This document shows positions 1 to 41,408 of a DNA stretch of 41,408 nucleotides, piece after piece (positions within the stretch are counted from its first letter, which is position 1; the number at the start of each line of letters is the position of its first letter). Source of the stretch: Bacteroidales bacterium (GTDB lineage: Bacteria > Bacteroidota > Bacteroidia > Bacteroidales > BM520); NCBI GenBank assembly GCA_017538085.1, contig JAFYJP010000195.1:1-41408 (forward strand), written 5' to 3'. The translations under genes and the position numbers were made by a program. The notes below the pieces were generated by a model that worked only from the letters and a program-made list of their open reading frames with translations, did not search any database and was not told where the DNA came from.

Positions 1-51
1 AATAGTATAGCGCTCGGCTTCACGGATTTGAGGAACGGACAATATTTTCAT
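1..51 (-). CDS. N-terminal fragment (runs off the window) of a probable NAD(P)H-hydrate epimerase/dehydratase (YjeF/Nnr family)
   Basis: Manual translation from the ATG at 51 gives MKILSVPQIREAERYTI, resembling the MKI...QIREAD.YTI start of Bacteroidota Nnr proteins. It begins 6 nt after the coaX stop. Only 17 aa are visible. Confidence 0.55.
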   Translation of the reverse strand, partial: MKILSVPQIREAERYTI

Positions 52-57
52 AGCAAA

Positions 58-828
58 TTATTTTGTCAGGTCGTAAATCTTCCTCATGCCGGAAACGGTC
101 AAATGAATGTCATAGTCGAACTTGGTTTTGCAATATGGCATAATCAACGCCCCCATTCCTCCTGTGGCAAACAGTTTCAAATCAGAACCCACTTCTTCAA
201 TAATTTTTTCTACGATTCTGTCAACCAGACCGCCGTAACCGTAGAACACACCGCTGTTAACAGCAGCGCAAGTATTTTGGCCTATGACTGATGAAGGTGG
301 GTTAATCTTTATTTTTGGAAGTTGTGCGGTCTTTTCAAACAATACATCGATGGCTGTTCTTACTCCAGGGACGAAAGTCACACCTTTTATTGCCTTGTCA
401 GAGACTGTCGTAAAAGTTAAGACCGTACCGAAATCAACTATTATACATCCATCAGGAGCTTTGTCATATCCCGCTATGGCATTGGCCACGAGGTCTGAGC
501 CGATGATATGCGGCTGAGGGATACTGAGCGGAAGCTTGTTGTAAAGTTTATAGTTGATGATATATGGATCTTTATTGAAGAGTTCATGGCACAACTGGAT
601 ATAGAATCCGTTCAGATTTGGGACAACAGAGCTGAGAACTATTGTTGACACCTTATCGAAATACTCGCTGAGATTATAGTTCATATCAATGAGACAGTCG
701 GTGTAAGTTAACTTATCGGCTGTTTTCACTCTCATCACTTCAAGATAATTTTCAGGTTGCTCAGCGGTTGCCGGCTGATAAATGCAGCCTACAATATTGC
801 TGTTTCCGATGTCTAATATTAATATCAT
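58..828 (-). CDS. coaX: Type III pantothenate kinase
   Basis: Motifs LDIGNSNI, IGSDL, VDFGT, SGVFYG and ATGG; 256 aa. Confidence 0.93.
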   Translation of the reverse strand: MILILDIGNSNIVGCIYQPATAEQPENYLEVMRVKTADKLTYTDCLIDMNYNLSEYFDKVSTIVLSSVVPNLNGFYIQLCHELFNKDPYIINYKLYNKLPLSIPQPHIIGSDLVANAIAGYDKAPDGCIIVDFGTVLTFTTVSDKAIKGVTFVPGVRTAIDVLFEKTAQLPKIKINPPSSVIGQNTCAAVNSGVFYGYGGLVDRIVEKIIEEVGSDLKLFATGGMGALIMPYCKTKFDYDIHLTVSGMRKIYDLTK

Positions 829-850
829 AACTTTGTAAATTTCAGAGATA

Positions 851-858
851 CAAAGGTA
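851..858 (-). promoter_or_regulatory. Bacteroidota housekeeping -7 promoter element for coaX
   Basis: The reverse complement reads TACCTTTG (TAnnTTTG), 22 nt upstream of the coaX start. Confidence 0.6.
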
Positions 859-925
859 ATAGAAATCCCGTGAAGATTATCAAAAAAATTTTCAAAAAAA
901 TAACCCTCAATTCAAAATAAAGTAT

Positions 926-933
926 TACTTTTG
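926..933 (+). promoter_or_regulatory. -7 promoter element for the tRNA-Leu pair
   Basis: TACTTTTG(C), 23 nt upstream of the tRNA 5' end. Confidence 0.65.
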
Positions 934-956
934 CAACCGCTTTGAAAAAGATTATT

Positions 957-1040
957 GCCCAGGTGGTGAAATTGGTAGACACGCCACTTTGAGGGGGTGG
1001 TGCTCGTTCGGGCGTGCAAGTTCGACTCTTGTCCTGGGCA
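957..1040 (+). tRNA. tRNA-Leu (GAG)
   Basis: Acceptor stem GCCCAGG/CCTGGGC, D-loop TTGGTAG, anticodon arm CCACT-TTGAGGG-GGTGG, long variable arm, T-loop TTCGACT. CCA is not encoded. Confidence 0.95.
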
Positions 1041-1073
1041 CAATAATTCTAAAAAGCCTGAAAAAAACAATTT

Positions 1074-1157
1074 GCCCGGATGGCGGAATTGGTAGACGCG
1101 CTAGTTTCAGGGACTAGTTCTCGCAAGGGAGTGCAAGTTCGATTCTTGTTTCGGGCA
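1074..1157 (+). tRNA. tRNA-Leu (CAG)
   Basis: Acceptor stem GCCCGGA/TTCGGGC, anticodon arm CTAGT-TTCAGGG-ACTAG, long variable arm, T-loop TTCGATT. Confidence 0.95.
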
Positions 1158-1188
1158 CTACAGTTACACATATTAATACAAAAACCGT

Positions 1189-1215
1189 TTCCGTTCATCC
1201 AACGGAATTTTTTTT
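1189..1215 (+). terminator. Intrinsic terminator after the tRNAs
   Basis: TTCCGTT-catcc-AACGGAA hairpin followed by 8 T. Confidence 0.7.
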
Positions 1216-1319
1216 ATACTTTTTTTCCAAAAAACCGGTAACAAAAACAGTTTTTCTGCAATATATAATTAAAGCCGACAAGGCAGATATTATGTATTCC
1301 AACTTAAAAACTGTTTATT

Positions 1320-4300
1320 ATGAAAAAAAATGTATTATTCATTTCAGTGGCCATAATGTTAATGGCATTATCGGTTTCAAATCTTTTTAGTCAGTCCACT
1401 TCATTGGTTATCAATGAAATATTCTACAATCCGCCCAATTCGAGTGACGATTCGTTGGAATTTATAGAGTTATACAACCCTTCATCAGTTGCAATAAACA
1501 TTGAGGGTTATGTGCTTAAATCACCGAGTGTGGGAACCAGCAACATCAACTTCACCTTTCCCGAATCGACGTTCATTGCACCCGACGGTTACATTGTTAT
1601 CGCAGCAAATTCAGCCACAATTAACAATCTATTTAATATCAGCGCATTACAATGGAATTCGGGAAAGACTCTAAACAACACATCAAAAGACATTGTTCTT
1701 TTTAACAGCGAGCAGCAGGTCATAGACAGCGTTACATATTACAATTCGGCACCATGGCCTGTTATTTCGTCAAAAGGCGGACCGTCAATAGAATTGTTGA
1801 GCCATACCGTTGACAATACGATAGGTACAAACTGGGAAAAATCACAACAGAGCAAGGATATCGTATCAGGTCAGGACACACTGACCATATTTTGTTCGCC
1901 CGGGTCGGCCAATATCAACCAGCGGCCAATTGTGGATTTCACAAATACCGAGAGAATAATCTCACTTAACGGCAGCGTGACTTTCACCAACAACTCAGTA
2001 AACTTCACAAATCTTCTTTGGAACTTCCAAGGTGGAAACATAACCTCGTCACAGGAGAACAATCCAACAGTAACATATAATAACAATGGTATGTTCGATG
2101 TAAGCCTGTATGTTGAAAACGCATACGGTAACATCACCCTGACAAAGGAGAAGCACATTGTGGTAATTCCTGAATGTGAGACGATTACAGAGTTGCCATA
2201 CGAAACAGATTTCAATTCGCTACCCGACTGCTGGTTCTCCTATCCCGCTGCAGGTGAAACGAACAGTTGGACAATAGATGCCACCATAGGTCGCAATGGT
2301 GGCGGTTCAGTGAAATACGATTGTGCCAACTCACCGGACAACGGCACCGGATATCTTTACACAAGGAGATTCGATGTAAGCAGTACCAGCCAGCCATCAC
2401 TTACATTTTACTACTATTGTCCCAACAATCAATCAACTGCAAGCAATGCACCGGTTTTAAAAGTCGAAACTTTCGATTCGGATTATACCTTGATACAGTC
2501 GATTTCCATACAGGCAAAAAAGGTCACAACATGGAAGAAATACACCATGCAGCTTGAGCAGTCGGAAACAATCTGTGTCATTTCTGTAATAAACAAAGCA
2601 AACAATGATGCAGTATATATCGATGATTTCTCGATTCAGAGCAGACCAGACAATTCATTCAGTCTGACCGGAAGAATAACCGAGAACAACGCTGCCCTTG
2701 AAAACATCCTGATTAAGATACAACCAGGTAACATGACTGCACTGACAGACCAGAACGGAGAATTCACGATTTATGTTGAGAGCGGATGGTCAGGGACTGT
2801 CACACCTGCAAATCCGCAATACATCTATACTCCGGCATACAGAGAAATCTACAGTATTGACGAAGACATGCCGAATATTGATTTCGATGCCAAACGTCTT
2901 CCAAGCGGATGGATTTATAACATAACCAACAACAGTCATACCTTCTGCATACCCAAATCTGCACTGAATCTTGACGACATTGGCAACGGAACATGGATTG
3001 GGACATTTTACAGCAATAACGACAACTTCTACTGCTGTGGCGCAATGTATGTTGACACCACCATTTCGCAGTGCATGAGCTCATGGGCTGCAAATCCCGA
3101 CACCCAAGACTCACTCGGATTCACCGAGGGTGCTGAAATCTACTGGAAAATTTACGATCCATCTACAGAAATGGAATATGATGCCGATGTGGAATACGCC
3201 TCCGGTCCTGAAATATTCACCATAGACGGAATAACCATGTTGGATTTCATAGGCATGGAAAAAATGACACAAATGATTATCATACCGAAAGGCTGGTCTG
3301 GAATTTCAAGCTATATAGTCCCTTATCAAGATGAACTCGAAACACTTTTAGAAAATTATGAAGATGAAGTGTATGTATTGATGAATGATGACGGATTTTT
3401 CTTCCCGACGGATGTATCCACTTCCACTATCACACAATGGGATGCCGAAAAAGGGTACAGTATCAAGACTGCGAGCAGCATTGTTCTGAACTTTACAGGA
3501 AAAGTGAACTCAAACACATTTATAGATTTTCCCGAAGGATGGACCTCATTTCCAGTCAAATCAGACAAACCGGTGAGCATTGACAGTTTGTTCGGCAATA
3601 CCGACAAACTTGATATCATAAAAGGTTTCGGCAACAATGAAATCTATGTTCCGGGAGTTACTGAAAGTTTCGACCTGTTACCCGGGAAATCATACAAAGC
3701 GAGATTCAATGCCCCATATACCGTAAATTTCGATTTCACAAAACAACCAGACATTATTCAGATTATAAACATAGACTCCACTCCTGACATAGTCTTTGAT
3801 GGCAAAACTATCAAACAAACTCCCATCGACCATATAGTGGCAATGGAAGATACATGCTCAATTTTCATCGGTGACACAATCGTAGTCTTCTCAAATTCAG
3901 GCAGATGTTGTGGATTCGGAGTGGCTTCAACAGATGGAAAGATGTTTGTAAAAGTCTATGGAGATGACCCGACCACTGCAGAAACAGACGGAATGACCGA
4001 TAGTGAAAAAATGTTTTTTTATCTGAGACGAGCCCGAGCAGATTACTCTTTGGGTTATCTTTTCAGCAGAAACACAATCAACTACGATTTGTTCGTTGCT
4101 GATGGTTTCACATTAATCGACAAACTGTTTCTGACACCGGTCGGGATTCCGGATTCGCATAAAAGCCAATTCATTGCATACCCAAATCCGGCAGATAAAT
4201 ATTTACACATAAAAGTCGGCGGCGACATGATTCCATACCATTGTCAGCTTATCGATGTCATGGGCAGAACCATGAAGGAATTTAAGCTCAATGAACTTTC

Positions 4301-4403
4301 GGAAAGCATAGACATCTCAGACCTTGAACCAGGAATGTACATAATCAGGATAACAGGTCGGAATGGGGTGATTACCAAGTCGATAATAAAAACAAAGAAC
4401 TGA
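1320..4403 (+). CDS. Large T9SS-secreted multidomain surface protein (lamin-tail domain, PKD, MAM/cleaved-adhesin-like, prealbumin-like, repeated unknown domains, T9SS type A CTD)
   Basis: Signal peptide; LVINEIFYNP...EFIELYN...SPGSAN (LTD); VTFTNNS...WNFQGG...NPTVTY...DVSLYVENAYG (PKD); LPYETDF...IDDFSI; TDQNGEFTI; C-terminal YPNPA...IDISDLEPGMYIIRI...KSIIK. Confidence 0.85.
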   Translation: MKKNVLFISVAIMLMALSVSNLFSQSTSLVINEIFYNPPNSSDDSLEFIELYNPSSVAINIEGYVLKSPSVGTSNINFTFPESTFIAPDGYIVIAANSATINNLFNISALQWNSGKTLNNTSKDIVLFNSEQQVIDSVTYYNSAPWPVISSKGGPSIELLSHTVDNTIGTNWEKSQQSKDIVSGQDTLTIFCSPGSANINQRPIVDFTNTERIISLNGSVTFTNNSVNFTNLLWNFQGGNITSSQENNPTVTYNNNGMFDVSLYVENAYGNITLTKEKHIVVIPECETITELPYETDFNSLPDCWFSYPAAGETNSWTIDATIGRNGGGSVKYDCANSPDNGTGYLYTRRFDVSSTSQPSLTFYYYCPNNQSTASNAPVLKVETFDSDYTLIQSISIQAKKVTTWKKYTMQLEQSETICVISVINKANNDAVYIDDFSIQSRPDNSFSLTGRITENNAALENILIKIQPGNMTALTDQNGEFTIYVESGWSGTVTPANPQYIYTPAYREIYSIDEDMPNIDFDAKRLPSGWIYNITNNSHTFCIPKSALNLDDIGNGTWIGTFYSNNDNFYCCGAMYVDTTISQCMSSWAANPDTQDSLGFTEGAEIYWKIYDPSTEMEYDADVEYASGPEIFTIDGITMLDFIGMEKMTQMIIIPKGWSGISSYIVPYQDELETLLENYEDEVYVLMNDDGFFFPTDVSTSTITQWDAEKGYSIKTASSIVLNFTGKVNSNTFIDFPEGWTSFPVKSDKPVSIDSLFGNTDKLDIIKGFGNNEIYVPGVTESFDLLPGKSYKARFNAPYTVNFDFTKQPDIIQIINIDSTPDIVFDGKTIKQTPIDHIVAMEDTCSIFIGDTIVVFSNSGRCCGFGVASTDGKMFVKVYGDDPTTAETDGMTDSEKMFFYLRRARADYSLGYLFSRNTINYDLFVADGFTLIDKLFLTPVGIPDSHKSQFIAYPNPADKYLHIKVGGDMIPYHCQLIDVMGRTMKEFKLNELSESIDISDLEPGMYIIRITGRNGVITKSIIKTKN

Positions 4404-4432
4404 TTGGTTATGCAAAAATAATTATTTTGACC

Positions 4433-4466
4433 AGCCGGCAGGATATGAATCCTTGCCGGCTTTTTT
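4433..4466 (+). terminator. Intrinsic terminator between convergent genes
   Basis: AGCCGGCAGGAT...ATCCTTGCCGGCT stem with one bulge, followed by a T-tract. Confidence 0.75.
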
Positions 4467-4477
4467 GCATACTCCGG

Positions 4478-4933
4478 CTATTCTCCCTTATTGCGAATGC
4501 GAAAAGTGAATTCCTTGTCAAGTTTTTTTGAGAAAAACAATTTCAGACACAAATAATAAAGCGAGACTGCAGCGATTGTTATCAGGGCTGATATCCATTC
4601 CGTCTTGATAGTGGAAAGGGTTATCACAAGCACAACCATAAGAATGACAAAAGGATAGAAATAGCCATAAAGGACTGCTTTTGCTCCCTTTGAGGAACTC
4701 ATATAGACTTCCACCGACTGCCCGACATGATAATCTGAAGGTTCAATATGCTGGCCGTATTCACCACCGTTTTTGGTATATATGTCAATGGATTTGTTTT
4801 TCATCTCCGACATGCCACAAGATGACTTGATAGCACAACCACCACATGCCGCTTTCGAAGTGATATTCACTTTTATCAGTTCGTTGCTGACGCCAACTAC
4901 TATGCCTTCATGGGCAATCTCATCCTCTTTCAT
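4478..4933 (-). CDS. RseC/MucC family membrane protein (SoxR reducing system RseC-like)
   Basis: HEGIV...SKAACGGCAIKSSCG Cys motif, GQSVEV...AVLYGYFYP and two TM helices. The ATG at 4933 is preferred over the TTG at 4951. Confidence 0.85.
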   Translation of the reverse strand: MKEDEIAHEGIVVGVSNELIKVNITSKAACGGCAIKSSCGMSEMKNKSIDIYTKNGGEYGQHIEPSDYHVGQSVEVYMSSSKGAKAVLYGYFYPFVILMVVLVITLSTIKTEWISALITIAAVSLYYLCLKLFFSKKLDKEFTFRIRNKGE

Positions 4934-4940
4934 TGAAATG

Positions 4941-6317
4941 TTATCCTTCAATCAATCTAACAATACTATGTGCCAGTTCCTCAGCCTCATCCTGAGACTT
5001 TGCCTCGGAATAGACTCTGATGATAGGTTCAGTGTTGGAAGTGCGAAGATGCACCCACGAATTATCAAAGTCAATCTTCAGACCATCTTCTTCGTTATAG
5101 AATCCCTGAACAGTATCTTTCACCTTTTGCTTGACATTTTCGAAATTGATTGAGCCGTCGAGCGTTATCTTGTCCTTTGCCATATAATATTTCGGATATT
5201 TTTCACGCAGTTCGGTCATCTTCAATCCAGTTTTTGCCAAATAGGTGAGCAACAGTGCTATGCCAAGCAAGGCATCACGTCCGTAGTGAAGGTCAGGAAG
5301 AATAACGCCGCCGTTGCCTTCACCACCGATAACTGCATTGGCTTCCTTCATTTTGTGAACCACATTCACTTCACCGACAGGGGAAGCATAATAATTACCG
5401 CCATGCTGAATTGTCACATCCTTCAATGCACGTGACGATGAAAGATTTGACACAGTGTTGCCTTTTTTCATTGAAAGAATATAGTCAGCACAAGCGACAA
5501 GAGTATATTCCTCACCGAAATAGACTCCGTTTTCACTCATGAAAGCAAGTCTGTCAACGTCTGGGTCAACAGCAATGCCGAGATTACAGTGATGGCTTGT
5601 AATAGTTGAACTTAAACCAGTGAGATTCTTTGCCAAAGGTTCGGGATTATGTGCAAATTCGCCGCATATATCACCATTTTCAATGAATATGTTTTCTTTC
5701 TTCACTCCCAATTTTTCAAGCAAAAGCGGAACTGAAATGGCACCTGTGGAGTTAACGGTATCAGCACCAATTCTGAAATCAGCGGCAGCTATTGCATTTC
5801 TGTCAACGTATGGCAGTTCAAGTATCTTATTTATATGATAATCAATCATATCGTTAACAGATTCAACTTTTCCCAGATGAGTATATTCCTCGTATGTAAA
5901 ATCTCTGTTTTCGGCAAGTGCCTTTATTCTTTTCCCATCTTCGGCATTAACAAATTCGCCGTTAGGGTCAAAAAGCTTAAGAGCATTCCACTGCATGGGA
6001 TTGTGGCTCGCAGAAATCATAATTCCACCATCGGACTTGAATCTGATGATAGCCATTTCGATTGTTGGAGTTGTGGTATAGTCAATGTCAATCACATCCA
6101 CACCCATCAACTGCAAAGTGCTTATTATTATGTTTTTCACTGTCAGTCCCGTTGATCTTCCGTCTCTGCCTACCACAACTTTAGGACAGGATTTTTTTTC
6201 TTTTATTACGGTTGCGTATGCAGATGTATAGTTTACGATATCCTGCGGGGTCAGGTTATCACCGGGCTTTCCGCCAATAGTTCCACGGATTCCGGATATT
6301 GATGATATTAATGTCAT
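4941..6317 (-). CDS. glmM: Phosphoglucosamine mutase
   Basis: SISGIRGTIGG start, ISASHNP phosphoserine motif, DPDVDR metal loop, GGEGNGG, RTSNTEP. Confidence 0.9.
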   Translation of the reverse strand: MTLISSISGIRGTIGGKPGDNLTPQDIVNYTSAYATVIKEKKSCPKVVVGRDGRSTGLTVKNIIISTLQLMGVDVIDIDYTTTPTIEMAIIRFKSDGGIMISASHNPMQWNALKLFDPNGEFVNAEDGKRIKALAENRDFTYEEYTHLGKVESVNDMIDYHINKILELPYVDRNAIAAADFRIGADTVNSTGAISVPLLLEKLGVKKENIFIENGDICGEFAHNPEPLAKNLTGLSSTITSHHCNLGIAVDPDVDRLAFMSENGVYFGEEYTLVACADYILSMKKGNTVSNLSSSRALKDVTIQHGGNYYASPVGEVNVVHKMKEANAVIGGEGNGGVILPDLHYGRDALLGIALLLTYLAKTGLKMTELREKYPKYYMAKDKITLDGSINFENVKQKVKDTVQGFYNEEDGLKIDFDNSWVHLRTSNTEPIIRVYSEAKSQDEAEELAHSIVRLIEG

Positions 6318-6336
6318 AGTCTTTAGTTATTTTTCG

Positions 6337-6344
6337 CAAAAATA
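6337..6344 (-). promoter_or_regulatory. -7 promoter element for glmM
   Basis: The reverse complement reads TATTTTTG(C), about 20 nt upstream of the start. Confidence 0.55.
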
Positions 6345-6371
6345 AATCAAATAATGGAAAATATCAAAATT

Positions 6372-7121
6372 TTATTTCATCTCTCTCAAAACCCTCTCAT
6401 AGAAAAGGTCGGCCTGAAGGTGCAGCATTCGAAGACCGTTTTCCACAACACAGCCTTTTTCCACACCTCTACGCTGAAAAACCGTTACCGGCGGGTTATA
6501 CACCAAATCAAAGAGTAAAGAATGGTCATTATATGGCACTTCTGGGACATCAGAACATTCAAAACCCTCAGTACCACAAGGAGTTGCGTTTATAATGATG
6601 TTATATTCGTCCATATTGATGTCCTTCAGCTGGTCATAGCAGACAGTCGATTCGTTTCGTTTGGTGCGCGAAACAAACATATATGGTATAGACATGGTTT
6701 TAAGTGCAAAAGCCACGGCCTTTGACACACCGCCGGTTCCCAAAATCAGAGCCGACTTGTGCTCCGGTCTGATTATTGTCTGCAACACTTGACGAAACGC
6801 AAGATAATCTGTATTGAAGCCATGAAGCAGCGGCCTGTTGTGTCTGCGGCTGATAAAAATGCAGTTAACAGCCCCCATTTCAGCCGCATCATCATCAATT
6901 TCGTCAAGAAATCCGATAACGGAAGACTTATACGGAATAGTGACATTCAGACCGCACAAATTGCTGTTATTATGGATGATATCCATAATTTTGGCAACAT
7001 CATCCATCTCAAACAGACGATATTCGGCATCCATGTTGTTTCTCAAGAAATAATCGTGAGCATAATCAGCTGAAAATGAATAGCCGAGCTTAGCGCCGAC
7101 AAGACCAAACAGAAGTGACAT
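6372..7121 (-). CDS. aroE: Shikimate dehydrogenase
   Basis: NVTIPYK, GAVNC, NTD, LGTGG, INATP, DLVYNP, GLRMLHLQA. Confidence 0.9.
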   Translation of the reverse strand: MSLLFGLVGAKLGYSFSADYAHDYFLRNNMDAEYRLFEMDDVAKIMDIIHNNSNLCGLNVTIPYKSSVIGFLDEIDDDAAEMGAVNCIFISRRHNRPLLHGFNTDYLAFRQVLQTIIRPEHKSALILGTGGVSKAVAFALKTMSIPYMFVSRTKRNESTVCYDQLKDINMDEYNIIINATPCGTEGFECSDVPEVPYNDHSLLFDLVYNPPVTVFQRRGVEKGCVVENGLRMLHLQADLFYERVLREMK

Positions 7122-8572
7122 TATGATTTGTTTAGATTCATGAAATCGCTGAGGACTTCACGCATATTCGAATCTTCAAGCAAATCCGGATAATAATCAC
7201 GAATATCCTGGATTATGTTTTTCTTGGCGTTTATGGCGTCAGCGGTGTTGGAATCGAAATTAAAAGTGCTGATGGTATTGGCGATGCTGACGTATGCCTC
7301 CTGTTTTGCGCCGCGATAATATTCGGAAATGCCAACCAAAAAATGCAGTCTCGCATCGTTGGGATTGATTTGTATCGCATCGTAAAGCGGTTCTATTGAT
7401 TCCTTTGGCTCTCCTGTTGAAATCAGGAAATGCACGTAATCAATGACATTGTCGGCATTTGAAGGCTGTAACGAAACCGACTTGCCAAGGTCGATTTTGG
7501 CACCGACATTGTCTTCAGCAAGCATACGGAGATTACCACGAAGGTTGTAATAATCAGGATTCGATGAGTCTATTCTGATAGCCTTTTCCACATACTGCAT
7601 TGACTTCTTATTATCATACATCACGTAGTAGCACTGTGCCAACCAATAATTTGCCTCAGCAGATCCAGAATTAAGGAACAGACTTTTACGGAAGCACTTG
7701 ATAGCATCATTGAGTTTGCCTGCGTAATACAGACTTTCGCCCTTGTAAAGGACAGTCAGCGAATCCTCCCCTTCAAGCCTAATTACCTCATCATACATCT
7801 TAGCCGACAAATCGTATTGTCCGGTCTGCGAATAGATATTTCCAAGATTAAAGAATGCCGAAGAGCTGTCGGGATTGATAGCGATAGAATATTTCAAAGC
7901 CCTTTCAGCCTCCTTATAGTTGTTAAGGACCAGGTAATTGACTGCCAGAGAAAACCATGCTGCAGCTGAAAACGGTTGGCTACCATAAACCAAAGACTGG
8001 TAGAAGTTCACTGCATCCTGTGAATTTCCAAGTTTTTCCCAGCATTTGTTCATGTCATAAATAACATCATCAGCCTCCGAAAGTTTTTCTTCCGGAATCA
8101 TCCTGTAAAAAGTTTTGTAATAATCCAAGGCCTTATCGTAATCGCCAAGACAATAGTAGCAGTGTGCAAGATGGTATGCTGACATCCTGCTTTCCTCAAA
8201 TTTCATCGCTTTGCGGTACCATTTTATTGCAGTATCGTATTGGTGCATCGCACGATAGATGTCACCTTTCAAAGCGCATATCGGCCCTTCGTATTCAGGG
8301 ACAATATCAATATTCTTGGAAGAGATTATCCGCATTGACTTCTTGTAGTTTTTTTTCAGGTAGTAATATTTTGCCAGATAAATCATTATGGCACAGTCAC
8401 GAGGATATGTCTCCACAGCCTGGAACATGGCATATCTGAACTTGTTTTCATCATAAGAGGTATAGAAGAAATAATCAAGAATGACGAGAAATTCATTCTC
8501 GGTCCATTCATGATAAGTCTTACTTTCATAACACTTATTGAAATAGCTTATTAATTTTTTCACATAACTCAT
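7121..8572 (-). CDS. Tetratricopeptide repeat protein
   Basis: Multiple TPR units (AWFSLA..Y..., AFFNLGNIY..., YWLAQCY...). The ATG at 8572 is preferred over the TTG at 8578. Confidence 0.85.
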   Translation of the reverse strand: MSYVKKLISYFNKCYESKTYHEWTENEFLVILDYFFYTSYDENKFRYAMFQAVETYPRDCAIMIYLAKYYYLKKNYKKSMRIISSKNIDIVPEYEGPICALKGDIYRAMHQYDTAIKWYRKAMKFEESRMSAYHLAHCYYCLGDYDKALDYYKTFYRMIPEEKLSEADDVIYDMNKCWEKLGNSQDAVNFYQSLVYGSQPFSAAAWFSLAVNYLVLNNYKEAERALKYSIAINPDSSSAFFNLGNIYSQTGQYDLSAKMYDEVIRLEGEDSLTVLYKGESLYYAGKLNDAIKCFRKSLFLNSGSAEANYWLAQCYYVMYDNKKSMQYVEKAIRIDSSNPDYYNLRGNLRMLAEDNVGAKIDLGKSVSLQPSNADNVIDYVHFLISTGEPKESIEPLYDAIQINPNDARLHFLVGISEYYRGAKQEAYVSIANTISTFNFDSNTADAINAKKNIIQDIRDYYPDLLEDSNMREVLSDFMNLNKS

Positions 8573-8588
8573 TGTCAAACTTTTAAAC

Positions 8589-9050
8589 TCAAAGGGTACC
8601 AGTTTTCACATTGGCTCTTACATATAGGTTGACAATATTAGGCTGTGCATTGGTGACGACTTTCACCACCTTATTCTGGAATCCGACTACACCTGTAGGG
8701 TCAAATGACACCTCAATTCTCCCCTCTTCTCCAGGTTTGATGACGTTCTGAGGAATCTTGGCACTGGTGCATTTGCATCCCGATGTCGCTGATGAAATGA
8801 GGAGGTCGGATTTGCCTTCATTCTTGAATCTGAAAGCATACATAACCGTTTCTCCCTGTTGCAGTTCCCCGAAATCATGCGATGTGGTATTGAAAGTGAT
8901 TACAGGCAATGATGTGGTGTCGCCCGAACCATTGGCAGTGTTAGGATTGTTAACCAATGACGGGGACAGTTTATTGTTTTTCGGGCCGCAACCGGCAACA
9001 AGCAGGCATACGGAAATCAGGACAATAATATTAAATATTTTTCCATTCAT
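8589..9050 (-). CDS. DUF1573 domain lipoprotein
   Basis: Lipobox LVAGC; HDFG...F.F.N.G...L.I....GCKCT......PGEEG.I.V.F pattern. Confidence 0.85.
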   Translation of the reverse strand: MNGKIFNIIVLISVCLLVAGCGPKNNKLSPSLVNNPNTANGSGDTTSLPVITFNTTSHDFGELQQGETVMYAFRFKNEGKSDLLISSATSGCKCTSAKIPQNVIKPGEEGRIEVSFDPTGVVGFQNKVVKVVTNAQPNIVNLYVRANVKTGTL

Positions 9051-9065
9051 AGCAATATCAACAAA

Positions 9066-10022
9066 TTACATCAGGCCACGTCCTGTCTTGCGAATTTCAC
9101 CTGATTCTGTAAGATCGGAAATCAGCTTATCAAGTACGCCATTTATAAAAATCTTACTTTTAGATGAGCTGAAAGCCTTTGACATTTCAATATATTCATT
9201 AATCGTAACTTTTACTGGAATCGACGGAAATTCGGTAAGTTCGGTAATAGCCATCTGCAGGATTATGACATCGGCCGTAGCGATTCTGTCCATTTCCCAG
9301 TTTATAATCTTACCTTTTATTAGTTCCAACGTATGTTCCCTGATTTTAATTGTGTTACACAAAAGTTCACGCGCAAAGACCTTATCTTCCTCATACTGAG
9401 TGGATTCCTTCTGCATCATGGAATTTTCTATCTTTGCATCGGTTCCAAAATTAGGCGTAAGGTTGTCAAAAAACTTCATCAAAGTGAACTGTGAAAGGAA
9501 GAAGTCGGTGTACCAGTAAATATTTTTTGTTTCATATAAATCAATGAGAAAATCGTCTTCGAAGATAAAATTCTGAAAAATGTCAACGACGAATTTTTTG
9601 TCATCAGCGTAATTATCGGATGAGGCAAGATAAGCGGCATAATCCTCTGAAGACTTGATGGCGTTGAAGATACGGCGAATAGCCTCCCCGTGTTCCAGCC
9701 ATGAAACGTGGAAATCATCAAGCAGCTGCTTATAGTTTCTGTTATCATTCAGCTGAAGGATGACGCGGTTATTCAGGAAACGGAGGTTGGGATTGAGGTC
9801 TTCTTCCGTAGGCATAAACTTGTTCTTGGCATCTTCCATACGTCTTTCGGCATGATAATGGAGTTCTGTAAGAAGGGAGAGCTGCCATATCATGAGCTCG
9901 AATGTTGCATTGATGCACTTGTTAAGCTCTTTTTCAGCAACCGCCACATTGGTTTCGCCGGAGCAGAAATATGCGTACAAACATTGAAAAACTTTTATTC
10001 TGAGTTGTCTCCTGTTAAGCAT
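9066..10022 (-). CDS. nusB: Transcription antitermination factor NusB (long Bacteroidota form)
   Basis: MLNRRQLRIKVFQ start, NWEMDRIA..D, IPVKVTINEYIEMSK, FINGVLDK. Confidence 0.93.
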   Translation of the reverse strand: MLNRRQLRIKVFQCLYAYFCSGETNVAVAEKELNKCINATFELMIWQLSLLTELHYHAERRMEDAKNKFMPTEEDLNPNLRFLNNRVILQLNDNRNYKQLLDDFHVSWLEHGEAIRRIFNAIKSSEDYAAYLASSDNYADDKKFVVDIFQNFIFEDDFLIDLYETKNIYWYTDFFLSQFTLMKFFDNLTPNFGTDAKIENSMMQKESTQYEEDKVFARELLCNTIKIREHTLELIKGKIINWEMDRIATADVIILQMAITELTEFPSIPVKVTINEYIEMSKAFSSSKSKIFINGVLDKLISDLTESGEIRKTGRGLM

Positions 10023-10046
10023 AAAGTTTCAAAATTTTATATTTGG

Positions 10047-10054
10047 CAAAAGTA
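10047..10054 (-). promoter_or_regulatory. -7 promoter element for the nusB operon
   Basis: The reverse complement reads TACTTTTG(C). Confidence 0.6.
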
Positions 10055-10096
10055 CAACTTTTTTTCTTTTTTTTTTGTTATTAAATCGAAGTATTA

Positions 10097-10104
10097 TATT
10101 TTTG
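10097..10104 (+). promoter_or_regulatory. -7 promoter element for DUF3276 (divergent from nusB)
   Basis: TATTTTTG(C), 26 nt upstream of the ATG at 10131. Confidence 0.6.
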
Positions 10105-10130
10105 CAGTTGAATATAAACTTTATATATGT

Positions 10131-10496
10131 ATGGATAATTTTGATAAGTATGACAAGAGGGATAGTGCCGACAGAGAAGAGGTGTTGTCCATTCCGGTAC
10201 GTGCCGGCAAAAGAACTTATTTCTTTGACGTAAAGGCCACACGTTCCAATGAGTTTTACCTGACGATAACAGAAAGCAAGAAACATTTCAACAATGATGA
10301 CGGACGTGTGTCATACGAAAAGCACAAGATCTTTCTTTACAAGGAAGATTTTGAGAAATTCTCTAATGCTCTATCCGACAGCATAACATTCATGGAGACA
10401 GGAGAGAAGCCGGATATGAGCCGTTACGCGCCCAACAGAGAGTACCAAGACTTCAGCCAAGATGTGAATTTTGATGATTTAGGCAACGACTATTAA
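10131..10496 (+). CDS. DUF3276 / PUR-like nucleic-acid-binding protein
   Basis: VRAGKRTYFFDVKATR..YLTITESKK...YEKHKIFLYKEDF signature. The real start is the ATG at 10131, not 9708. Confidence 0.9.
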   Translation: MDNFDKYDKRDSADREEVLSIPVRAGKRTYFFDVKATRSNEFYLTITESKKHFNNDDGRVSYEKHKIFLYKEDFEKFSNALSDSITFMETGEKPDMSRYAPNREYQDFSQDVNFDDLGNDY

Positions 10497-10527
10497 ACAT
10501 AATTTCAACATAATCAATAGAATACAT

Positions 10528-10552
10528 TAGAGACAGGCAAAACCTGTCTCTA
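10528..10552. repeat. Perfect 10-bp inverted repeat (hairpin) between DUF3276 and parA
   Basis: TAGAGACAGG-caaaa-CCTGTCTCTA, with no adjacent clean T-tract. Confidence 0.7.
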
Positions 10553-10567
10553 CGTGTTTATTTAAAT

Positions 10568-11365
10568 ATGGCAAAGATAATAGCAGTATCAAATCAAAAA
10601 GGAGGTGTCGGCAAGACCACCACAGTTCTCAATCTTGGGAGCAGCCTTGCCGTCCTTGAATACAAGACACTTGTAATTGACGCCGACCCACAAGCCAATG
10701 CCACCACAGGATTAGGGCTGGATGCACGAACCATTACCAAAAGCATCTATGAATGTATAATTGAGGACATTCAGCCTCAGGACGCCATAGTCCATACTGA
10801 AATACCTCTTTTCGACATCATACCTGCCCATATCGACCTGGTGGGCGCTGAAATAGAACTCATTGACCTTGAGGACAGAGAATTTAAGATGAAAAAAGTC
10901 ATAAGCAAAATCAAAGACCAATACGATTTCATCCTCATCGACTGTTCACCTTCACTAGGGCTTATCACCGTCAATGCACTCACCGCCGCCGACTCGGTTA
11001 TAATCCCAGTCCAGTCGGAATTCTATGCTCTCGAAGGTCTCGGAAAACTCCTCAACACAATAAAAATCATTCAAAACCGTTTAAACAGAGACCTTACCAT
11101 TGAAGGCATACTCGTTACCATGTACGACAAACGCGAACTCCTTCGACGCAACGTGCTTGAAGAACTGAAGACGCACTTCAAGGATATTGTCTTCAGCACC
11201 ATCATCAACAGAAACACCAAACTGGGCGAGGCTCCGAGTTTCGGAAAACCTGTCATCCTGCACGACGCAAACAGCACAGGCGCAATAAATTATCTGAACC
11301 TCGCAAGAGAAATTCTGAAGAAGAACAACATGCTGAGAGATGCAGAGGAAGAAAGTAAAAAGTAA
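10568..11365 (+). CDS. parA: Chromosome partitioning ATPase ParA/Soj
   Basis: NQKGGVGKTT deviant Walker A, DADPQANAT, IDCSPSLG, IPVQSEFYALEG, EAPSFG. Confidence 0.95.
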   Translation: MAKIIAVSNQKGGVGKTTTVLNLGSSLAVLEYKTLVIDADPQANATTGLGLDARTITKSIYECIIEDIQPQDAIVHTEIPLFDIIPAHIDLVGAEIELIDLEDREFKMKKVISKIKDQYDFILIDCSPSLGLITVNALTAADSVIIPVQSEFYALEGLGKLLNTIKIIQNRLNRDLTIEGILVTMYDKRELLRRNVLEELKTHFKDIVFSTIINRNTKLGEAPSFGKPVILHDANSTGAINYLNLAREILKKNNMLRDAEEESKK

Positions 11366-11379
11366 AAGACTATAGAAAA

Positions 11380-12249
11380 ATGAGCAAACAGAAGAAGGCA
11401 TTAGGCAGAGGATTGGACTCAATTCTGGAACGTGAAAGCTATGAAGGCAACGACTACCTTGCGACCAATAACATTTCCGACATACCGGTAGCACAAATAG
11501 ATACAAACCCATACCAGCCCCGTAACGAATTCGAGGAAACAGCATTGCAAGAACTTGCAGAATCAATCAAGGAACATGGACTGATACAACCCGTCACCGT
11601 CCGCAAAACCGACAGCGGCAAATACCAGCTCATCTCCGGAGGAAGACGTCTCAAGGCTTCCCAGATGCTCAATTTGGAGACAATTCCGGCATACATCCGC
11701 AGCGCAAACGATGAGGAAATGCTCGAAATGGCTTTGGTAGAAAACATTCACAGGAGAAACCTCAACCCGATGGAGATAGCATTCAGCTACCAACGCCTGA
11801 TTGACGAATGCAGTCTGACCCAGGAAGAGGTCAGCAAAAAAGTCAGCATGGACCGCTCCACCATTTCCAATTTCCTGAGACTTCTGAAACTTCCGGAAAT
11901 AGTACAATGCGCTCTGAAAGAAGGCAAAATCTCAATGGGGCACGCCAAATGCCTGCTCTCAACCGACGATGAGACGAAAATGGTTGATCTGCTTCGTACC
12001 ATCCTAGAGAAAAACCTCTCAGTAAGAGAAACCGAACACCTCGTCTCAAACAACAAGTCAAAAAACGCAAAAAAATCCACAAAATCACCACAAGTGCTGC
12101 CAGTGAGAATGGCCAACTTCCGCCAGAACTTCGAAGAAAGGACAGGACTAAGTCCTAAAATACAACTGGGCAAGAACGGCAAAGGCGTCATCACCATTCC
12201 TTTCAATTCCAAGAACAATCTTGACGAGTTTTTCAAAATGTTCGAATAA
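11380..12249 (+). CDS. parB: Chromosome partitioning protein ParB/Spo0J
   Basis: ALGRGL N-terminus, NPYQPR, SIKEHGLIQP, HTH (LTQEEVSKKVSMDRSTISNFLRLL), ISMGHA. The CTP motifs are variant (see findings). Confidence 0.93.
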   Translation: MSKQKKALGRGLDSILERESYEGNDYLATNNISDIPVAQIDTNPYQPRNEFEETALQELAESIKEHGLIQPVTVRKTDSGKYQLISGGRRLKASQMLNLETIPAYIRSANDEEMLEMALVENIHRRNLNPMEIAFSYQRLIDECSLTQEEVSKKVSMDRSTISNFLRLLKLPEIVQCALKEGKISMGHAKCLLSTDDETKMVDLLRTILEKNLSVRETEHLVSNNKSKNAKKSTKSPQVLPVRMANFRQNFEERTGLSPKIQLGKNGKGVITIPFNSKNNLDEFFKMFE

Positions 12250-12255
12250 TCCTCC

Positions 12256-12903
12256 ATGGCATTGCACCGATACATAACATTCATATTAATCTCATTCGCT
12301 GCCCTGTCAAGTATTAATGCCCAGGAAGTCAATGGCAATCCATACGACACATCAACCGTCATCACTAATGACACTATTATAGACAACACCAAAATATCCG
12401 GCAATATTTCAGTTGCAGATTCAGTACAGAAAGAAACACACTCACCGAAAAGAGCCGGCATCTATTCTGCCATACTTCCCGGATTGGGTCAGGGATACAA
12501 CCACAAATATTGGAAAATACCTATAATATGGACTGGTTTCGCCGCAACCGGATATCTTATTTACTACAATGCCGTTCCCATGCAGAAGGCATATAACGCC
12601 TACATCTGGATTGACCAAGGCTCCATAGGGGATCCCCCCAACGAATACGCCACACAATACCCTTCTCTCACCAAACTCGAAAGTCTTTACAACCAATACC
12701 GCCACAATGTGGAACTATTTGGACTGGTATCCGCGGCATGGTATGTTCTCAACATAATCGATGCAATCGTAGATGCACATCTCATGGATTTCGACATCAG
12801 TGACGACTTGTCATTAAACATATCCCCCGAGTTCACTCCGATTACAATAAGCGGAATCCCACAGAACTACTATTCGGGAATCACAATGCATATACACTTC
12901 TAA
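12256..12903 (+). CDS. DUF5683 domain protein
   Basis: SPKRA..YSAILPGLGQGYN.KYWKIPII and LNIIDAIVDAHL.DFDISDDL; usual position after parB. Confidence 0.85.
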   Translation: MALHRYITFILISFAALSSINAQEVNGNPYDTSTVITNDTIIDNTKISGNISVADSVQKETHSPKRAGIYSAILPGLGQGYNHKYWKIPIIWTGFAATGYLIYYNAVPMQKAYNAYIWIDQGSIGDPPNEYATQYPSLTKLESLYNQYRHNVELFGLVSAAWYVLNIIDAIVDAHLMDFDISDDLSLNISPEFTPITISGIPQNYYSGITMHIHF

Positions 12904-12921
12904 CAATAAAATAATTAACGC

Positions 12922-13635
12922 ATGAAATATATTTTGATGGGCTACGGAAAAATGGGCAAAACCATTGAAAAGACGCTCAAGACAGAGGAAAATCAGCTCA
13001 TTGCAACCATTGACAATCCTGACGAGCTTACCGAGAAAGAAGATTGTCTTGACGATGCGGATGTGGCTTTCGAATTTTCCACTCCCGAATCAGCATACGA
13101 CAACATACTTGCCTGCTTCAAGCACAACCTTCCGGTAGTATGCGGGACAACAGGCTGGACTGACAGGCTTCCTGAAATCGAAACAGTCTGCCTAAATGAA
13201 GGCAAAACCCTGATGTATGCCCCAAATTACTCCATTGGCATCAATATTTTCATTGCCCTCAACAACCAAATTGCCGATATCATCTCCAACCTTAACATGT
13301 ACAGTATATCCATGTCTGAAACCCATCATGTCCATAAGAAAGATGCACCAAGCGGCACTGCACTGCAAATCAAGAATCAGATTCTCCAGCATTTGTCAAA
13401 CAGCAGCATGAAAGACACCGACATACCTATTTTAAGCATAAGAGAAGGTGAAGTGACAGGCATTCATGAAGTAAAGTACACTTCTGATTTAGACACCATC
13501 GAGCTCAAGCATACCGCAAAGACGAGAGATGCCTTTGCATACGGCGCGATTCTTGCCGCAAAATGGATAAAAGATAAAAAAGGCTGCTTCAAAATGCAGG
13601 ATATTATAAAATCTTTATATCTTTGTAAGTTTTAA
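12922..13635 (+). CDS. dapB: 4-hydroxy-tetrahydrodipicolinate reductase
   Basis: GYGKMG, EFSTP, VCGTTGW, ETHHVHKKDAPSGTA. Confidence 0.95.
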   Translation: MKYILMGYGKMGKTIEKTLKTEENQLIATIDNPDELTEKEDCLDDADVAFEFSTPESAYDNILACFKHNLPVVCGTTGWTDRLPEIETVCLNEGKTLMYAPNYSIGINIFIALNNQIADIISNLNMYSISMSETHHVHKKDAPSGTALQIKNQILQHLSNSSMKDTDIPILSIREGEVTGIHEVKYTSDLDTIELKHTAKTRDAFAYGAILAAKWIKDKKGCFKMQDIIKSLYLCKF

Positions 13636-13652
13636 ATTTATTGAAATCAAAC

Positions 13653-15179
13653 ATGGACAGTGTTATATTATCAGGATTGATTGTAAAATGGTTTATGCCA
13701 ATATTCGCATTCAAGATTTTTGAGAATGCGGGATACAAATGGTGGCATACACTTATACCTATATACAATTACTACGTATGGATAAAAATAGTAGGAAAGC
13801 CGTGGTGGTGGCTTATAATAGCAGCAATACCATTCATAGGTTATTTCATCATGTTCCTGCTGCTTGTCGAAACCGCCAAGGCTCATGACAAACACTCATT
13901 GTGGCAAGAGGCACTGGCAGCCATTGTACCTTTTGTCTATCTGCCTTACCTCGGTTATAAAGCCACATATTATCCGCCTGACAAACGGCCGGAATTTAAG
14001 AAGAGTTCTCTTCGCGAATGGGTTGATGCGATAATTTTCGCCGTTGTCGGTGTGGGTATTCTAAGGATGTTTATGTTTGAAGCCTACACCATTCCTTCAT
14101 CTTCCATGGAAAAGACTCTGCTGGTGGGTGACTATCTGTTTGTCAACAAGATGACATACGGTTCAAGAAGGCCGATGACACCTTTATCCGTGCCTTTCAT
14201 CCATAACACTCTTCCTCTCAGCAAGCGCAATTCATATTGCGACAAGGTACAGCTCAAATACTACCGCTATCCTGCCCTGAAAAAATTGAAGAACTACTCG
14301 CCCATAGTTTTCAACTACCCGGAAGGAGATACCGTATGCACGGCGTTCCAGAGCAATGCAAGCTATTATTCGCTTGTACGCAACTATGGAAGAAGAAATG
14401 TAATCACAAGGAAGGACATGTTCGGTGACATAATTTACCGCCCCGTCGATAAAAGGGAAAACTACATAAAACGCTGCATCGCCATTCCTGGTGACACCAT
14501 GCAAGTCATTGACGGATACGCATATATCAACGGCATAAAGGAAAATCATAAGGGAAAACTACAGTTCACCTACACTGTCAAAACCAATGGCAGCCAATTT
14601 AGACCGGCAATACTCAAGGATGAGCTCAAAATCACTGAAAAATACGCCTTCAACGCAGCCGACAGCACTTATAACCTTACCCTTACCGATGAAGCAGTTG
14701 AAATTCTGAAAAAGAATCCTTCAGTTATCTCCATCACCAAAAACATTCAGCGCAAAGAAGACTATTTTGCTGAGAATTGCAAAATGTATCTGTTCCCGTA
14801 TGATACCGCATATCAGTGGACTGTAGATAATTACGGGCCTTTGTACATTCCAAGGAAAGGCGACACATTGCACCTGACCTTAAAAAATATCTGTTTGTAT
14901 GAAAGACTTATTGACGTTTATGAAGACAATGACATTGAAGTCAGAAATGGCAATATTTACATAAACAACGAACAGACAGACACCTACGTCACAAAAATGG
15001 ACTATTATTGGATGATGGGCGACAATCGTCACAATTCAGCAGACTCCCGTTTCTGGGGTTTCGTCCCCGAAGACCATATCGTGGGTAAACCCGCCTTCGT
15101 ATGGATGTCCATTGACAAAGAGAAAGGACTCTTCAACGGAAAAATCAGATGGAACAAAATGTTCAGAACTATACATTAA
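13653..15179 (+). CDS. lepB: Signal peptidase I (with N-terminal DUF5684-like membrane domain)
   Basis: IPSSSMEKTLLVGD (catalytic Ser), YIKRC (Lys), MGDNRHNSADSRFWGFVP. A TATCTTTG -7 element lies at 13618-13625. The ATG at 13653 is preferred over the TTG at 13641. Confidence 0.93.
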   Translation: MDSVILSGLIVKWFMPIFAFKIFENAGYKWWHTLIPIYNYYVWIKIVGKPWWWLIIAAIPFIGYFIMFLLLVETAKAHDKHSLWQEALAAIVPFVYLPYLGYKATYYPPDKRPEFKKSSLREWVDAIIFAVVGVGILRMFMFEAYTIPSSSMEKTLLVGDYLFVNKMTYGSRRPMTPLSVPFIHNTLPLSKRNSYCDKVQLKYYRYPALKKLKNYSPIVFNYPEGDTVCTAFQSNASYYSLVRNYGRRNVITRKDMFGDIIYRPVDKRENYIKRCIAIPGDTMQVIDGYAYINGIKENHKGKLQFTYTVKTNGSQFRPAILKDELKITEKYAFNAADSTYNLTLTDEAVEILKKNPSVISITKNIQRKEDYFAENCKMYLFPYDTAYQWTVDNYGPLYIPRKGDTLHLTLKNICLYERLIDVYEDNDIEVRNGNIYINNEQTDTYVTKMDYYWMMGDNRHNSADSRFWGFVPEDHIVGKPAFVWMSIDKEKGLFNGKIRWNKMFRTIH

Positions 15180-15203
15180 TTTACAAACAACATTTTCATA
15201 GAC

Positions 15204-17183
15204 ATGGCAGAACAAAAACAGCAACTTACAGAAGAACAACTTAAATTCCTGAAACTGTTATCCGACAAGTTTCCCACAATACAGGCAGCTTGTACAGAAA
15301 TAATCAATCTGGAATCAATTCTCAACCTACCTAAGGGAACCGAGCATTTCTTGACCGATATTCACGGAGAATACGACACATTCAGCCATATTCTCAGAAA
15401 CGCATCAGGAATGGTAAGGAAAAAAATAGACGATGTTTTCGGCAATACCATCAGTGAGAAGTCTAAACGCCAACTGGCGACCTTGATTTATTATCCTGAG
15501 CAAAAACTTGAGATAATAATGAAAACCGTTGATGATTTGGAGAACTGGTATTCAGTAACTTTACGCCGTCTTGTTGACGTATCACGCGCCGCTGCCGACA
15601 AATACACAAGGTCGAAGGTCCGTAAGGCCATGCCTAAGGATTATGCGTATATCATTGACGAGCTTCTTAACGAAAATCCATCCAAGAAAGAGCCATACTA
15701 TGACAAGATTATACAGACCATAATTGACATAGGCCGCGCAAATCACTTTATCATTGCCATCAGCTATTTCATCCAGCGTCTGCTCATCGACAAACTGCAT
15801 ATCATAGGAGACATCTATGACAGAGGGCCTTATCCCGACAAGGTGATGGACAAGCTCATGGAGTTCCATGATGTTGACATCCAGTGGGGCAACCACGATA
15901 TCCTATGGATGGGCGCCGCATCAGGCATAAAGGCTTGTATTGCGACAGTAGTCAGGATATCAACAAGATATGACAACCTTGACACTCTCGAAGATGTCTA
16001 TGGTATCAATATGCTTCCTCTCGCAACCTTCGCCATGAAATATTACGGCAACGACCCATGTACCGTATTTACCCCTAAGACATCGGGACCGGTGGACAAC
16101 TACGATTCCTCAAACATCCATCTCGTAGGCATGATGCACAAGGCCATTTCCATTATACAATTCAAAATCGAAGGTCAGATTATCAAAAGAAATCCCGACT
16201 TCAAGATGGAAAGCCGACTGCTGCTTGATAAAATCAACTTCGAGAAAGGAACTGTCATGATTGGTGACAAGGAATACCCGTTGCTTGACACGAATTTCCC
16301 GACAATTGACCCCAAAAACCCATACCAGCTTTCACCTGAGGAAGATGAACTCATGGAAAAACTGAAGTTCTCGTTCCTCAACAGCCAGTCCTTGCAGCGT
16401 CATATCAAATTCTTCTTCTCATCAGGCAGCCTATATCTCAAATGCAATGGCAACCTGCTGTTCCACGGCTGCATACCTCTCAATGAAGACGGTTCGTTCA
16501 GAGAGACTGAGCTCGACAACGTAAAATATAAAGGCATGAGCCTTTGCGACAAATTCGAGACTATGACCCGTGCAGCATACATCAACAGATGGTCGCTCGA
16601 TGACAACTCCAAGGAATTCGCCTACGTATGGTATATGTGGTGCGGTCCGGATTCACCACTGTTCGGTAAAGACCAGATGACCACATTTGAAAGATATTTC
16701 ATCGAAGACAAGGCCACTCACAAGGAGCACCTTGACCCGTTCTACACTTTCCGCAATGACAAGGACATCTGCATAAATATCCTCAAGGAATTTGGCCTGC
16801 CGGTTGAAAACTCACATATTATCACGGGTCACGTACCTGTTAAAGTTATTAAGGGTGAAAGTCCTATCAAAGCCGACGGAATGCTTCTTGTAATAGACGG
16901 AGGCATGTCGAAACCTTACCAGAAAGAAACCGGTATTGCAGGATTCACGCTGATGTACGACTCCTACAAACTGACCGTTATCGAACACCATCCTTTCGTC
17001 TCACCGCAAAAGGCCATAGAAGAGGAACTCGACATCAAATCCACAAGGGCTCTCGTCGCTCAAAGCGCTTACAGAATAAAAGTCGGAGACACCGACAAAG
17101 GTATAGAATTAAAACAACAAATCAAAGACCTTAAAATGCTGCTTGAAGCCTACAAGTCAGGAGAAGTCATCGTTAAAGGTTAA
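15204..17183 (+). CDS. fbp: Fructose-1,6-bisphosphatase class 3
   Basis: ILNLPKGTEHFLTDIHGE, GDIYDRG, QWGNHD, SPLFGK..M.TFERYF, GHVPVK, IDGG; 659 aa. Confidence 0.93.
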   Translation: MAEQKQQLTEEQLKFLKLLSDKFPTIQAACTEIINLESILNLPKGTEHFLTDIHGEYDTFSHILRNASGMVRKKIDDVFGNTISEKSKRQLATLIYYPEQKLEIIMKTVDDLENWYSVTLRRLVDVSRAAADKYTRSKVRKAMPKDYAYIIDELLNENPSKKEPYYDKIIQTIIDIGRANHFIIAISYFIQRLLIDKLHIIGDIYDRGPYPDKVMDKLMEFHDVDIQWGNHDILWMGAASGIKACIATVVRISTRYDNLDTLEDVYGINMLPLATFAMKYYGNDPCTVFTPKTSGPVDNYDSSNIHLVGMMHKAISIIQFKIEGQIIKRNPDFKMESRLLLDKINFEKGTVMIGDKEYPLLDTNFPTIDPKNPYQLSPEEDELMEKLKFSFLNSQSLQRHIKFFFSSGSLYLKCNGNLLFHGCIPLNEDGSFRETELDNVKYKGMSLCDKFETMTRAAYINRWSLDDNSKEFAYVWYMWCGPDSPLFGKDQMTTFERYFIEDKATHKEHLDPFYTFRNDKDICINILKEFGLPVENSHIITGHVPVKVIKGESPIKADGMLLVIDGGMSKPYQKETGIAGFTLMYDSYKLTVIEHHPFVSPQKAIEEELDIKSTRALVAQSAYRIKVGDTDKGIELKQQIKDLKMLLEAYKSGEVIVKG

Positions 17184-17215
17184 TTGAACTGATTATTAAT
17201 CCCAAATATAACATC

Positions 17216-19339
17216 ATGAAAATCAAATCATTACTCACCATTGCAATCGCAATATTAGCATCAATGCTCACACAGGCAAAAACTGTGGATATTATCACTG
17301 CTGAAAAAGTGGCAAGGAACTACTATTATCAGGAACAGAACTTTTATGCCACACCTATTAATTACAATGAAATAAATATAATTAACAGATTTGTTGAATC
17401 AAGAAACGGTGCCAATCTTCTGTACATCTTTGAAATACAGGGAGATGGTTTCATTGTCGTTTCTGCGGAGGATGTCATGACTCCTGTCATCGCACACATC
17501 ACCAAGAACGAGCCATGGAATCTGGAAAATGCCAATCCGGAATTCAAATATGTTATGGACGAATATCTCGACATGGTAGAATACACCCGTGAGAATTCGC
17601 TGCCTCAGGAAGCCGAAGTGGCAGCCGCATGGGCTTTATACACAACCGATGACGTTGCAACACTTATCTCCTCAAAAGAAGACAGAGACGAAATCAGCCC
17701 GTTACTGCATACCCTTTGGAATCAAGATTATCCATACAACTATTACTGCCCAGCTGCTTCAGGCGGTCCCGGAGGAAGATGCTACGCTGGATGTGTGGCT
17801 ACTGCAATGTCGGTTCTGATGGAATACTGGAGATGGCCGGAACATGGAAGAGGAACAACAACTTTCTATTCATCAATCGGCGGTTTTCTTATTGCAGACT
17901 ACGAGAACACCTATTACGACTGGGATGGAATGCTGACATCAATATCCCAAAACAGTGAAGATTGTGCAATATTTGCCAATGCACTACTTCAATATCATTG
18001 TGGTATCGGGGTGCAGATGAATTACGGTCCGGACGGTTCCGGTGCTTACTCATTTACTGTTCCTTATGTTATGAAGACTTTCTTCAGGTATTCGGAAGAC
18101 ATCGACATTATATCAAAAGATAACGGTTACACACAAGAGCAGTGGAACGAAATAATCTATGATGAACTATCACAGAAGCATGTACTCTACTATTCCGGTT
18201 GCAGTGAAAGCGGCTGTCATGCCTTCAACTGCGATGGATGGCGTAACACGTCCGGAACAGATTACCACCATTTCAACTTCAACTGGGGCGGTTCGGGCAA
18301 CGGCTGGTATGTCTCAACCAATCCAGGCGGGTTCAACACCAGTAACAACCTTATCATCAACGCCGTACCTGACACCGTCAACGAAACCTACCCGATGTAT
18401 GCATCCGGCCAGAAAGTTCTGACCGACAGAGTAGGCAGAGTCATGGACGGAAGCGGTCCTGTCAACAACTACATTCCTACTGAAGCTTCATGGCTAATCG
18501 ACCCGGCAAACGACCCGGCCGATTCAGTGGTAAACATTACAGTATCATGGGAATTCTTCAAACTTGCTGCGGGCGACTATGTAAGGATTTATGATGGTGC
18601 CACTACCGATGACCAGTTACTCGGCGAATACACTGGCACATCGCTGCCAGGCTCAGTAACTTCAACCGGCAAACAACTCCTCATAACCTTCTCGGCAGTA
18701 GGCTCAGGTGAAGGCTTCACTTTCATATACACTTCAACACGTCCTACATACTGCTCCGGACTGACTCAGATAACCGATGACCCATGTACAATTGAAGTGG
18801 CTCCTGAAGGAATGTACTACCAGCCCTTATCATTGTGCAGATACAAAGTGAATTATGGTAAACTTGGTGTTAAAATAACATTCGACTACATCGACACATA
18901 CGACGAAGACGACATCCTTCAAATTTATGACAGCAAAACCGATGAACTGTACACATTCTACGGAAGTGAAAAACCTGAAGACCTGTACATTGAAGGCTAC
19001 GCTCTAATAACTTTCAAATCCGACAATTTCAACTCAAGCAATTACGGATTCAGACTCACATGCACTTCATGGGACGGCATTGAAGTCTGTGACGATCAAT
19101 CTTCCGATATTGTGCTGTATCCTAACCCTGCTTCTGAGACAGTAAGAATTGACCTGACTGCCAATAACGATTTTGAATGCAAATTAATCAATCCGCAGGG
19201 TGCCGTAGTTTATTCCGAAATGTTTGAGGCGTCAACCAGCAATATCAACCTCAACATCTCAAACCTCCCAAAGGGCGTTTATGTTTTGCAACTAATTAAT
19301 AATGAGGGCGTTTTAACAAAGAAGCTCATTATCGAATAA
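17216..19339 (+). CDS. C10 family (streptopain/SpeB-like) cysteine protease with Spi/I69-like prodomain, two CUB domains and T9SS CTD
   Basis: GFIVVSAED prodomain, WNQDYPYN, AGCVATAM (C193), CHAFNCDG (H335), FNFNWGG, CUB-like DYVRIYDG...LLGEYTG...VTSTG, C-terminal LYPNPA...LPKGVYVL...KKLIIE. Confidence 0.9.
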   Translation: MKIKSLLTIAIAILASMLTQAKTVDIITAEKVARNYYYQEQNFYATPINYNEINIINRFVESRNGANLLYIFEIQGDGFIVVSAEDVMTPVIAHITKNEPWNLENANPEFKYVMDEYLDMVEYTRENSLPQEAEVAAAWALYTTDDVATLISSKEDRDEISPLLHTLWNQDYPYNYYCPAASGGPGGRCYAGCVATAMSVLMEYWRWPEHGRGTTTFYSSIGGFLIADYENTYYDWDGMLTSISQNSEDCAIFANALLQYHCGIGVQMNYGPDGSGAYSFTVPYVMKTFFRYSEDIDIISKDNGYTQEQWNEIIYDELSQKHVLYYSGCSESGCHAFNCDGWRNTSGTDYHHFNFNWGGSGNGWYVSTNPGGFNTSNNLIINAVPDTVNETYPMYASGQKVLTDRVGRVMDGSGPVNNYIPTEASWLIDPANDPADSVVNITVSWEFFKLAAGDYVRIYDGATTDDQLLGEYTGTSLPGSVTSTGKQLLITFSAVGSGEGFTFIYTSTRPTYCSGLTQITDDPCTIEVAPEGMYYQPLSLCRYKVNYGKLGVKITFDYIDTYDEDDILQIYDSKTDELYTFYGSEKPEDLYIEGYALITFKSDNFNSSNYGFRLTCTSWDGIEVCDDQSSDIVLYPNPASETVRIDLTANNDFECKLINPQGAVVYSEMFEASTSNINLNISNLPKGVYVLQLINNEGVLTKKLIIE

Positions 19340-19344
19340 TTTTA

Positions 19345-19352
19345 TAAATTTG
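19345..19352 (+). promoter_or_regulatory. -7 promoter element for the second C10 protease
   Basis: TAAATTTG(C) in the 57-nt intergenic gap. Confidence 0.5.
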
Positions 19353-19396
19353 CAAATTCTTAATTATAAAAATTATTTAATCAAAACAATATTAAA

Positions 19397-21523
19397 ATGA
19401 AATTCAAATCATTACTCACATTCAGCTTAATTGCGTTATCGGCAATAGGTGTATCAGCAAAAAGCGTTGACAAGACAACAGCCGAAAAAGTCGCAAGAAA
19501 TTATTATTTTCAGCAGGCACATTATTTCGATACTCCAATATCGATTGATGCCATCAATTTTTCTGATTCATACGTAAAAAGTATTGATGACATACCCGTT
19601 ATGTATGTTTTCGACATTGAAGGCGGCGGTTTTGTTCTTGTATCTGCCGATGATGCCATGTATCCTGTATTGGGATATTGTTATGAAGAAGGTGTTAAAT
19701 TTGACATCGAGTCCCAGGGACACAATTACAAGTCATTTATTTCCAGTATGATGTATGGAATAAAAGATCTTATTACATCAAAAGCAAAGCAGGAGCCGGC
19801 AGTTGCTGAAGAATGGAAAACTTACTCAACTGACAATGCAACAGAATTAATTACTGCAAAAGACGATATTGAAGTAGGTCCTCTAATCACAGCCACATGG
19901 AATCAGGATTATCCTTACAACTATTACGCTCCATTATGCAGTGCAGGCGGCTCAGGCGGAAGATGTTACGCAGGCTGTGTGGCTACTGCTATGGCCGTTC
20001 AGATGTTCTACTGGGGTTATCCATACGTCGGTGAAGGGTCTTCAAATTACTATTGCAGCGGTTATGGTATGCAGAGCGCTTACTACAATGAAGCATATTA
20101 TGACTGGAAGGCAATGCCTACATCAATTACCAAGAACGATGAAACTGATGCAGTGCTGAACATAGCTCTCATACAGTATCACTGCGGTGTTAGTGTAAGA
20201 ATGCAGTTTGACCCGAATGGTTCAGGTGCTTATTCCGGTGATGTTCCTGGAGCTCTGCACGATCACTTCAAATATCCGTACGCAACATACGTCCAGAAAT
20301 CCAATACTAACACATGGGAAACCATGCTGATTGATCAGCTTGACAGCGGTTATCCTTTATATTACAGCGGCCATAGTCCTTCAGAAGGCGGTCACGCATT
20401 CAATTGCGACGGATATCGTGTGGTTGGAAACAACAAAACTTTCCACTTCAACTTCAACTGGGGTGGATATAAGAATTCCTGGTACACTTCAAGTTCTCCA
20501 GACGGTTTCTCACAGGACCAGGCTGTTGTTAAAGATTTCTACCCTGACGCTACAGATTATCCAACATATTTCGAAAACGTGGAAGTCACCTCCAAAGTAG
20601 GAAGAATCGATGATGGCTCAGGCCCTGTAGAAGACTATCTTCCAGGAACATACAACACTTGGCTCATCAATCCGCAATCAGACTATGACACCATCAAAAC
20701 CATCACACTGTCATGGGAATCATTTAACATTGCAGAAGGAGATGTGGTAAACGTTTATGATGGCAGCGATACTAACGCAGAACTTCTCGCTTCTTACACA
20801 AGCGGTGAAACACCAGGCTCGGTGACTTCAACAGGAAACAAGATGTTCGTTGAATTCTACGGCAATAATTCAGCTCCGGGATTCGTATTCACTTACACTA
20901 CCTCCAGACAGAAATATTGCAATACCTCTACTCCTTTAAGTTCAATTTACGGTACCATCGTCAGCAATCCTGATGACAAGCACTACAATCCTAAAACCCT
21001 GTGCCGTTGGAACTGTGTTTATCCTGAATCAACAGACGGTGGATATATCAAGTTCAACTACCTTAACACTTACGATGAAAATGATTTCGTATCCATAACC
21101 GATTTTGACACAGAAGAGACCTACATATTCTACGGCAATACAACACCGGATGAACTTATAAACTATGGGAATAAAGGCTTCCAGCTGGTATTCAGAACCG
21201 ATGGCTTCATCGAAGAAGGCAACGGATTCTCAGTTTATTTTGCCGACTGGAGTTACGATGGCATGAGAGAATTCGGGCTTGATGATATCAGAATATATCC
21301 GAATCCTGCAACAGACAAACTATACATCACCATTCCAAATATAGAGGAACAGGAAATCAAATACCAGATAGTCAACTCCAATGGCATGATAGTTGCTGAA
21401 GACACTTTATGCAGCTCTGACATTACAAGCAGCATAAATATCAGTTCATTACCGGCAGGTGTTTATGTCGTCAGATTCAGCAGCAACACTGGTGTGGCCA
21501 CAAAGAAATTTGTTGTAGAATGA
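19397..21523 (+). CDS. C10 family cysteine protease paralog with prodomain, two CUB domains and T9SS CTD
   Basis: GGFVLVSADD, WNQDYPYN, AGCVATAM (C194), GGHAFNCDG (H333), HFNFNWGG, CUB repeats, IYPNPA...LPAGVYVV...KKFVVE. Confidence 0.9.
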   Translation: MKFKSLLTFSLIALSAIGVSAKSVDKTTAEKVARNYYFQQAHYFDTPISIDAINFSDSYVKSIDDIPVMYVFDIEGGGFVLVSADDAMYPVLGYCYEEGVKFDIESQGHNYKSFISSMMYGIKDLITSKAKQEPAVAEEWKTYSTDNATELITAKDDIEVGPLITATWNQDYPYNYYAPLCSAGGSGGRCYAGCVATAMAVQMFYWGYPYVGEGSSNYYCSGYGMQSAYYNEAYYDWKAMPTSITKNDETDAVLNIALIQYHCGVSVRMQFDPNGSGAYSGDVPGALHDHFKYPYATYVQKSNTNTWETMLIDQLDSGYPLYYSGHSPSEGGHAFNCDGYRVVGNNKTFHFNFNWGGYKNSWYTSSSPDGFSQDQAVVKDFYPDATDYPTYFENVEVTSKVGRIDDGSGPVEDYLPGTYNTWLINPQSDYDTIKTITLSWESFNIAEGDVVNVYDGSDTNAELLASYTSGETPGSVTSTGNKMFVEFYGNNSAPGFVFTYTTSRQKYCNTSTPLSSIYGTIVSNPDDKHYNPKTLCRWNCVYPESTDGGYIKFNYLNTYDENDFVSITDFDTEETYIFYGNTTPDELINYGNKGFQLVFRTDGFIEEGNGFSVYFADWSYDGMREFGLDDIRIYPNPATDKLYITIPNIEEQEIKYQIVNSNGMIVAEDTLCSSDITSSINISSLPAGVYVVRFSSNTGVATKKFVVE

Positions 21524-21972
21524 AAAAAGCATTAATAACACTTGTTACAGTTTTCGTATGTCTGACATCAAACATTGCCTTCGGGCAAGATGTCAAAGAC
21601 GTTGAAATAGTGCATCTTACAAAAGAGATGTTCCTGAAGGAGATATGGAATTATGAGAAGAATCCTCAGGAATTCATATATGAAGGCAAAAAACCATGCA
21701 TCATAGATTTCTATGCTTCGTGGTGCGGCCCTTGCCGTATGTTTTCAACCACCCTTCAGCAAATAGCCAACGAATACAAAGGAAAAGTGATTTGTTATAA
21801 AGTCAACACCGAAGAACAAAAAGAACTATCCGCCATATTCGGGGTAAGAAGCATTCCGGCTATTCTCTTCGTCCCCAAAAAGGGCAAACCGCAGATGGGC
21901 ATGGGAAATCTCCCAAAAGAAACTGTAATTCAAGCCATCAACGAAGTTCTACTGACTGAAAACAAAAAATAA
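21520..21972 (+). CDS. Thioredoxin with N-terminal signal peptide
   Basis: DFYASWCGPC, cis-Pro SIPA and signal peptide MKKALITL...AFG-Q; ATGA overlap with the upstream protease. Confidence 0.9.
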   Translation: MKKALITLVTVFVCLTSNIAFGQDVKDVEIVHLTKEMFLKEIWNYEKNPQEFIYEGKKPCIIDFYASWCGPCRMFSTTLQQIANEYKGKVICYKVNTEEQKELSAIFGVRSIPAILFVPKKGKPQMGMGNLPKETVIQAINEVLLTENKK

Positions 21973-21974
21973 TT

Positions 21975-22550
21975 GTGACTATCTTACCAGTTACATATTT
22001 TGGACCTGTCGGCTGGTGGAACAAACTCGATGTCTCAGACTCAACAGTATTTGACATCAACGAAAACTACATCAAACAAACATATCGCAACCGTTGCAGG
22101 ATTCTTTCCTGCAACGGTTTGCTTACTTTATCAATACCGGTAAAAAAAGTTGACGGAAACCACACACTGCTGAAAAACATGCGCATCGACAACAACCAAA
22201 ACTGGCAAATACGGCACTACAGAGCAGTGTTAAGCGCATACAAGGCCTCGGCCTTCTTCGATTACTATATTGACGACATCATACACATCTGGCAGAAACA
22301 TTACGATTTTCTTGCAGATGTCTGCATAGACTCCTACGAAACCATCTGCAATATCATGGACAAACATTATGAAGCGACATTTTCCCCATCATATATAATT
22401 CCTGATAAAACAGATATCGATTTACGCAAAGACGAGGAATTTGATTTCGGACCATTTGACGAATATTGTCAGGTTTTTTCCGACAGATTCAGTTTCTTCC
22501 CAAACTTAAGCATTATTGACTTATTATTTAACAATGGAACCTCAAAATAA
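21975..22550 (+). CDS. WbqC family protein
   Basis: ENYIKQTYRNRC.I...G...LSIPV, AY..S.FF.YY, Y.QVF...F.PNLSIIDLLFN; GTG start. Confidence 0.9.
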   Translation: MTILPVTYFGPVGWWNKLDVSDSTVFDINENYIKQTYRNRCRILSCNGLLTLSIPVKKVDGNHTLLKNMRIDNNQNWQIRHYRAVLSAYKASAFFDYYIDDIIHIWQKHYDFLADVCIDSYETICNIMDKHYEATFSPSYIIPDKTDIDLRKDEEFDFGPFDEYCQVFSDRFSFFPNLSIIDLLFNNGTSK

Positions 22551-24654
22551 CAACAGCACAACTAACAACGACACAGAAAAGTCGGAATTATCATGGAAGG
22601 ATTTCCGCGACAGAATGCAAACCGGAACTTTAGGTCTGGTCGTCAGAACCATAATACTTCTGACCATAATTGCCATTGCGATGAACGTTATTCCTGACAT
22701 AACCACATTCAATTACAAATATGAAATCGGCGGCACATGGAATTATCCGACTCTCGAAGCACCTATAAGTTTCCCGTTATACAAGTCAAGTGAACAACTG
22801 ATAAGGGAAAAGAAAGAAATTTCAAAAAACGTCAAACCTTTCTATATTTTTGATGAAAATCTGACAAACCAACAAATAAACAATTTCAGAACCGCCATCA
22901 GAACAGTTGACAAAAACAACCATCACACCACCCAAATTGACAATATTATATCAACTTTCACCGACATACTCAATACAGGTGTGATTAAACTGGATGATGA
23001 AATTGCCTACAAAGATTCGACTTATATAATCTGTCTTGAAAAAGGAAAAAACGTATCTTACTCATTCTTAGGACAATTATATACTACCGAAAAAGCTTAT
23101 TCACATATCCTATCCAAAGCCAAAAACCTTCCAAATGACATTGCACTGTCGATTGAAAAGATAGTTCTTGAAAACCTCCGTGAAAATATAACTCTTGACA
23201 AAAACAAGACGGATGCCATTATAAATGAAAGATATAAAAATCTTTCCGAGACTTACGGATTAGTGTCGAGAGGTTCCCTGATTGTCACAGAAGATGAAAT
23301 AATAACGTACGACACATACAACAAACTCAATTCTCTTAAGACCTACTACGAAAATAATCACAGAAAAAACGATTCGATAAATGTCCGTATTGCCAACTTC
23401 CTGTTTTTTAGCATCATCATCCTGGCATTCTACCTATATCTGTACATCTACGAGAAGAATTTGCTGTTAAACTGGCAAAACTTTCATCTGATTACCATCG
23501 TAATAGGTGTAACTGTATTTCTCGCAGTCTTACTCCAATGGTTCAATCACAAGTATGTGTATATAGTCCCGATATGTATCATACCAATCATACTACGAGC
23601 GTTTTATGACAACAAAGTTGCCTTATGGGGACTTTTACTGACGACTTTGCTGATAGCGGTTGTAACCTCAGGCGGATTCAATTACATAATAGTGACCATA
23701 GTCACAGGAATCATCACGATTGCATGCATTTCCAAAATCGAAAGACGCGGACAATATTTCGCAATTATCTTTCCAATTGTCATGTCATACGTTGGATTGA
23801 CAATCCTCAGCGAAATCATTACAACAGGCAAAATTATTCATCTCAACACCCCTATTCTTTTATACTATATCATTAATGCAGGGTTGACTCTGACGGCAAT
23901 GCCGCTCGTTTTTTTCATCGAAAAGCTGTCGGGAAAAACCACCGACATAAGTCTCATAGAGTATGCCAACACCAACAACAAGCTATTACGGCAGTTCAGT
24001 GAAGTGGCTCCAGGCACGTTTGAGCACAGCATACAAGTTGCAAACCTCTCAGAAAGAGCCGCACGCAAAATAGGCGCAAATGTCCTTATGGTTCGCGCAG
24101 GCGCATTGTATCATGATATAGGCAAAATGTCCCGTCCGAACTATTTTACAGAAAATCAAGCCAAAAGCAGTAATCCGCACGATGAGCTCAATGACCCTAA
24201 GAAAAGCGCAGACATCATATTCAAACACGTATCAGATGGAGTTGAAATGGCGAAGAGGAACCGCATTCCGAAAGACATCGCAGGTTTTATTTCCACACAC
24301 CACGGAACACGCCTGCACCGCTTCTTCTACAATAAAGCAGTTGAATTGTACGGAAAGGAAAATGTGAACGAAAACGATTACCGTTATCCTGGCAACAATA
24401 AGCCAAACTCTCGCGAGACGGCTATCGTAATGATGGCTGATTCAGTTCAGGCAGCATCGAAATCCTGGGACGACATAGCCGACTCCAATGCCGCCATACA
24501 GCGGATTAAAAACACCGTCAATTCAATCATTGACGCTCAAATTGCTGAAAACCAATTCATTAATACCGAGCTCACATTCAAGGACATCAATGAGATAAAA
24601 GCGACATTCATTGATTATCTGATAGATATTATGCATAAAAGAATTAGATATTGA
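22534..24654 (+). CDS. 7TM-HD (HDIG) phosphohydrolase, PgpH-like cyclic dinucleotide phosphodiesterase
   Basis: N-terminal TM, extracytoplasmic domain and about 7 TM, then APGTFEHS, GALYHDIGK, YFTENQ, NPHD, HHGT, RYPG, MMADS. Confidence 0.88.
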   Translation: MEPQNNNSTTNNDTEKSELSWKDFRDRMQTGTLGLVVRTIILLTIIAIAMNVIPDITTFNYKYEIGGTWNYPTLEAPISFPLYKSSEQLIREKKEISKNVKPFYIFDENLTNQQINNFRTAIRTVDKNNHHTTQIDNIISTFTDILNTGVIKLDDEIAYKDSTYIICLEKGKNVSYSFLGQLYTTEKAYSHILSKAKNLPNDIALSIEKIVLENLRENITLDKNKTDAIINERYKNLSETYGLVSRGSLIVTEDEIITYDTYNKLNSLKTYYENNHRKNDSINVRIANFLFFSIIILAFYLYLYIYEKNLLLNWQNFHLITIVIGVTVFLAVLLQWFNHKYVYIVPICIIPIILRAFYDNKVALWGLLLTTLLIAVVTSGGFNYIIVTIVTGIITIACISKIERRGQYFAIIFPIVMSYVGLTILSEIITTGKIIHLNTPILLYYIINAGLTLTAMPLVFFIEKLSGKTTDISLIEYANTNNKLLRQFSEVAPGTFEHSIQVANLSERAARKIGANVLMVRAGALYHDIGKMSRPNYFTENQAKSSNPHDELNDPKKSADIIFKHVSDGVEMAKRNRIPKDIAGFISTHHGTRLHRFFYNKAVELYGKENVNENDYRYPGNNKPNSRETAIVMMADSVQAASKSWDDIADSNAAIQRIKNTVNSIIDAQIAENQFINTELTFKDINEIKATFIDYLIDIMHKRIRY

Positions 24655-24662
24655 ACAAAAAA

Positions 24663-25412
24663 ATGTTAGGAATATCACTTCTCCCCCAAATACCAATGCG
24701 CGCAGAAAAATCACATCGCGCAGAAATGGTCTCACAGATTCTCTTCGGTGAAACATACGAAGTAATTGAATACAGCGAAGGCTGGATGCATGTCAAAACA
24801 TATTTCGACTCATATAAAGGCTGGATTGATGCACGACAGTTCACCAATTATACCGACAACCGACAAGAATCCATGACCGTCAAAGACAAGATGATAACTG
24901 TTGCTGATGAAAACAACAATGAGTTCATAATATCTGCCGGCAGCATAATTACAGTCCCTGACAAAAACGGACGCTTCAATGTCAACGGACACAATTTTAC
25001 TGTTAAAGGTACCTTTAGCACCATATCGGGGACAATTCTGGAAACGGCAAAAAAATTCATCGGTTGCCCATATCTTTGGGGCGGTAAAACATTCATGGGA
25101 TTCGACTGTTCAGGTTTCGTTCAGACTGTCTTTAAATTATGTGACATAAATCTTCCGAGAGATGCATCACAACAAGTGAACATAGGTGAAACTCTAAGCA
25201 TAGTCCAGGAAGCCAAAGGAGGGGAACTCGCATTTTTCGGTGATGAGGAAAGCATCACTCATGTGGGAATACTCGTGGACTCTGAGAACATAATTCACTG
25301 CAGCGGTAAAGTAAAAGTGGAACGCATCGACAACAATGGTGTTTTCAATGGCAATGAATACACTCATTTGCTAAGGACCATCAAGGTTATTAACAGCATT
25401 ATTAACATTTAG
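24663..25412 (+). CDS. SH3 + NlpC/P60 (C40) peptidoglycan peptidase
   Basis: EMVSQILFGE (SH3), PYLWGG...DCSGF, LPRDASQQ, HVGI, IIH. An alternative TTG start lies at 24651. Confidence 0.92.
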   Translation: MLGISLLPQIPMRAEKSHRAEMVSQILFGETYEVIEYSEGWMHVKTYFDSYKGWIDARQFTNYTDNRQESMTVKDKMITVADENNNEFIISAGSIITVPDKNGRFNVNGHNFTVKGTFSTISGTILETAKKFIGCPYLWGGKTFMGFDCSGFVQTVFKLCDINLPRDASQQVNIGETLSIVQEAKGGELAFFGDEESITHVGILVDSENIIHCSGKVKVERIDNNGVFNGNEYTHLLRTIKVINSIINI

Positions 25413-25627
25413 CCCCCTATTTTAAATCAAGAATCTAACATTCAATGTATTACAATTAGCACACCCCTTGTTAATAATGATTTTAAGACAAAACAACAAT
25501 TTTTTTTTAAATTTTAACTACTTTAGCGACCAAAGAAATAGGGCTTAAAAAGTATTCAATAAATAAGATAAGTAATTCAAAAATAAAGAGTTAGAAAAAA
25601 GTTTAAGTATTAATTAAATCTTTAAGT

Positions 25628-28600
25628 ATGAAAAGAATTTTACGATTTGCCTTAGTGGCAATTTCAATGTTGTTAAGTGTTGCAGTAAGTGCACAGGTAA
25701 CAACATCAGGTATTTCTGGTAAAATCACCGGAAGCGACGGCACATTACCAGGAGCAACTATCGTTGTAAGACATGTTCCTTCAGGAACAACCTATGGAAC
25801 AACATCAAACAGTGAAGGCCGTTTCAATCTTCAAGGATTACGTTCCGGTGGTCCTTACAAAGTTGATATTACTTTCGTAGGCTATCATCCTGCATCTTTC
25901 GAGAACGTAACTCTCAAATTGGGTGAAACATACGTATTGAATGCAAATCTTAAACCGACAAACGTAAAAATCAATGAAGTTGAAGTCGTTGCCATTCAAG
26001 AGAATTCAATTATGAATTCAGAAAAATCAGGTACATCCACCAATATCACCTCCGAGGAAATTGATATGCTTCCTACCATTGAACGTAGCATTAACGACCT
26101 CGTAAAAATGACCCCTCAGTCAACAGGCATGTCCTTCGGCGGTCGTGACAGTCGTTACAACAACTTCACAGTCGATGGTGCAGGCTTCAACAACAATTTT
26201 GGTCTGAGCAGCGATCTTCCTGGTGGCAGCAATGGTCCTATAAGCATTGATGCTCTTGAGCAGATCAGTGTTAACATCGCTCCATACGATGTTCGTCAGT
26301 CACGTTTCACAGGTGCTGCCATCAATGCCATCACAAAATCCGGTACAAACGAAATTAAGGGAAGCGTTTACACTTTCCAACAATTCCCTGGCTTACACGG
26401 ATACAAGGTTGCTGGTGACTCTGTAGCAAACGCAGTCAACATCAGTTCACAGACATACGGCTTAAGCGTTGGCGGTCCTCTCATTAAGAACAAATTATTC
26501 TTCTTCATAAACGGTGAATACTCTCCTATGGTAAATGCAGGTCCGTCATGGAAGCCATACGAAGGTGACGACCCAACTTTCGACGGCGATGCAACCACCA
26601 ACACTTCACGTACAACCGTAACTGACCTTGCAAGAGTTAAAAACTATCTTATTGAAAAATATGGTTACGACCCAGGCGAATATGGTCAGGGCGGATGGAC
26701 AGCTTTCAACGACTACAATTACAAGATTATGGCTCGTTTGGACTGGAATATCAACCGTAACAACAAGTTAATGTTCCGTTTCAACAAGGTTCAGAACTCC
26801 GTCATGAACCTCACAAATGCAAGCTCCTGCCCTTCAGGACTTTATCGTGACAGAAACTACAGCCGTATGGGTGTCTATTCAATTGCATTCAGCAACAACT
26901 TCTACAGAATGAACAATAATGTCACATCATTTGCATTAGACTGGAACTCACGCATAAGTGACAGAGTTTCCAATCAGTTACTTGCTTCATACAATATGAT
27001 TGGTGACCAGCGTTCAACCCCATCATCAACAGTTTTCCCACACGTTGATATTTTCAAAGACGGACATCAATACATGTCATTCGGTACTGAACTTTTCTCA
27101 TATCACAATGAAGTCATCAACAATACTGCTGACATTATCGACAATGTAACCATTGACCTTGGTAATCATACTATTACAGCAGGTTTCGCTTTCGAATGGA
27201 TGTATGTTCGTAACTCCTATATTCGTGAAGGCACATCATACTATCGTTACGAAAGCGTTGACGATTTCCTGAATAACGCAACACCTATAGGAATGGGTAT
27301 CACATACGGATACAATGGCAACGACGCTCCTGGCCAAATGCTCACATACGCACAAGAAAGCTTGTATGCACAGGACGAATGGAACATCACTGACAATTTC
27401 AAGTTGACATACGGCATTCGTTTTGATCTTCCTAACTATCTTGACAAGGACATGGTTAAGAACAATGTTATTGACAGTATTGCTACAGCAAATAATTTTG
27501 CAGGTGGTGAATGGAACACTGGAACATGGCCAAAATCAAATATTTCAATCAACCCACGTTTAGGTTTCAACTGGGACATCAACGGTGACCGCAGTCTCCA
27601 GCTCCGTGGTGGAACAGGTCTCTTCACCGGTGTCAACCCATTTGTATGGTTCACCAACCAGGTAGGTAGTGCAGCATTTGTACAATCTCCTGAAATGAGT
27701 TTTGCCGAAGCTGACATAGCATCAAAGCTCCCTGGCATAGTATTCTATAAAGACTACAAGGAGCTTCTTGCTAAATATCCTGACGTCTTCCCAAAAGAAC
27801 CAGATGCTGATTATCTTCCAAGCGGCTCAACAATATGTCTCGTTGACAAAAACTTCAAGTTCCCGCAGGTATGGAGAAGCAATCTCGCTCTTGACGTTGA
27901 ACTCCCATGGAACATGGTTCTCACTCTCGAAGCTCTCTACACTCGTGACGTCGTAGGCGTTAAACAGTTAAATGTCAACCAGACAGATTCCGATCTTCAA
28001 ATGTATGGTGCAGACAACCGTACAGTTTGGGAAGGCAGTCCTAAGGTATCAAACGATATTGCAGCAGCAATGCTCTTCACCAATACCACAAAGAAAGGTT
28101 ACTCAACTCAGCTGACAGCTCAACTCACTAAGAACATGACAAAGGGTTTCTCAGGTATGGTAGCTTATACCTATTCTATCTCTAAGGACCTCACATCAAA
28201 TCCTGGTTCAGCTGCTTACTCAGCATGGACATCAAGCACAGCTGTCAACTCTCTTAACGATGAAGAACTCGGATACAGCGTATTCTCTGTTCCTCACCGC
28301 GTTGTAGGTGACATCTCCTATCGTATTGACTATGCTAAGCATTTCGCAACAACAATTTCCCTCTACTATGAAGGTCAGCACAACGGTCGTATCAGCTACG
28401 TTTACAACAATGACGTCAATGGCGACGGTATCAGCGCTGATTTAATCTATGTTCCTAAGTCTGCTGATGAAATCAATTTCGTTGATATGACTGACAAAGA
28501 CGGTAACGTCCTTATGACAGCACAAGCACAAAGTGATGTCTTCATGAACTATATCAACAACAACAAATACCTCAAATCACGCATGGGCAACTATGCTGAA

Positions 28601-28942
28601 CGTTTCGGCGGTCTCCAGAGATGGGTCAACGAATTCAATGTAAAACTTGCTCAAGATATTTACACCACTTCCAGAACTGACCATCGCTATGGCATTCAGA
28701 TTACAGCCGACATCCTCAATATTGCTAACATGATTAACAGCAACTGGGGTTGCTACTACACCAACAAATGGCTGAACTATCAGAATCTTGCTCTCCTCAA
28801 TGTGGTTGACAAGGGCACAAGCACAACTGCTCCTACATTCACACTGAGAAGCAATGACTTTGAAAACGATGTTGAATGGACTCCTGCTAAGGTCGCTTCC
28901 AACTGCTGGGGCGTCTTATTAGGTCTTCGTCTGATATTCTAA
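25628..28942 (+). CDS. TonB-dependent receptor, Oar-like, with N-terminal carboxypeptidase-regulatory-like domain
   Basis: AQVTTSGISG, VPSGTTYGT, GGPY, NNNFGLS, PISIDA, APYDVRQ..FTG..INA.TKSGTN, YAQDEW, PRLGFNWD, C-terminal LGLRLIF. Confidence 0.92.
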   Translation: MKRILRFALVAISMLLSVAVSAQVTTSGISGKITGSDGTLPGATIVVRHVPSGTTYGTTSNSEGRFNLQGLRSGGPYKVDITFVGYHPASFENVTLKLGETYVLNANLKPTNVKINEVEVVAIQENSIMNSEKSGTSTNITSEEIDMLPTIERSINDLVKMTPQSTGMSFGGRDSRYNNFTVDGAGFNNNFGLSSDLPGGSNGPISIDALEQISVNIAPYDVRQSRFTGAAINAITKSGTNEIKGSVYTFQQFPGLHGYKVAGDSVANAVNISSQTYGLSVGGPLIKNKLFFFINGEYSPMVNAGPSWKPYEGDDPTFDGDATTNTSRTTVTDLARVKNYLIEKYGYDPGEYGQGGWTAFNDYNYKIMARLDWNINRNNKLMFRFNKVQNSVMNLTNASSCPSGLYRDRNYSRMGVYSIAFSNNFYRMNNNVTSFALDWNSRISDRVSNQLLASYNMIGDQRSTPSSTVFPHVDIFKDGHQYMSFGTELFSYHNEVINNTADIIDNVTIDLGNHTITAGFAFEWMYVRNSYIREGTSYYRYESVDDFLNNATPIGMGITYGYNGNDAPGQMLTYAQESLYAQDEWNITDNFKLTYGIRFDLPNYLDKDMVKNNVIDSIATANNFAGGEWNTGTWPKSNISINPRLGFNWDINGDRSLQLRGGTGLFTGVNPFVWFTNQVGSAAFVQSPEMSFAEADIASKLPGIVFYKDYKELLAKYPDVFPKEPDADYLPSGSTICLVDKNFKFPQVWRSNLALDVELPWNMVLTLEALYTRDVVGVKQLNVNQTDSDLQMYGADNRTVWEGSPKVSNDIAAAMLFTNTTKKGYSTQLTAQLTKNMTKGFSGMVAYTYSISKDLTSNPGSAAYSAWTSSTAVNSLNDEELGYSVFSVPHRVVGDISYRIDYAKHFATTISLYYEGQHNGRISYVYNNDVNGDGISADLIYVPKSADEINFVDMTDKDGNVLMTAQAQSDVFMNYINNNKYLKSRMGNYAERFGGLQRWVNEFNVKLAQDIYTTSRTDHRYGIQITADILNIANMINSNWGCYYTNKWLNYQNLALLNVVDKGTSTTAPTFTLRSNDFENDVEWTPAKVASNCWGVLLGLRLIF

Positions 28943-28960
28943 CTTTATCATTGCATTATG

Positions 28961-28997
28961 AAAACGTGGGGATGATTTTCATTCCCACGTTTTTTTT
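28961..28997 (+). terminator. Intrinsic terminator after the TonB-dependent receptor
   Basis: AAAACGTGGGGATGA-ttt-TCATTCCCACGTTTT stem followed by a T-tract. Confidence 0.85.
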
Positions 28998-29030
28998 GCT
29001 CAAAAATCAATTCATTAACGTAATTATTTT

Positions 29031-29038
29031 TATTTTCG
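29031..29038 (+). promoter_or_regulatory. Possible variant -7 promoter for the 29070-35600 operon
   Basis: TATTTTCG(CA), one mismatch to TAnnTTTG, just downstream of the terminator and 31 nt before the ATG. Confidence 0.4.
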
Positions 29039-29069
29039 CATTTTGTTTAATTTCAAATATAATTTCAAA

Positions 29070-29822
29070 ATGAAAAAGATAATTCTTACAGCTCTTGCAA
29101 TACTCATTTACAATATCGGCTTTGCGCAATATCCGCGTATTTATGGAGTTACCACATACGAATTGATTTTTTCATCAGCCCAATATAATGTTTTCGACAG
29201 CAAAAGCGGCAACGTCCTGCGATTCTCCCCATGGTTCAATCTTGAGGAATCAGTGAACTTCGACATAGCGACTGTTGTCGGATTCACCGCCGGAATATCA
29301 GTGAAAAACATTGGTATCATCCATAAACTGAGTGACCCTTCCACAATTGACCCAAAATTTGATAGCACACCCATCAAGAAAGAATTCCGCTCATATAATA
29401 TAGGTATCCCCGTAGGTTTCAAACTCGGCAACCTGTCACAATTTTTCATATACGGAGGTTATGAGTTCGAAATCCCAATCAACTTTAGGGAAAAAACTTA
29501 TATAGATGGAGCAAAGACAAAATACGAAAGCGAATGGTTCAGCAACAAAACACCGAGATACATGCAATCGCTGTACCTTGGACTGAAGTTCCCATATAAT
29601 TTAGGTATAAAAGCCAAATACTACCTCACCAACTTCTTCGCAAACGATTGTGAAGACTATGTGCATGACTATCCTGCAATTAAATACAAGGATTTTGAGG
29701 CACGGCCTTTCTACTTGAGTCTGACCATTGATTTGTTCAACAAAATGGATACAAGAATTTCCATTCCATCACTGAACAGCAAAAGCAAAAAAAATAGTGA
29801 GCCGCAGTATTATTACGATTAA
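29070..29822 (+). CDS. Hypothetical exported protein, probable outer-membrane beta-barrel
   Basis: Signal peptide MKKIILTAL...GFA-Q; alternating amphipathic strands (GFTAGISVKNIG, RSYNIGIPVGFKLG, FFIYGGY, SLYLGL, GIKAKYYL, FYLSLTI). The ATG at 29070 is preferred. Confidence 0.6.
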   Translation: MKKIILTALAILIYNIGFAQYPRIYGVTTYELIFSSAQYNVFDSKSGNVLRFSPWFNLEESVNFDIATVVGFTAGISVKNIGIIHKLSDPSTIDPKFDSTPIKKEFRSYNIGIPVGFKLGNLSQFFIYGGYEFEIPINFREKTYIDGAKTKYESEWFSNKTPRYMQSLYLGLKFPYNLGIKAKYYLTNFFANDCEDYVHDYPAIKYKDFEARPFYLSLTIDLFNKMDTRISIPSLNSKSKKNSEPQYYYD

Positions 29823-29824
29823 TA

Positions 29825-32800
29825 ATGACAACACACAGAAACAGTAAATTAGGCACTACATCAGGAGTATTTCTGCCATCGCTTCTGACCATCGTCGGGG
29901 CAATAATGTTCCTGCGATTGGGTTGGATAATCCAACATGGCGGGCTGATACAGTCAATTTGGATAGTCATCACTGCCTTCGCAATGTCCCTGATTACAGG
30001 ATGTTGCCTGTCGTCAATTGCAACCGACAAGAAGATACAGGATGACGGCATATATCATATACTTACGAGAAGTCTGGGGCTGCCGATGGGAAGCACCATC
30101 TGCATTATGATGACTCTTGCCCTGATTTTCAGTGCCGCATTGCAAATAATAGGTATATCCGAATCCCTGCTCGACATTTCAAAAGCAAGCAATTTTCTGC
30201 ATATTGCACCATCAGCCGCATCATACAGGATTATCGGTTCGATATTGCTACTACCTGTCTTCGCATTGGTGATGATATCCCGTAAATCCACATTAATTCA
30301 GAAATTCAAATATGTGGTCGTCATCACCATCATCCTTGCAACCATTTCCATAATTGCCGGTTTATTTACAAAAGAAGACATTCATCCTCTTGTGCCAACT
30401 ACAGGAACCGCATACGACGGTCACTCATGGATTTATATTTTCAGCATATTTTTCCCTGCATTATCAGGTTTTGCCACCGGCCTCGCCAATTCAACAGGTT
30501 TGAAGGACGCTAAGAAATCCATTCCGAGAGGGATGATTCTCGCAATAATCACAAGTGCCGTCATATATCTTTCAGTAATAATACTGCTTGCGTATGAAGT
30601 CAGACCCGACATTCTCAAGACGACCAATTATCTTCCTTCAATATCATGGAATGCCACGATAACATTTATATGCTGTTGGATATCACTTGTCTTCATAGCC
30701 ATAAATGCTCTTACAATCGGATCCGACATAATTCTATCCATGGTTCATGACAAGGTGCTGCCAGAGTTCTTCGCCCATTCCTCTGACAATTCTGGTAAGC
30801 CGGTCATTAACATTGTAATCATGTTTGTCCTCACCGAATGTGCAATACTCATCGGTGATTTCAACACCTTAGCTCGGATAACAACATTTTTCCTGCTTGT
30901 TTCATACGCGCTCATCAATCTTGCGCTGATGCTTGAGAAATGGACTAACCCGGATTTCCGGCCCACATTCGATGTTAGCAAATATATAGGTCTCATCGGA
31001 TTGTTTATATGCAGTGTTGCCTTATACGACATTAATCGCTATGGGATGCTGGGAACAGTAATTGCCGTAATTCTGCTCTACTTTTTCATCAGACGCAAAA
31101 GACTTCAGCTCGAATATGATGATATATGGCAAAACGTACTCCTCGCCATCACAAAAACATCTATTTCAAGAATAAACAAAAGAAAACTCGAAAACAGAAC
31201 GTGGCAGCCCAACATCATCGTTTTCAGCGGTGACAAAGACCAGCGGCCGTATCTTGTAGATTTCGGAAAATGGATTGCAGGCAAACATGGATTTGTAAGC
31301 AACTTCAACATCACAACATCAAAAGAAAAAAAGAACGCATACAAAAATTCACGTCGTGACAGCAATGTCATTGAAAACAAAATATTTCCGTCAAACGACA
31401 TATACAGCGGAATAGAGACTGTGGCAAGTGTATATGGGTTTGCCGGAATCGAACCCAATACCGTATTGTTAGGGTTTAACAGCACCGCCAAGAATCGCGA
31501 GAGATACATTACCATGCTCGCCAACATTTCCAAACTCGACAAAAATATCCTTCTTATCCATTACAACGAAGACAACGGCTTTGGAAACAAGAAGAATTTC
31601 GACGTTTGGGTTACTCCGGGTGAAAGAGACAGCCTCTTCGCGCTCAATGTTATCAAGCTGATTAGCAATTCAACCGAATGGTCACAATGCTCGCTCAGAA
31701 TCAAGGTGGTGAACAGCAACAATTCCTCATACAATCTTGTGTATAACAAAGTTGAGGAAATAATGGCACAACTTCGAATAAGCGGCGAAATCCTAATCAT
31801 CAACAACGAACTCGAAGACAAACCAGTAAAAGACTTAATCGCCTCACATTCGACCGATGCAGATGTCATCTTCATTGCCGTACCACCTACTGGAAACTAT
31901 AACGAGAAATACGACTACATGTCCAACCTCTCACAAATCAACAAGACAATCATATTCGTCAAGGCCTCAACCGAGTTCCAGTCAATAGGCAACCTCGACA
32001 TCATCACCAAACAGCTATTGCAACCAGAACAGACAGCAGTCACAGAAGAGGATGTCGAACTGCAACTTCCTATACGTCAGGAAGCAGCATCATTCTTCGT
32101 TGACCTTGACAAACAGGTCCAGACAGCCATTGACAAATCATTGAACAACCGTTTTGACCTGATTTCCAAATATTTCAAAACCAATATCGAGTACATACTC
32201 GAAACTGTAAAAAACAACTACGTTCAGACAAATTCCCCGGGAAGATTCCGTCACATTGCACATATTTCAGGAAAAACCATCAAACAAAAGTTTCTGGAAT
32301 TCATCAATAACATACTGCCCGAGATACATAATCTAATTTTAGGCAGCAGCAGGGATTTCCTAAACGAAATGTCAACAATATGTGCTTCTGTACCTAAAAC
32401 ATTCACAGTGTTTTACGAGGAAAATCTATCCTACCCCTCTGATAACGACACTCACGACATCATCAAATTCAAGAAGAAACTCGCACGTTATTTCAAACAC
32501 AACAGAGAAGGATTCTACCCTTACGAAGTCAAAATCGACAAGTTCATAACCAACAGGTTGGATGCCATGTACAACGAAATGATGACCAAAGCATTCGACC
32601 AATTCAAGGATTATTGTCTTTCGTATTATTTCAATGTCAACAACATCATCAATTCCATCGATGACACTAATGCAATAATAAACGGTTCCTGCAACATTGA
32701 AGGCTTCAATTTCGATAAGGCAGTTGAGAACATATATTCTCACATTGAGACTTCCAATGACAAAAACAACAAGACTGTCAATGAAATAAAGAACACTCTT

Positions 32801-34864
32801 ACCGCTATAAAGAACAAATATTTTGATGAAATACGCAATTATTTTGACGTTCTCAACTTCGGTGAAATCAAAGTCAAATCCAATGCTGTTAACTGTAACA
32901 GCTGTTCAGACGCAGTAACTGACAAATTCGACAGACTCAGCACAATACTGCCGGCATTGTTTAACAGACTGGTACTCAACACCGACCTCACAATCTTCAA
33001 AATAAAACTCAAGAGTTACTGTTCTGAAACGCTATCCCTCATAACTGATTTCATCAACAATAAAGTCATCCCGTTCCATGAGGCATTCATCAGCGCAATC
33101 AAGGAAAACAACAACATAGAGCTCGTTGAGACATCCTCCGAATATGACATGAAATCCGACATGTTCTCACATTTCAGTGAAATCAACGACAAAATAAACA
33201 AGAGTATTCTTCGTTTTCCGTCCGAAATAACAATTCTCGACAATCAGGCAGTGGCATGCCTTGGGGATGAAAACATCCACTCAGTGCATTCATCCAACTT
33301 CGCCGCATCGCGACTGCTTGACAATTCAGTGATCTACTATTATTCCAACAACATAAAGAAACAACTCAACCTCCTCGGTTCCAAAGTTGACAGTTCGCTC
33401 GACAAGCACAAGGACATCATCACACAGCTGTCATTCACCAATGAAGACAATGACGAGCAGAAAGATGCCATCATTCTTAACATCTACAATCTGATAATTG
33501 ACCTCAAGACATCGCTGAGCGAAACATGCCACGAAATACAGTCAACAGAAACCATTACTGACGAACAGCTGCAAATCGAACAGTTCATTGACTCTTCCCA
33601 CAATCTGCACAACATCATCAGCACTAACATCAACGATAAGAAAAAGGAGAAAATTCTTTCACTGCGTGAAAAGATATCCGTTTCATTCCACAAGACACTG
33701 TCGAAAATCTTCTATCGCCAGAACTCAAGCATCAAATTTGCCAAGAATCTTCAGCAGAGAAATTCCGACAATGAACTTCTGAAACTTTATATCAACGCAA
33801 TCAACAAAATATCGCTGAAACCTGAAGTTGACCAGACTCTCCCATACTCCTACAAACAGTTATTCATCAATAACCAGCAGTACAACAAGGAATTATGGGT
33901 CGGAAGAGTCAGGGAAACAAACGACTTCAACATTCTTCTAGGTCAGTACAACAGTCTGAAGGCAGGAGCGATTATGGTTACCGGAGGCATAGGCTCAGGC
34001 AAAACCTTCTTCTCGTATCACGTTGCCAAGACTGCATTTCCGGACCAGCAGATATTCACCATAAAATCCGTTACCGGCGGAAGTGCATCTGTAAGCAAGT
34101 TCGAGACCTCATTTCTCAGAGCCATCGAAATGCAGAATATATCTTTATTCAAGGCTATCCGCGAAATCCCTAAAGGCTCAATTTTCATCCTCGACAACAT
34201 TGAACAATGGTGGCACCGCGGTGACAAAGGCAATGATGTGATAAAACTGATCACCGAGTTGGTAAACAAATACAGCGAAAACTATCTGTTTATTTTGAAT
34301 TCAAACACCGAAGGCCTTAACGCTCTGCAACTTACCACCAACATACGAGATATAATAATCGGTACTGTCAATCTGCTTCCGTTCAGCGCTGAAGAAATCG
34401 AAGCCATCATCACAAGACGTCATAAGGCAGGAAACATGCATATATGCATTGACAACAAGAATGAAAAACTTCTGCGTCCATGGCACTATGCACAACTGTT
34501 CCTGCAATATGACAAACTAACGACTGGCAACATCAAATCAGCCTTAAGCACATGGCTCGCATGTATCGACAAAGTAGAAAACGACACTATTTTCGTACAT
34601 CATCCTGAAGTTCCGAAGTCATTGCCGTTCAATGAATTAACAAAACAACAGATTATATTTCTCGTACAGTTCATAATACATAACAACATGTCATACGAAA
34701 GGATGCAGGCAATTTACAATCGCCCGATATCAAGTCTGAAACAGGATGTCAACGTGCTTATCAGGTTAAGGCTTCTTGAAAAGAAGAGCGAGAATGTTAT
34801 CGGAATAAACAATATCCTATATCCATTTATTATAGAGGAACTTAACAACATAGAAATGATTTAA
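29825..34864 (+). CDS. SLC12/cation-chloride cotransporter-like (APC-fold) permease fused to a helical region, a P-loop NTPase and a C-terminal winged helix
   Basis: LGTTSGVFLP.LLTIVGAIMFLRLGW, LSSIAT, IYHILTRSLG, FSIFFPALSG, LKDAKKSIPRG, FFLLVSYALIN, FRPTF and RTWQPNIIV (CCC signatures); WVGR at aa 1358, Walker A GGIGSGKT at aa 1387, Walker B IFILDN at aa 1457. Confidence 0.85.
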   Translation: MTTHRNSKLGTTSGVFLPSLLTIVGAIMFLRLGWIIQHGGLIQSIWIVITAFAMSLITGCCLSSIATDKKIQDDGIYHILTRSLGLPMGSTICIMMTLALIFSAALQIIGISESLLDISKASNFLHIAPSAASYRIIGSILLLPVFALVMISRKSTLIQKFKYVVVITIILATISIIAGLFTKEDIHPLVPTTGTAYDGHSWIYIFSIFFPALSGFATGLANSTGLKDAKKSIPRGMILAIITSAVIYLSVIILLAYEVRPDILKTTNYLPSISWNATITFICCWISLVFIAINALTIGSDIILSMVHDKVLPEFFAHSSDNSGKPVINIVIMFVLTECAILIGDFNTLARITTFFLLVSYALINLALMLEKWTNPDFRPTFDVSKYIGLIGLFICSVALYDINRYGMLGTVIAVILLYFFIRRKRLQLEYDDIWQNVLLAITKTSISRINKRKLENRTWQPNIIVFSGDKDQRPYLVDFGKWIAGKHGFVSNFNITTSKEKKNAYKNSRRDSNVIENKIFPSNDIYSGIETVASVYGFAGIEPNTVLLGFNSTAKNRERYITMLANISKLDKNILLIHYNEDNGFGNKKNFDVWVTPGERDSLFALNVIKLISNSTEWSQCSLRIKVVNSNNSSYNLVYNKVEEIMAQLRISGEILIINNELEDKPVKDLIASHSTDADVIFIAVPPTGNYNEKYDYMSNLSQINKTIIFVKASTEFQSIGNLDIITKQLLQPEQTAVTEEDVELQLPIRQEAASFFVDLDKQVQTAIDKSLNNRFDLISKYFKTNIEYILETVKNNYVQTNSPGRFRHIAHISGKTIKQKFLEFINNILPEIHNLILGSSRDFLNEMSTICASVPKTFTVFYEENLSYPSDNDTHDIIKFKKKLARYFKHNREGFYPYEVKIDKFITNRLDAMYNEMMTKAFDQFKDYCLSYYFNVNNIINSIDDTNAIINGSCNIEGFNFDKAVENIYSHIETSNDKNNKTVNEIKNTLTAIKNKYFDEIRNYFDVLNFGEIKVKSNAVNCNSCSDAVTDKFDRLSTILPALFNRLVLNTDLTIFKIKLKSYCSETLSLITDFINNKVIPFHEAFISAIKENNNIELVETSSEYDMKSDMFSHFSEINDKINKSILRFPSEITILDNQAVACLGDENIHSVHSSNFAASRLLDNSVIYYYSNNIKKQLNLLGSKVDSSLDKHKDIITQLSFTNEDNDEQKDAIILNIYNLIIDLKTSLSETCHEIQSTETITDEQLQIEQFIDSSHNLHNIISTNINDKKKEKILSLREKISVSFHKTLSKIFYRQNSSIKFAKNLQQRNSDNELLKLYINAINKISLKPEVDQTLPYSYKQLFINNQQYNKELWVGRVRETNDFNILLGQYNSLKAGAIMVTGGIGSGKTFFSYHVAKTAFPDQQIFTIKSVTGGSASVSKFETSFLRAIEMQNISLFKAIREIPKGSIFILDNIEQWWHRGDKGNDVIKLITELVNKYSENYLFILNSNTEGLNALQLTTNIRDIIIGTVNLLPFSAEEIEAIITRRHKAGNMHICIDNKNEKLLRPWHYAQLFLQYDKLTTGNIKSALSTWLACIDKVENDTIFVHHPEVPKSLPFNELTKQQIIFLVQFIIHNNMSYERMQAIYNRPISSLKQDVNVLIRLRLLEKKSENVIGINNILYPFIIEELNNIEMI

Positions 34865-34868
34865 CGTC

Positions 34869-35600
34869 ATGGAAGGGACTGAAATTCAATACAATCTGAC
34901 GCAAACGATAATCATTATAATCGTTGTCACACTGATTCTTTTGCTCATACTGAGGCTGCTGAAATACATATTCCCGCTGCTTCCGCGTAAAGAACGCACC
35001 AGAGAATGGATAAAAAAGAATTTCGTTTATGCCGAAAGTTTCATTTGGATGATTTACCTCGCCATCATCATTCCCTACCTGCACAAGACCAACATCATTT
35101 TTGAAATAGTTGCAGTCTCCATCATCCTGATTGTAATCATATTGATAGGATATTATTTCGGAAGGGATTTCTTTGCTGGAATTGTTTTCAAGTTTGCCTA
35201 TAAAATAAAGGAAGGAGACTTCATACAATACAATGACACTGTCGGGAAAGTCAAGAAACTCGGAATACAGAACATAGAAATGGAATCAGATGACAACCGA
35301 CTGATATTCATTCCATACACATCAGCCAAACGCGGTATCTTCAGCAAGATATTCAACAATGAACAAAGTCTGACCTGCACTTTTTCATTCACCATTGACT
35401 CTCCAGCCGTTAGCAAGGAAACGATTTCCTCAATCAAAACGTATCTGTTATCCCACCCTTCTGTCTCCACGCAATATGAACCGGTAATAAAATTCAATCA
35501 GGACGAAAACATGAAGACTTTGGCAACTATCTCATTTACAACGCTTGACGAATCAATGGATGACACCATAATAGAAAATGTTAAAAACAAATTCAAATAA
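34869..35600 (+). CDS. Small-conductance mechanosensitive channel (MscS)-like protein
   Basis: Three TM helices, then RDFFAGI......IKEGDFIQ....GKVKKLG...IEME.DD..LIFIP, which matches the MscS TM3b/beta-domain pattern. Confidence 0.78.
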   Translation: MEGTEIQYNLTQTIIIIIVVTLILLLILRLLKYIFPLLPRKERTREWIKKNFVYAESFIWMIYLAIIIPYLHKTNIIFEIVAVSIILIVIILIGYYFGRDFFAGIVFKFAYKIKEGDFIQYNDTVGKVKKLGIQNIEMESDDNRLIFIPYTSAKRGIFSKIFNNEQSLTCTFSFTIDSPAVSKETISSIKTYLLSHPSVSTQYEPVIKFNQDENMKTLATISFTTLDESMDDTIIENVKNKFK

Positions 35601-35689
35601 TTCCGGTTTACAAAACATATTAGCACGATTTTTGAGAAAAGGATTTACAAAGACAAGATAATATTAACAATTAATCTATTTATATCATT

Positions 35690-36664
35690 ATGAAAAGAAT
35701 CGCTTTATTAGTATCGGTGTTGATTTTTTCAACATTTATGGTATCAGCACAATCAATTAACGATGCAGGTGCAAAATTCAACGAAGCCAATGAATCTTTC
35801 AAAGCTAAAGATTACGCCAAAGCAATAGAGAGTTATACTGAAGCTCTGAACATGTGTGAAGCTCTCGGTGAAGAAGGGGCAGAATTGGGAGAAAAAATCA
35901 AGAAACAGATTCCAAACGCATACGTGAATCAAGGTAAAACTCAAATGCAGAACAAGGATCTTGACGGAGCAATCACCACTCTGACCACTGCAATATCAGA
36001 GGCACAGAAATACAATAATGAGAAGGCTGAGAAAAGTGCCAACAAACTCCTGAGCAATGCTTATCTTGTAAAGGCAGGCAACGCATATCAGGCAAAGGAC
36101 TTTGACAATGCCCTTGACATGTGCGGAAAAGCAATAGCGAGCAACGCAGCAGCCACAAAGGCATATCTTTATGAAACCCTCATATACAGCGAACAGAATG
36201 ATGAAGAAAAGATGATTGAAGCTGCCAACCTGACAATCAAATATGCAATGGCATCCAAAGAACCAGATGAAAAAACAGCATCACAAGCCAAATCAACAGC
36301 TTACACATATTTCATCAACAAAGCTCAAGAAGCATTTGGAAAGAAGAAATATGCTGATGCCGTTACCGACCTTGACAAAGCATTACAATTCGACGAACAA
36401 AGTCAGACTGCCTTTTACCTCAAAGCTTCCAGCCTCAACTTCCAAGGGAAACACGATGATGCCATTGCAACAGCACTGCTCGGTCTCGAAGCTCCGGACA
36501 ACGACCACACACAGTTCCTCGGCATCAACCTCGAACTTGCAAGGGCTTACGAAGCTAAAGGTGACACCGAAAACGCTTGCAAATACTACAAGATTGCTGC
36601 ACAGTCACCTAACTTCAAAGCTGAAGCTGAAGGAAAAATGAAAGATGTTCTCAAATGCAACTAA
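35690..36664 (+). CDS. Exported tetratricopeptide repeat protein
   Basis: Signal peptide ending VSA-Q; TPR units (KDYAKAIESYTEAL, KDFDNAL, KKYADAVTDLDKAL). Confidence 0.85.
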   Translation: MKRIALLVSVLIFSTFMVSAQSINDAGAKFNEANESFKAKDYAKAIESYTEALNMCEALGEEGAELGEKIKKQIPNAYVNQGKTQMQNKDLDGAITTLTTAISEAQKYNNEKAEKSANKLLSNAYLVKAGNAYQAKDFDNALDMCGKAIASNAAATKAYLYETLIYSEQNDEEKMIEAANLTIKYAMASKEPDEKTASQAKSTAYTYFINKAQEAFGKKKYADAVTDLDKALQFDEQSQTAFYLKASSLNFQGKHDDAIATALLGLEAPDNDHTQFLGINLELARAYEAKGDTENACKYYKIAAQSPNFKAEAEGKMKDVLKCN

Positions 36665-36683
36665 CATATTATCAAAGGAATAA

Positions 36684-37214
36684 ATGCGCAAGCTTTTAAA
36701 TTCCGAACTGAACCGAATCGATATTAAAACCTTCAAAAGTGCCGAGAAGACTCCTGTCGCAGTAGTCCTCGACAACATAAGAAGCCTCAATAATATCGGT
36801 TCGGTTTTTCGTTCGTCAGATGCCTTCCTTATTTCAAAAGTATATCTGTGCGGCATCACCTGCTGTCCGCCTCACCGCGATATCCAGAAGACAGCATTAG
36901 GGGCAACGGAATCAGTGGATTGGGAATATTTCCCCACTACCGTTGAGTGCATAAAAAAACTCAAATCAGAAGGCGCCTTGATAGCTTCCATTGAACAAAC
37001 CGATGAAAGTGTAACCCTGCAAGATTTCACCCCCGACAGGGACAGGCTTACTGCCGTGGTCATGGGCAACGAAGTAAAAGGTGTTGAAGATGAGGTAATC
37101 GACCTCTCTGATGTCTGCATCGAAATACCTCAAGCCGGCACGAAACATTCACTGAACGTTGCAGTCTGCACCGGCATCGTTCTGTACGATTTGTACAATA
37201 AATTGAAAGTCTGA
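36684..37214 (+). CDS. TrmH/SpoU family RNA methyltransferase
   Basis: VVLDNIRSLNNIGSVFRSSDAF, KTALGA, GNEVKGV, IEIPQ.GTKHSLNV. Confidence 0.93.
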   Translation: MRKLLNSELNRIDIKTFKSAEKTPVAVVLDNIRSLNNIGSVFRSSDAFLISKVYLCGITCCPPHRDIQKTALGATESVDWEYFPTTVECIKKLKSEGALIASIEQTDESVTLQDFTPDRDRLTAVVMGNEVKGVEDEVIDLSDVCIEIPQAGTKHSLNVAVCTGIVLYDLYNKLKV

Positions 37215-37234
37215 CACAAAAAGTCTGACACAAA
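37207..37234 (+). repeat. Perfect 14-bp tandem duplication spanning the TrmH stop codon
   Basis: AAGTCTGACACAAA twice in tandem. Confidence 0.85.
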
Positions 37235-37251
37235 TTGAACAACTAACTTTC

Positions 37252-37295
37252 AAAAAAAGAGAGGGTGACTAAAAAGTAGTCATCCTCTTTTTTTT
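37252..37295. terminator. Bidirectional intrinsic terminator (TrmH / tRNA-Pro)
   Basis: A-tract, GAGGGTGACTA-aaaag-TAGTCATCCTC stem, then T-tract. Confidence 0.85.
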
Positions 37296-37301
37296 GTACA
37301 G

Positions 37302-37375
37302 TCGGGATGAGAGGACTTGAACCTCCGGCCTCTTCGTCCCGAACGAAGCGCGCTAGCCAACTGCGCCACATCCCG
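37302..37375 (-). tRNA. tRNA-Pro (CGG)
   Basis: The reverse complement reads CGGGATG TGGCGCAGTTGGCTAGCGC G CTTCG-TTCGGGA-CGAAG AGGCC GGAGG TTCAAGT CCTCT CATCCCG A. Confidence 0.95.
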
Positions 37376-37388
37376 ATTATTTACGCTG

Positions 37389-37396
37389 CAAAATTA
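37389..37396 (-). promoter_or_regulatory. -7 promoter element for tRNA-Pro
   Basis: The reverse complement reads TAATTTTG(C), 13 nt upstream of the tRNA. Confidence 0.65.
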
Positions 37397-37435
37397 CTCT
37401 TTTTTTTCATTTATATCCATTTCATTTTTTATTTT

Positions 37436-37460
37436 TGTAACCAATTGAAAAAATTGCGTC
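37436..37460 (+). promoter_or_regulatory. ECF-type promoter, probably autoregulatory
   Basis: TGTAAC-N15-CGTC directly upstream of the ECF sigma ATG; AAC and CGT are the typical ECF -35 and -10 cores. Confidence 0.65.
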
Positions 37461-37468
37461 AAAAGGTA

Positions 37469-38011
37469 ATGGACAGTATTAATGAAAACGATATAATTGA
37501 AAGAATAATCGGCGGCGACACCGAAGCTTTCTCATATATAGTTGACAAATATAAAGATATGGTTTTCAATATTGTACACAAGATTATCCCAGACTGTCAG
37601 GACGCTGAGGACATCACCCAAGACGTATTCATCAAGGTGTTCCAGAAACTTGACAGTTTCAAATCCAAGTCGAAACTGACGACCTGGATTTACACTATAG
37701 CATACAACGAAGCCATAAGCGCAACTCGCAAAAAGACACATGATTTCATCGCAATACCAGACAACTTTGAAATTAAGGACAATGACCCAGTTGAAGAAGT
37801 CACATATTCCGATGAACTGCTTGAAATTCTGAAAAAGGAAATGGAAAATCTCGACCCACTCGACAACCTGATCCTTACTCTTTACTACAACATGGAAAAC
37901 TCTATTGAAGAAATAGCTGAAATCACAGGACTGACCCAGGCCAATGTGAAAGTCAAACTCTTCAGGACCAGAAAAAAACTATTGAATAAATTAAAAGATA
38001 AAACTCATTAA
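37469..38011 (+). CDS. ECF RNA polymerase sigma-70 factor
   Basis: GDTEAFSYIV, DAEDITQDVFIK, KLTTWIYTIAYN, SIEEIAEITG....VKVKLFRTRKKL. The start is the ATG at 37469. Confidence 0.93.
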   Translation: MDSINENDIIERIIGGDTEAFSYIVDKYKDMVFNIVHKIIPDCQDAEDITQDVFIKVFQKLDSFKSKSKLTTWIYTIAYNEAISATRKKTHDFIAIPDNFEIKDNDPVEEVTYSDELLEILKKEMENLDPLDNLILTLYYNMENSIEEIAEITGLTQANVKVKLFRTRKKLLNKLKDKTH

Positions 38012-38013
38012 AA

Positions 38014-38418
38014 ATGCAGAACGACATAAATAACAATACTGAGAAAGATTCATTAAAAGAATTCTTTCAACATATTGAACTTAAAAAACTGCCTGACAGT
38101 TTCACCGACAATGTCATGCAAAAAGTCAGAGAGGAGGAAAGTCTGTCTGTAAACCGTAATAAATCATTACTCGTTTTGTTATTGGTTTCAGCCGTCATGT
38201 CACTGTTACCTGTAATCGTTCTTGTTATCATCTTTCATACAAACATAGCCTCATTTTTCACTTCGTTGGCTATAAACATGTTAACGCAAATATCAAAGCT
38301 TCTAAGACCTAATTTTCTAATCCCGTTCATATATATATCGGGCATTGTCATTAGTGGTATGTTGCTCTACTCCATTCTGAAGTATTTGAATTATTCGAAC
38401 AGAGAAAGCACAGTCTGA
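38014..38418 (+). CDS. Putative membrane anti-sigma factor
   Basis: Starts 2 nt after the ECF sigma; short cytoplasmic N-terminus with PDSFTDNVM, then 2-3 hydrophobic helices. Confidence 0.6.
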   Translation: MQNDINNNTEKDSLKEFFQHIELKKLPDSFTDNVMQKVREEESLSVNRNKSLLVLLLVSAVMSLLPVIVLVIIFHTNIASFFTSLAINMLTQISKLLRPNFLIPFIYISGIVISGMLLYSILKYLNYSNRESTV

Positions 38419-38452
38419 CCTTTGTATGGGTACATCTGAAACCTGCCACGAC

Positions 38453-39604
38453 TCATATACGTGTTATGCCCATAGGCCATTCATGCGAAATGATATCTAA
38501 CATGTAACGATAATCCCCATCATTATTCACAAAATCAAGAGAACTGGTATTTACAATTACTATTCTCTTTCCGCTTTCCTGACGGAAATAATCAAGATAC
38601 CCATCCTGTATCGACTGCAGATAGTCATCGGATATGTTACGTTCATAGCTGCGGCCGCGTTTTCTGATGTTACTCTGCAAATTTTCAACCGGCAGATGAA
38701 GATATACCAACAAGTCGGGTTCCGGCAATTTTGTCTTTATGATATTGAACAGCACGGAATAAAGACGGAAGAGGTCGTCAGACAAAGTCTTTCCGGCAAA
38801 AATATAAGACTTGGACAAAAAATAATCCGATACCACAAGATTATGGAACAAGTCCATATTTATCAGATTATCAGTCAATTGTCTGTATCTCGCAGCAAGA
38901 AATGAGAGTTCCACAGGAAAAGCGTACTTATCTTTATCAGCATAAAACATTGGGAGAAACGGATTGTCGGCAAACTGTTCAAGAATCAATTTTGCATTGA
39001 GGTCTTTTGCAATACGAGTTGAAAGCGATGTTTTTCCTGCGCCTATGCAGCCTTCTATGGCAATATAAGAATAAATATGTTCGATATTATGCTGTAAATC
39101 AGCGCCATAATTATCGCGGTCTATTTTTTTGACTTTCAGTGAATCAGTGCATTCAAGATATAGCTGACGGACAGTTTTATGAAGTACTGGGTGCATGAAA
39201 TCAGGGATGATGTCATTAAGCGGTTCCAATACAAATCTGCGTTCAGTAAGCTGGTGATGGGGAATTTTCAGATACAGTTCATTTACGACCAATTCGCCGT
39301 ATAGGATTATATCCACATCAATTATTCTGTTTTCATACCTGCGGTCGAAAGTCTTCCTGCGTCCCATTTCAATCTCAACAGACTTGCATACGTGCAGAAT
39401 CTCAAAAGGCAGCAGGTCGGTGGTGTAAACTACCGCACGGTTATAGAACATTTTGTCGGTGTCATATCCCCAAGGTTCCGTTTCATATATGGCACCAATC
39501 AGCTTGGGTGAGCCGAAAAAAGCATTCAGGCGATGAATGGCAGTGCTTATATTTGATTCCCTGTCGCCGAGATTTGTTCCAATCATTAAAACTAAGTCTC
39601 TCAT
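38453..39604 (-). CDS. folK: FolK (HPPK) fused to a deoxynucleoside kinase domain
   Basis: IGTNLGDR, YETEPWG, RIIDVDIIL and IPH..L.ERRFVL.PL (HPPK); IAIEGCIGAGKT, NPFL..FY and RGRSYE (dNK). The start is the ATG at 39604. Confidence 0.9.
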   Translation of the reverse strand: MRDLVLMIGTNLGDRESNISTAIHRLNAFFGSPKLIGAIYETEPWGYDTDKMFYNRAVVYTTDLLPFEILHVCKSVEIEMGRRKTFDRRYENRIIDVDIILYGELVVNELYLKIPHHQLTERRFVLEPLNDIIPDFMHPVLHKTVRQLYLECTDSLKVKKIDRDNYGADLQHNIEHIYSYIAIEGCIGAGKTSLSTRIAKDLNAKLILEQFADNPFLPMFYADKDKYAFPVELSFLAARYRQLTDNLINMDLFHNLVVSDYFLSKSYIFAGKTLSDDLFRLYSVLFNIIKTKLPEPDLLVYLHLPVENLQSNIRKRGRSYERNISDDYLQSIQDGYLDYFRQESGKRIVIVNTSSLDFVNNDGDYRYMLDIISHEWPMGITRI

Positions 39605-39658
39605 TTTCAAAAAAATTCTTTTACGGAAATATTTTAGCAATATTACAAAAAAAATATA

Positions 39659-39666
39659 TATCTTTG
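39659..39666 (+). promoter_or_regulatory. -7 promoter element for sppA
   Basis: TATCTTTG, 45 nt upstream of the ATG at 39712. Confidence 0.55.
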
Positions 39667-39711
39667 TGGTTTGAATCATAACTTTATAAACAAAAAAATA
39701 GTATTTTTATT

Positions 39712-41408
39712 ATGAAAGGATTTTGGAAGTATGTTCTTGCTACGATAGTTGGAATAATCATTTTGTGTATTATCTCCACTATAATGTTCTCACTCATAGC
39801 ATCGTCCGCGATGAAAAGAAGCAACAAGGGAGCAGAAGTCAAGCCGAATTCAGTGCTATATCTCAATTTCGACAAGACGATGTATGACAAAGCCCCATCA
39901 GACATTATGTCCATTCTCAACAGCAAATCCCAAGACATACAAGGCATGAACACTATCCTTGAATGCATTGAAAAAGCCGGAAGAGATTCAAATATAGACG
40001 GAATATTTATAGAAACGCTGACCTTCAACGGAGGTATCGCATTAAACGAGGAAATCAGGGAAGCACTTCTGAAGTTCAAGAAGGACCATCCTGAAAAGTT
40101 CATTGTTACCTACTCGAAATCAATGACAACAAGCGCATACTATCTTGCAAGCGTATCTGACAAGATTTTCCTGAACCCGGCAGGGTCAATAACCTTCCAA
40201 GGGCTGAGCGCATCAATAATGTTTTACAAGAACCTTCTTGATAAATATGATATAGAAGTTAATGTCTTCCGTCCTGAAGGATGCAAGTTCAAAAGCGCTG
40301 TGGAGCCTTATATCTTGGACAAAATGAGCGATGCCAACAAAGAACAGATGAACAGATATGTCTTCAACATCTGGAACAGGATGGTTAACGGCATCTCCGC
40401 CCAACGCAACATTTCCCCGGAAAAGCTCAATGAAATAGCCGACAACCTGCTTATAGGCAATGCCGAGAATGCAAAGCAATACGGATTAATTGACGAGGTT
40501 GCGCCATACGATGTGGCAATCGATTATATGAAAACTCTCACATCAACCGAATCTGACAAGAAACTCAAAATGGTAAATGTTGAAAACTACAAAAACAATG
40601 ATGTAGATGATGGAAAGAGTTTCACAAAAGACAGAATAGCAGTCATTTATGCTATCGGTCAAATCTCAGATGGCAAAGGAACCGACACACAGATTGGGGA
40701 TCAGACACTGGTGAAGTCAATAAGAAAAGCCCGTGAAGACAAGAATATCAAAGCTGTCGTTTTTAGGGTAAACAGTCCTGGTGGCAGTGCACTTGCGTCA
40801 GAAGTCATTCTCAGAGAGATAGAACTCCTCAAGAAGGAAAAACCTGTTGTAGCATCATACGGAAATTACGCAGCATCAGGCGGATATTATATTTCCTGTC
40901 TCTGTGACAAGATTATTTGCAACCCATATTGCCTTACCGGCTCCATCGGCGTTTTCGGCATGTTCCCGAACTTCCAGAATTTCCTCAACAAAAGAATCGG
41001 TATAACCACCGACAATGTTCAGACCAACAAGAACGCCATGGGTGTAAACCTGATGAATGAACTGACTGATGACACCAAGAACTATTGGAGCAATCAGGTC
41101 AACGACATATACAAGACATTCATAGGCCACGTTTCAGAAGGCCGCAATATGACCACCACGGCAGTTGATTCCATCGGCCAAGGAAGAGTTTGGACCGGCG
41201 ATGATGCCATAAACATAGGACTTGTTGATGAACTTGGTGGTTTAAACAGAGCTATTGAGGTTGCTGCCGAAATGGCAAAGATTGACAATTACAGAATCAC
41301 CAATTTCCCAAAAGAGAAAGATATGACCGCCATATTTGCAGAGTTAATCTCCAACAACTCTGATGACGAAATATTTTTAACTTCATCACAACTTGGCATA
41401 CTTTTTGA
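39712..41408 (+). CDS. sppA: Signal peptide peptidase SppA (long form), truncated by the window end
   Basis: Not in the ORF track because it has no stop. Manual translation gives MKGFWKYVLAT..., YYLASVSD, FKSAVEPY, RVNSPGGSALASE, AASGGYYIS, TGSIGVFG and QGRVWTG. The frame is open to the end. Confidence 0.92.
   Translation, partial: MKGFWKYVLATIVGIIILCIISTIMFSLIASSAMKRSNKGAEVKPNSVLYLNFDKTMYDKAPSDIMSILNSKSQDIQGMNTILECIEKAGRDSNIDGIFIETLTFNGGIALNEEIREALLKFKKDHPEKFIVTYSKSMTTSAYYLASVSDKIFLNPAGSITFQGLSASIMFYKNLLDKYDIEVNVFRPEGCKFKSAVEPYILDKMSDANKEQMNRYVFNIWNRMVNGISAQRNISPEKLNEIADNLLIGNAENAKQYGLIDEVAPYDVAIDYMKTLTSTESDKKLKMVNVENYKNNDVDDGKSFTKDRIAVIYAIGQISDGKGTDTQIGDQTLVKSIRKAREDKNIKAVVFRVNSPGGSALASEVILREIELLKKEKPVVASYGNYAASGGYYISCLCDKIICNPYCLTGSIGVFGMFPNFQNFLNKRIGITTDNVQTNKNAMGVNLMNELTDDTKNYWSNQVNDIYKTFIGHVSEGRNMTTTAVDSIGQGRVWTGDDAINIGLVDELGGLNRAIEVAAEMAKIDNYRITNFPKEKDMTAIFAELISNNSDDEIFLTSSQLGILF

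Follow-up and report, generated by a model that had tools for sequence, protein, structure and literature searches.

Three genes follow one another on the forward strand of the window, as we call the whole stretch of 41,408 nucleotides that was analysed. The features of the locus, with the evidence on which each was assigned, are as follows.

25628-28942: upstream outer-membrane protein gene, which ends in a hairpin terminator before gene 1
~28960-28997, + strand: terminator hairpin and U run, at the 3' end of the upstream outer-membrane protein gene
29070-29822, + strand: gene 1, small putative outer-membrane beta-barrel, 250 aa from its ATG (weak OMP_b-brl_2 match)
29825-34864, + strand: gene 2, CCC-helical-AAA+ fusion, 1679 aa (TIGR00930, AA_permease, AAA_14)
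29825-31144, + strand: gene 2 residues 1-440, 12-TM LeuT-fold CCC/SLC12 transport domain (AA_permease, TIGR00930, KCC4)
31145-32044, + strand: gene 2 residues ~441-740, CCC cytoplasmic C-terminal domain (KCC4 alignment, SLC12)
32045-33832, + strand: gene 2 residues ~741-1336, helical scaffold with small beta inserts (AF2)
33833-34861, + strand: gene 2 residues 1337-1679, AAA+ alpha/beta domain, lid and winged helix, Orc1/Cdc6-like (AAA_14, structure matches)
33983-34006, + strand: gene 2 residues 1387-1394, Walker A GGIGSGKT (motif)
gene 2 residues 1456-1463: Walker-B-like LDNIEQWW
34869-35600, + strand: gene 3, MscS-family protein of 243 aa with three TM helices, a beta domain and an alpha/beta domain (MS_channel_2nd, AF2)

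The ORF list and its translations place the three genes 2 nt and then 4 nt apart, the same tight spacing that was reported in the original prediction. The strong terminator claimed upstream of them was also recovered by RNA folding, as a hairpin at ~28960-28994 followed by a U run (-25.3 kcal/mol, z = -7.0, 0/200 shuffles equally stable), and it was absent from the output of a simple terminator scan. This hairpin marks where a separate transcription unit begins. The “possible promoter” proposed for this unit corresponds to a sigma-70-like match at 29035-29063, upstream of the gene 1 ATG; the match is present but a promoter is not established, because such matches barely exceed chance in the region (27 observed versus 19.1 ± 4.3 expected). 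An RNA-library contig (X5, 531 nt, 34548-35078) spans the junction of gene 2 and gene 3, and is weak evidence because DNA carry-over is possible.

The N-terminal part of gene 2 matches the K-Cl cotransporter model TIGR00930 over residues 5-674 (E=3.2e-77, below the model's whole-protein cut-off of 953 bits) and the Pfam family AA_permease over residues 14-423 (E=1e-29, 104 bits against a cut-off of 24.6). Among PDB chains searched with phmmer, KCC4 (7d99) was matched at E=3.3e-47 and other SLC12 chains at E 1e-34 to 3e-47, and the KCC4 alignment extends past TM12 over query residues 440-660, indicating that the C-terminal domain is present. The Pfam SLC12 family was matched below its cut-off (residues 611-676, E=3.7e-5, 23.4 bits against 27), and no match to CCC_C_1st_pro or CCC_C_2nd_pro was found in Pfam at E≤0.1. 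Judging from these alignments, residues 1-740 are a genuine permease of the SLC12/CCC family (TC 2.A.30), cytoplasmic domain included, and the originally predicted fusion of a CCC permease to an NTPase is upheld by TIGR00930, AA_permease and AAA_14. The eukaryotic SLC12 proteins (KCC1-4, NKCC1/2, NCC) are homologous to gene 2 in the transport and C-terminal domains (KCC4 7d99, to residue 660). Unlike them, gene 2 has no long N-terminal regulatory tail, with TM1 starting from about residue 10, and it carries ~940 extra C-terminal residues, which form the helical scaffold and AAA+ module. Standalone prokaryotic CCCs (~745-752 aa; CCC_C_1st_pro, CCC_C_2nd_pro), paralogues of which are present in related genomes, belong to the same permease family, but they lack an ATPase, their chains stopping at the end of the C-terminal domain. 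[quoted passage not shown]

The TM6 P-x-x-T/S-G motif is conserved among the aligned fusions (P211 in 79/79, S/T214 in 76/79, G215 in 79/79), and the tyrosine of the Cl- site in TM10 (KCC4 Y589) corresponds to Y361, found in 78/79; gene 2 likewise keeps the TM6 Pro and Ser/Thr and the Cl- site Tyr of eukaryotic SLC12. The CCC ion sites were defined according to an excerpt of PMC7200160, in which the K+ site Tyr of TM3 (KCC4 Y216) is described as conserved in K+-transporting CCCs and NCC as having His. At this site the window's copy differs from both, with Gln107; Tyr is found in 70/79 aligned fusions, and the five same-genus aligned sequences all have Gln, His or Asn. Because the K+-coordinating Tyr is replaced, the transporters of the window's genus may carry a different cation from the other members of the family. 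The replacement is relevant to K+ dependence, not to membership in the CCC family.

An AF2 model of residues 700-1679 (82 sequences, mean pLDDT 85) has helices at model residues 53-602, and the scaffold is predicted as a ~600-residue region of helices ~40-70 residues long. It belongs to no known family and its sole structural match is a designed helical bundle; the scaffold/AAA+ part as a whole has no PDB sequence match at E≤1. The AAA_14 match at residues 1382-1525 (E=6e-6, 26.7 bits) is just below the Pfam cut-off of 27, and the fold of the module was matched by Foldseek to ORC2 (1w5t, E=1.3e-6) and by VIA to Orc1/Cdc6 (2qby_A, Z 14.9, rmsd 7.2, 282 aligned, model 639-957), to further initiators (1w5s_A, Z 14.4; 1fnn_B, Z 13.9) and to the archaeal ATPases PABY2304 (2qen, Z 14.1) and SSO1545 (2fna, Z 12.6). 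According to these matches the AAA+ base, the helical lid and the C-terminal winged helix are all present, in the same layout as in the initiators and archaeal ATPases. As in Orc1/Cdc6, Walker A is intact (G1387 in 78/79, G1392 in 79/79, K1393 in 73/79 with Arg in 5). The pair at residues 1457/1458 is variable (DD 21, ED 18, ND 14, HD 10, DN 8, including the window, EN 4, HN 3, DE 1), and two residues further on E1460 is found in 77/79, so that the spacing of Walker B is non-canonical while an acidic residue is nearly always there. R1532 (79/79) lies in the lid helix (model helix 823-837) within an invariant R1532-H1533 pair, and is a plausible sensor 2 arginine. Because no invariant arginine finger was found at residues 1496-1531, where no basic column exceeds 52/79, ATP hydrolysis by the AAA+ module in a ring appears doubtful. 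The family thus departs from Orc1/Cdc6 in its Walker B region (D/N-D/N-L-E-L-W-W-E) and in showing no conserved arginine finger, and also in its partners: by fusion or by gene neighbourhood it goes with membrane transport proteins and not with replication genes.

Gene 3 was originally described as MscS-like, and this holds over the whole chain. It matches MS_channel_2nd above the Pfam cut-off (E=4e-9, 36.9 bits against 20.2) and Helicobacter pylori MscS in the PDB (4hw9, E=4.3e-4, phmmer), and its AF2 model (pLDDT 89.1) consists of three long helices followed by beta and alpha/beta domains. The best 50 Foldseek matches of this model are all MscS-family proteins, among them E. coli MscS (6pwo, E=4.6e-11, 240 columns) and YnaI (7n4t, TM-score 0.59/0.61). 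By sequence and model, gene 3 has the complete MscS fold with three helices, and is a putative channel. It shares the whole-chain fold of E. coli MscS and YnaI at ~13-19% identity over ~240 columns. Its pore helix TM3a (VAVSIILIVIILIGYY) is rich in Ile, Leu and Val, whereas that of E. coli MscS has a Gly/Ala pattern, and compared with both E. coli proteins it is a putative channel of a separate subfamily whose pairing with an AAA+ gene is constant. The MscS family also includes the K+-dependent member MscK.

The association of this subfamily with the AAA+ module was assessed across genomes, a co-occurrence check that the original prediction had called for. Among the close loci (recorded in Bacteroidota, Calditrichia, Ignavibacteria (Ignavibacteriaceae) and Desulfobacterota, and some labelled ‘Proteobacteria’), a same-strand MscS-like gene lies downstream of the AAA+ gene in 88 of the 96 with downstream room, and in 85 of those 88 its stop falls within 1 kb. 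Six of the 8/96 exceptions are Bacteroidales/Bacteroidota MAG loci (L011, L026, L027, L030, L040, L084), in one of which the MscS-like orthologue sits elsewhere in the genome. Consistently, in a set of 41 relatives the AAA+ part and a high-scoring MscS-like orthologue are found in the same 20 genomes (20/20 versus 0/21, orthologues scoring at least 128 bits and the next match 81.6 bits), and the two genes adjoin in 19/20, the orthologue being on another contig in the remaining genome (G026). General MscS paralogues elsewhere in those genomes score far lower. A sample of the phylum gave AAA+ matches in 77/401 Bacteroidota genomes and 34/180 genera, at 78 places, and at 74 of these the next gene downstream is of the MscS family; 76 of the 77 genomes have a single AAA+ match. 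Identity among the relatives declines roughly with kinship.

The CCC is not always part of the locus. The full CCC-helical-AAA fusion accounts for 83/89 complete ORFs of the close subfamily, and most of the best 150 of 287 matches (E≤1e-30, 1.84 billion representatives) are ~1700 aa long. In the phylum sample, minimal forms consist of the AAA+ module alone (287-437 aa) with the MscS gene downstream. Both fused and unfused forms of the AAA+ protein, a distinction raised by the original prediction, therefore occur with the MscS partner, and the conserved unit is the AAA+ protein and the MscS-like gene, which exists without the CCC too, and not the trio. Of the three-gene system first proposed, the AAA+/MscS linkage stands and the outer-membrane barrel does not. 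Gene 1, whose longest ORF begins at a TTG at 29043 and whose ATG at 29070 precedes a signal-peptide-like MKKIILTALAILIYNIGFAQ, matches OMP_b-brl_2 (PF13568) below the Pfam cut-off (E=5e-3, 17.3 bits against 27); among its Atlas feature neighbours (score 0.98), one cluster has 62% of its members in PF13568. Homologues of gene 1 upstream of the fusion gave 7 matches, all from the window's own genus (L001-L007). Because of this confinement the barrel is not part of the conserved system; it is a genus-specific addition.

Ion transporters recur beside the unfused relatives. Of the 76 second-tier loci retrieved from the phylum sample, 18 have at least one cation transporter, either as a fusion or no more than 3.7 kb away (TrkH ± TrkA at 7, Na_H_Exchanger-like at 6, CorA at 2, plus CCC). 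Six loci carry TrkH/TrkA directly after the AAA-MscS pair, and a seventh has TrkH alone in front of it. Among the close loci, 6 are flanked by Na_H_Exchanger genes; at L019 the order is TrkA, Na_H_Exchanger, a standalone 941-aa helical-AAA protein and the MscS-like gene, and at L094 a standalone prokaryotic CCC paralogue lies inside the fusion locus. The link to ion transport is not universal, since at 47/76 second-tier loci a divergent Amidase_3 gene is the sole conserved neighbour and there is no transporter. The TrkH/TrkA, Na_H_Exchanger and CorA neighbours fit the ion/osmotic role suggested originally. TrkA/TrkH and KefC with their KTN/RCK domains are nucleotide-gated K+ systems, and the presumed common idea would be a cytoplasmic nucleotide-binding module that controls a K+ transporter; instead of the Rossmann-type RCK of TrkA and KefC, the module here has an AAA+ fold and an obligatory MscS-family partner.

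Physical contact between the AAA+ module and gene 3 receives weak support from complex prediction. Residues 923-1679 with gene 3 scored 0.35, and the best of 3 controls scored 0.00; the runs agreed on at least 78% of contacts, with partner pLDDT at least 69. A score of 0.35 was reached by 58/80 solved complexes and 2/110 mismatched pairs, and scores from 0.35 up to 0.60 were given to 7 of 80 solved complexes and to both of the 2 mismatches, a band in which the tool rates a prediction as more often wrong than right unless the pairing is likely beforehand.

We regard it as reasonably probable that the products of genes 2 and 3 make up a conserved ion/osmotic homeostasis module of two proteins with a nucleotide switch. 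The cation-chloride cotransporter would carry salt across the inner membrane, and a rigid helical arm would extend its cytoplasmic end and bear the Orc1/Cdc6-type AAA+ nucleotide switch, acting together with the dedicated MscS-family channel encoded directly downstream. The AAA+/winged-helix module may dock onto the cytoplasmic part of the channel, and its nucleotide state could either tie the activity of the transporter to the membrane tension sensed by the channel or gate the exit of solutes through the channel, and in this way the entry and exit of salt would be kept in step. An additional gene, for a small outer-membrane barrel, has been added upstream in the window's genus. More tentatively, and with rather low confidence, the AAA+/MscS pair could be an unrecognised regulated mechanosensory complex in which an Orc1/Cdc6-like switch reads or gates a tension-sensing MscS-like heptamer.

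The linkage could also be explained if the AAA+ protein were a chaperone-type factor that assembles, inserts or remodels the MscS-like heptamer, with the fusion merely placing it at the membrane. The smallest conserved pair, AAA+ alone with downstream MscS, and the structural neighbours NSF D2 (Z 14.6), Vps4 and p97 favour this explanation, but the top structural matches are initiator/loader-type switches (Orc1/Cdc6 at Z 14.9, ORC2, TnsC), and a protein that ends in a winged helix and has no conserved arginine finger does not resemble the ring unfoldases. We know of no need for such a factor in MscS channels, and consider the explanation unlikely. About as improbable, in our view, is that the shared operon reflects co-expression only, with transporter, ATPase and channel acting independently in salt stress. 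Clustering is common among osmotic-stress genes, and the weak contact prediction (0.35) would agree with independence. Against this, a specific MscS subfamily follows the AAA+ gene across phyla in fused, split and minimal forms, the two co-occur in 20/20 versus 0/21 genomes with other MscS paralogues far below, and the ATPase is covalently fused to the transporter, which argues for direct action of the ATPase on the transporter.

Two further readings concern the module itself. Its resemblance to DNA-binding initiators, winged helix included, and the hybrid histidine kinase adjoining the standalone form at L069 could point to a membrane-tethered winged-helix AAA+ regulator, which would bind DNA or another target and make transcription responsive to ion flux, the MscS-like protein serving as sensor. 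The winged helix, however, is tethered at the far end of a membrane protein and scaffold that together exceed 1300 residues, and we think this very unlikely; winged helices frequently serve protein contacts. The least probable reading is the defence-like alternative of the original prediction, an anti-phage abortive infection system whose NTPase sensor sets off depolarisation via the permease or channel. The scheme of an NTPase with a membrane effector is akin to some defence systems, VIA matched Avs3, AVAST5, BrxC and plant NLRs at Z 12-13, and nSTAND1 is weakly matched in a single distant relative (E=6e-5, below cut-off). Yet those Z scores are no higher than for any P-loop AAA+ fold, and the usual single AAA+ match per genome and the rough tracking of identity with kinship also speak against it. 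Because the three proteins have no match among the PADLOC-DB 2.0 families (E≤0.01) and the surroundings are housekeeping and clade-syntenic (amidase, enolase and TrkHA; FBPase, SpoU and sigma factor genes in the window), the defence alternative is unsupported.

If the AAA+/MscS pair is a regulated mechanosensory complex, the CCC fusion would be a direct, kinase-free cell-volume response of a cation-chloride cotransporter in bacteria, and a functional counterpart of eukaryotic CCC volume regulation, both being tied to volume/ion homeostasis, in the window's case putatively. Eukaryotic CCCs are regulated by WNK-SPAK phosphorylation, which has no counterpart in gene 2. To our knowledge, prokaryotic CCCs have hardly been studied. 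MscS-family proteins are commonly viewed as self-sufficient valves; here an MscS subfamily is evolutionarily tied to an AAA+ ATPase that is repeatedly fused to or found beside K+/cation transporters, making the pair a candidate system in which nucleotides would control both a mechanosensitive-type channel and salt transport. A literature search found no published account of this AAA+/MscS-like (+ CCC) module; the combination is new and its component families are already known. Both proteins are encoded by a cultured carrier, Desulfoluna limicola ASN36, in which the fusion is annotated as a hypothetical protein (in UniRef, as an amino acid permease/SLC12A domain-containing protein) and the partner as a mechanosensitive ion channel domain-containing protein.

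The three-gene row lies in a segment whose gene content is that of a Bacteroidota chromosome, and the coordinates and general description of the row in the original prediction proved right. The features are as follows.

Elsewhere in the window: C10 peptidases with type-9-secretion sorting domains
Elsewhere in the window: firmicute-type fructose-1,6-bisphosphatase (FBPase_2), SpoU methylase and sigma factor
25628-28942: large outer-membrane protein gene, upstream of the hairpin
28960: 16-bp hairpin followed by a U run
29070-29822, + strand: gene 1, putative outer-membrane barrel
29825-34864, + strand: gene 2, CCC-helical-AAA+ fusion, 1679 aa
34869-35600, + strand: gene 3, MscS-like protein, 243 aa
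35690: TPR gene, downstream of gene 3

Only 2 nt separate genes 1 and 2, and 4 nt separate genes 2 and 3. The strong terminator that had been placed before gene 1 was recovered by RNA folding (-25.3 kcal/mol, z -7.0); a simple terminator scan does not list this hairpin, nor any terminator-like site after gene 3 (35600-35690). As for the possible promoter of the row's own, a sigma-70-like match is present, although such matches occur near chance level in the region.

The gene 2 protein can be divided into four segments. It begins with a CCC/SLC12 permease that spans residues 1 to about 440 (TIGR00930, E=3.2e-77; AA_permease, 1e-29; the eukaryotic cotransporter KCC4, 7d99, E=3.3e-47), and the KCC4 alignment extends across the CCC cytoplasmic domain, up to residue 660. 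From about residue 741 to 1336, helices of about 40-70 residues follow one another in series with small beta inserts, as confidently predicted by AF2 (82 sequences, mean pLDDT 85). Searched inside the larger model, this helical scaffold has no informative structural neighbor, just the designed bundle 4uos (Z 12.8), and at the sequence level residues 750-1679 match no PDB chain at E<=1. Residues 1337-1679 form an AAA+ base, a lid and a winged helix, to which Orc1/Cdc6 and ORC2 are the closest structures (Foldseek E=1.3e-6; VIA Z 14.9, 282 residues aligned). Gene 3 encodes a complete MscS-fold protein: the Pfam beta domain matches above its cut-off, the AF2 model has a pLDDT of 89, and the whole chain resembles E. 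coli MscS (E=4.6e-11 over 240 columns).

The AAA module and the MscS-like channel are evolutionarily coupled. When residues 750-1679 were compared with 1.84 billion representative proteins, 846 relatives were found, 287 of them at E<=1e-30, and most of the 150 matches listed are about 1700 aa long. Loci were gathered from related genomes and from a pattern scan, run on one genome per species, that confirmed at least 345 loci, of which the best 80 were used; Bacteroidales, Cytophagales, Sphingobacteriia, Calditrichia, Ignavibacteriaceae and Desulfobacterota-type records are represented. The pattern was built from an 8-sequence alignment and detects only [DN]LELWWE[KR], a motif absent from the window's own protein, so the 345 loci are a lower bound biased toward LELWWE. 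Scored with HMMs derived from the same loci, 83 of the 89 complete ORFs are complete fusions, and a same-strand MscS-like gene lies downstream in 88 of the 96 loci with room for one, within 1 kb in 85 of those. Across 41 related genomes the MscS-like profile gave a bimodal score distribution, with 20 matches at 128 bits or more and the next at 81.6 bits. The genomes with these 20 orthologues, one in each, are the same 20 that carry the AAA part, and 19 of the orthologues adjoin the fusion. The expected co-occurrence of genes 2 and 3 is thus borne out, whereas that of all three genes is not: homologues of gene 1, which looks weakly like a small Bacteroidota outer-membrane barrel, were found only in the window's genus (7 matches, L001-L007), and the other upstream genes are clade-specific.

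Several close loci depart from the common layout. The twentieth genome, G026, has its fusion at a locus without a channel gene (L011), and its orthologue is found on a different contig, where a second MscS-family frame immediately precedes it (G026:C46:11687-13215). A split row at L019 (G012:C482, 3-6299) carries TrkA, a 670-aa Na_H_Exchanger, a standalone 941-aa helical-AAA protein, whose 90% identity cluster has 6 members, and an MscS-like gene. Six of the close loci are flanked by an Na_H_Exchanger gene. At L094 (5053-19122) the fusion is accompanied by an MscS-like gene and by an additional CCC of 752 aa whose C-terminal domains are of the prokaryotic type, and a second system is present on the opposite strand; L062 (14037-17207) contains a second AAA_16-type protein of 1056 aa, only distantly related, together with an MscS-like gene of 394 aa.

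The coupling extends well beyond the fusions. A profile of the AAA module matched in 77 of 401 genomes drawn evenly from the phylum (34 of 180 genera), and an MscS-family gene of 241-372 aa lies directly downstream at 72 of 76 places when genomes G000 and G040 are set apart (74 of 78 overall); these and the following locus counts describe distribution among non-independent kin and carry no statistical test. The ATPases of this wider set are mostly unfused and fall into sizes of about 950-1050, 1465-1500 and 750-830 aa. The ATPase ORF is just 287-437 aa in 22 loci, mostly of one genus (g110), and, with starts as called and possibly mis-called, comprises nothing but the AAA module; L106, L118, L130, L131, L136 and L137 are examples in which the MscS-family gene is still next. 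Since even these short ORFs keep the MscS gene, the AAA module is the piece tied to the channel. Cation transporters occur near the pair in 18 of the 76 loci: TrkH with or without TrkA in 7, an Na_H_Exchanger-like protein in 6, CorA in 2, and a CCC that is fused, split or nearby in additional loci. A conserved row of an AAA protein (about 1490-1500 aa), an MscS-like protein, TrkH and TrkA was seen in L107, L108, L120, L165, L169 and L172, and in the first three of these a protein of about 420 aa with no assigned family precedes the AAA gene. The roughly 1100 N-terminal residues of these AAA proteins match no Pfam family. A divergent Amidase_3 gene is the sole conserved neighbor in 47 of the 76 loci, mostly of one family (f58).

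Sequence conservation was assessed on 79 aligned fusions. Walker A is intact, with K1393 in 73 of them; the Walker B region reads [DENH][DN]-L-E-L-W-W-E, with E1460 in 77; and R1532-H1533 of the lid is fully or almost fully conserved. The alignment shows no conserved arginine finger. We infer that the motif set is more in keeping with a binding-driven switch than with a ring motor. Channel and transporter would be connected through the nucleotide state of the AAA+/winged-helix module, which would touch the MscS-like channel on its cytoplasmic face. When residues 923-1679 were modelled together with the gene 3 protein, the prediction weakly supported contact, with a score of 0.35 against 0.00 for the best control (run agreement at least 78%, partner pLDDT at least 69); 58 of 80 solved complexes attain the 0.35 mark, as do 2 of 110 mismatched pairs, but just 7 of the 80 solved complexes, together with both mismatches, do so at 0.60 or below.

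Other readings are possible at lower odds. The ATPase could be a chaperone or a membrane-tethered winged-helix regulator, or the genes could simply be co-expressed with no contact among their products. An abortive-infection module, akin to the defense-like alternative that the original prediction had offered, is likewise less probable; none of the three proteins has a PADLOC match, and the surroundings are housekeeping. Every component comes from a known family, and the combination appears to be undescribed. Public records name the proteins hypothetical protein, amino acid permease/SLC12A domain-containing protein, ATP-binding protein or mechanosensitive ion channel domain-containing protein, and no description of the CCC-AAA fusion or the AAA-MscS pair was found in the full-text literature, subscription journals and supplementary files being outside the scope of that search.

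The permease domains of the fusions conserve the Pro and Thr/Ser of TM6 as well as the Tyr of the Cl- site. The K+ site Tyr of CCCs corresponds to KCC4 Y216, and NCC, described as K+-independent, has His at that position (PMC7200160). The residue is Tyr in 70 of the 79 fusions; every same-genus copy (the window and L004-L007) has Gln, His or Asn instead, the window having Gln107. Given this substitution and the His of NCC, the cation transported in the window's genus may differ from that in the rest. The genus with the substituted site is also the sole genus with the outer-membrane barrel gene upstream. One TrkH is encoded elsewhere in the window's genome, so the fusion is not the sole candidate K+ route; neither Kup nor KdpA was found in this genome (95% completeness).

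Contigs 90-99% alike to window 28800-35800 cover parts of all three genes in four RNA libraries (X5-X8), which come from four studies, are labelled bovine or sheep gut metagenome and may include DNA carry-over; they give only a hint of expression, and indicate that close relatives of the source organism are present in such gut samples. Many bins of the stretch lack cover in at least one of the runs, which is uninformative. One contig spans the junction of genes 2 and 3. Another, at the junction of genes 1 and 2 (X7 record 18), covers only 29 nt of gene 2 and was not scored as a bridge. A further contig (X6 record 16, 35429-35696) connects gene 3 with the beginning of the TPR gene; a TPR-like downstream gene also occurs in 4 same-genus loci.

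Two C10 (streptopain-like) peptidase genes, paralogues arranged in tandem (17216-19339 and 19397-21523), are followed by a thioredoxin gene; both peptidases have an I69 inhibitor prodomain, a CUB domain and a type-9-secretion sorting tail. On the minus strand, a 408-aa ORF at 38453-39679 joins an HPPK domain of the folate pathway to a deoxynucleoside kinase domain.

Follow-up and report, generated by a model that had tools for sequence, protein, structure and literature searches.

A single open reading frame (ORF) from a member of the Bacteroidales encodes what looks like a transporter of the CCC (SLC12) family and then continues, in frame, far past the end of the transporter, and the locus therefore raises the question of whether such a protein is real and, if so, what an extension of this kind could be doing on a cation transporter. 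Known CCCs stop after the cytoplasmic domain that follows their membrane part, and the animal proteins are regulated by phosphorylation; we know of no function for the bacterial CCC homologues. To our knowledge, the coordination of K+/Cl- uptake with emergency solute release is likewise poorly known outside model Proteobacteria and Firmicutes.

Gene structure and conservation

The features discussed below are given by their positions in the window, by which we mean the whole stretch of 41,408 nucleotides that was analysed; all lie on the forward (+) strand.

29043..29822, +: upstream ORF of 259 aa, ending 2 nt before the large gene, with a weak match to OMP_b-brl_2 (E 0.005)
29825..34864, +: the large gene, one uninterrupted ORF encoding 1679 aa
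29825..31099, +: CCC/SLC12 transmembrane domain, aa 1-425 (AA_permease, TIGR00930, KCC/NKCC structures, hydrophobicity)
31142..31969, +: CCC cytoplasmic C-terminal domain, aa ~440-715 (KCC4 alignment, weak Pfam SLC12 match)
31985..33829, +: helical domain of no known family, aa 721-1335 (AlphaFold2 model m37e349599cbe)
33839..33865, +: motif LPYSYKQLF directly before the ATPase core (invariant columns)
33959..34384, +: AAA+ alpha/beta core, aa 1379-1520 (model ma2f8260086e7, fold matches)
33983..34006, +: Walker A motif GGIGSGKT, aa 1387-1394 (conservation in 63 sequences)
34181..34213, +: Walker B region IFILDNIEQWW, aa 1453-1463 (conservation in 63 sequences)
34385..34615, +: helical lid, aa 1521-1597, with PF.AEE...RH and GN motifs (model, conservation)
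34625..34861, +: C-terminal winged helix, aa 1601-1679, predicted docking face for the MscS-like protein (model, complex model)
34869..35600, +: small MscS-like channel gene, 243 aa, 4 nt past the stop of the large gene

An earlier note, made from the DNA letters alone, had described an extension of about 960 aa on a CCC transporter, and translation of the ORF bears this out, with a helical region, an ATPase and a winged helix following one another in a single frame and all the quoted motifs in their places (RTWQPNII with W460; WVGR from W1358; GGIGSGKT, aa 1387-1394, nt 33983-34006; IFILDNIEQ, aa 1453-1461; LFILNSN, aa 1488-1494; LLPFSAEEIEAIITRR, aa 1517-1532; TGNI with G1568). The same note had raised the possibility of an assembly chimera near 31900-32100 and had named as signs of this reads that show a stop or misjoin there and homologues that are always two separate genes. 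As an artefact, the ORF would be an assembly misjoin or two genes merged through a sequencing error. The sole ground that we found for such a reading is the unusual architecture itself. Against it, of the 80 independent related loci recovered in a search for full-length homologues, which come from several phyla, 67 have the same single, fused ORF, some of them on complete chromosomes assembled as long-read MAGs. Among the remaining loci six are truncated at contig ends, and in seven the frame is broken although the CCC domain still lies immediately upstream. Contigs from three studies cross the junction (X1, 29000-34092; X4, 30415-33375; X15, 30949-32328) with no indels inside the gene, and nucleotide composition is uniform along its length; we consider the probability of an artefact to be negligible. 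Because the fused architecture is kept in 67 of the 80 loci, and because the motifs described below are near-invariant in 63 diverse sequences, the arrangement is more than chance, and the gene is shown to be a real, conserved multidomain membrane protein, one architecture within a larger family.

The transporter and the helical domain

The first 715 residues had been read as a CCC transmembrane domain with its cytoplasmic domain, and profile and structure-based searches agree. Pfam AA_permease matches aa 14-423 (E 1e-29) and TIGR00930, the K-Cl cotransporter model, matches aa 5-674 (E 3e-77), with a score of 260.6 bits against a curated subfamily cut-off of 953.4, which points to a distant bacterial CCC branch and not to an orthologue of the animal KCCs. 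Structures of KCC and NKCC are matched with E-values of 3e-47 to 7e-34, and the alignment to KCC4 (7d99, E 3e-47) covers aa 7-660, running through the KCC4 C-terminal domain, so that a CCC-type cytoplasmic domain follows the permease. The hydrophobic segments in a Kyte-Doolittle scan, some 11-12 in number, are confined to aa 9-422, with none after 422, consistent with an APC-fold 12-TM permease domain related to KCC/NKCC. Pfam SLC12 is matched at aa 611-676 (E 3.7e-5) with 23.4 bits, under its cut-off of 27. Conservation is found in both parts: Y77, P211 and Y361 are invariant among 11 homologues, the residues that we take to be K+/Cl- ligands in TM3, TM6 and TM10 fall in conserved stretches, and W460, P462 and N463 are invariant in the cytoplasmic domain in an alignment of homologues. 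Taken as homology, these matches show the membrane part to be a putative K+/Cl--type CCC cotransporter with the usual cytoplasmic domain.

The stretch that follows, called helical-looking in the earlier note, is indeed predicted by AlphaFold2 as eight long helices of 39-71 residues with two small beta inserts, at a mean pLDDT of 85 and mostly above 85; the pTM of the extension model is 0.54, so the relative placement of its domains is not fixed by the model. The length of the helical domain is held at 610-670 aa in all 67 full-length relatives while its mean pairwise identity is only 0.19. No Pfam family is common to more than one of 33 members, a profile search of the PDB gave only helical noise for this domain (best E 0.021), and the ESM Atlas contained no usable match for aa 745-1330 of the window's protein or for aa 1-590 of a free-standing relative. 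In a fold search with the 959-aa model the lists are filled by matches to the ATPase, and the helical domain is represented by a single, uninformative row, a match to the designed bundle 4uos (Z 12.7, rmsd 3.5, 187 aligned). A test for internal duplication of the domain gave an hhalign probability of 52.7%.

The ATPase module

The C-terminal part, for which failure to fold as a P-loop NTPase had been named as the outcome that would count against the original reading, models as a P-loop core, a lid and a winged helix with a pLDDT of 89 and a pTM of 0.88. The predicted core has five strands alternating with helices, the lid helices lie at model residues 187-200, 217-231 and 235-244, and the winged helix has the order helix-strand-helix-helix-hairpin. 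Directly before the core, P1340, Y1343 and F1347 of the LPYSYKQLF motif are invariant in both the 63-sequence and the 43-sequence sets. The Walker A motif has the form GxxxxGK[ST] of the AAA+ initiator clade and is almost fully conserved among the 63 sequences (G1387 63/63; G1392 63/63; K1393 61/63, with R in 2; T/S1394 63/63). In the Walker B region the first acidic residue, [D/E]1457, is present in 63/63, as are E1460, W1462 and W1463, which places an invariant Glu three residues beyond the first acid, and position 1458 holds Asp in 54, Asn in 8 (the window's clade among them) and Glu in 1. The lid and winged helix carry further conserved residues, R1532 (63/63), H1533 (61/63), G1568 (63/63), N1569 (57/63), Q1615 (58/63) and H1619 (62/63), the last of which may be comparable to the MHD-like winged-helix His that contacts nucleotide in STAND NTPases. 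Just after G1568-N1569, residue 1571 is Gly in 53 of the 63 sequences, Lys in 4, Ala in another 4 and Asn in the remaining 2, and we take it, by the motif GDAR and not by structural alignment, to be the place of the Orc1/Cdc6 sensor-2 arginine. Given the Walker B Asn in the window's clade and the absence of Arg at this presumed sensor-2 position, hydrolysis may be slow or absent.

The NTPase had been called STAND/Orc1-like, and the Orc1/Cdc6 half of this call is the one favoured by structure. Foldseek places archaeal Orc1/Cdc6 first (1w5t_A, E 9e-11), as does VIA (2qby_A, Z 15.5, rmsd 7.2, 281 aligned; 1w5s_A, Z 14.8, rmsd 3.8, 246 aligned), and the VIA alignments to Orc1/Cdc6 reach model residue 321, into the winged helix. 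STAND proteins score lower in VIA (MalT, Z 12.9; Avs5, 12.7; ZAR1, 12.4), with no clean separation from Orc1/Cdc6, and RFC, NSF-D2 and TnsC are among the other fold matches of the core. As modelled, the AAA+ core is followed by a helical lid and the chain ends in a winged helix, both of which are features of the initiator clade. Sequence-level relationships are fainter. Pfam AAA_14 gives 27.7 bits for the excised module (cut-off 27) and 26.7 for the whole protein; AAA_16, AAA and nSTAND3 fall below the Pfam cut-offs, with AAA_16 found in 10/10 members, nSTAND3 in 8/10 and NACHT in 2/10. Profile comparison finds the ClpC ATPase as the best match among solved proteins (E 3e-5), the wider 43-sequence profile finds ClpC only (E 0.0066), and phmmer of the module against PDB sequences finds no match. 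Model and fold comparison thus support the earlier call for the C-terminal ~340 aa, namely an AAA+-type P-loop ATPase that carries a helical lid and a winged helix.

Distribution of the extension

The extension might have been an oddity of one CCC gene, but instead it recurs elsewhere, free-standing or on other cation transporters. Other Bacteroidota have free-standing forms of ~955-1007 aa with no membrane domain, which surfaced only through a genome search and not through a word-based search, and further fusions join the extension to a CPA2 cation/proton antiporter or to a membrane domain of no assigned identity. The helical domains of all architectures are linked by hhalign with probabilities of 97.7-98.6%; that of the CCC fusions matches the N-terminal ~600 aa of the free-standing proteins at 97.7% and the middle of the CPA2 fusions at 98.3%, with the caveat that long helical regions can score too high in such comparisons through shared composition. 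In a tree of the module, 43 CCC-fused modules lie on one side of a branch with 100/100 support. The extension, helical domain together with ATPase and winged helix, is a mobile evolutionary unit of its own.

The family is large: the profile search collects 3319 representative proteins with a threshold of E<=1e-3, of which 2308 remain at E<=1e-10 and 755 at E<=1e-30. Among the best 150 of the 3319 matches the module always lies at the C-terminus, and 81 of those 150 proteins are at least 1650 aa long; a word-based search for shorter relatives of the module yielded no more than two fragments (142 and 58 aa). Of the 401 genomes in the phylum sample, 77 carry the module, as do 35 of the 180 genera, and the family is also present in records titled Myxococcota, Calditrichia and Melioribacteraceae.

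The MscS-like gene and the genomic neighbourhood

What these architectures usually share is the neighbouring gene. The 243-aa product encoded downstream matches Pfam MS_channel_2nd (PF00924, E 4e-9, 36.9 bits against a cut-off of 20.2) and, over TM3 and the beta-domain, Helicobacter pylori MscS (4hw9, E 4e-4), with YnaI also matched; its hydrophobic segments lie at aa 6-40 and 52-107, and a beta-domain follows the pore-lining transmembrane helix as in MscS. Of the 80 CCC-type loci, 67 have an MscS-like gene directly beside the large gene and 69 have one somewhere in the locus; such a gene is also adjacent in 17 of 18 non-CCC loci, and at these gene pairs the start codon often overlaps the preceding stop. 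The MscS-like gene is absent from six CCC-type loci for which 2 kb or more of downstream sequence is available, and none lies within 18 kb in the non-CCC locus L099. In all six CPA2-type loci the series continues on the same strand with the MscS-like gene, trkH and trkA; one further locus has TrkA-TrkH immediately upstream, and one free-standing form has MscS-like genes on both sides and a 741-aa CCC gene 3.6 kb off. The 259-aa ORF upstream of the large gene is possibly co-transcribed with it, and lies outside this conserved core, being kept only in the five closest loci (L001-L005). A scan for promoters and terminators gave nothing above shuffled sequence and no terminator between the large gene and its partner, and Rfam detected no RNA family within 28800-36000.

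As a separate observation, contigs from an RNA library (run X17) cover parts of the gene and span 34864/34869, which is a hint and not proof of transcription or of a single transcript.

The neighbourhood bears on whether the protein could belong to a conflict or abortive-infection system, in which a STAND-like sensor ATPase would detect an invader and respond by setting off an ion flux, through the fused transporter or the MscS-like channel, that kills the cell. The sub-threshold Pfam matches to nSTAND3, AAA_16 and NACHT, structural matches to Avs3, Avs5, BrxC and plant NLRs (Z 12.4-12.8) and the patchy distribution in the phylum sample are what such a system might show. However, the large gene is single-copy in a genome of 1.81 Mb and its setting is a housekeeping one, with parA/parB, dapB and a signal peptidase among the genes nearby; PADLOC has no match for the protein, its helical domain or its MscS-like partner; no sensor repeat domain follows the winged helix; and the links to TrkH/TrkA, CPA2 and CCC are consistent, with synteny kept among relatives. 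We judge a role in conflict to be highly improbable.

A predicted complex of module and channel

Complex prediction for the ATPase/winged-helix module with the cytoplasmic part of the channel gave a score of 0.82, the best of three controls reaching 0.25; that mark is attained by 58 of the 80 solved complexes and by 2 of the 110 mismatched pairs used for calibration, counts that are only approximate here because custom alignments were used for the prediction. The runs share at least 91% of contacts, with a partner pLDDT of at least 74, and the complex was modelled 1:1 for a class of channels, MscS, that are heptamers. On the module the predicted interface comprises residues 1607-1618, 1630-1631 and 1677-1679, and includes the first helix of the winged helix, which is conserved; on the channel it takes in residues 190-205 and 226-230. 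As a whole, neither interface is enriched in conservation: 0.45 against 0.50 for the rest of the module (4175 of 5000 random sets as high) and 0.49 against 0.42 for the rest of the channel (576 of 5000). The window's channel has Ser at the position of Trp198, where 39 of 43 have Trp. The prediction supports binding of the module to the cytoplasmic domain of the channel.

Two other readings are affected by this predicted contact. One is that the winged helix binds DNA and that the AAA+ part, as a switch like that of MalT or Orc1, makes the protein a regulator of transcription that adjusts expression of the neighbouring mscS-like, trk or transporter genes to ion flux, which resembles the membrane-tethered one-component regulator proposed at the outset. 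In profile comparison the winged helix is matched by those of MarR/SlyA regulators (E ~0.009), the best structural match, 2qby_A, is a DNA-bound Orc1/Cdc6, soluble forms without a membrane domain occur, and regulators frequently adjoin their targets. The winged helix, however, carries a net charge of 0 in the window's protein (mean +2.8), and its recognition helix, with a mean of +0.9, shows poor conservation. In the window's protein the domain is also attached to a membrane transporter, and gene pairs whose stop and start overlap, and which are kept across phyla, would fit subunits better than a regulator and its target. Since the winged helix, through its conserved first helix, is predicted to dock on the MscS-like channel, the DNA-binding proposal is weakened while keeping some probability; we hold it to be rather unlikely.

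The other is that the ATPase is an AAA+ chaperone or assembly factor whose task is to remodel, insert or take apart the MscS-like heptamer or the transporter, with no control of activity. The ClpC match, the AAA+ fold and the predicted binding to the channel's cytoplasmic domain would all suit such a factor, but the top fold matches belong to the initiator/clamp-loader clade of switches and loaders and not to the unfoldases, neither a protease nor a second ATPase ring is encoded nearby, and the sensor-2 arginine is apparently missing. This reading, too, seems to us unlikely.

Proposed function

We consider that the extension is probably a nucleotide-dependent regulator that couples K+/Cl- transport to an osmotic release valve, and the suggestion in the earlier note of a built-in nucleotide-dependent regulator is compatible with our findings. 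The unit would act as a nucleotide-dependent regulatory scaffold for K+/osmolyte (turgor) homeostasis: the ATPase/winged-helix module would sit on the MscS-like channel at its cytoplasmic domain, the conformation or oligomeric state of the module would alter as ATP is bound or hydrolysed, and the long helical domain would relay the change to the attached or associated transporter, placing ion uptake and the release valve under joint control. A turgor-control machine, in which the AAA+ part on its 600-aa stalk couples the MscS-type valve to CCC, CPA2 or Trk and switches the two reciprocally according to nucleotide state, is a possibility that we regard as doubtful; if it held, this would be the first initiator-clade AAA+ ATPase found to regulate secondary transporters and a mechanosensitive channel.

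In the open literature searched we found no CCC-AAA+ fusion, CPA2-AAA+ fusion or AAA+/MscS gene pair, nor did the passages retrieved from PMC3924187, PMC7159879 and PMC10219603 mention any of these. NCBIfam release 20 has no model naming these proteins, whose source names are only 'AAA family ATPase', 'amino acid permease' or 'amino acid transporter'. A family that combines a secondary cation transporter with an AAA+ switch and an MscS-type channel, each a well-studied kind of part, seems undescribed. If our preferred reading of a coupling regulator is true, it would add a new class of nucleotide-dependent regulation of transporters and channels beside RCK/KTN, CBS and cyclic-nucleotide domains, and would provide a testable handle on the function of bacterial CCCs.

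Comparison with known systems

Compared with the CCCs (SLC12, TC 2.A.30; KCC4 7d99, NKCC1), the window's protein aligns through the transmembrane and cytoplasmic C-terminal domains (aa 7-660), and differs in running 960 aa further into the helical domain and AAA+ ATPase. For the module alone, the closest plan is that of archaeal Orc1/Cdc6 (1w5t, 1fnn, 2qby), which has the same AAA+ core, lid and C-terminal winged helix, provides the best fold matches and shares, in 2qby_A, the beta5-lid motif P[FY].AEEL..I...R. Sequence identity is only 13-15%, however, and the module has D-[DN]-[LI]-E-x-W-W in Walker B where Orc1/Cdc6 has DE, lacks an arginine at the presumed sensor-2 place (on a motif reading), is encoded among transporter and channel genes, in operons unconnected with replication, and has a winged helix that is predicted to bind a channel and not DNA.

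With STAND proteins (MalT, NLRs, Avs) the module shares the NTPase-helical-winged-helix order, which is non-discriminating because it is also found in Orc1/Cdc6, a Walker B 'DD' consensus and perhaps the winged-helix His (H1619). It differs in its lack of C-terminal sensor repeats (TPR, WD40, LRR), the module being C-terminal in the best 150 of 3319 relatives, in its fold scores (Z 12.4-12.9 against 15.5 for Orc1/Cdc6) and in neighbours that are not of the defence type. Two archaeal proteins of Pfam ATPase_2, a family matched weakly by 2 of 10 module members, align over all three domains (PABY2304, 2qen, Z 14.1, rmsd 8.6, 279 aligned; SSO1545, 2fna, Z 12.4, rmsd 8.3, 272 aligned), but these are stand-alone 'Walker-type' ATPases of ~350 aa without helical domain, transporter fusion or channel partner.

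In regulatory logic the nearest parallel is to KefC/KefB and Trk/Ktr, cation transporters gated by cytoplasmic nucleotide-binding RCK/KTN domains. Both designs place a nucleotide-binding cytoplasmic domain C-terminal to, or in association with, K+ transporters, and one branch of the present family is built on a CPA2 (Kef-type) membrane domain beside trkH-trkA. The likeness is one of logic and not of membership, a Pfam search of the large protein having found neither TrkA_N nor TrkA_C: in place of the Rossmann-fold RCK/KTN domain there is an AAA+/winged-helix module behind a 600-aa helical domain, and here the MscS-like partner belongs to the set.

Integrity of the gene and its transporter half

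The gene of interest and its immediate neighbours are:

25628-28942, forward strand: CarboxypepD_reg and outer-membrane barrel protein, 1104 aa, upstream
29043-29822, forward strand: small barrel-like ORF, 259 aa, directly upstream
29825-34864, forward strand: CCC transporter, helical region and ATPase/winged helix, 1679 aa
34869-35600, forward strand: MscS-like channel, 243 aa

The large gene is a single uninterrupted frame with uniform GC content, and the motif positions quoted for it in the earlier note are all correct (e.g., GGIGSGKT at aa 1387-1394, nt 33983-34006). That note had wanted coverage examined across 31900-32100, where a misjoin was suspected; contigs from three studies, built from public runs recorded as animal gut metagenomes, cross the junction (X1, 29000-34092; X4, 30415-33375; X15, 30949-32328) with no indels in the gene, and we give an artefact a negligible chance. 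The gene is single-copy in the 1.81-Mb genome and surrounded by housekeeping genes (parAB, dapB, lepB), which, together with the absence of PADLOC matches, makes a part in a conflict system very improbable.

Residues 1-720 are a cation-chloride cotransporter (CCC) with its cytoplasmic domain according to Pfam, NCBIfam and structure matches. AA_permease covers aa 14-423 (E 1e-29) and TIGR00930, 'K-Cl cotransporter', aa 5-674 (E 3e-77), the latter at 260 bits, so far below the curated 953 bits that the transporter half is placed in a distant bacterial branch of the CCCs. Solved KCC/NKCC structures match it with E values of 3e-47 or weaker, and the alignment to KCC4 extends across the cytoplasmic domain as far as aa 660. 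A hydrophobicity scan confines membrane segments to aa 9-422, so the remaining 1250 aa are cytoplasmic. The protein is a member of the CCC superfamily and, through its C-terminal module (ATPase core, lid and winged helix, aa 1336-1679), of the AAA+ superfamily.

The 259-aa ORF is conserved in the five closest related loci and the 1104-aa gene in three of these (L001, L002, L005); kept in just the closest loci, both lie outside the conserved core. Other genes in the window are:

1320-4403, forward strand: secreted 1027-aa protein with lamin-tail domain, PKD domains and T9SS sorting tail
17216-19339 and 19397-21523, forward strand: tandem paralogues of 707 and 708 aa with an identical domain set (Spi inhibitor-like propeptide, C10 cysteine peptidase, CUB, T9SS C-terminal sorting domain)
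38453-39679, reverse strand: one 408-aa ORF with an HPPK domain (folate synthesis) at aa 31-159 and a deoxynucleoside kinase domain at aa 206-391

Relatives with the same architecture

Thirteen proteins came back from a word-based search with aa 1330-1679, the lowest identity being 29%; twelve are 1664-1716 aa long and all twelve carry AA_permease or AA_permease_2 in precomputed Pfam annotation, and the thirteenth (1098 aa) has no recorded domain. Scanning one genome per species gave 156 relatives, the best 80 loci of which were retained. In 67 of these the homologue is full-length, a single ORF of 1681-2158 aa that has an N-terminal CCC domain; six are truncated by a contig end, and in seven the frame is interrupted by a break or stop, again with the CCC domain directly upstream. 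The worry that the two halves are separate genes wrongly joined is not borne out, as the module lacks an upstream CCC domain in none of the best 80 loci. Record titles place 18 of the 80 outside Bacteroidota (Myxococcota, 'delta proteobacteria', Calditrichia, Melioribacteraceae, one Hyphomicrobiales and one 'bacterium'). An exhaustive search with a profile of the module gave, at E<=1e-3, 3319 representative proteins, of which 2308 also pass E<=1e-10 and 755 pass E<=1e-30; among the best 150 of the 3319 the module is always C-terminal, and 81 are at least 1650 aa long.

Three loci from records titled Polyangiales, proteobacterium or Deltaproteobacteria (L029, 2553-9026; L038; L046) have CCC-fused frames of 2158, 1837 and 1823 aa, with 100-420 additional residues ahead of the CCC domain that could be a true N-terminal addition or stem from a frame drawn too long in a GC-rich genome. 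The protein from the record titled Hyphomicrobiales (L031) falls within a polytomy of the CCC-fused group, among mostly Bacteroidales-titled records, and its placement may reflect a binning error or transfer.

The ATPase/winged-helix module

An AlphaFold2 model of aa 1336-1679 from a 10-sequence alignment (pLDDT 89, pTM 0.88) has an alpha/beta core of five strands together with a helical lid and a winged helix. In the Foldseek comparison proposed earlier, archaeal Orc1/Cdc6 proteins came top (1w5t_A, E 9e-11, then 1fnn and 2qby), followed by eukaryotic ORC1/Cdc6, RuvB and RFC, and a second, independent structural aligner likewise put Orc1/Cdc6 first.

Matches to the module model in the second aligner

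2qby_A: Z 15.5, rmsd 7.2, 281 aligned
Cdc6 7jgr_G: Z 14.9, rmsd 4.5, 237 aligned
1w5s_A: Z 14.8, rmsd 3.8, 246 aligned
Archaeal ATPase PABY2304: Z 14.1
STAND proteins MalT, Avs5 and ZAR1: Z 12.4-12.9

Of the earlier description as a STAND or Orc1-like NTPase, an AAA+ protein with the three-domain plan of Orc1/Cdc6 is safe, but a clean separation from STAND is not obtained, because the Z scores lie close together. Sequence profiles agree weakly with the fold: the module profile matches ClpC (E 3e-5), Cdc6/Orc1 2qby_A (E 7e-4, in an alignment that takes in P[FY].AEEL..I...R) and, at E about 0.009, winged helices of the MarR type. Ten module members match AAA_16 (10/10), AAA (9/10), nSTAND3 (8/10) and AAA_14 (7/10), all below the gathering score save one borderline AAA_14.

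Conservation over 63 diverse sequences indicates that the nucleotide-binding site is retained in the family. Walker A G1387 and G1392 are invariant and K1393 is found in 61; the Walker B [D/E]1457, E1460, W1462, W1463 and the lid residues R1532 and G1568 are kept in all 63, H1533 in 61 and the winged-helix H1619 in 62. The second Walker B position is D in 54, N in 8 (including the window's clade) and E in one, and the position that we take, from our own reading of the motif, to equate with the Orc1/Cdc6 sensor-2 Arg is G in 53, K in 4, A in 4, N in 2 and Arg in none, which suggests departures from the textbook AAA+ site.

The extension as an independent unit

Other architectures show the helical and ATPase/winged-helix extension (aa 721-1679) to be a unit in its own right, with a constant partner. 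In a phylum sample of 401 genomes from 180 genera, the module is present in 77 genomes and 35 genera, mostly in frames close to 440, 1000 or 1500 aa in length, not 1700, and 18 non-CCC loci were taken from it.

Architectures of the 18 non-CCC loci

Soluble forms: 5 loci, 955-1007 aa
Short forms: 2 loci, 433 aa and at least 298 aa
CPA2-type antiporter, middle region and module: 6 loci, 1489-1501 aa
Other membrane domain, middle region and module (L091): 1 locus, 8 predicted hydrophobic segments
More distant forms: 4 loci

Two CPA2-type proteins scanned matched PF00999 (E 1e-21 and 1.7e-5), and one, L084, TIGR00932 (E 6.6e-11). At L091 (7062-11459, reverse strand) the same unit is joined to a membrane domain, aa 1-392, that neither Pfam nor NCBIfam matches at E<=1e-3 and that may be a third recruited transporter family. 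A maximum-likelihood tree built from 52 modules puts the 43 that are CCC-fused to one side of a branch (support 100/100), compatible with a single CCC fusion event, root permitting.

An AlphaFold2 model of the extension (63-sequence alignment; pLDDT 85, pTM 0.54) gives the middle 615 aa as eight helices of 39-71 residues plus a pair of small beta inserts, with low confidence limited to one linker-like stretch. The length of this region is held at 610-670 aa across all 67 full-length relatives, with a mean pairwise identity of 0.19; the ATPase/winged helix reaches 0.38, the CCC cytoplasmic domain 0.43 and the membrane domain 0.57. Searches with the middle region gave neither a Pfam family nor, by sequence, a solved relative, and the Atlas offered no usable look-alike for it. 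By hhalign, whose values here may be inflated by long-helix composition bias, this region matches the N-terminal ~600 aa of the soluble forms (probability 97.7%, E 2.5e-12, 402 columns) and the middle of the CPA2- and L091-type forms (98.3%, 518 columns). A 433-aa form without the helical domain (L086, 8346-9647, reverse strand) occupies the same syntenic place as a 955-aa form (L082, 8221-11088, reverse strand), and in one genus of the sample (g83) the 14 listed matches with frames <500 aa have 436-466 aa and other genomes frames near 1000 aa; some lineages can therefore do without the helical domain.

The MscS-like partner

The 243-aa gene starting 4 nt downstream of the large one encodes a small MscS-family channel (PF00924, E 4e-9, over the cut-off; matches to H. 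pylori MscS and YnaI structures). In 67 of the 80 CCC-type loci, or 67 of the 73 having a downstream ORF of at least 100 aa, a homologue in the same orientation adjoins the large gene, its start often overlapping the preceding stop; in two more it lies 1.3 kb downstream or 2.5 kb upstream. It is absent from six loci whose downstream sequence extends for 2 kb or more, and the five others lacking it carry at most 1 kb. Among non-CCC loci it is adjacent in 17 of 18 (downstream in 14, upstream or overlapping in 3), and this pairing is the one constant over all architectures.

The neighbours also show repeated association of the unit with the K+-related transporters CCC, CPA2 and TrkHA: all six CPA2-type loci have the order fused protein, MscS-like, TrkH, TrkA on one strand, and L091 has TrkA-TrkH immediately upstream. 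At L089 (6647-11496, forward strand) a free-standing ATPase gene lies between two MscS-like genes (280 and 322 aa), and an ordinary 741-aa CCC gene (14136-16361, reverse strand) lies 3.6 kb away.

Because the pairing is constant, complex prediction was aimed at the module and the cytoplasmic part of the channel (aa 96-243), with 43-row alignments in the same order. The pair scored 0.82 versus 0.25 for the best of three controls, passing a mark that 58 of 80 solved complexes reach, as do 2 of 110 mismatched pairs, counts that are approximate here as custom alignments were used; runs share at least 91% of contacts, with partner pLDDT at least 74. No solved AAA+/MscS complex is known to us, and it seems unlikely that the predictor merely reproduced one. 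The model, built 1:1 whereas MscS channels are heptamers, supports binding of the module to the channel's cytoplasmic domain.

Predicted interface

Module, aa 1465-1470: stretch following Walker B
Module, aa 1496-1504: helix following strand 4
Module, aa 1607-1618: first winged-helix helix, next to Q1615 and H1619
Module: last three residues of the large protein
Channel, aa 187-205 and 226-230: contains conserved P197, W198 and P205

The window's own channel has Ser in place of W198, and conservation at the interface positions does not significantly exceed that of the rest. A winged helix might instead mark a DNA-binding regulator, which we consider unlikely: the domain is weakly basic (net 0 in the window's protein, family mean +2.8), and the predicted protein interface takes up its conserved face. 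That the module is a chaperone assembling or remodelling the channel we consider quite unlikely.

Proposed role and comparison with known systems

As a whole, the unit is probably a nucleotide-dependent regulator of ion balance and turgor. It would act on K+/osmolyte balance, ATP binding or hydrolysis altering the state of the module and the helical domain relaying that change to the attached transporter, such that uptake by CCC and Trk would be coordinated with release through the MscS-like channel and CPA2 efflux. A more specific and more tentative version, in which the parts are physically coupled and gated reciprocally, we regard as doubtful.

Sources name the CCC-fused proteins only 'AAA family ATPase', 'amino acid permease' or 'amino acid transporter', leave the free-standing form unnamed, and NCBIfam has no naming model for them; a full-text search of freely available papers found no description. 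In our reading the window's protein belongs with a known kind, cation transporters that carry a cytoplasmic nucleotide-binding regulator, with a fair chance that it is something more distinct. Its plan is similar to that of Orc1/Cdc6, but it is not an initiator, and unlike STAND proteins it lacks their defining sensor repeats. Closest in logic are the RCK/KTN-gated K+ transporters (KefC, Trk), from which it differs in using an unrelated nucleotide-binding fold and in adding a channel partner.
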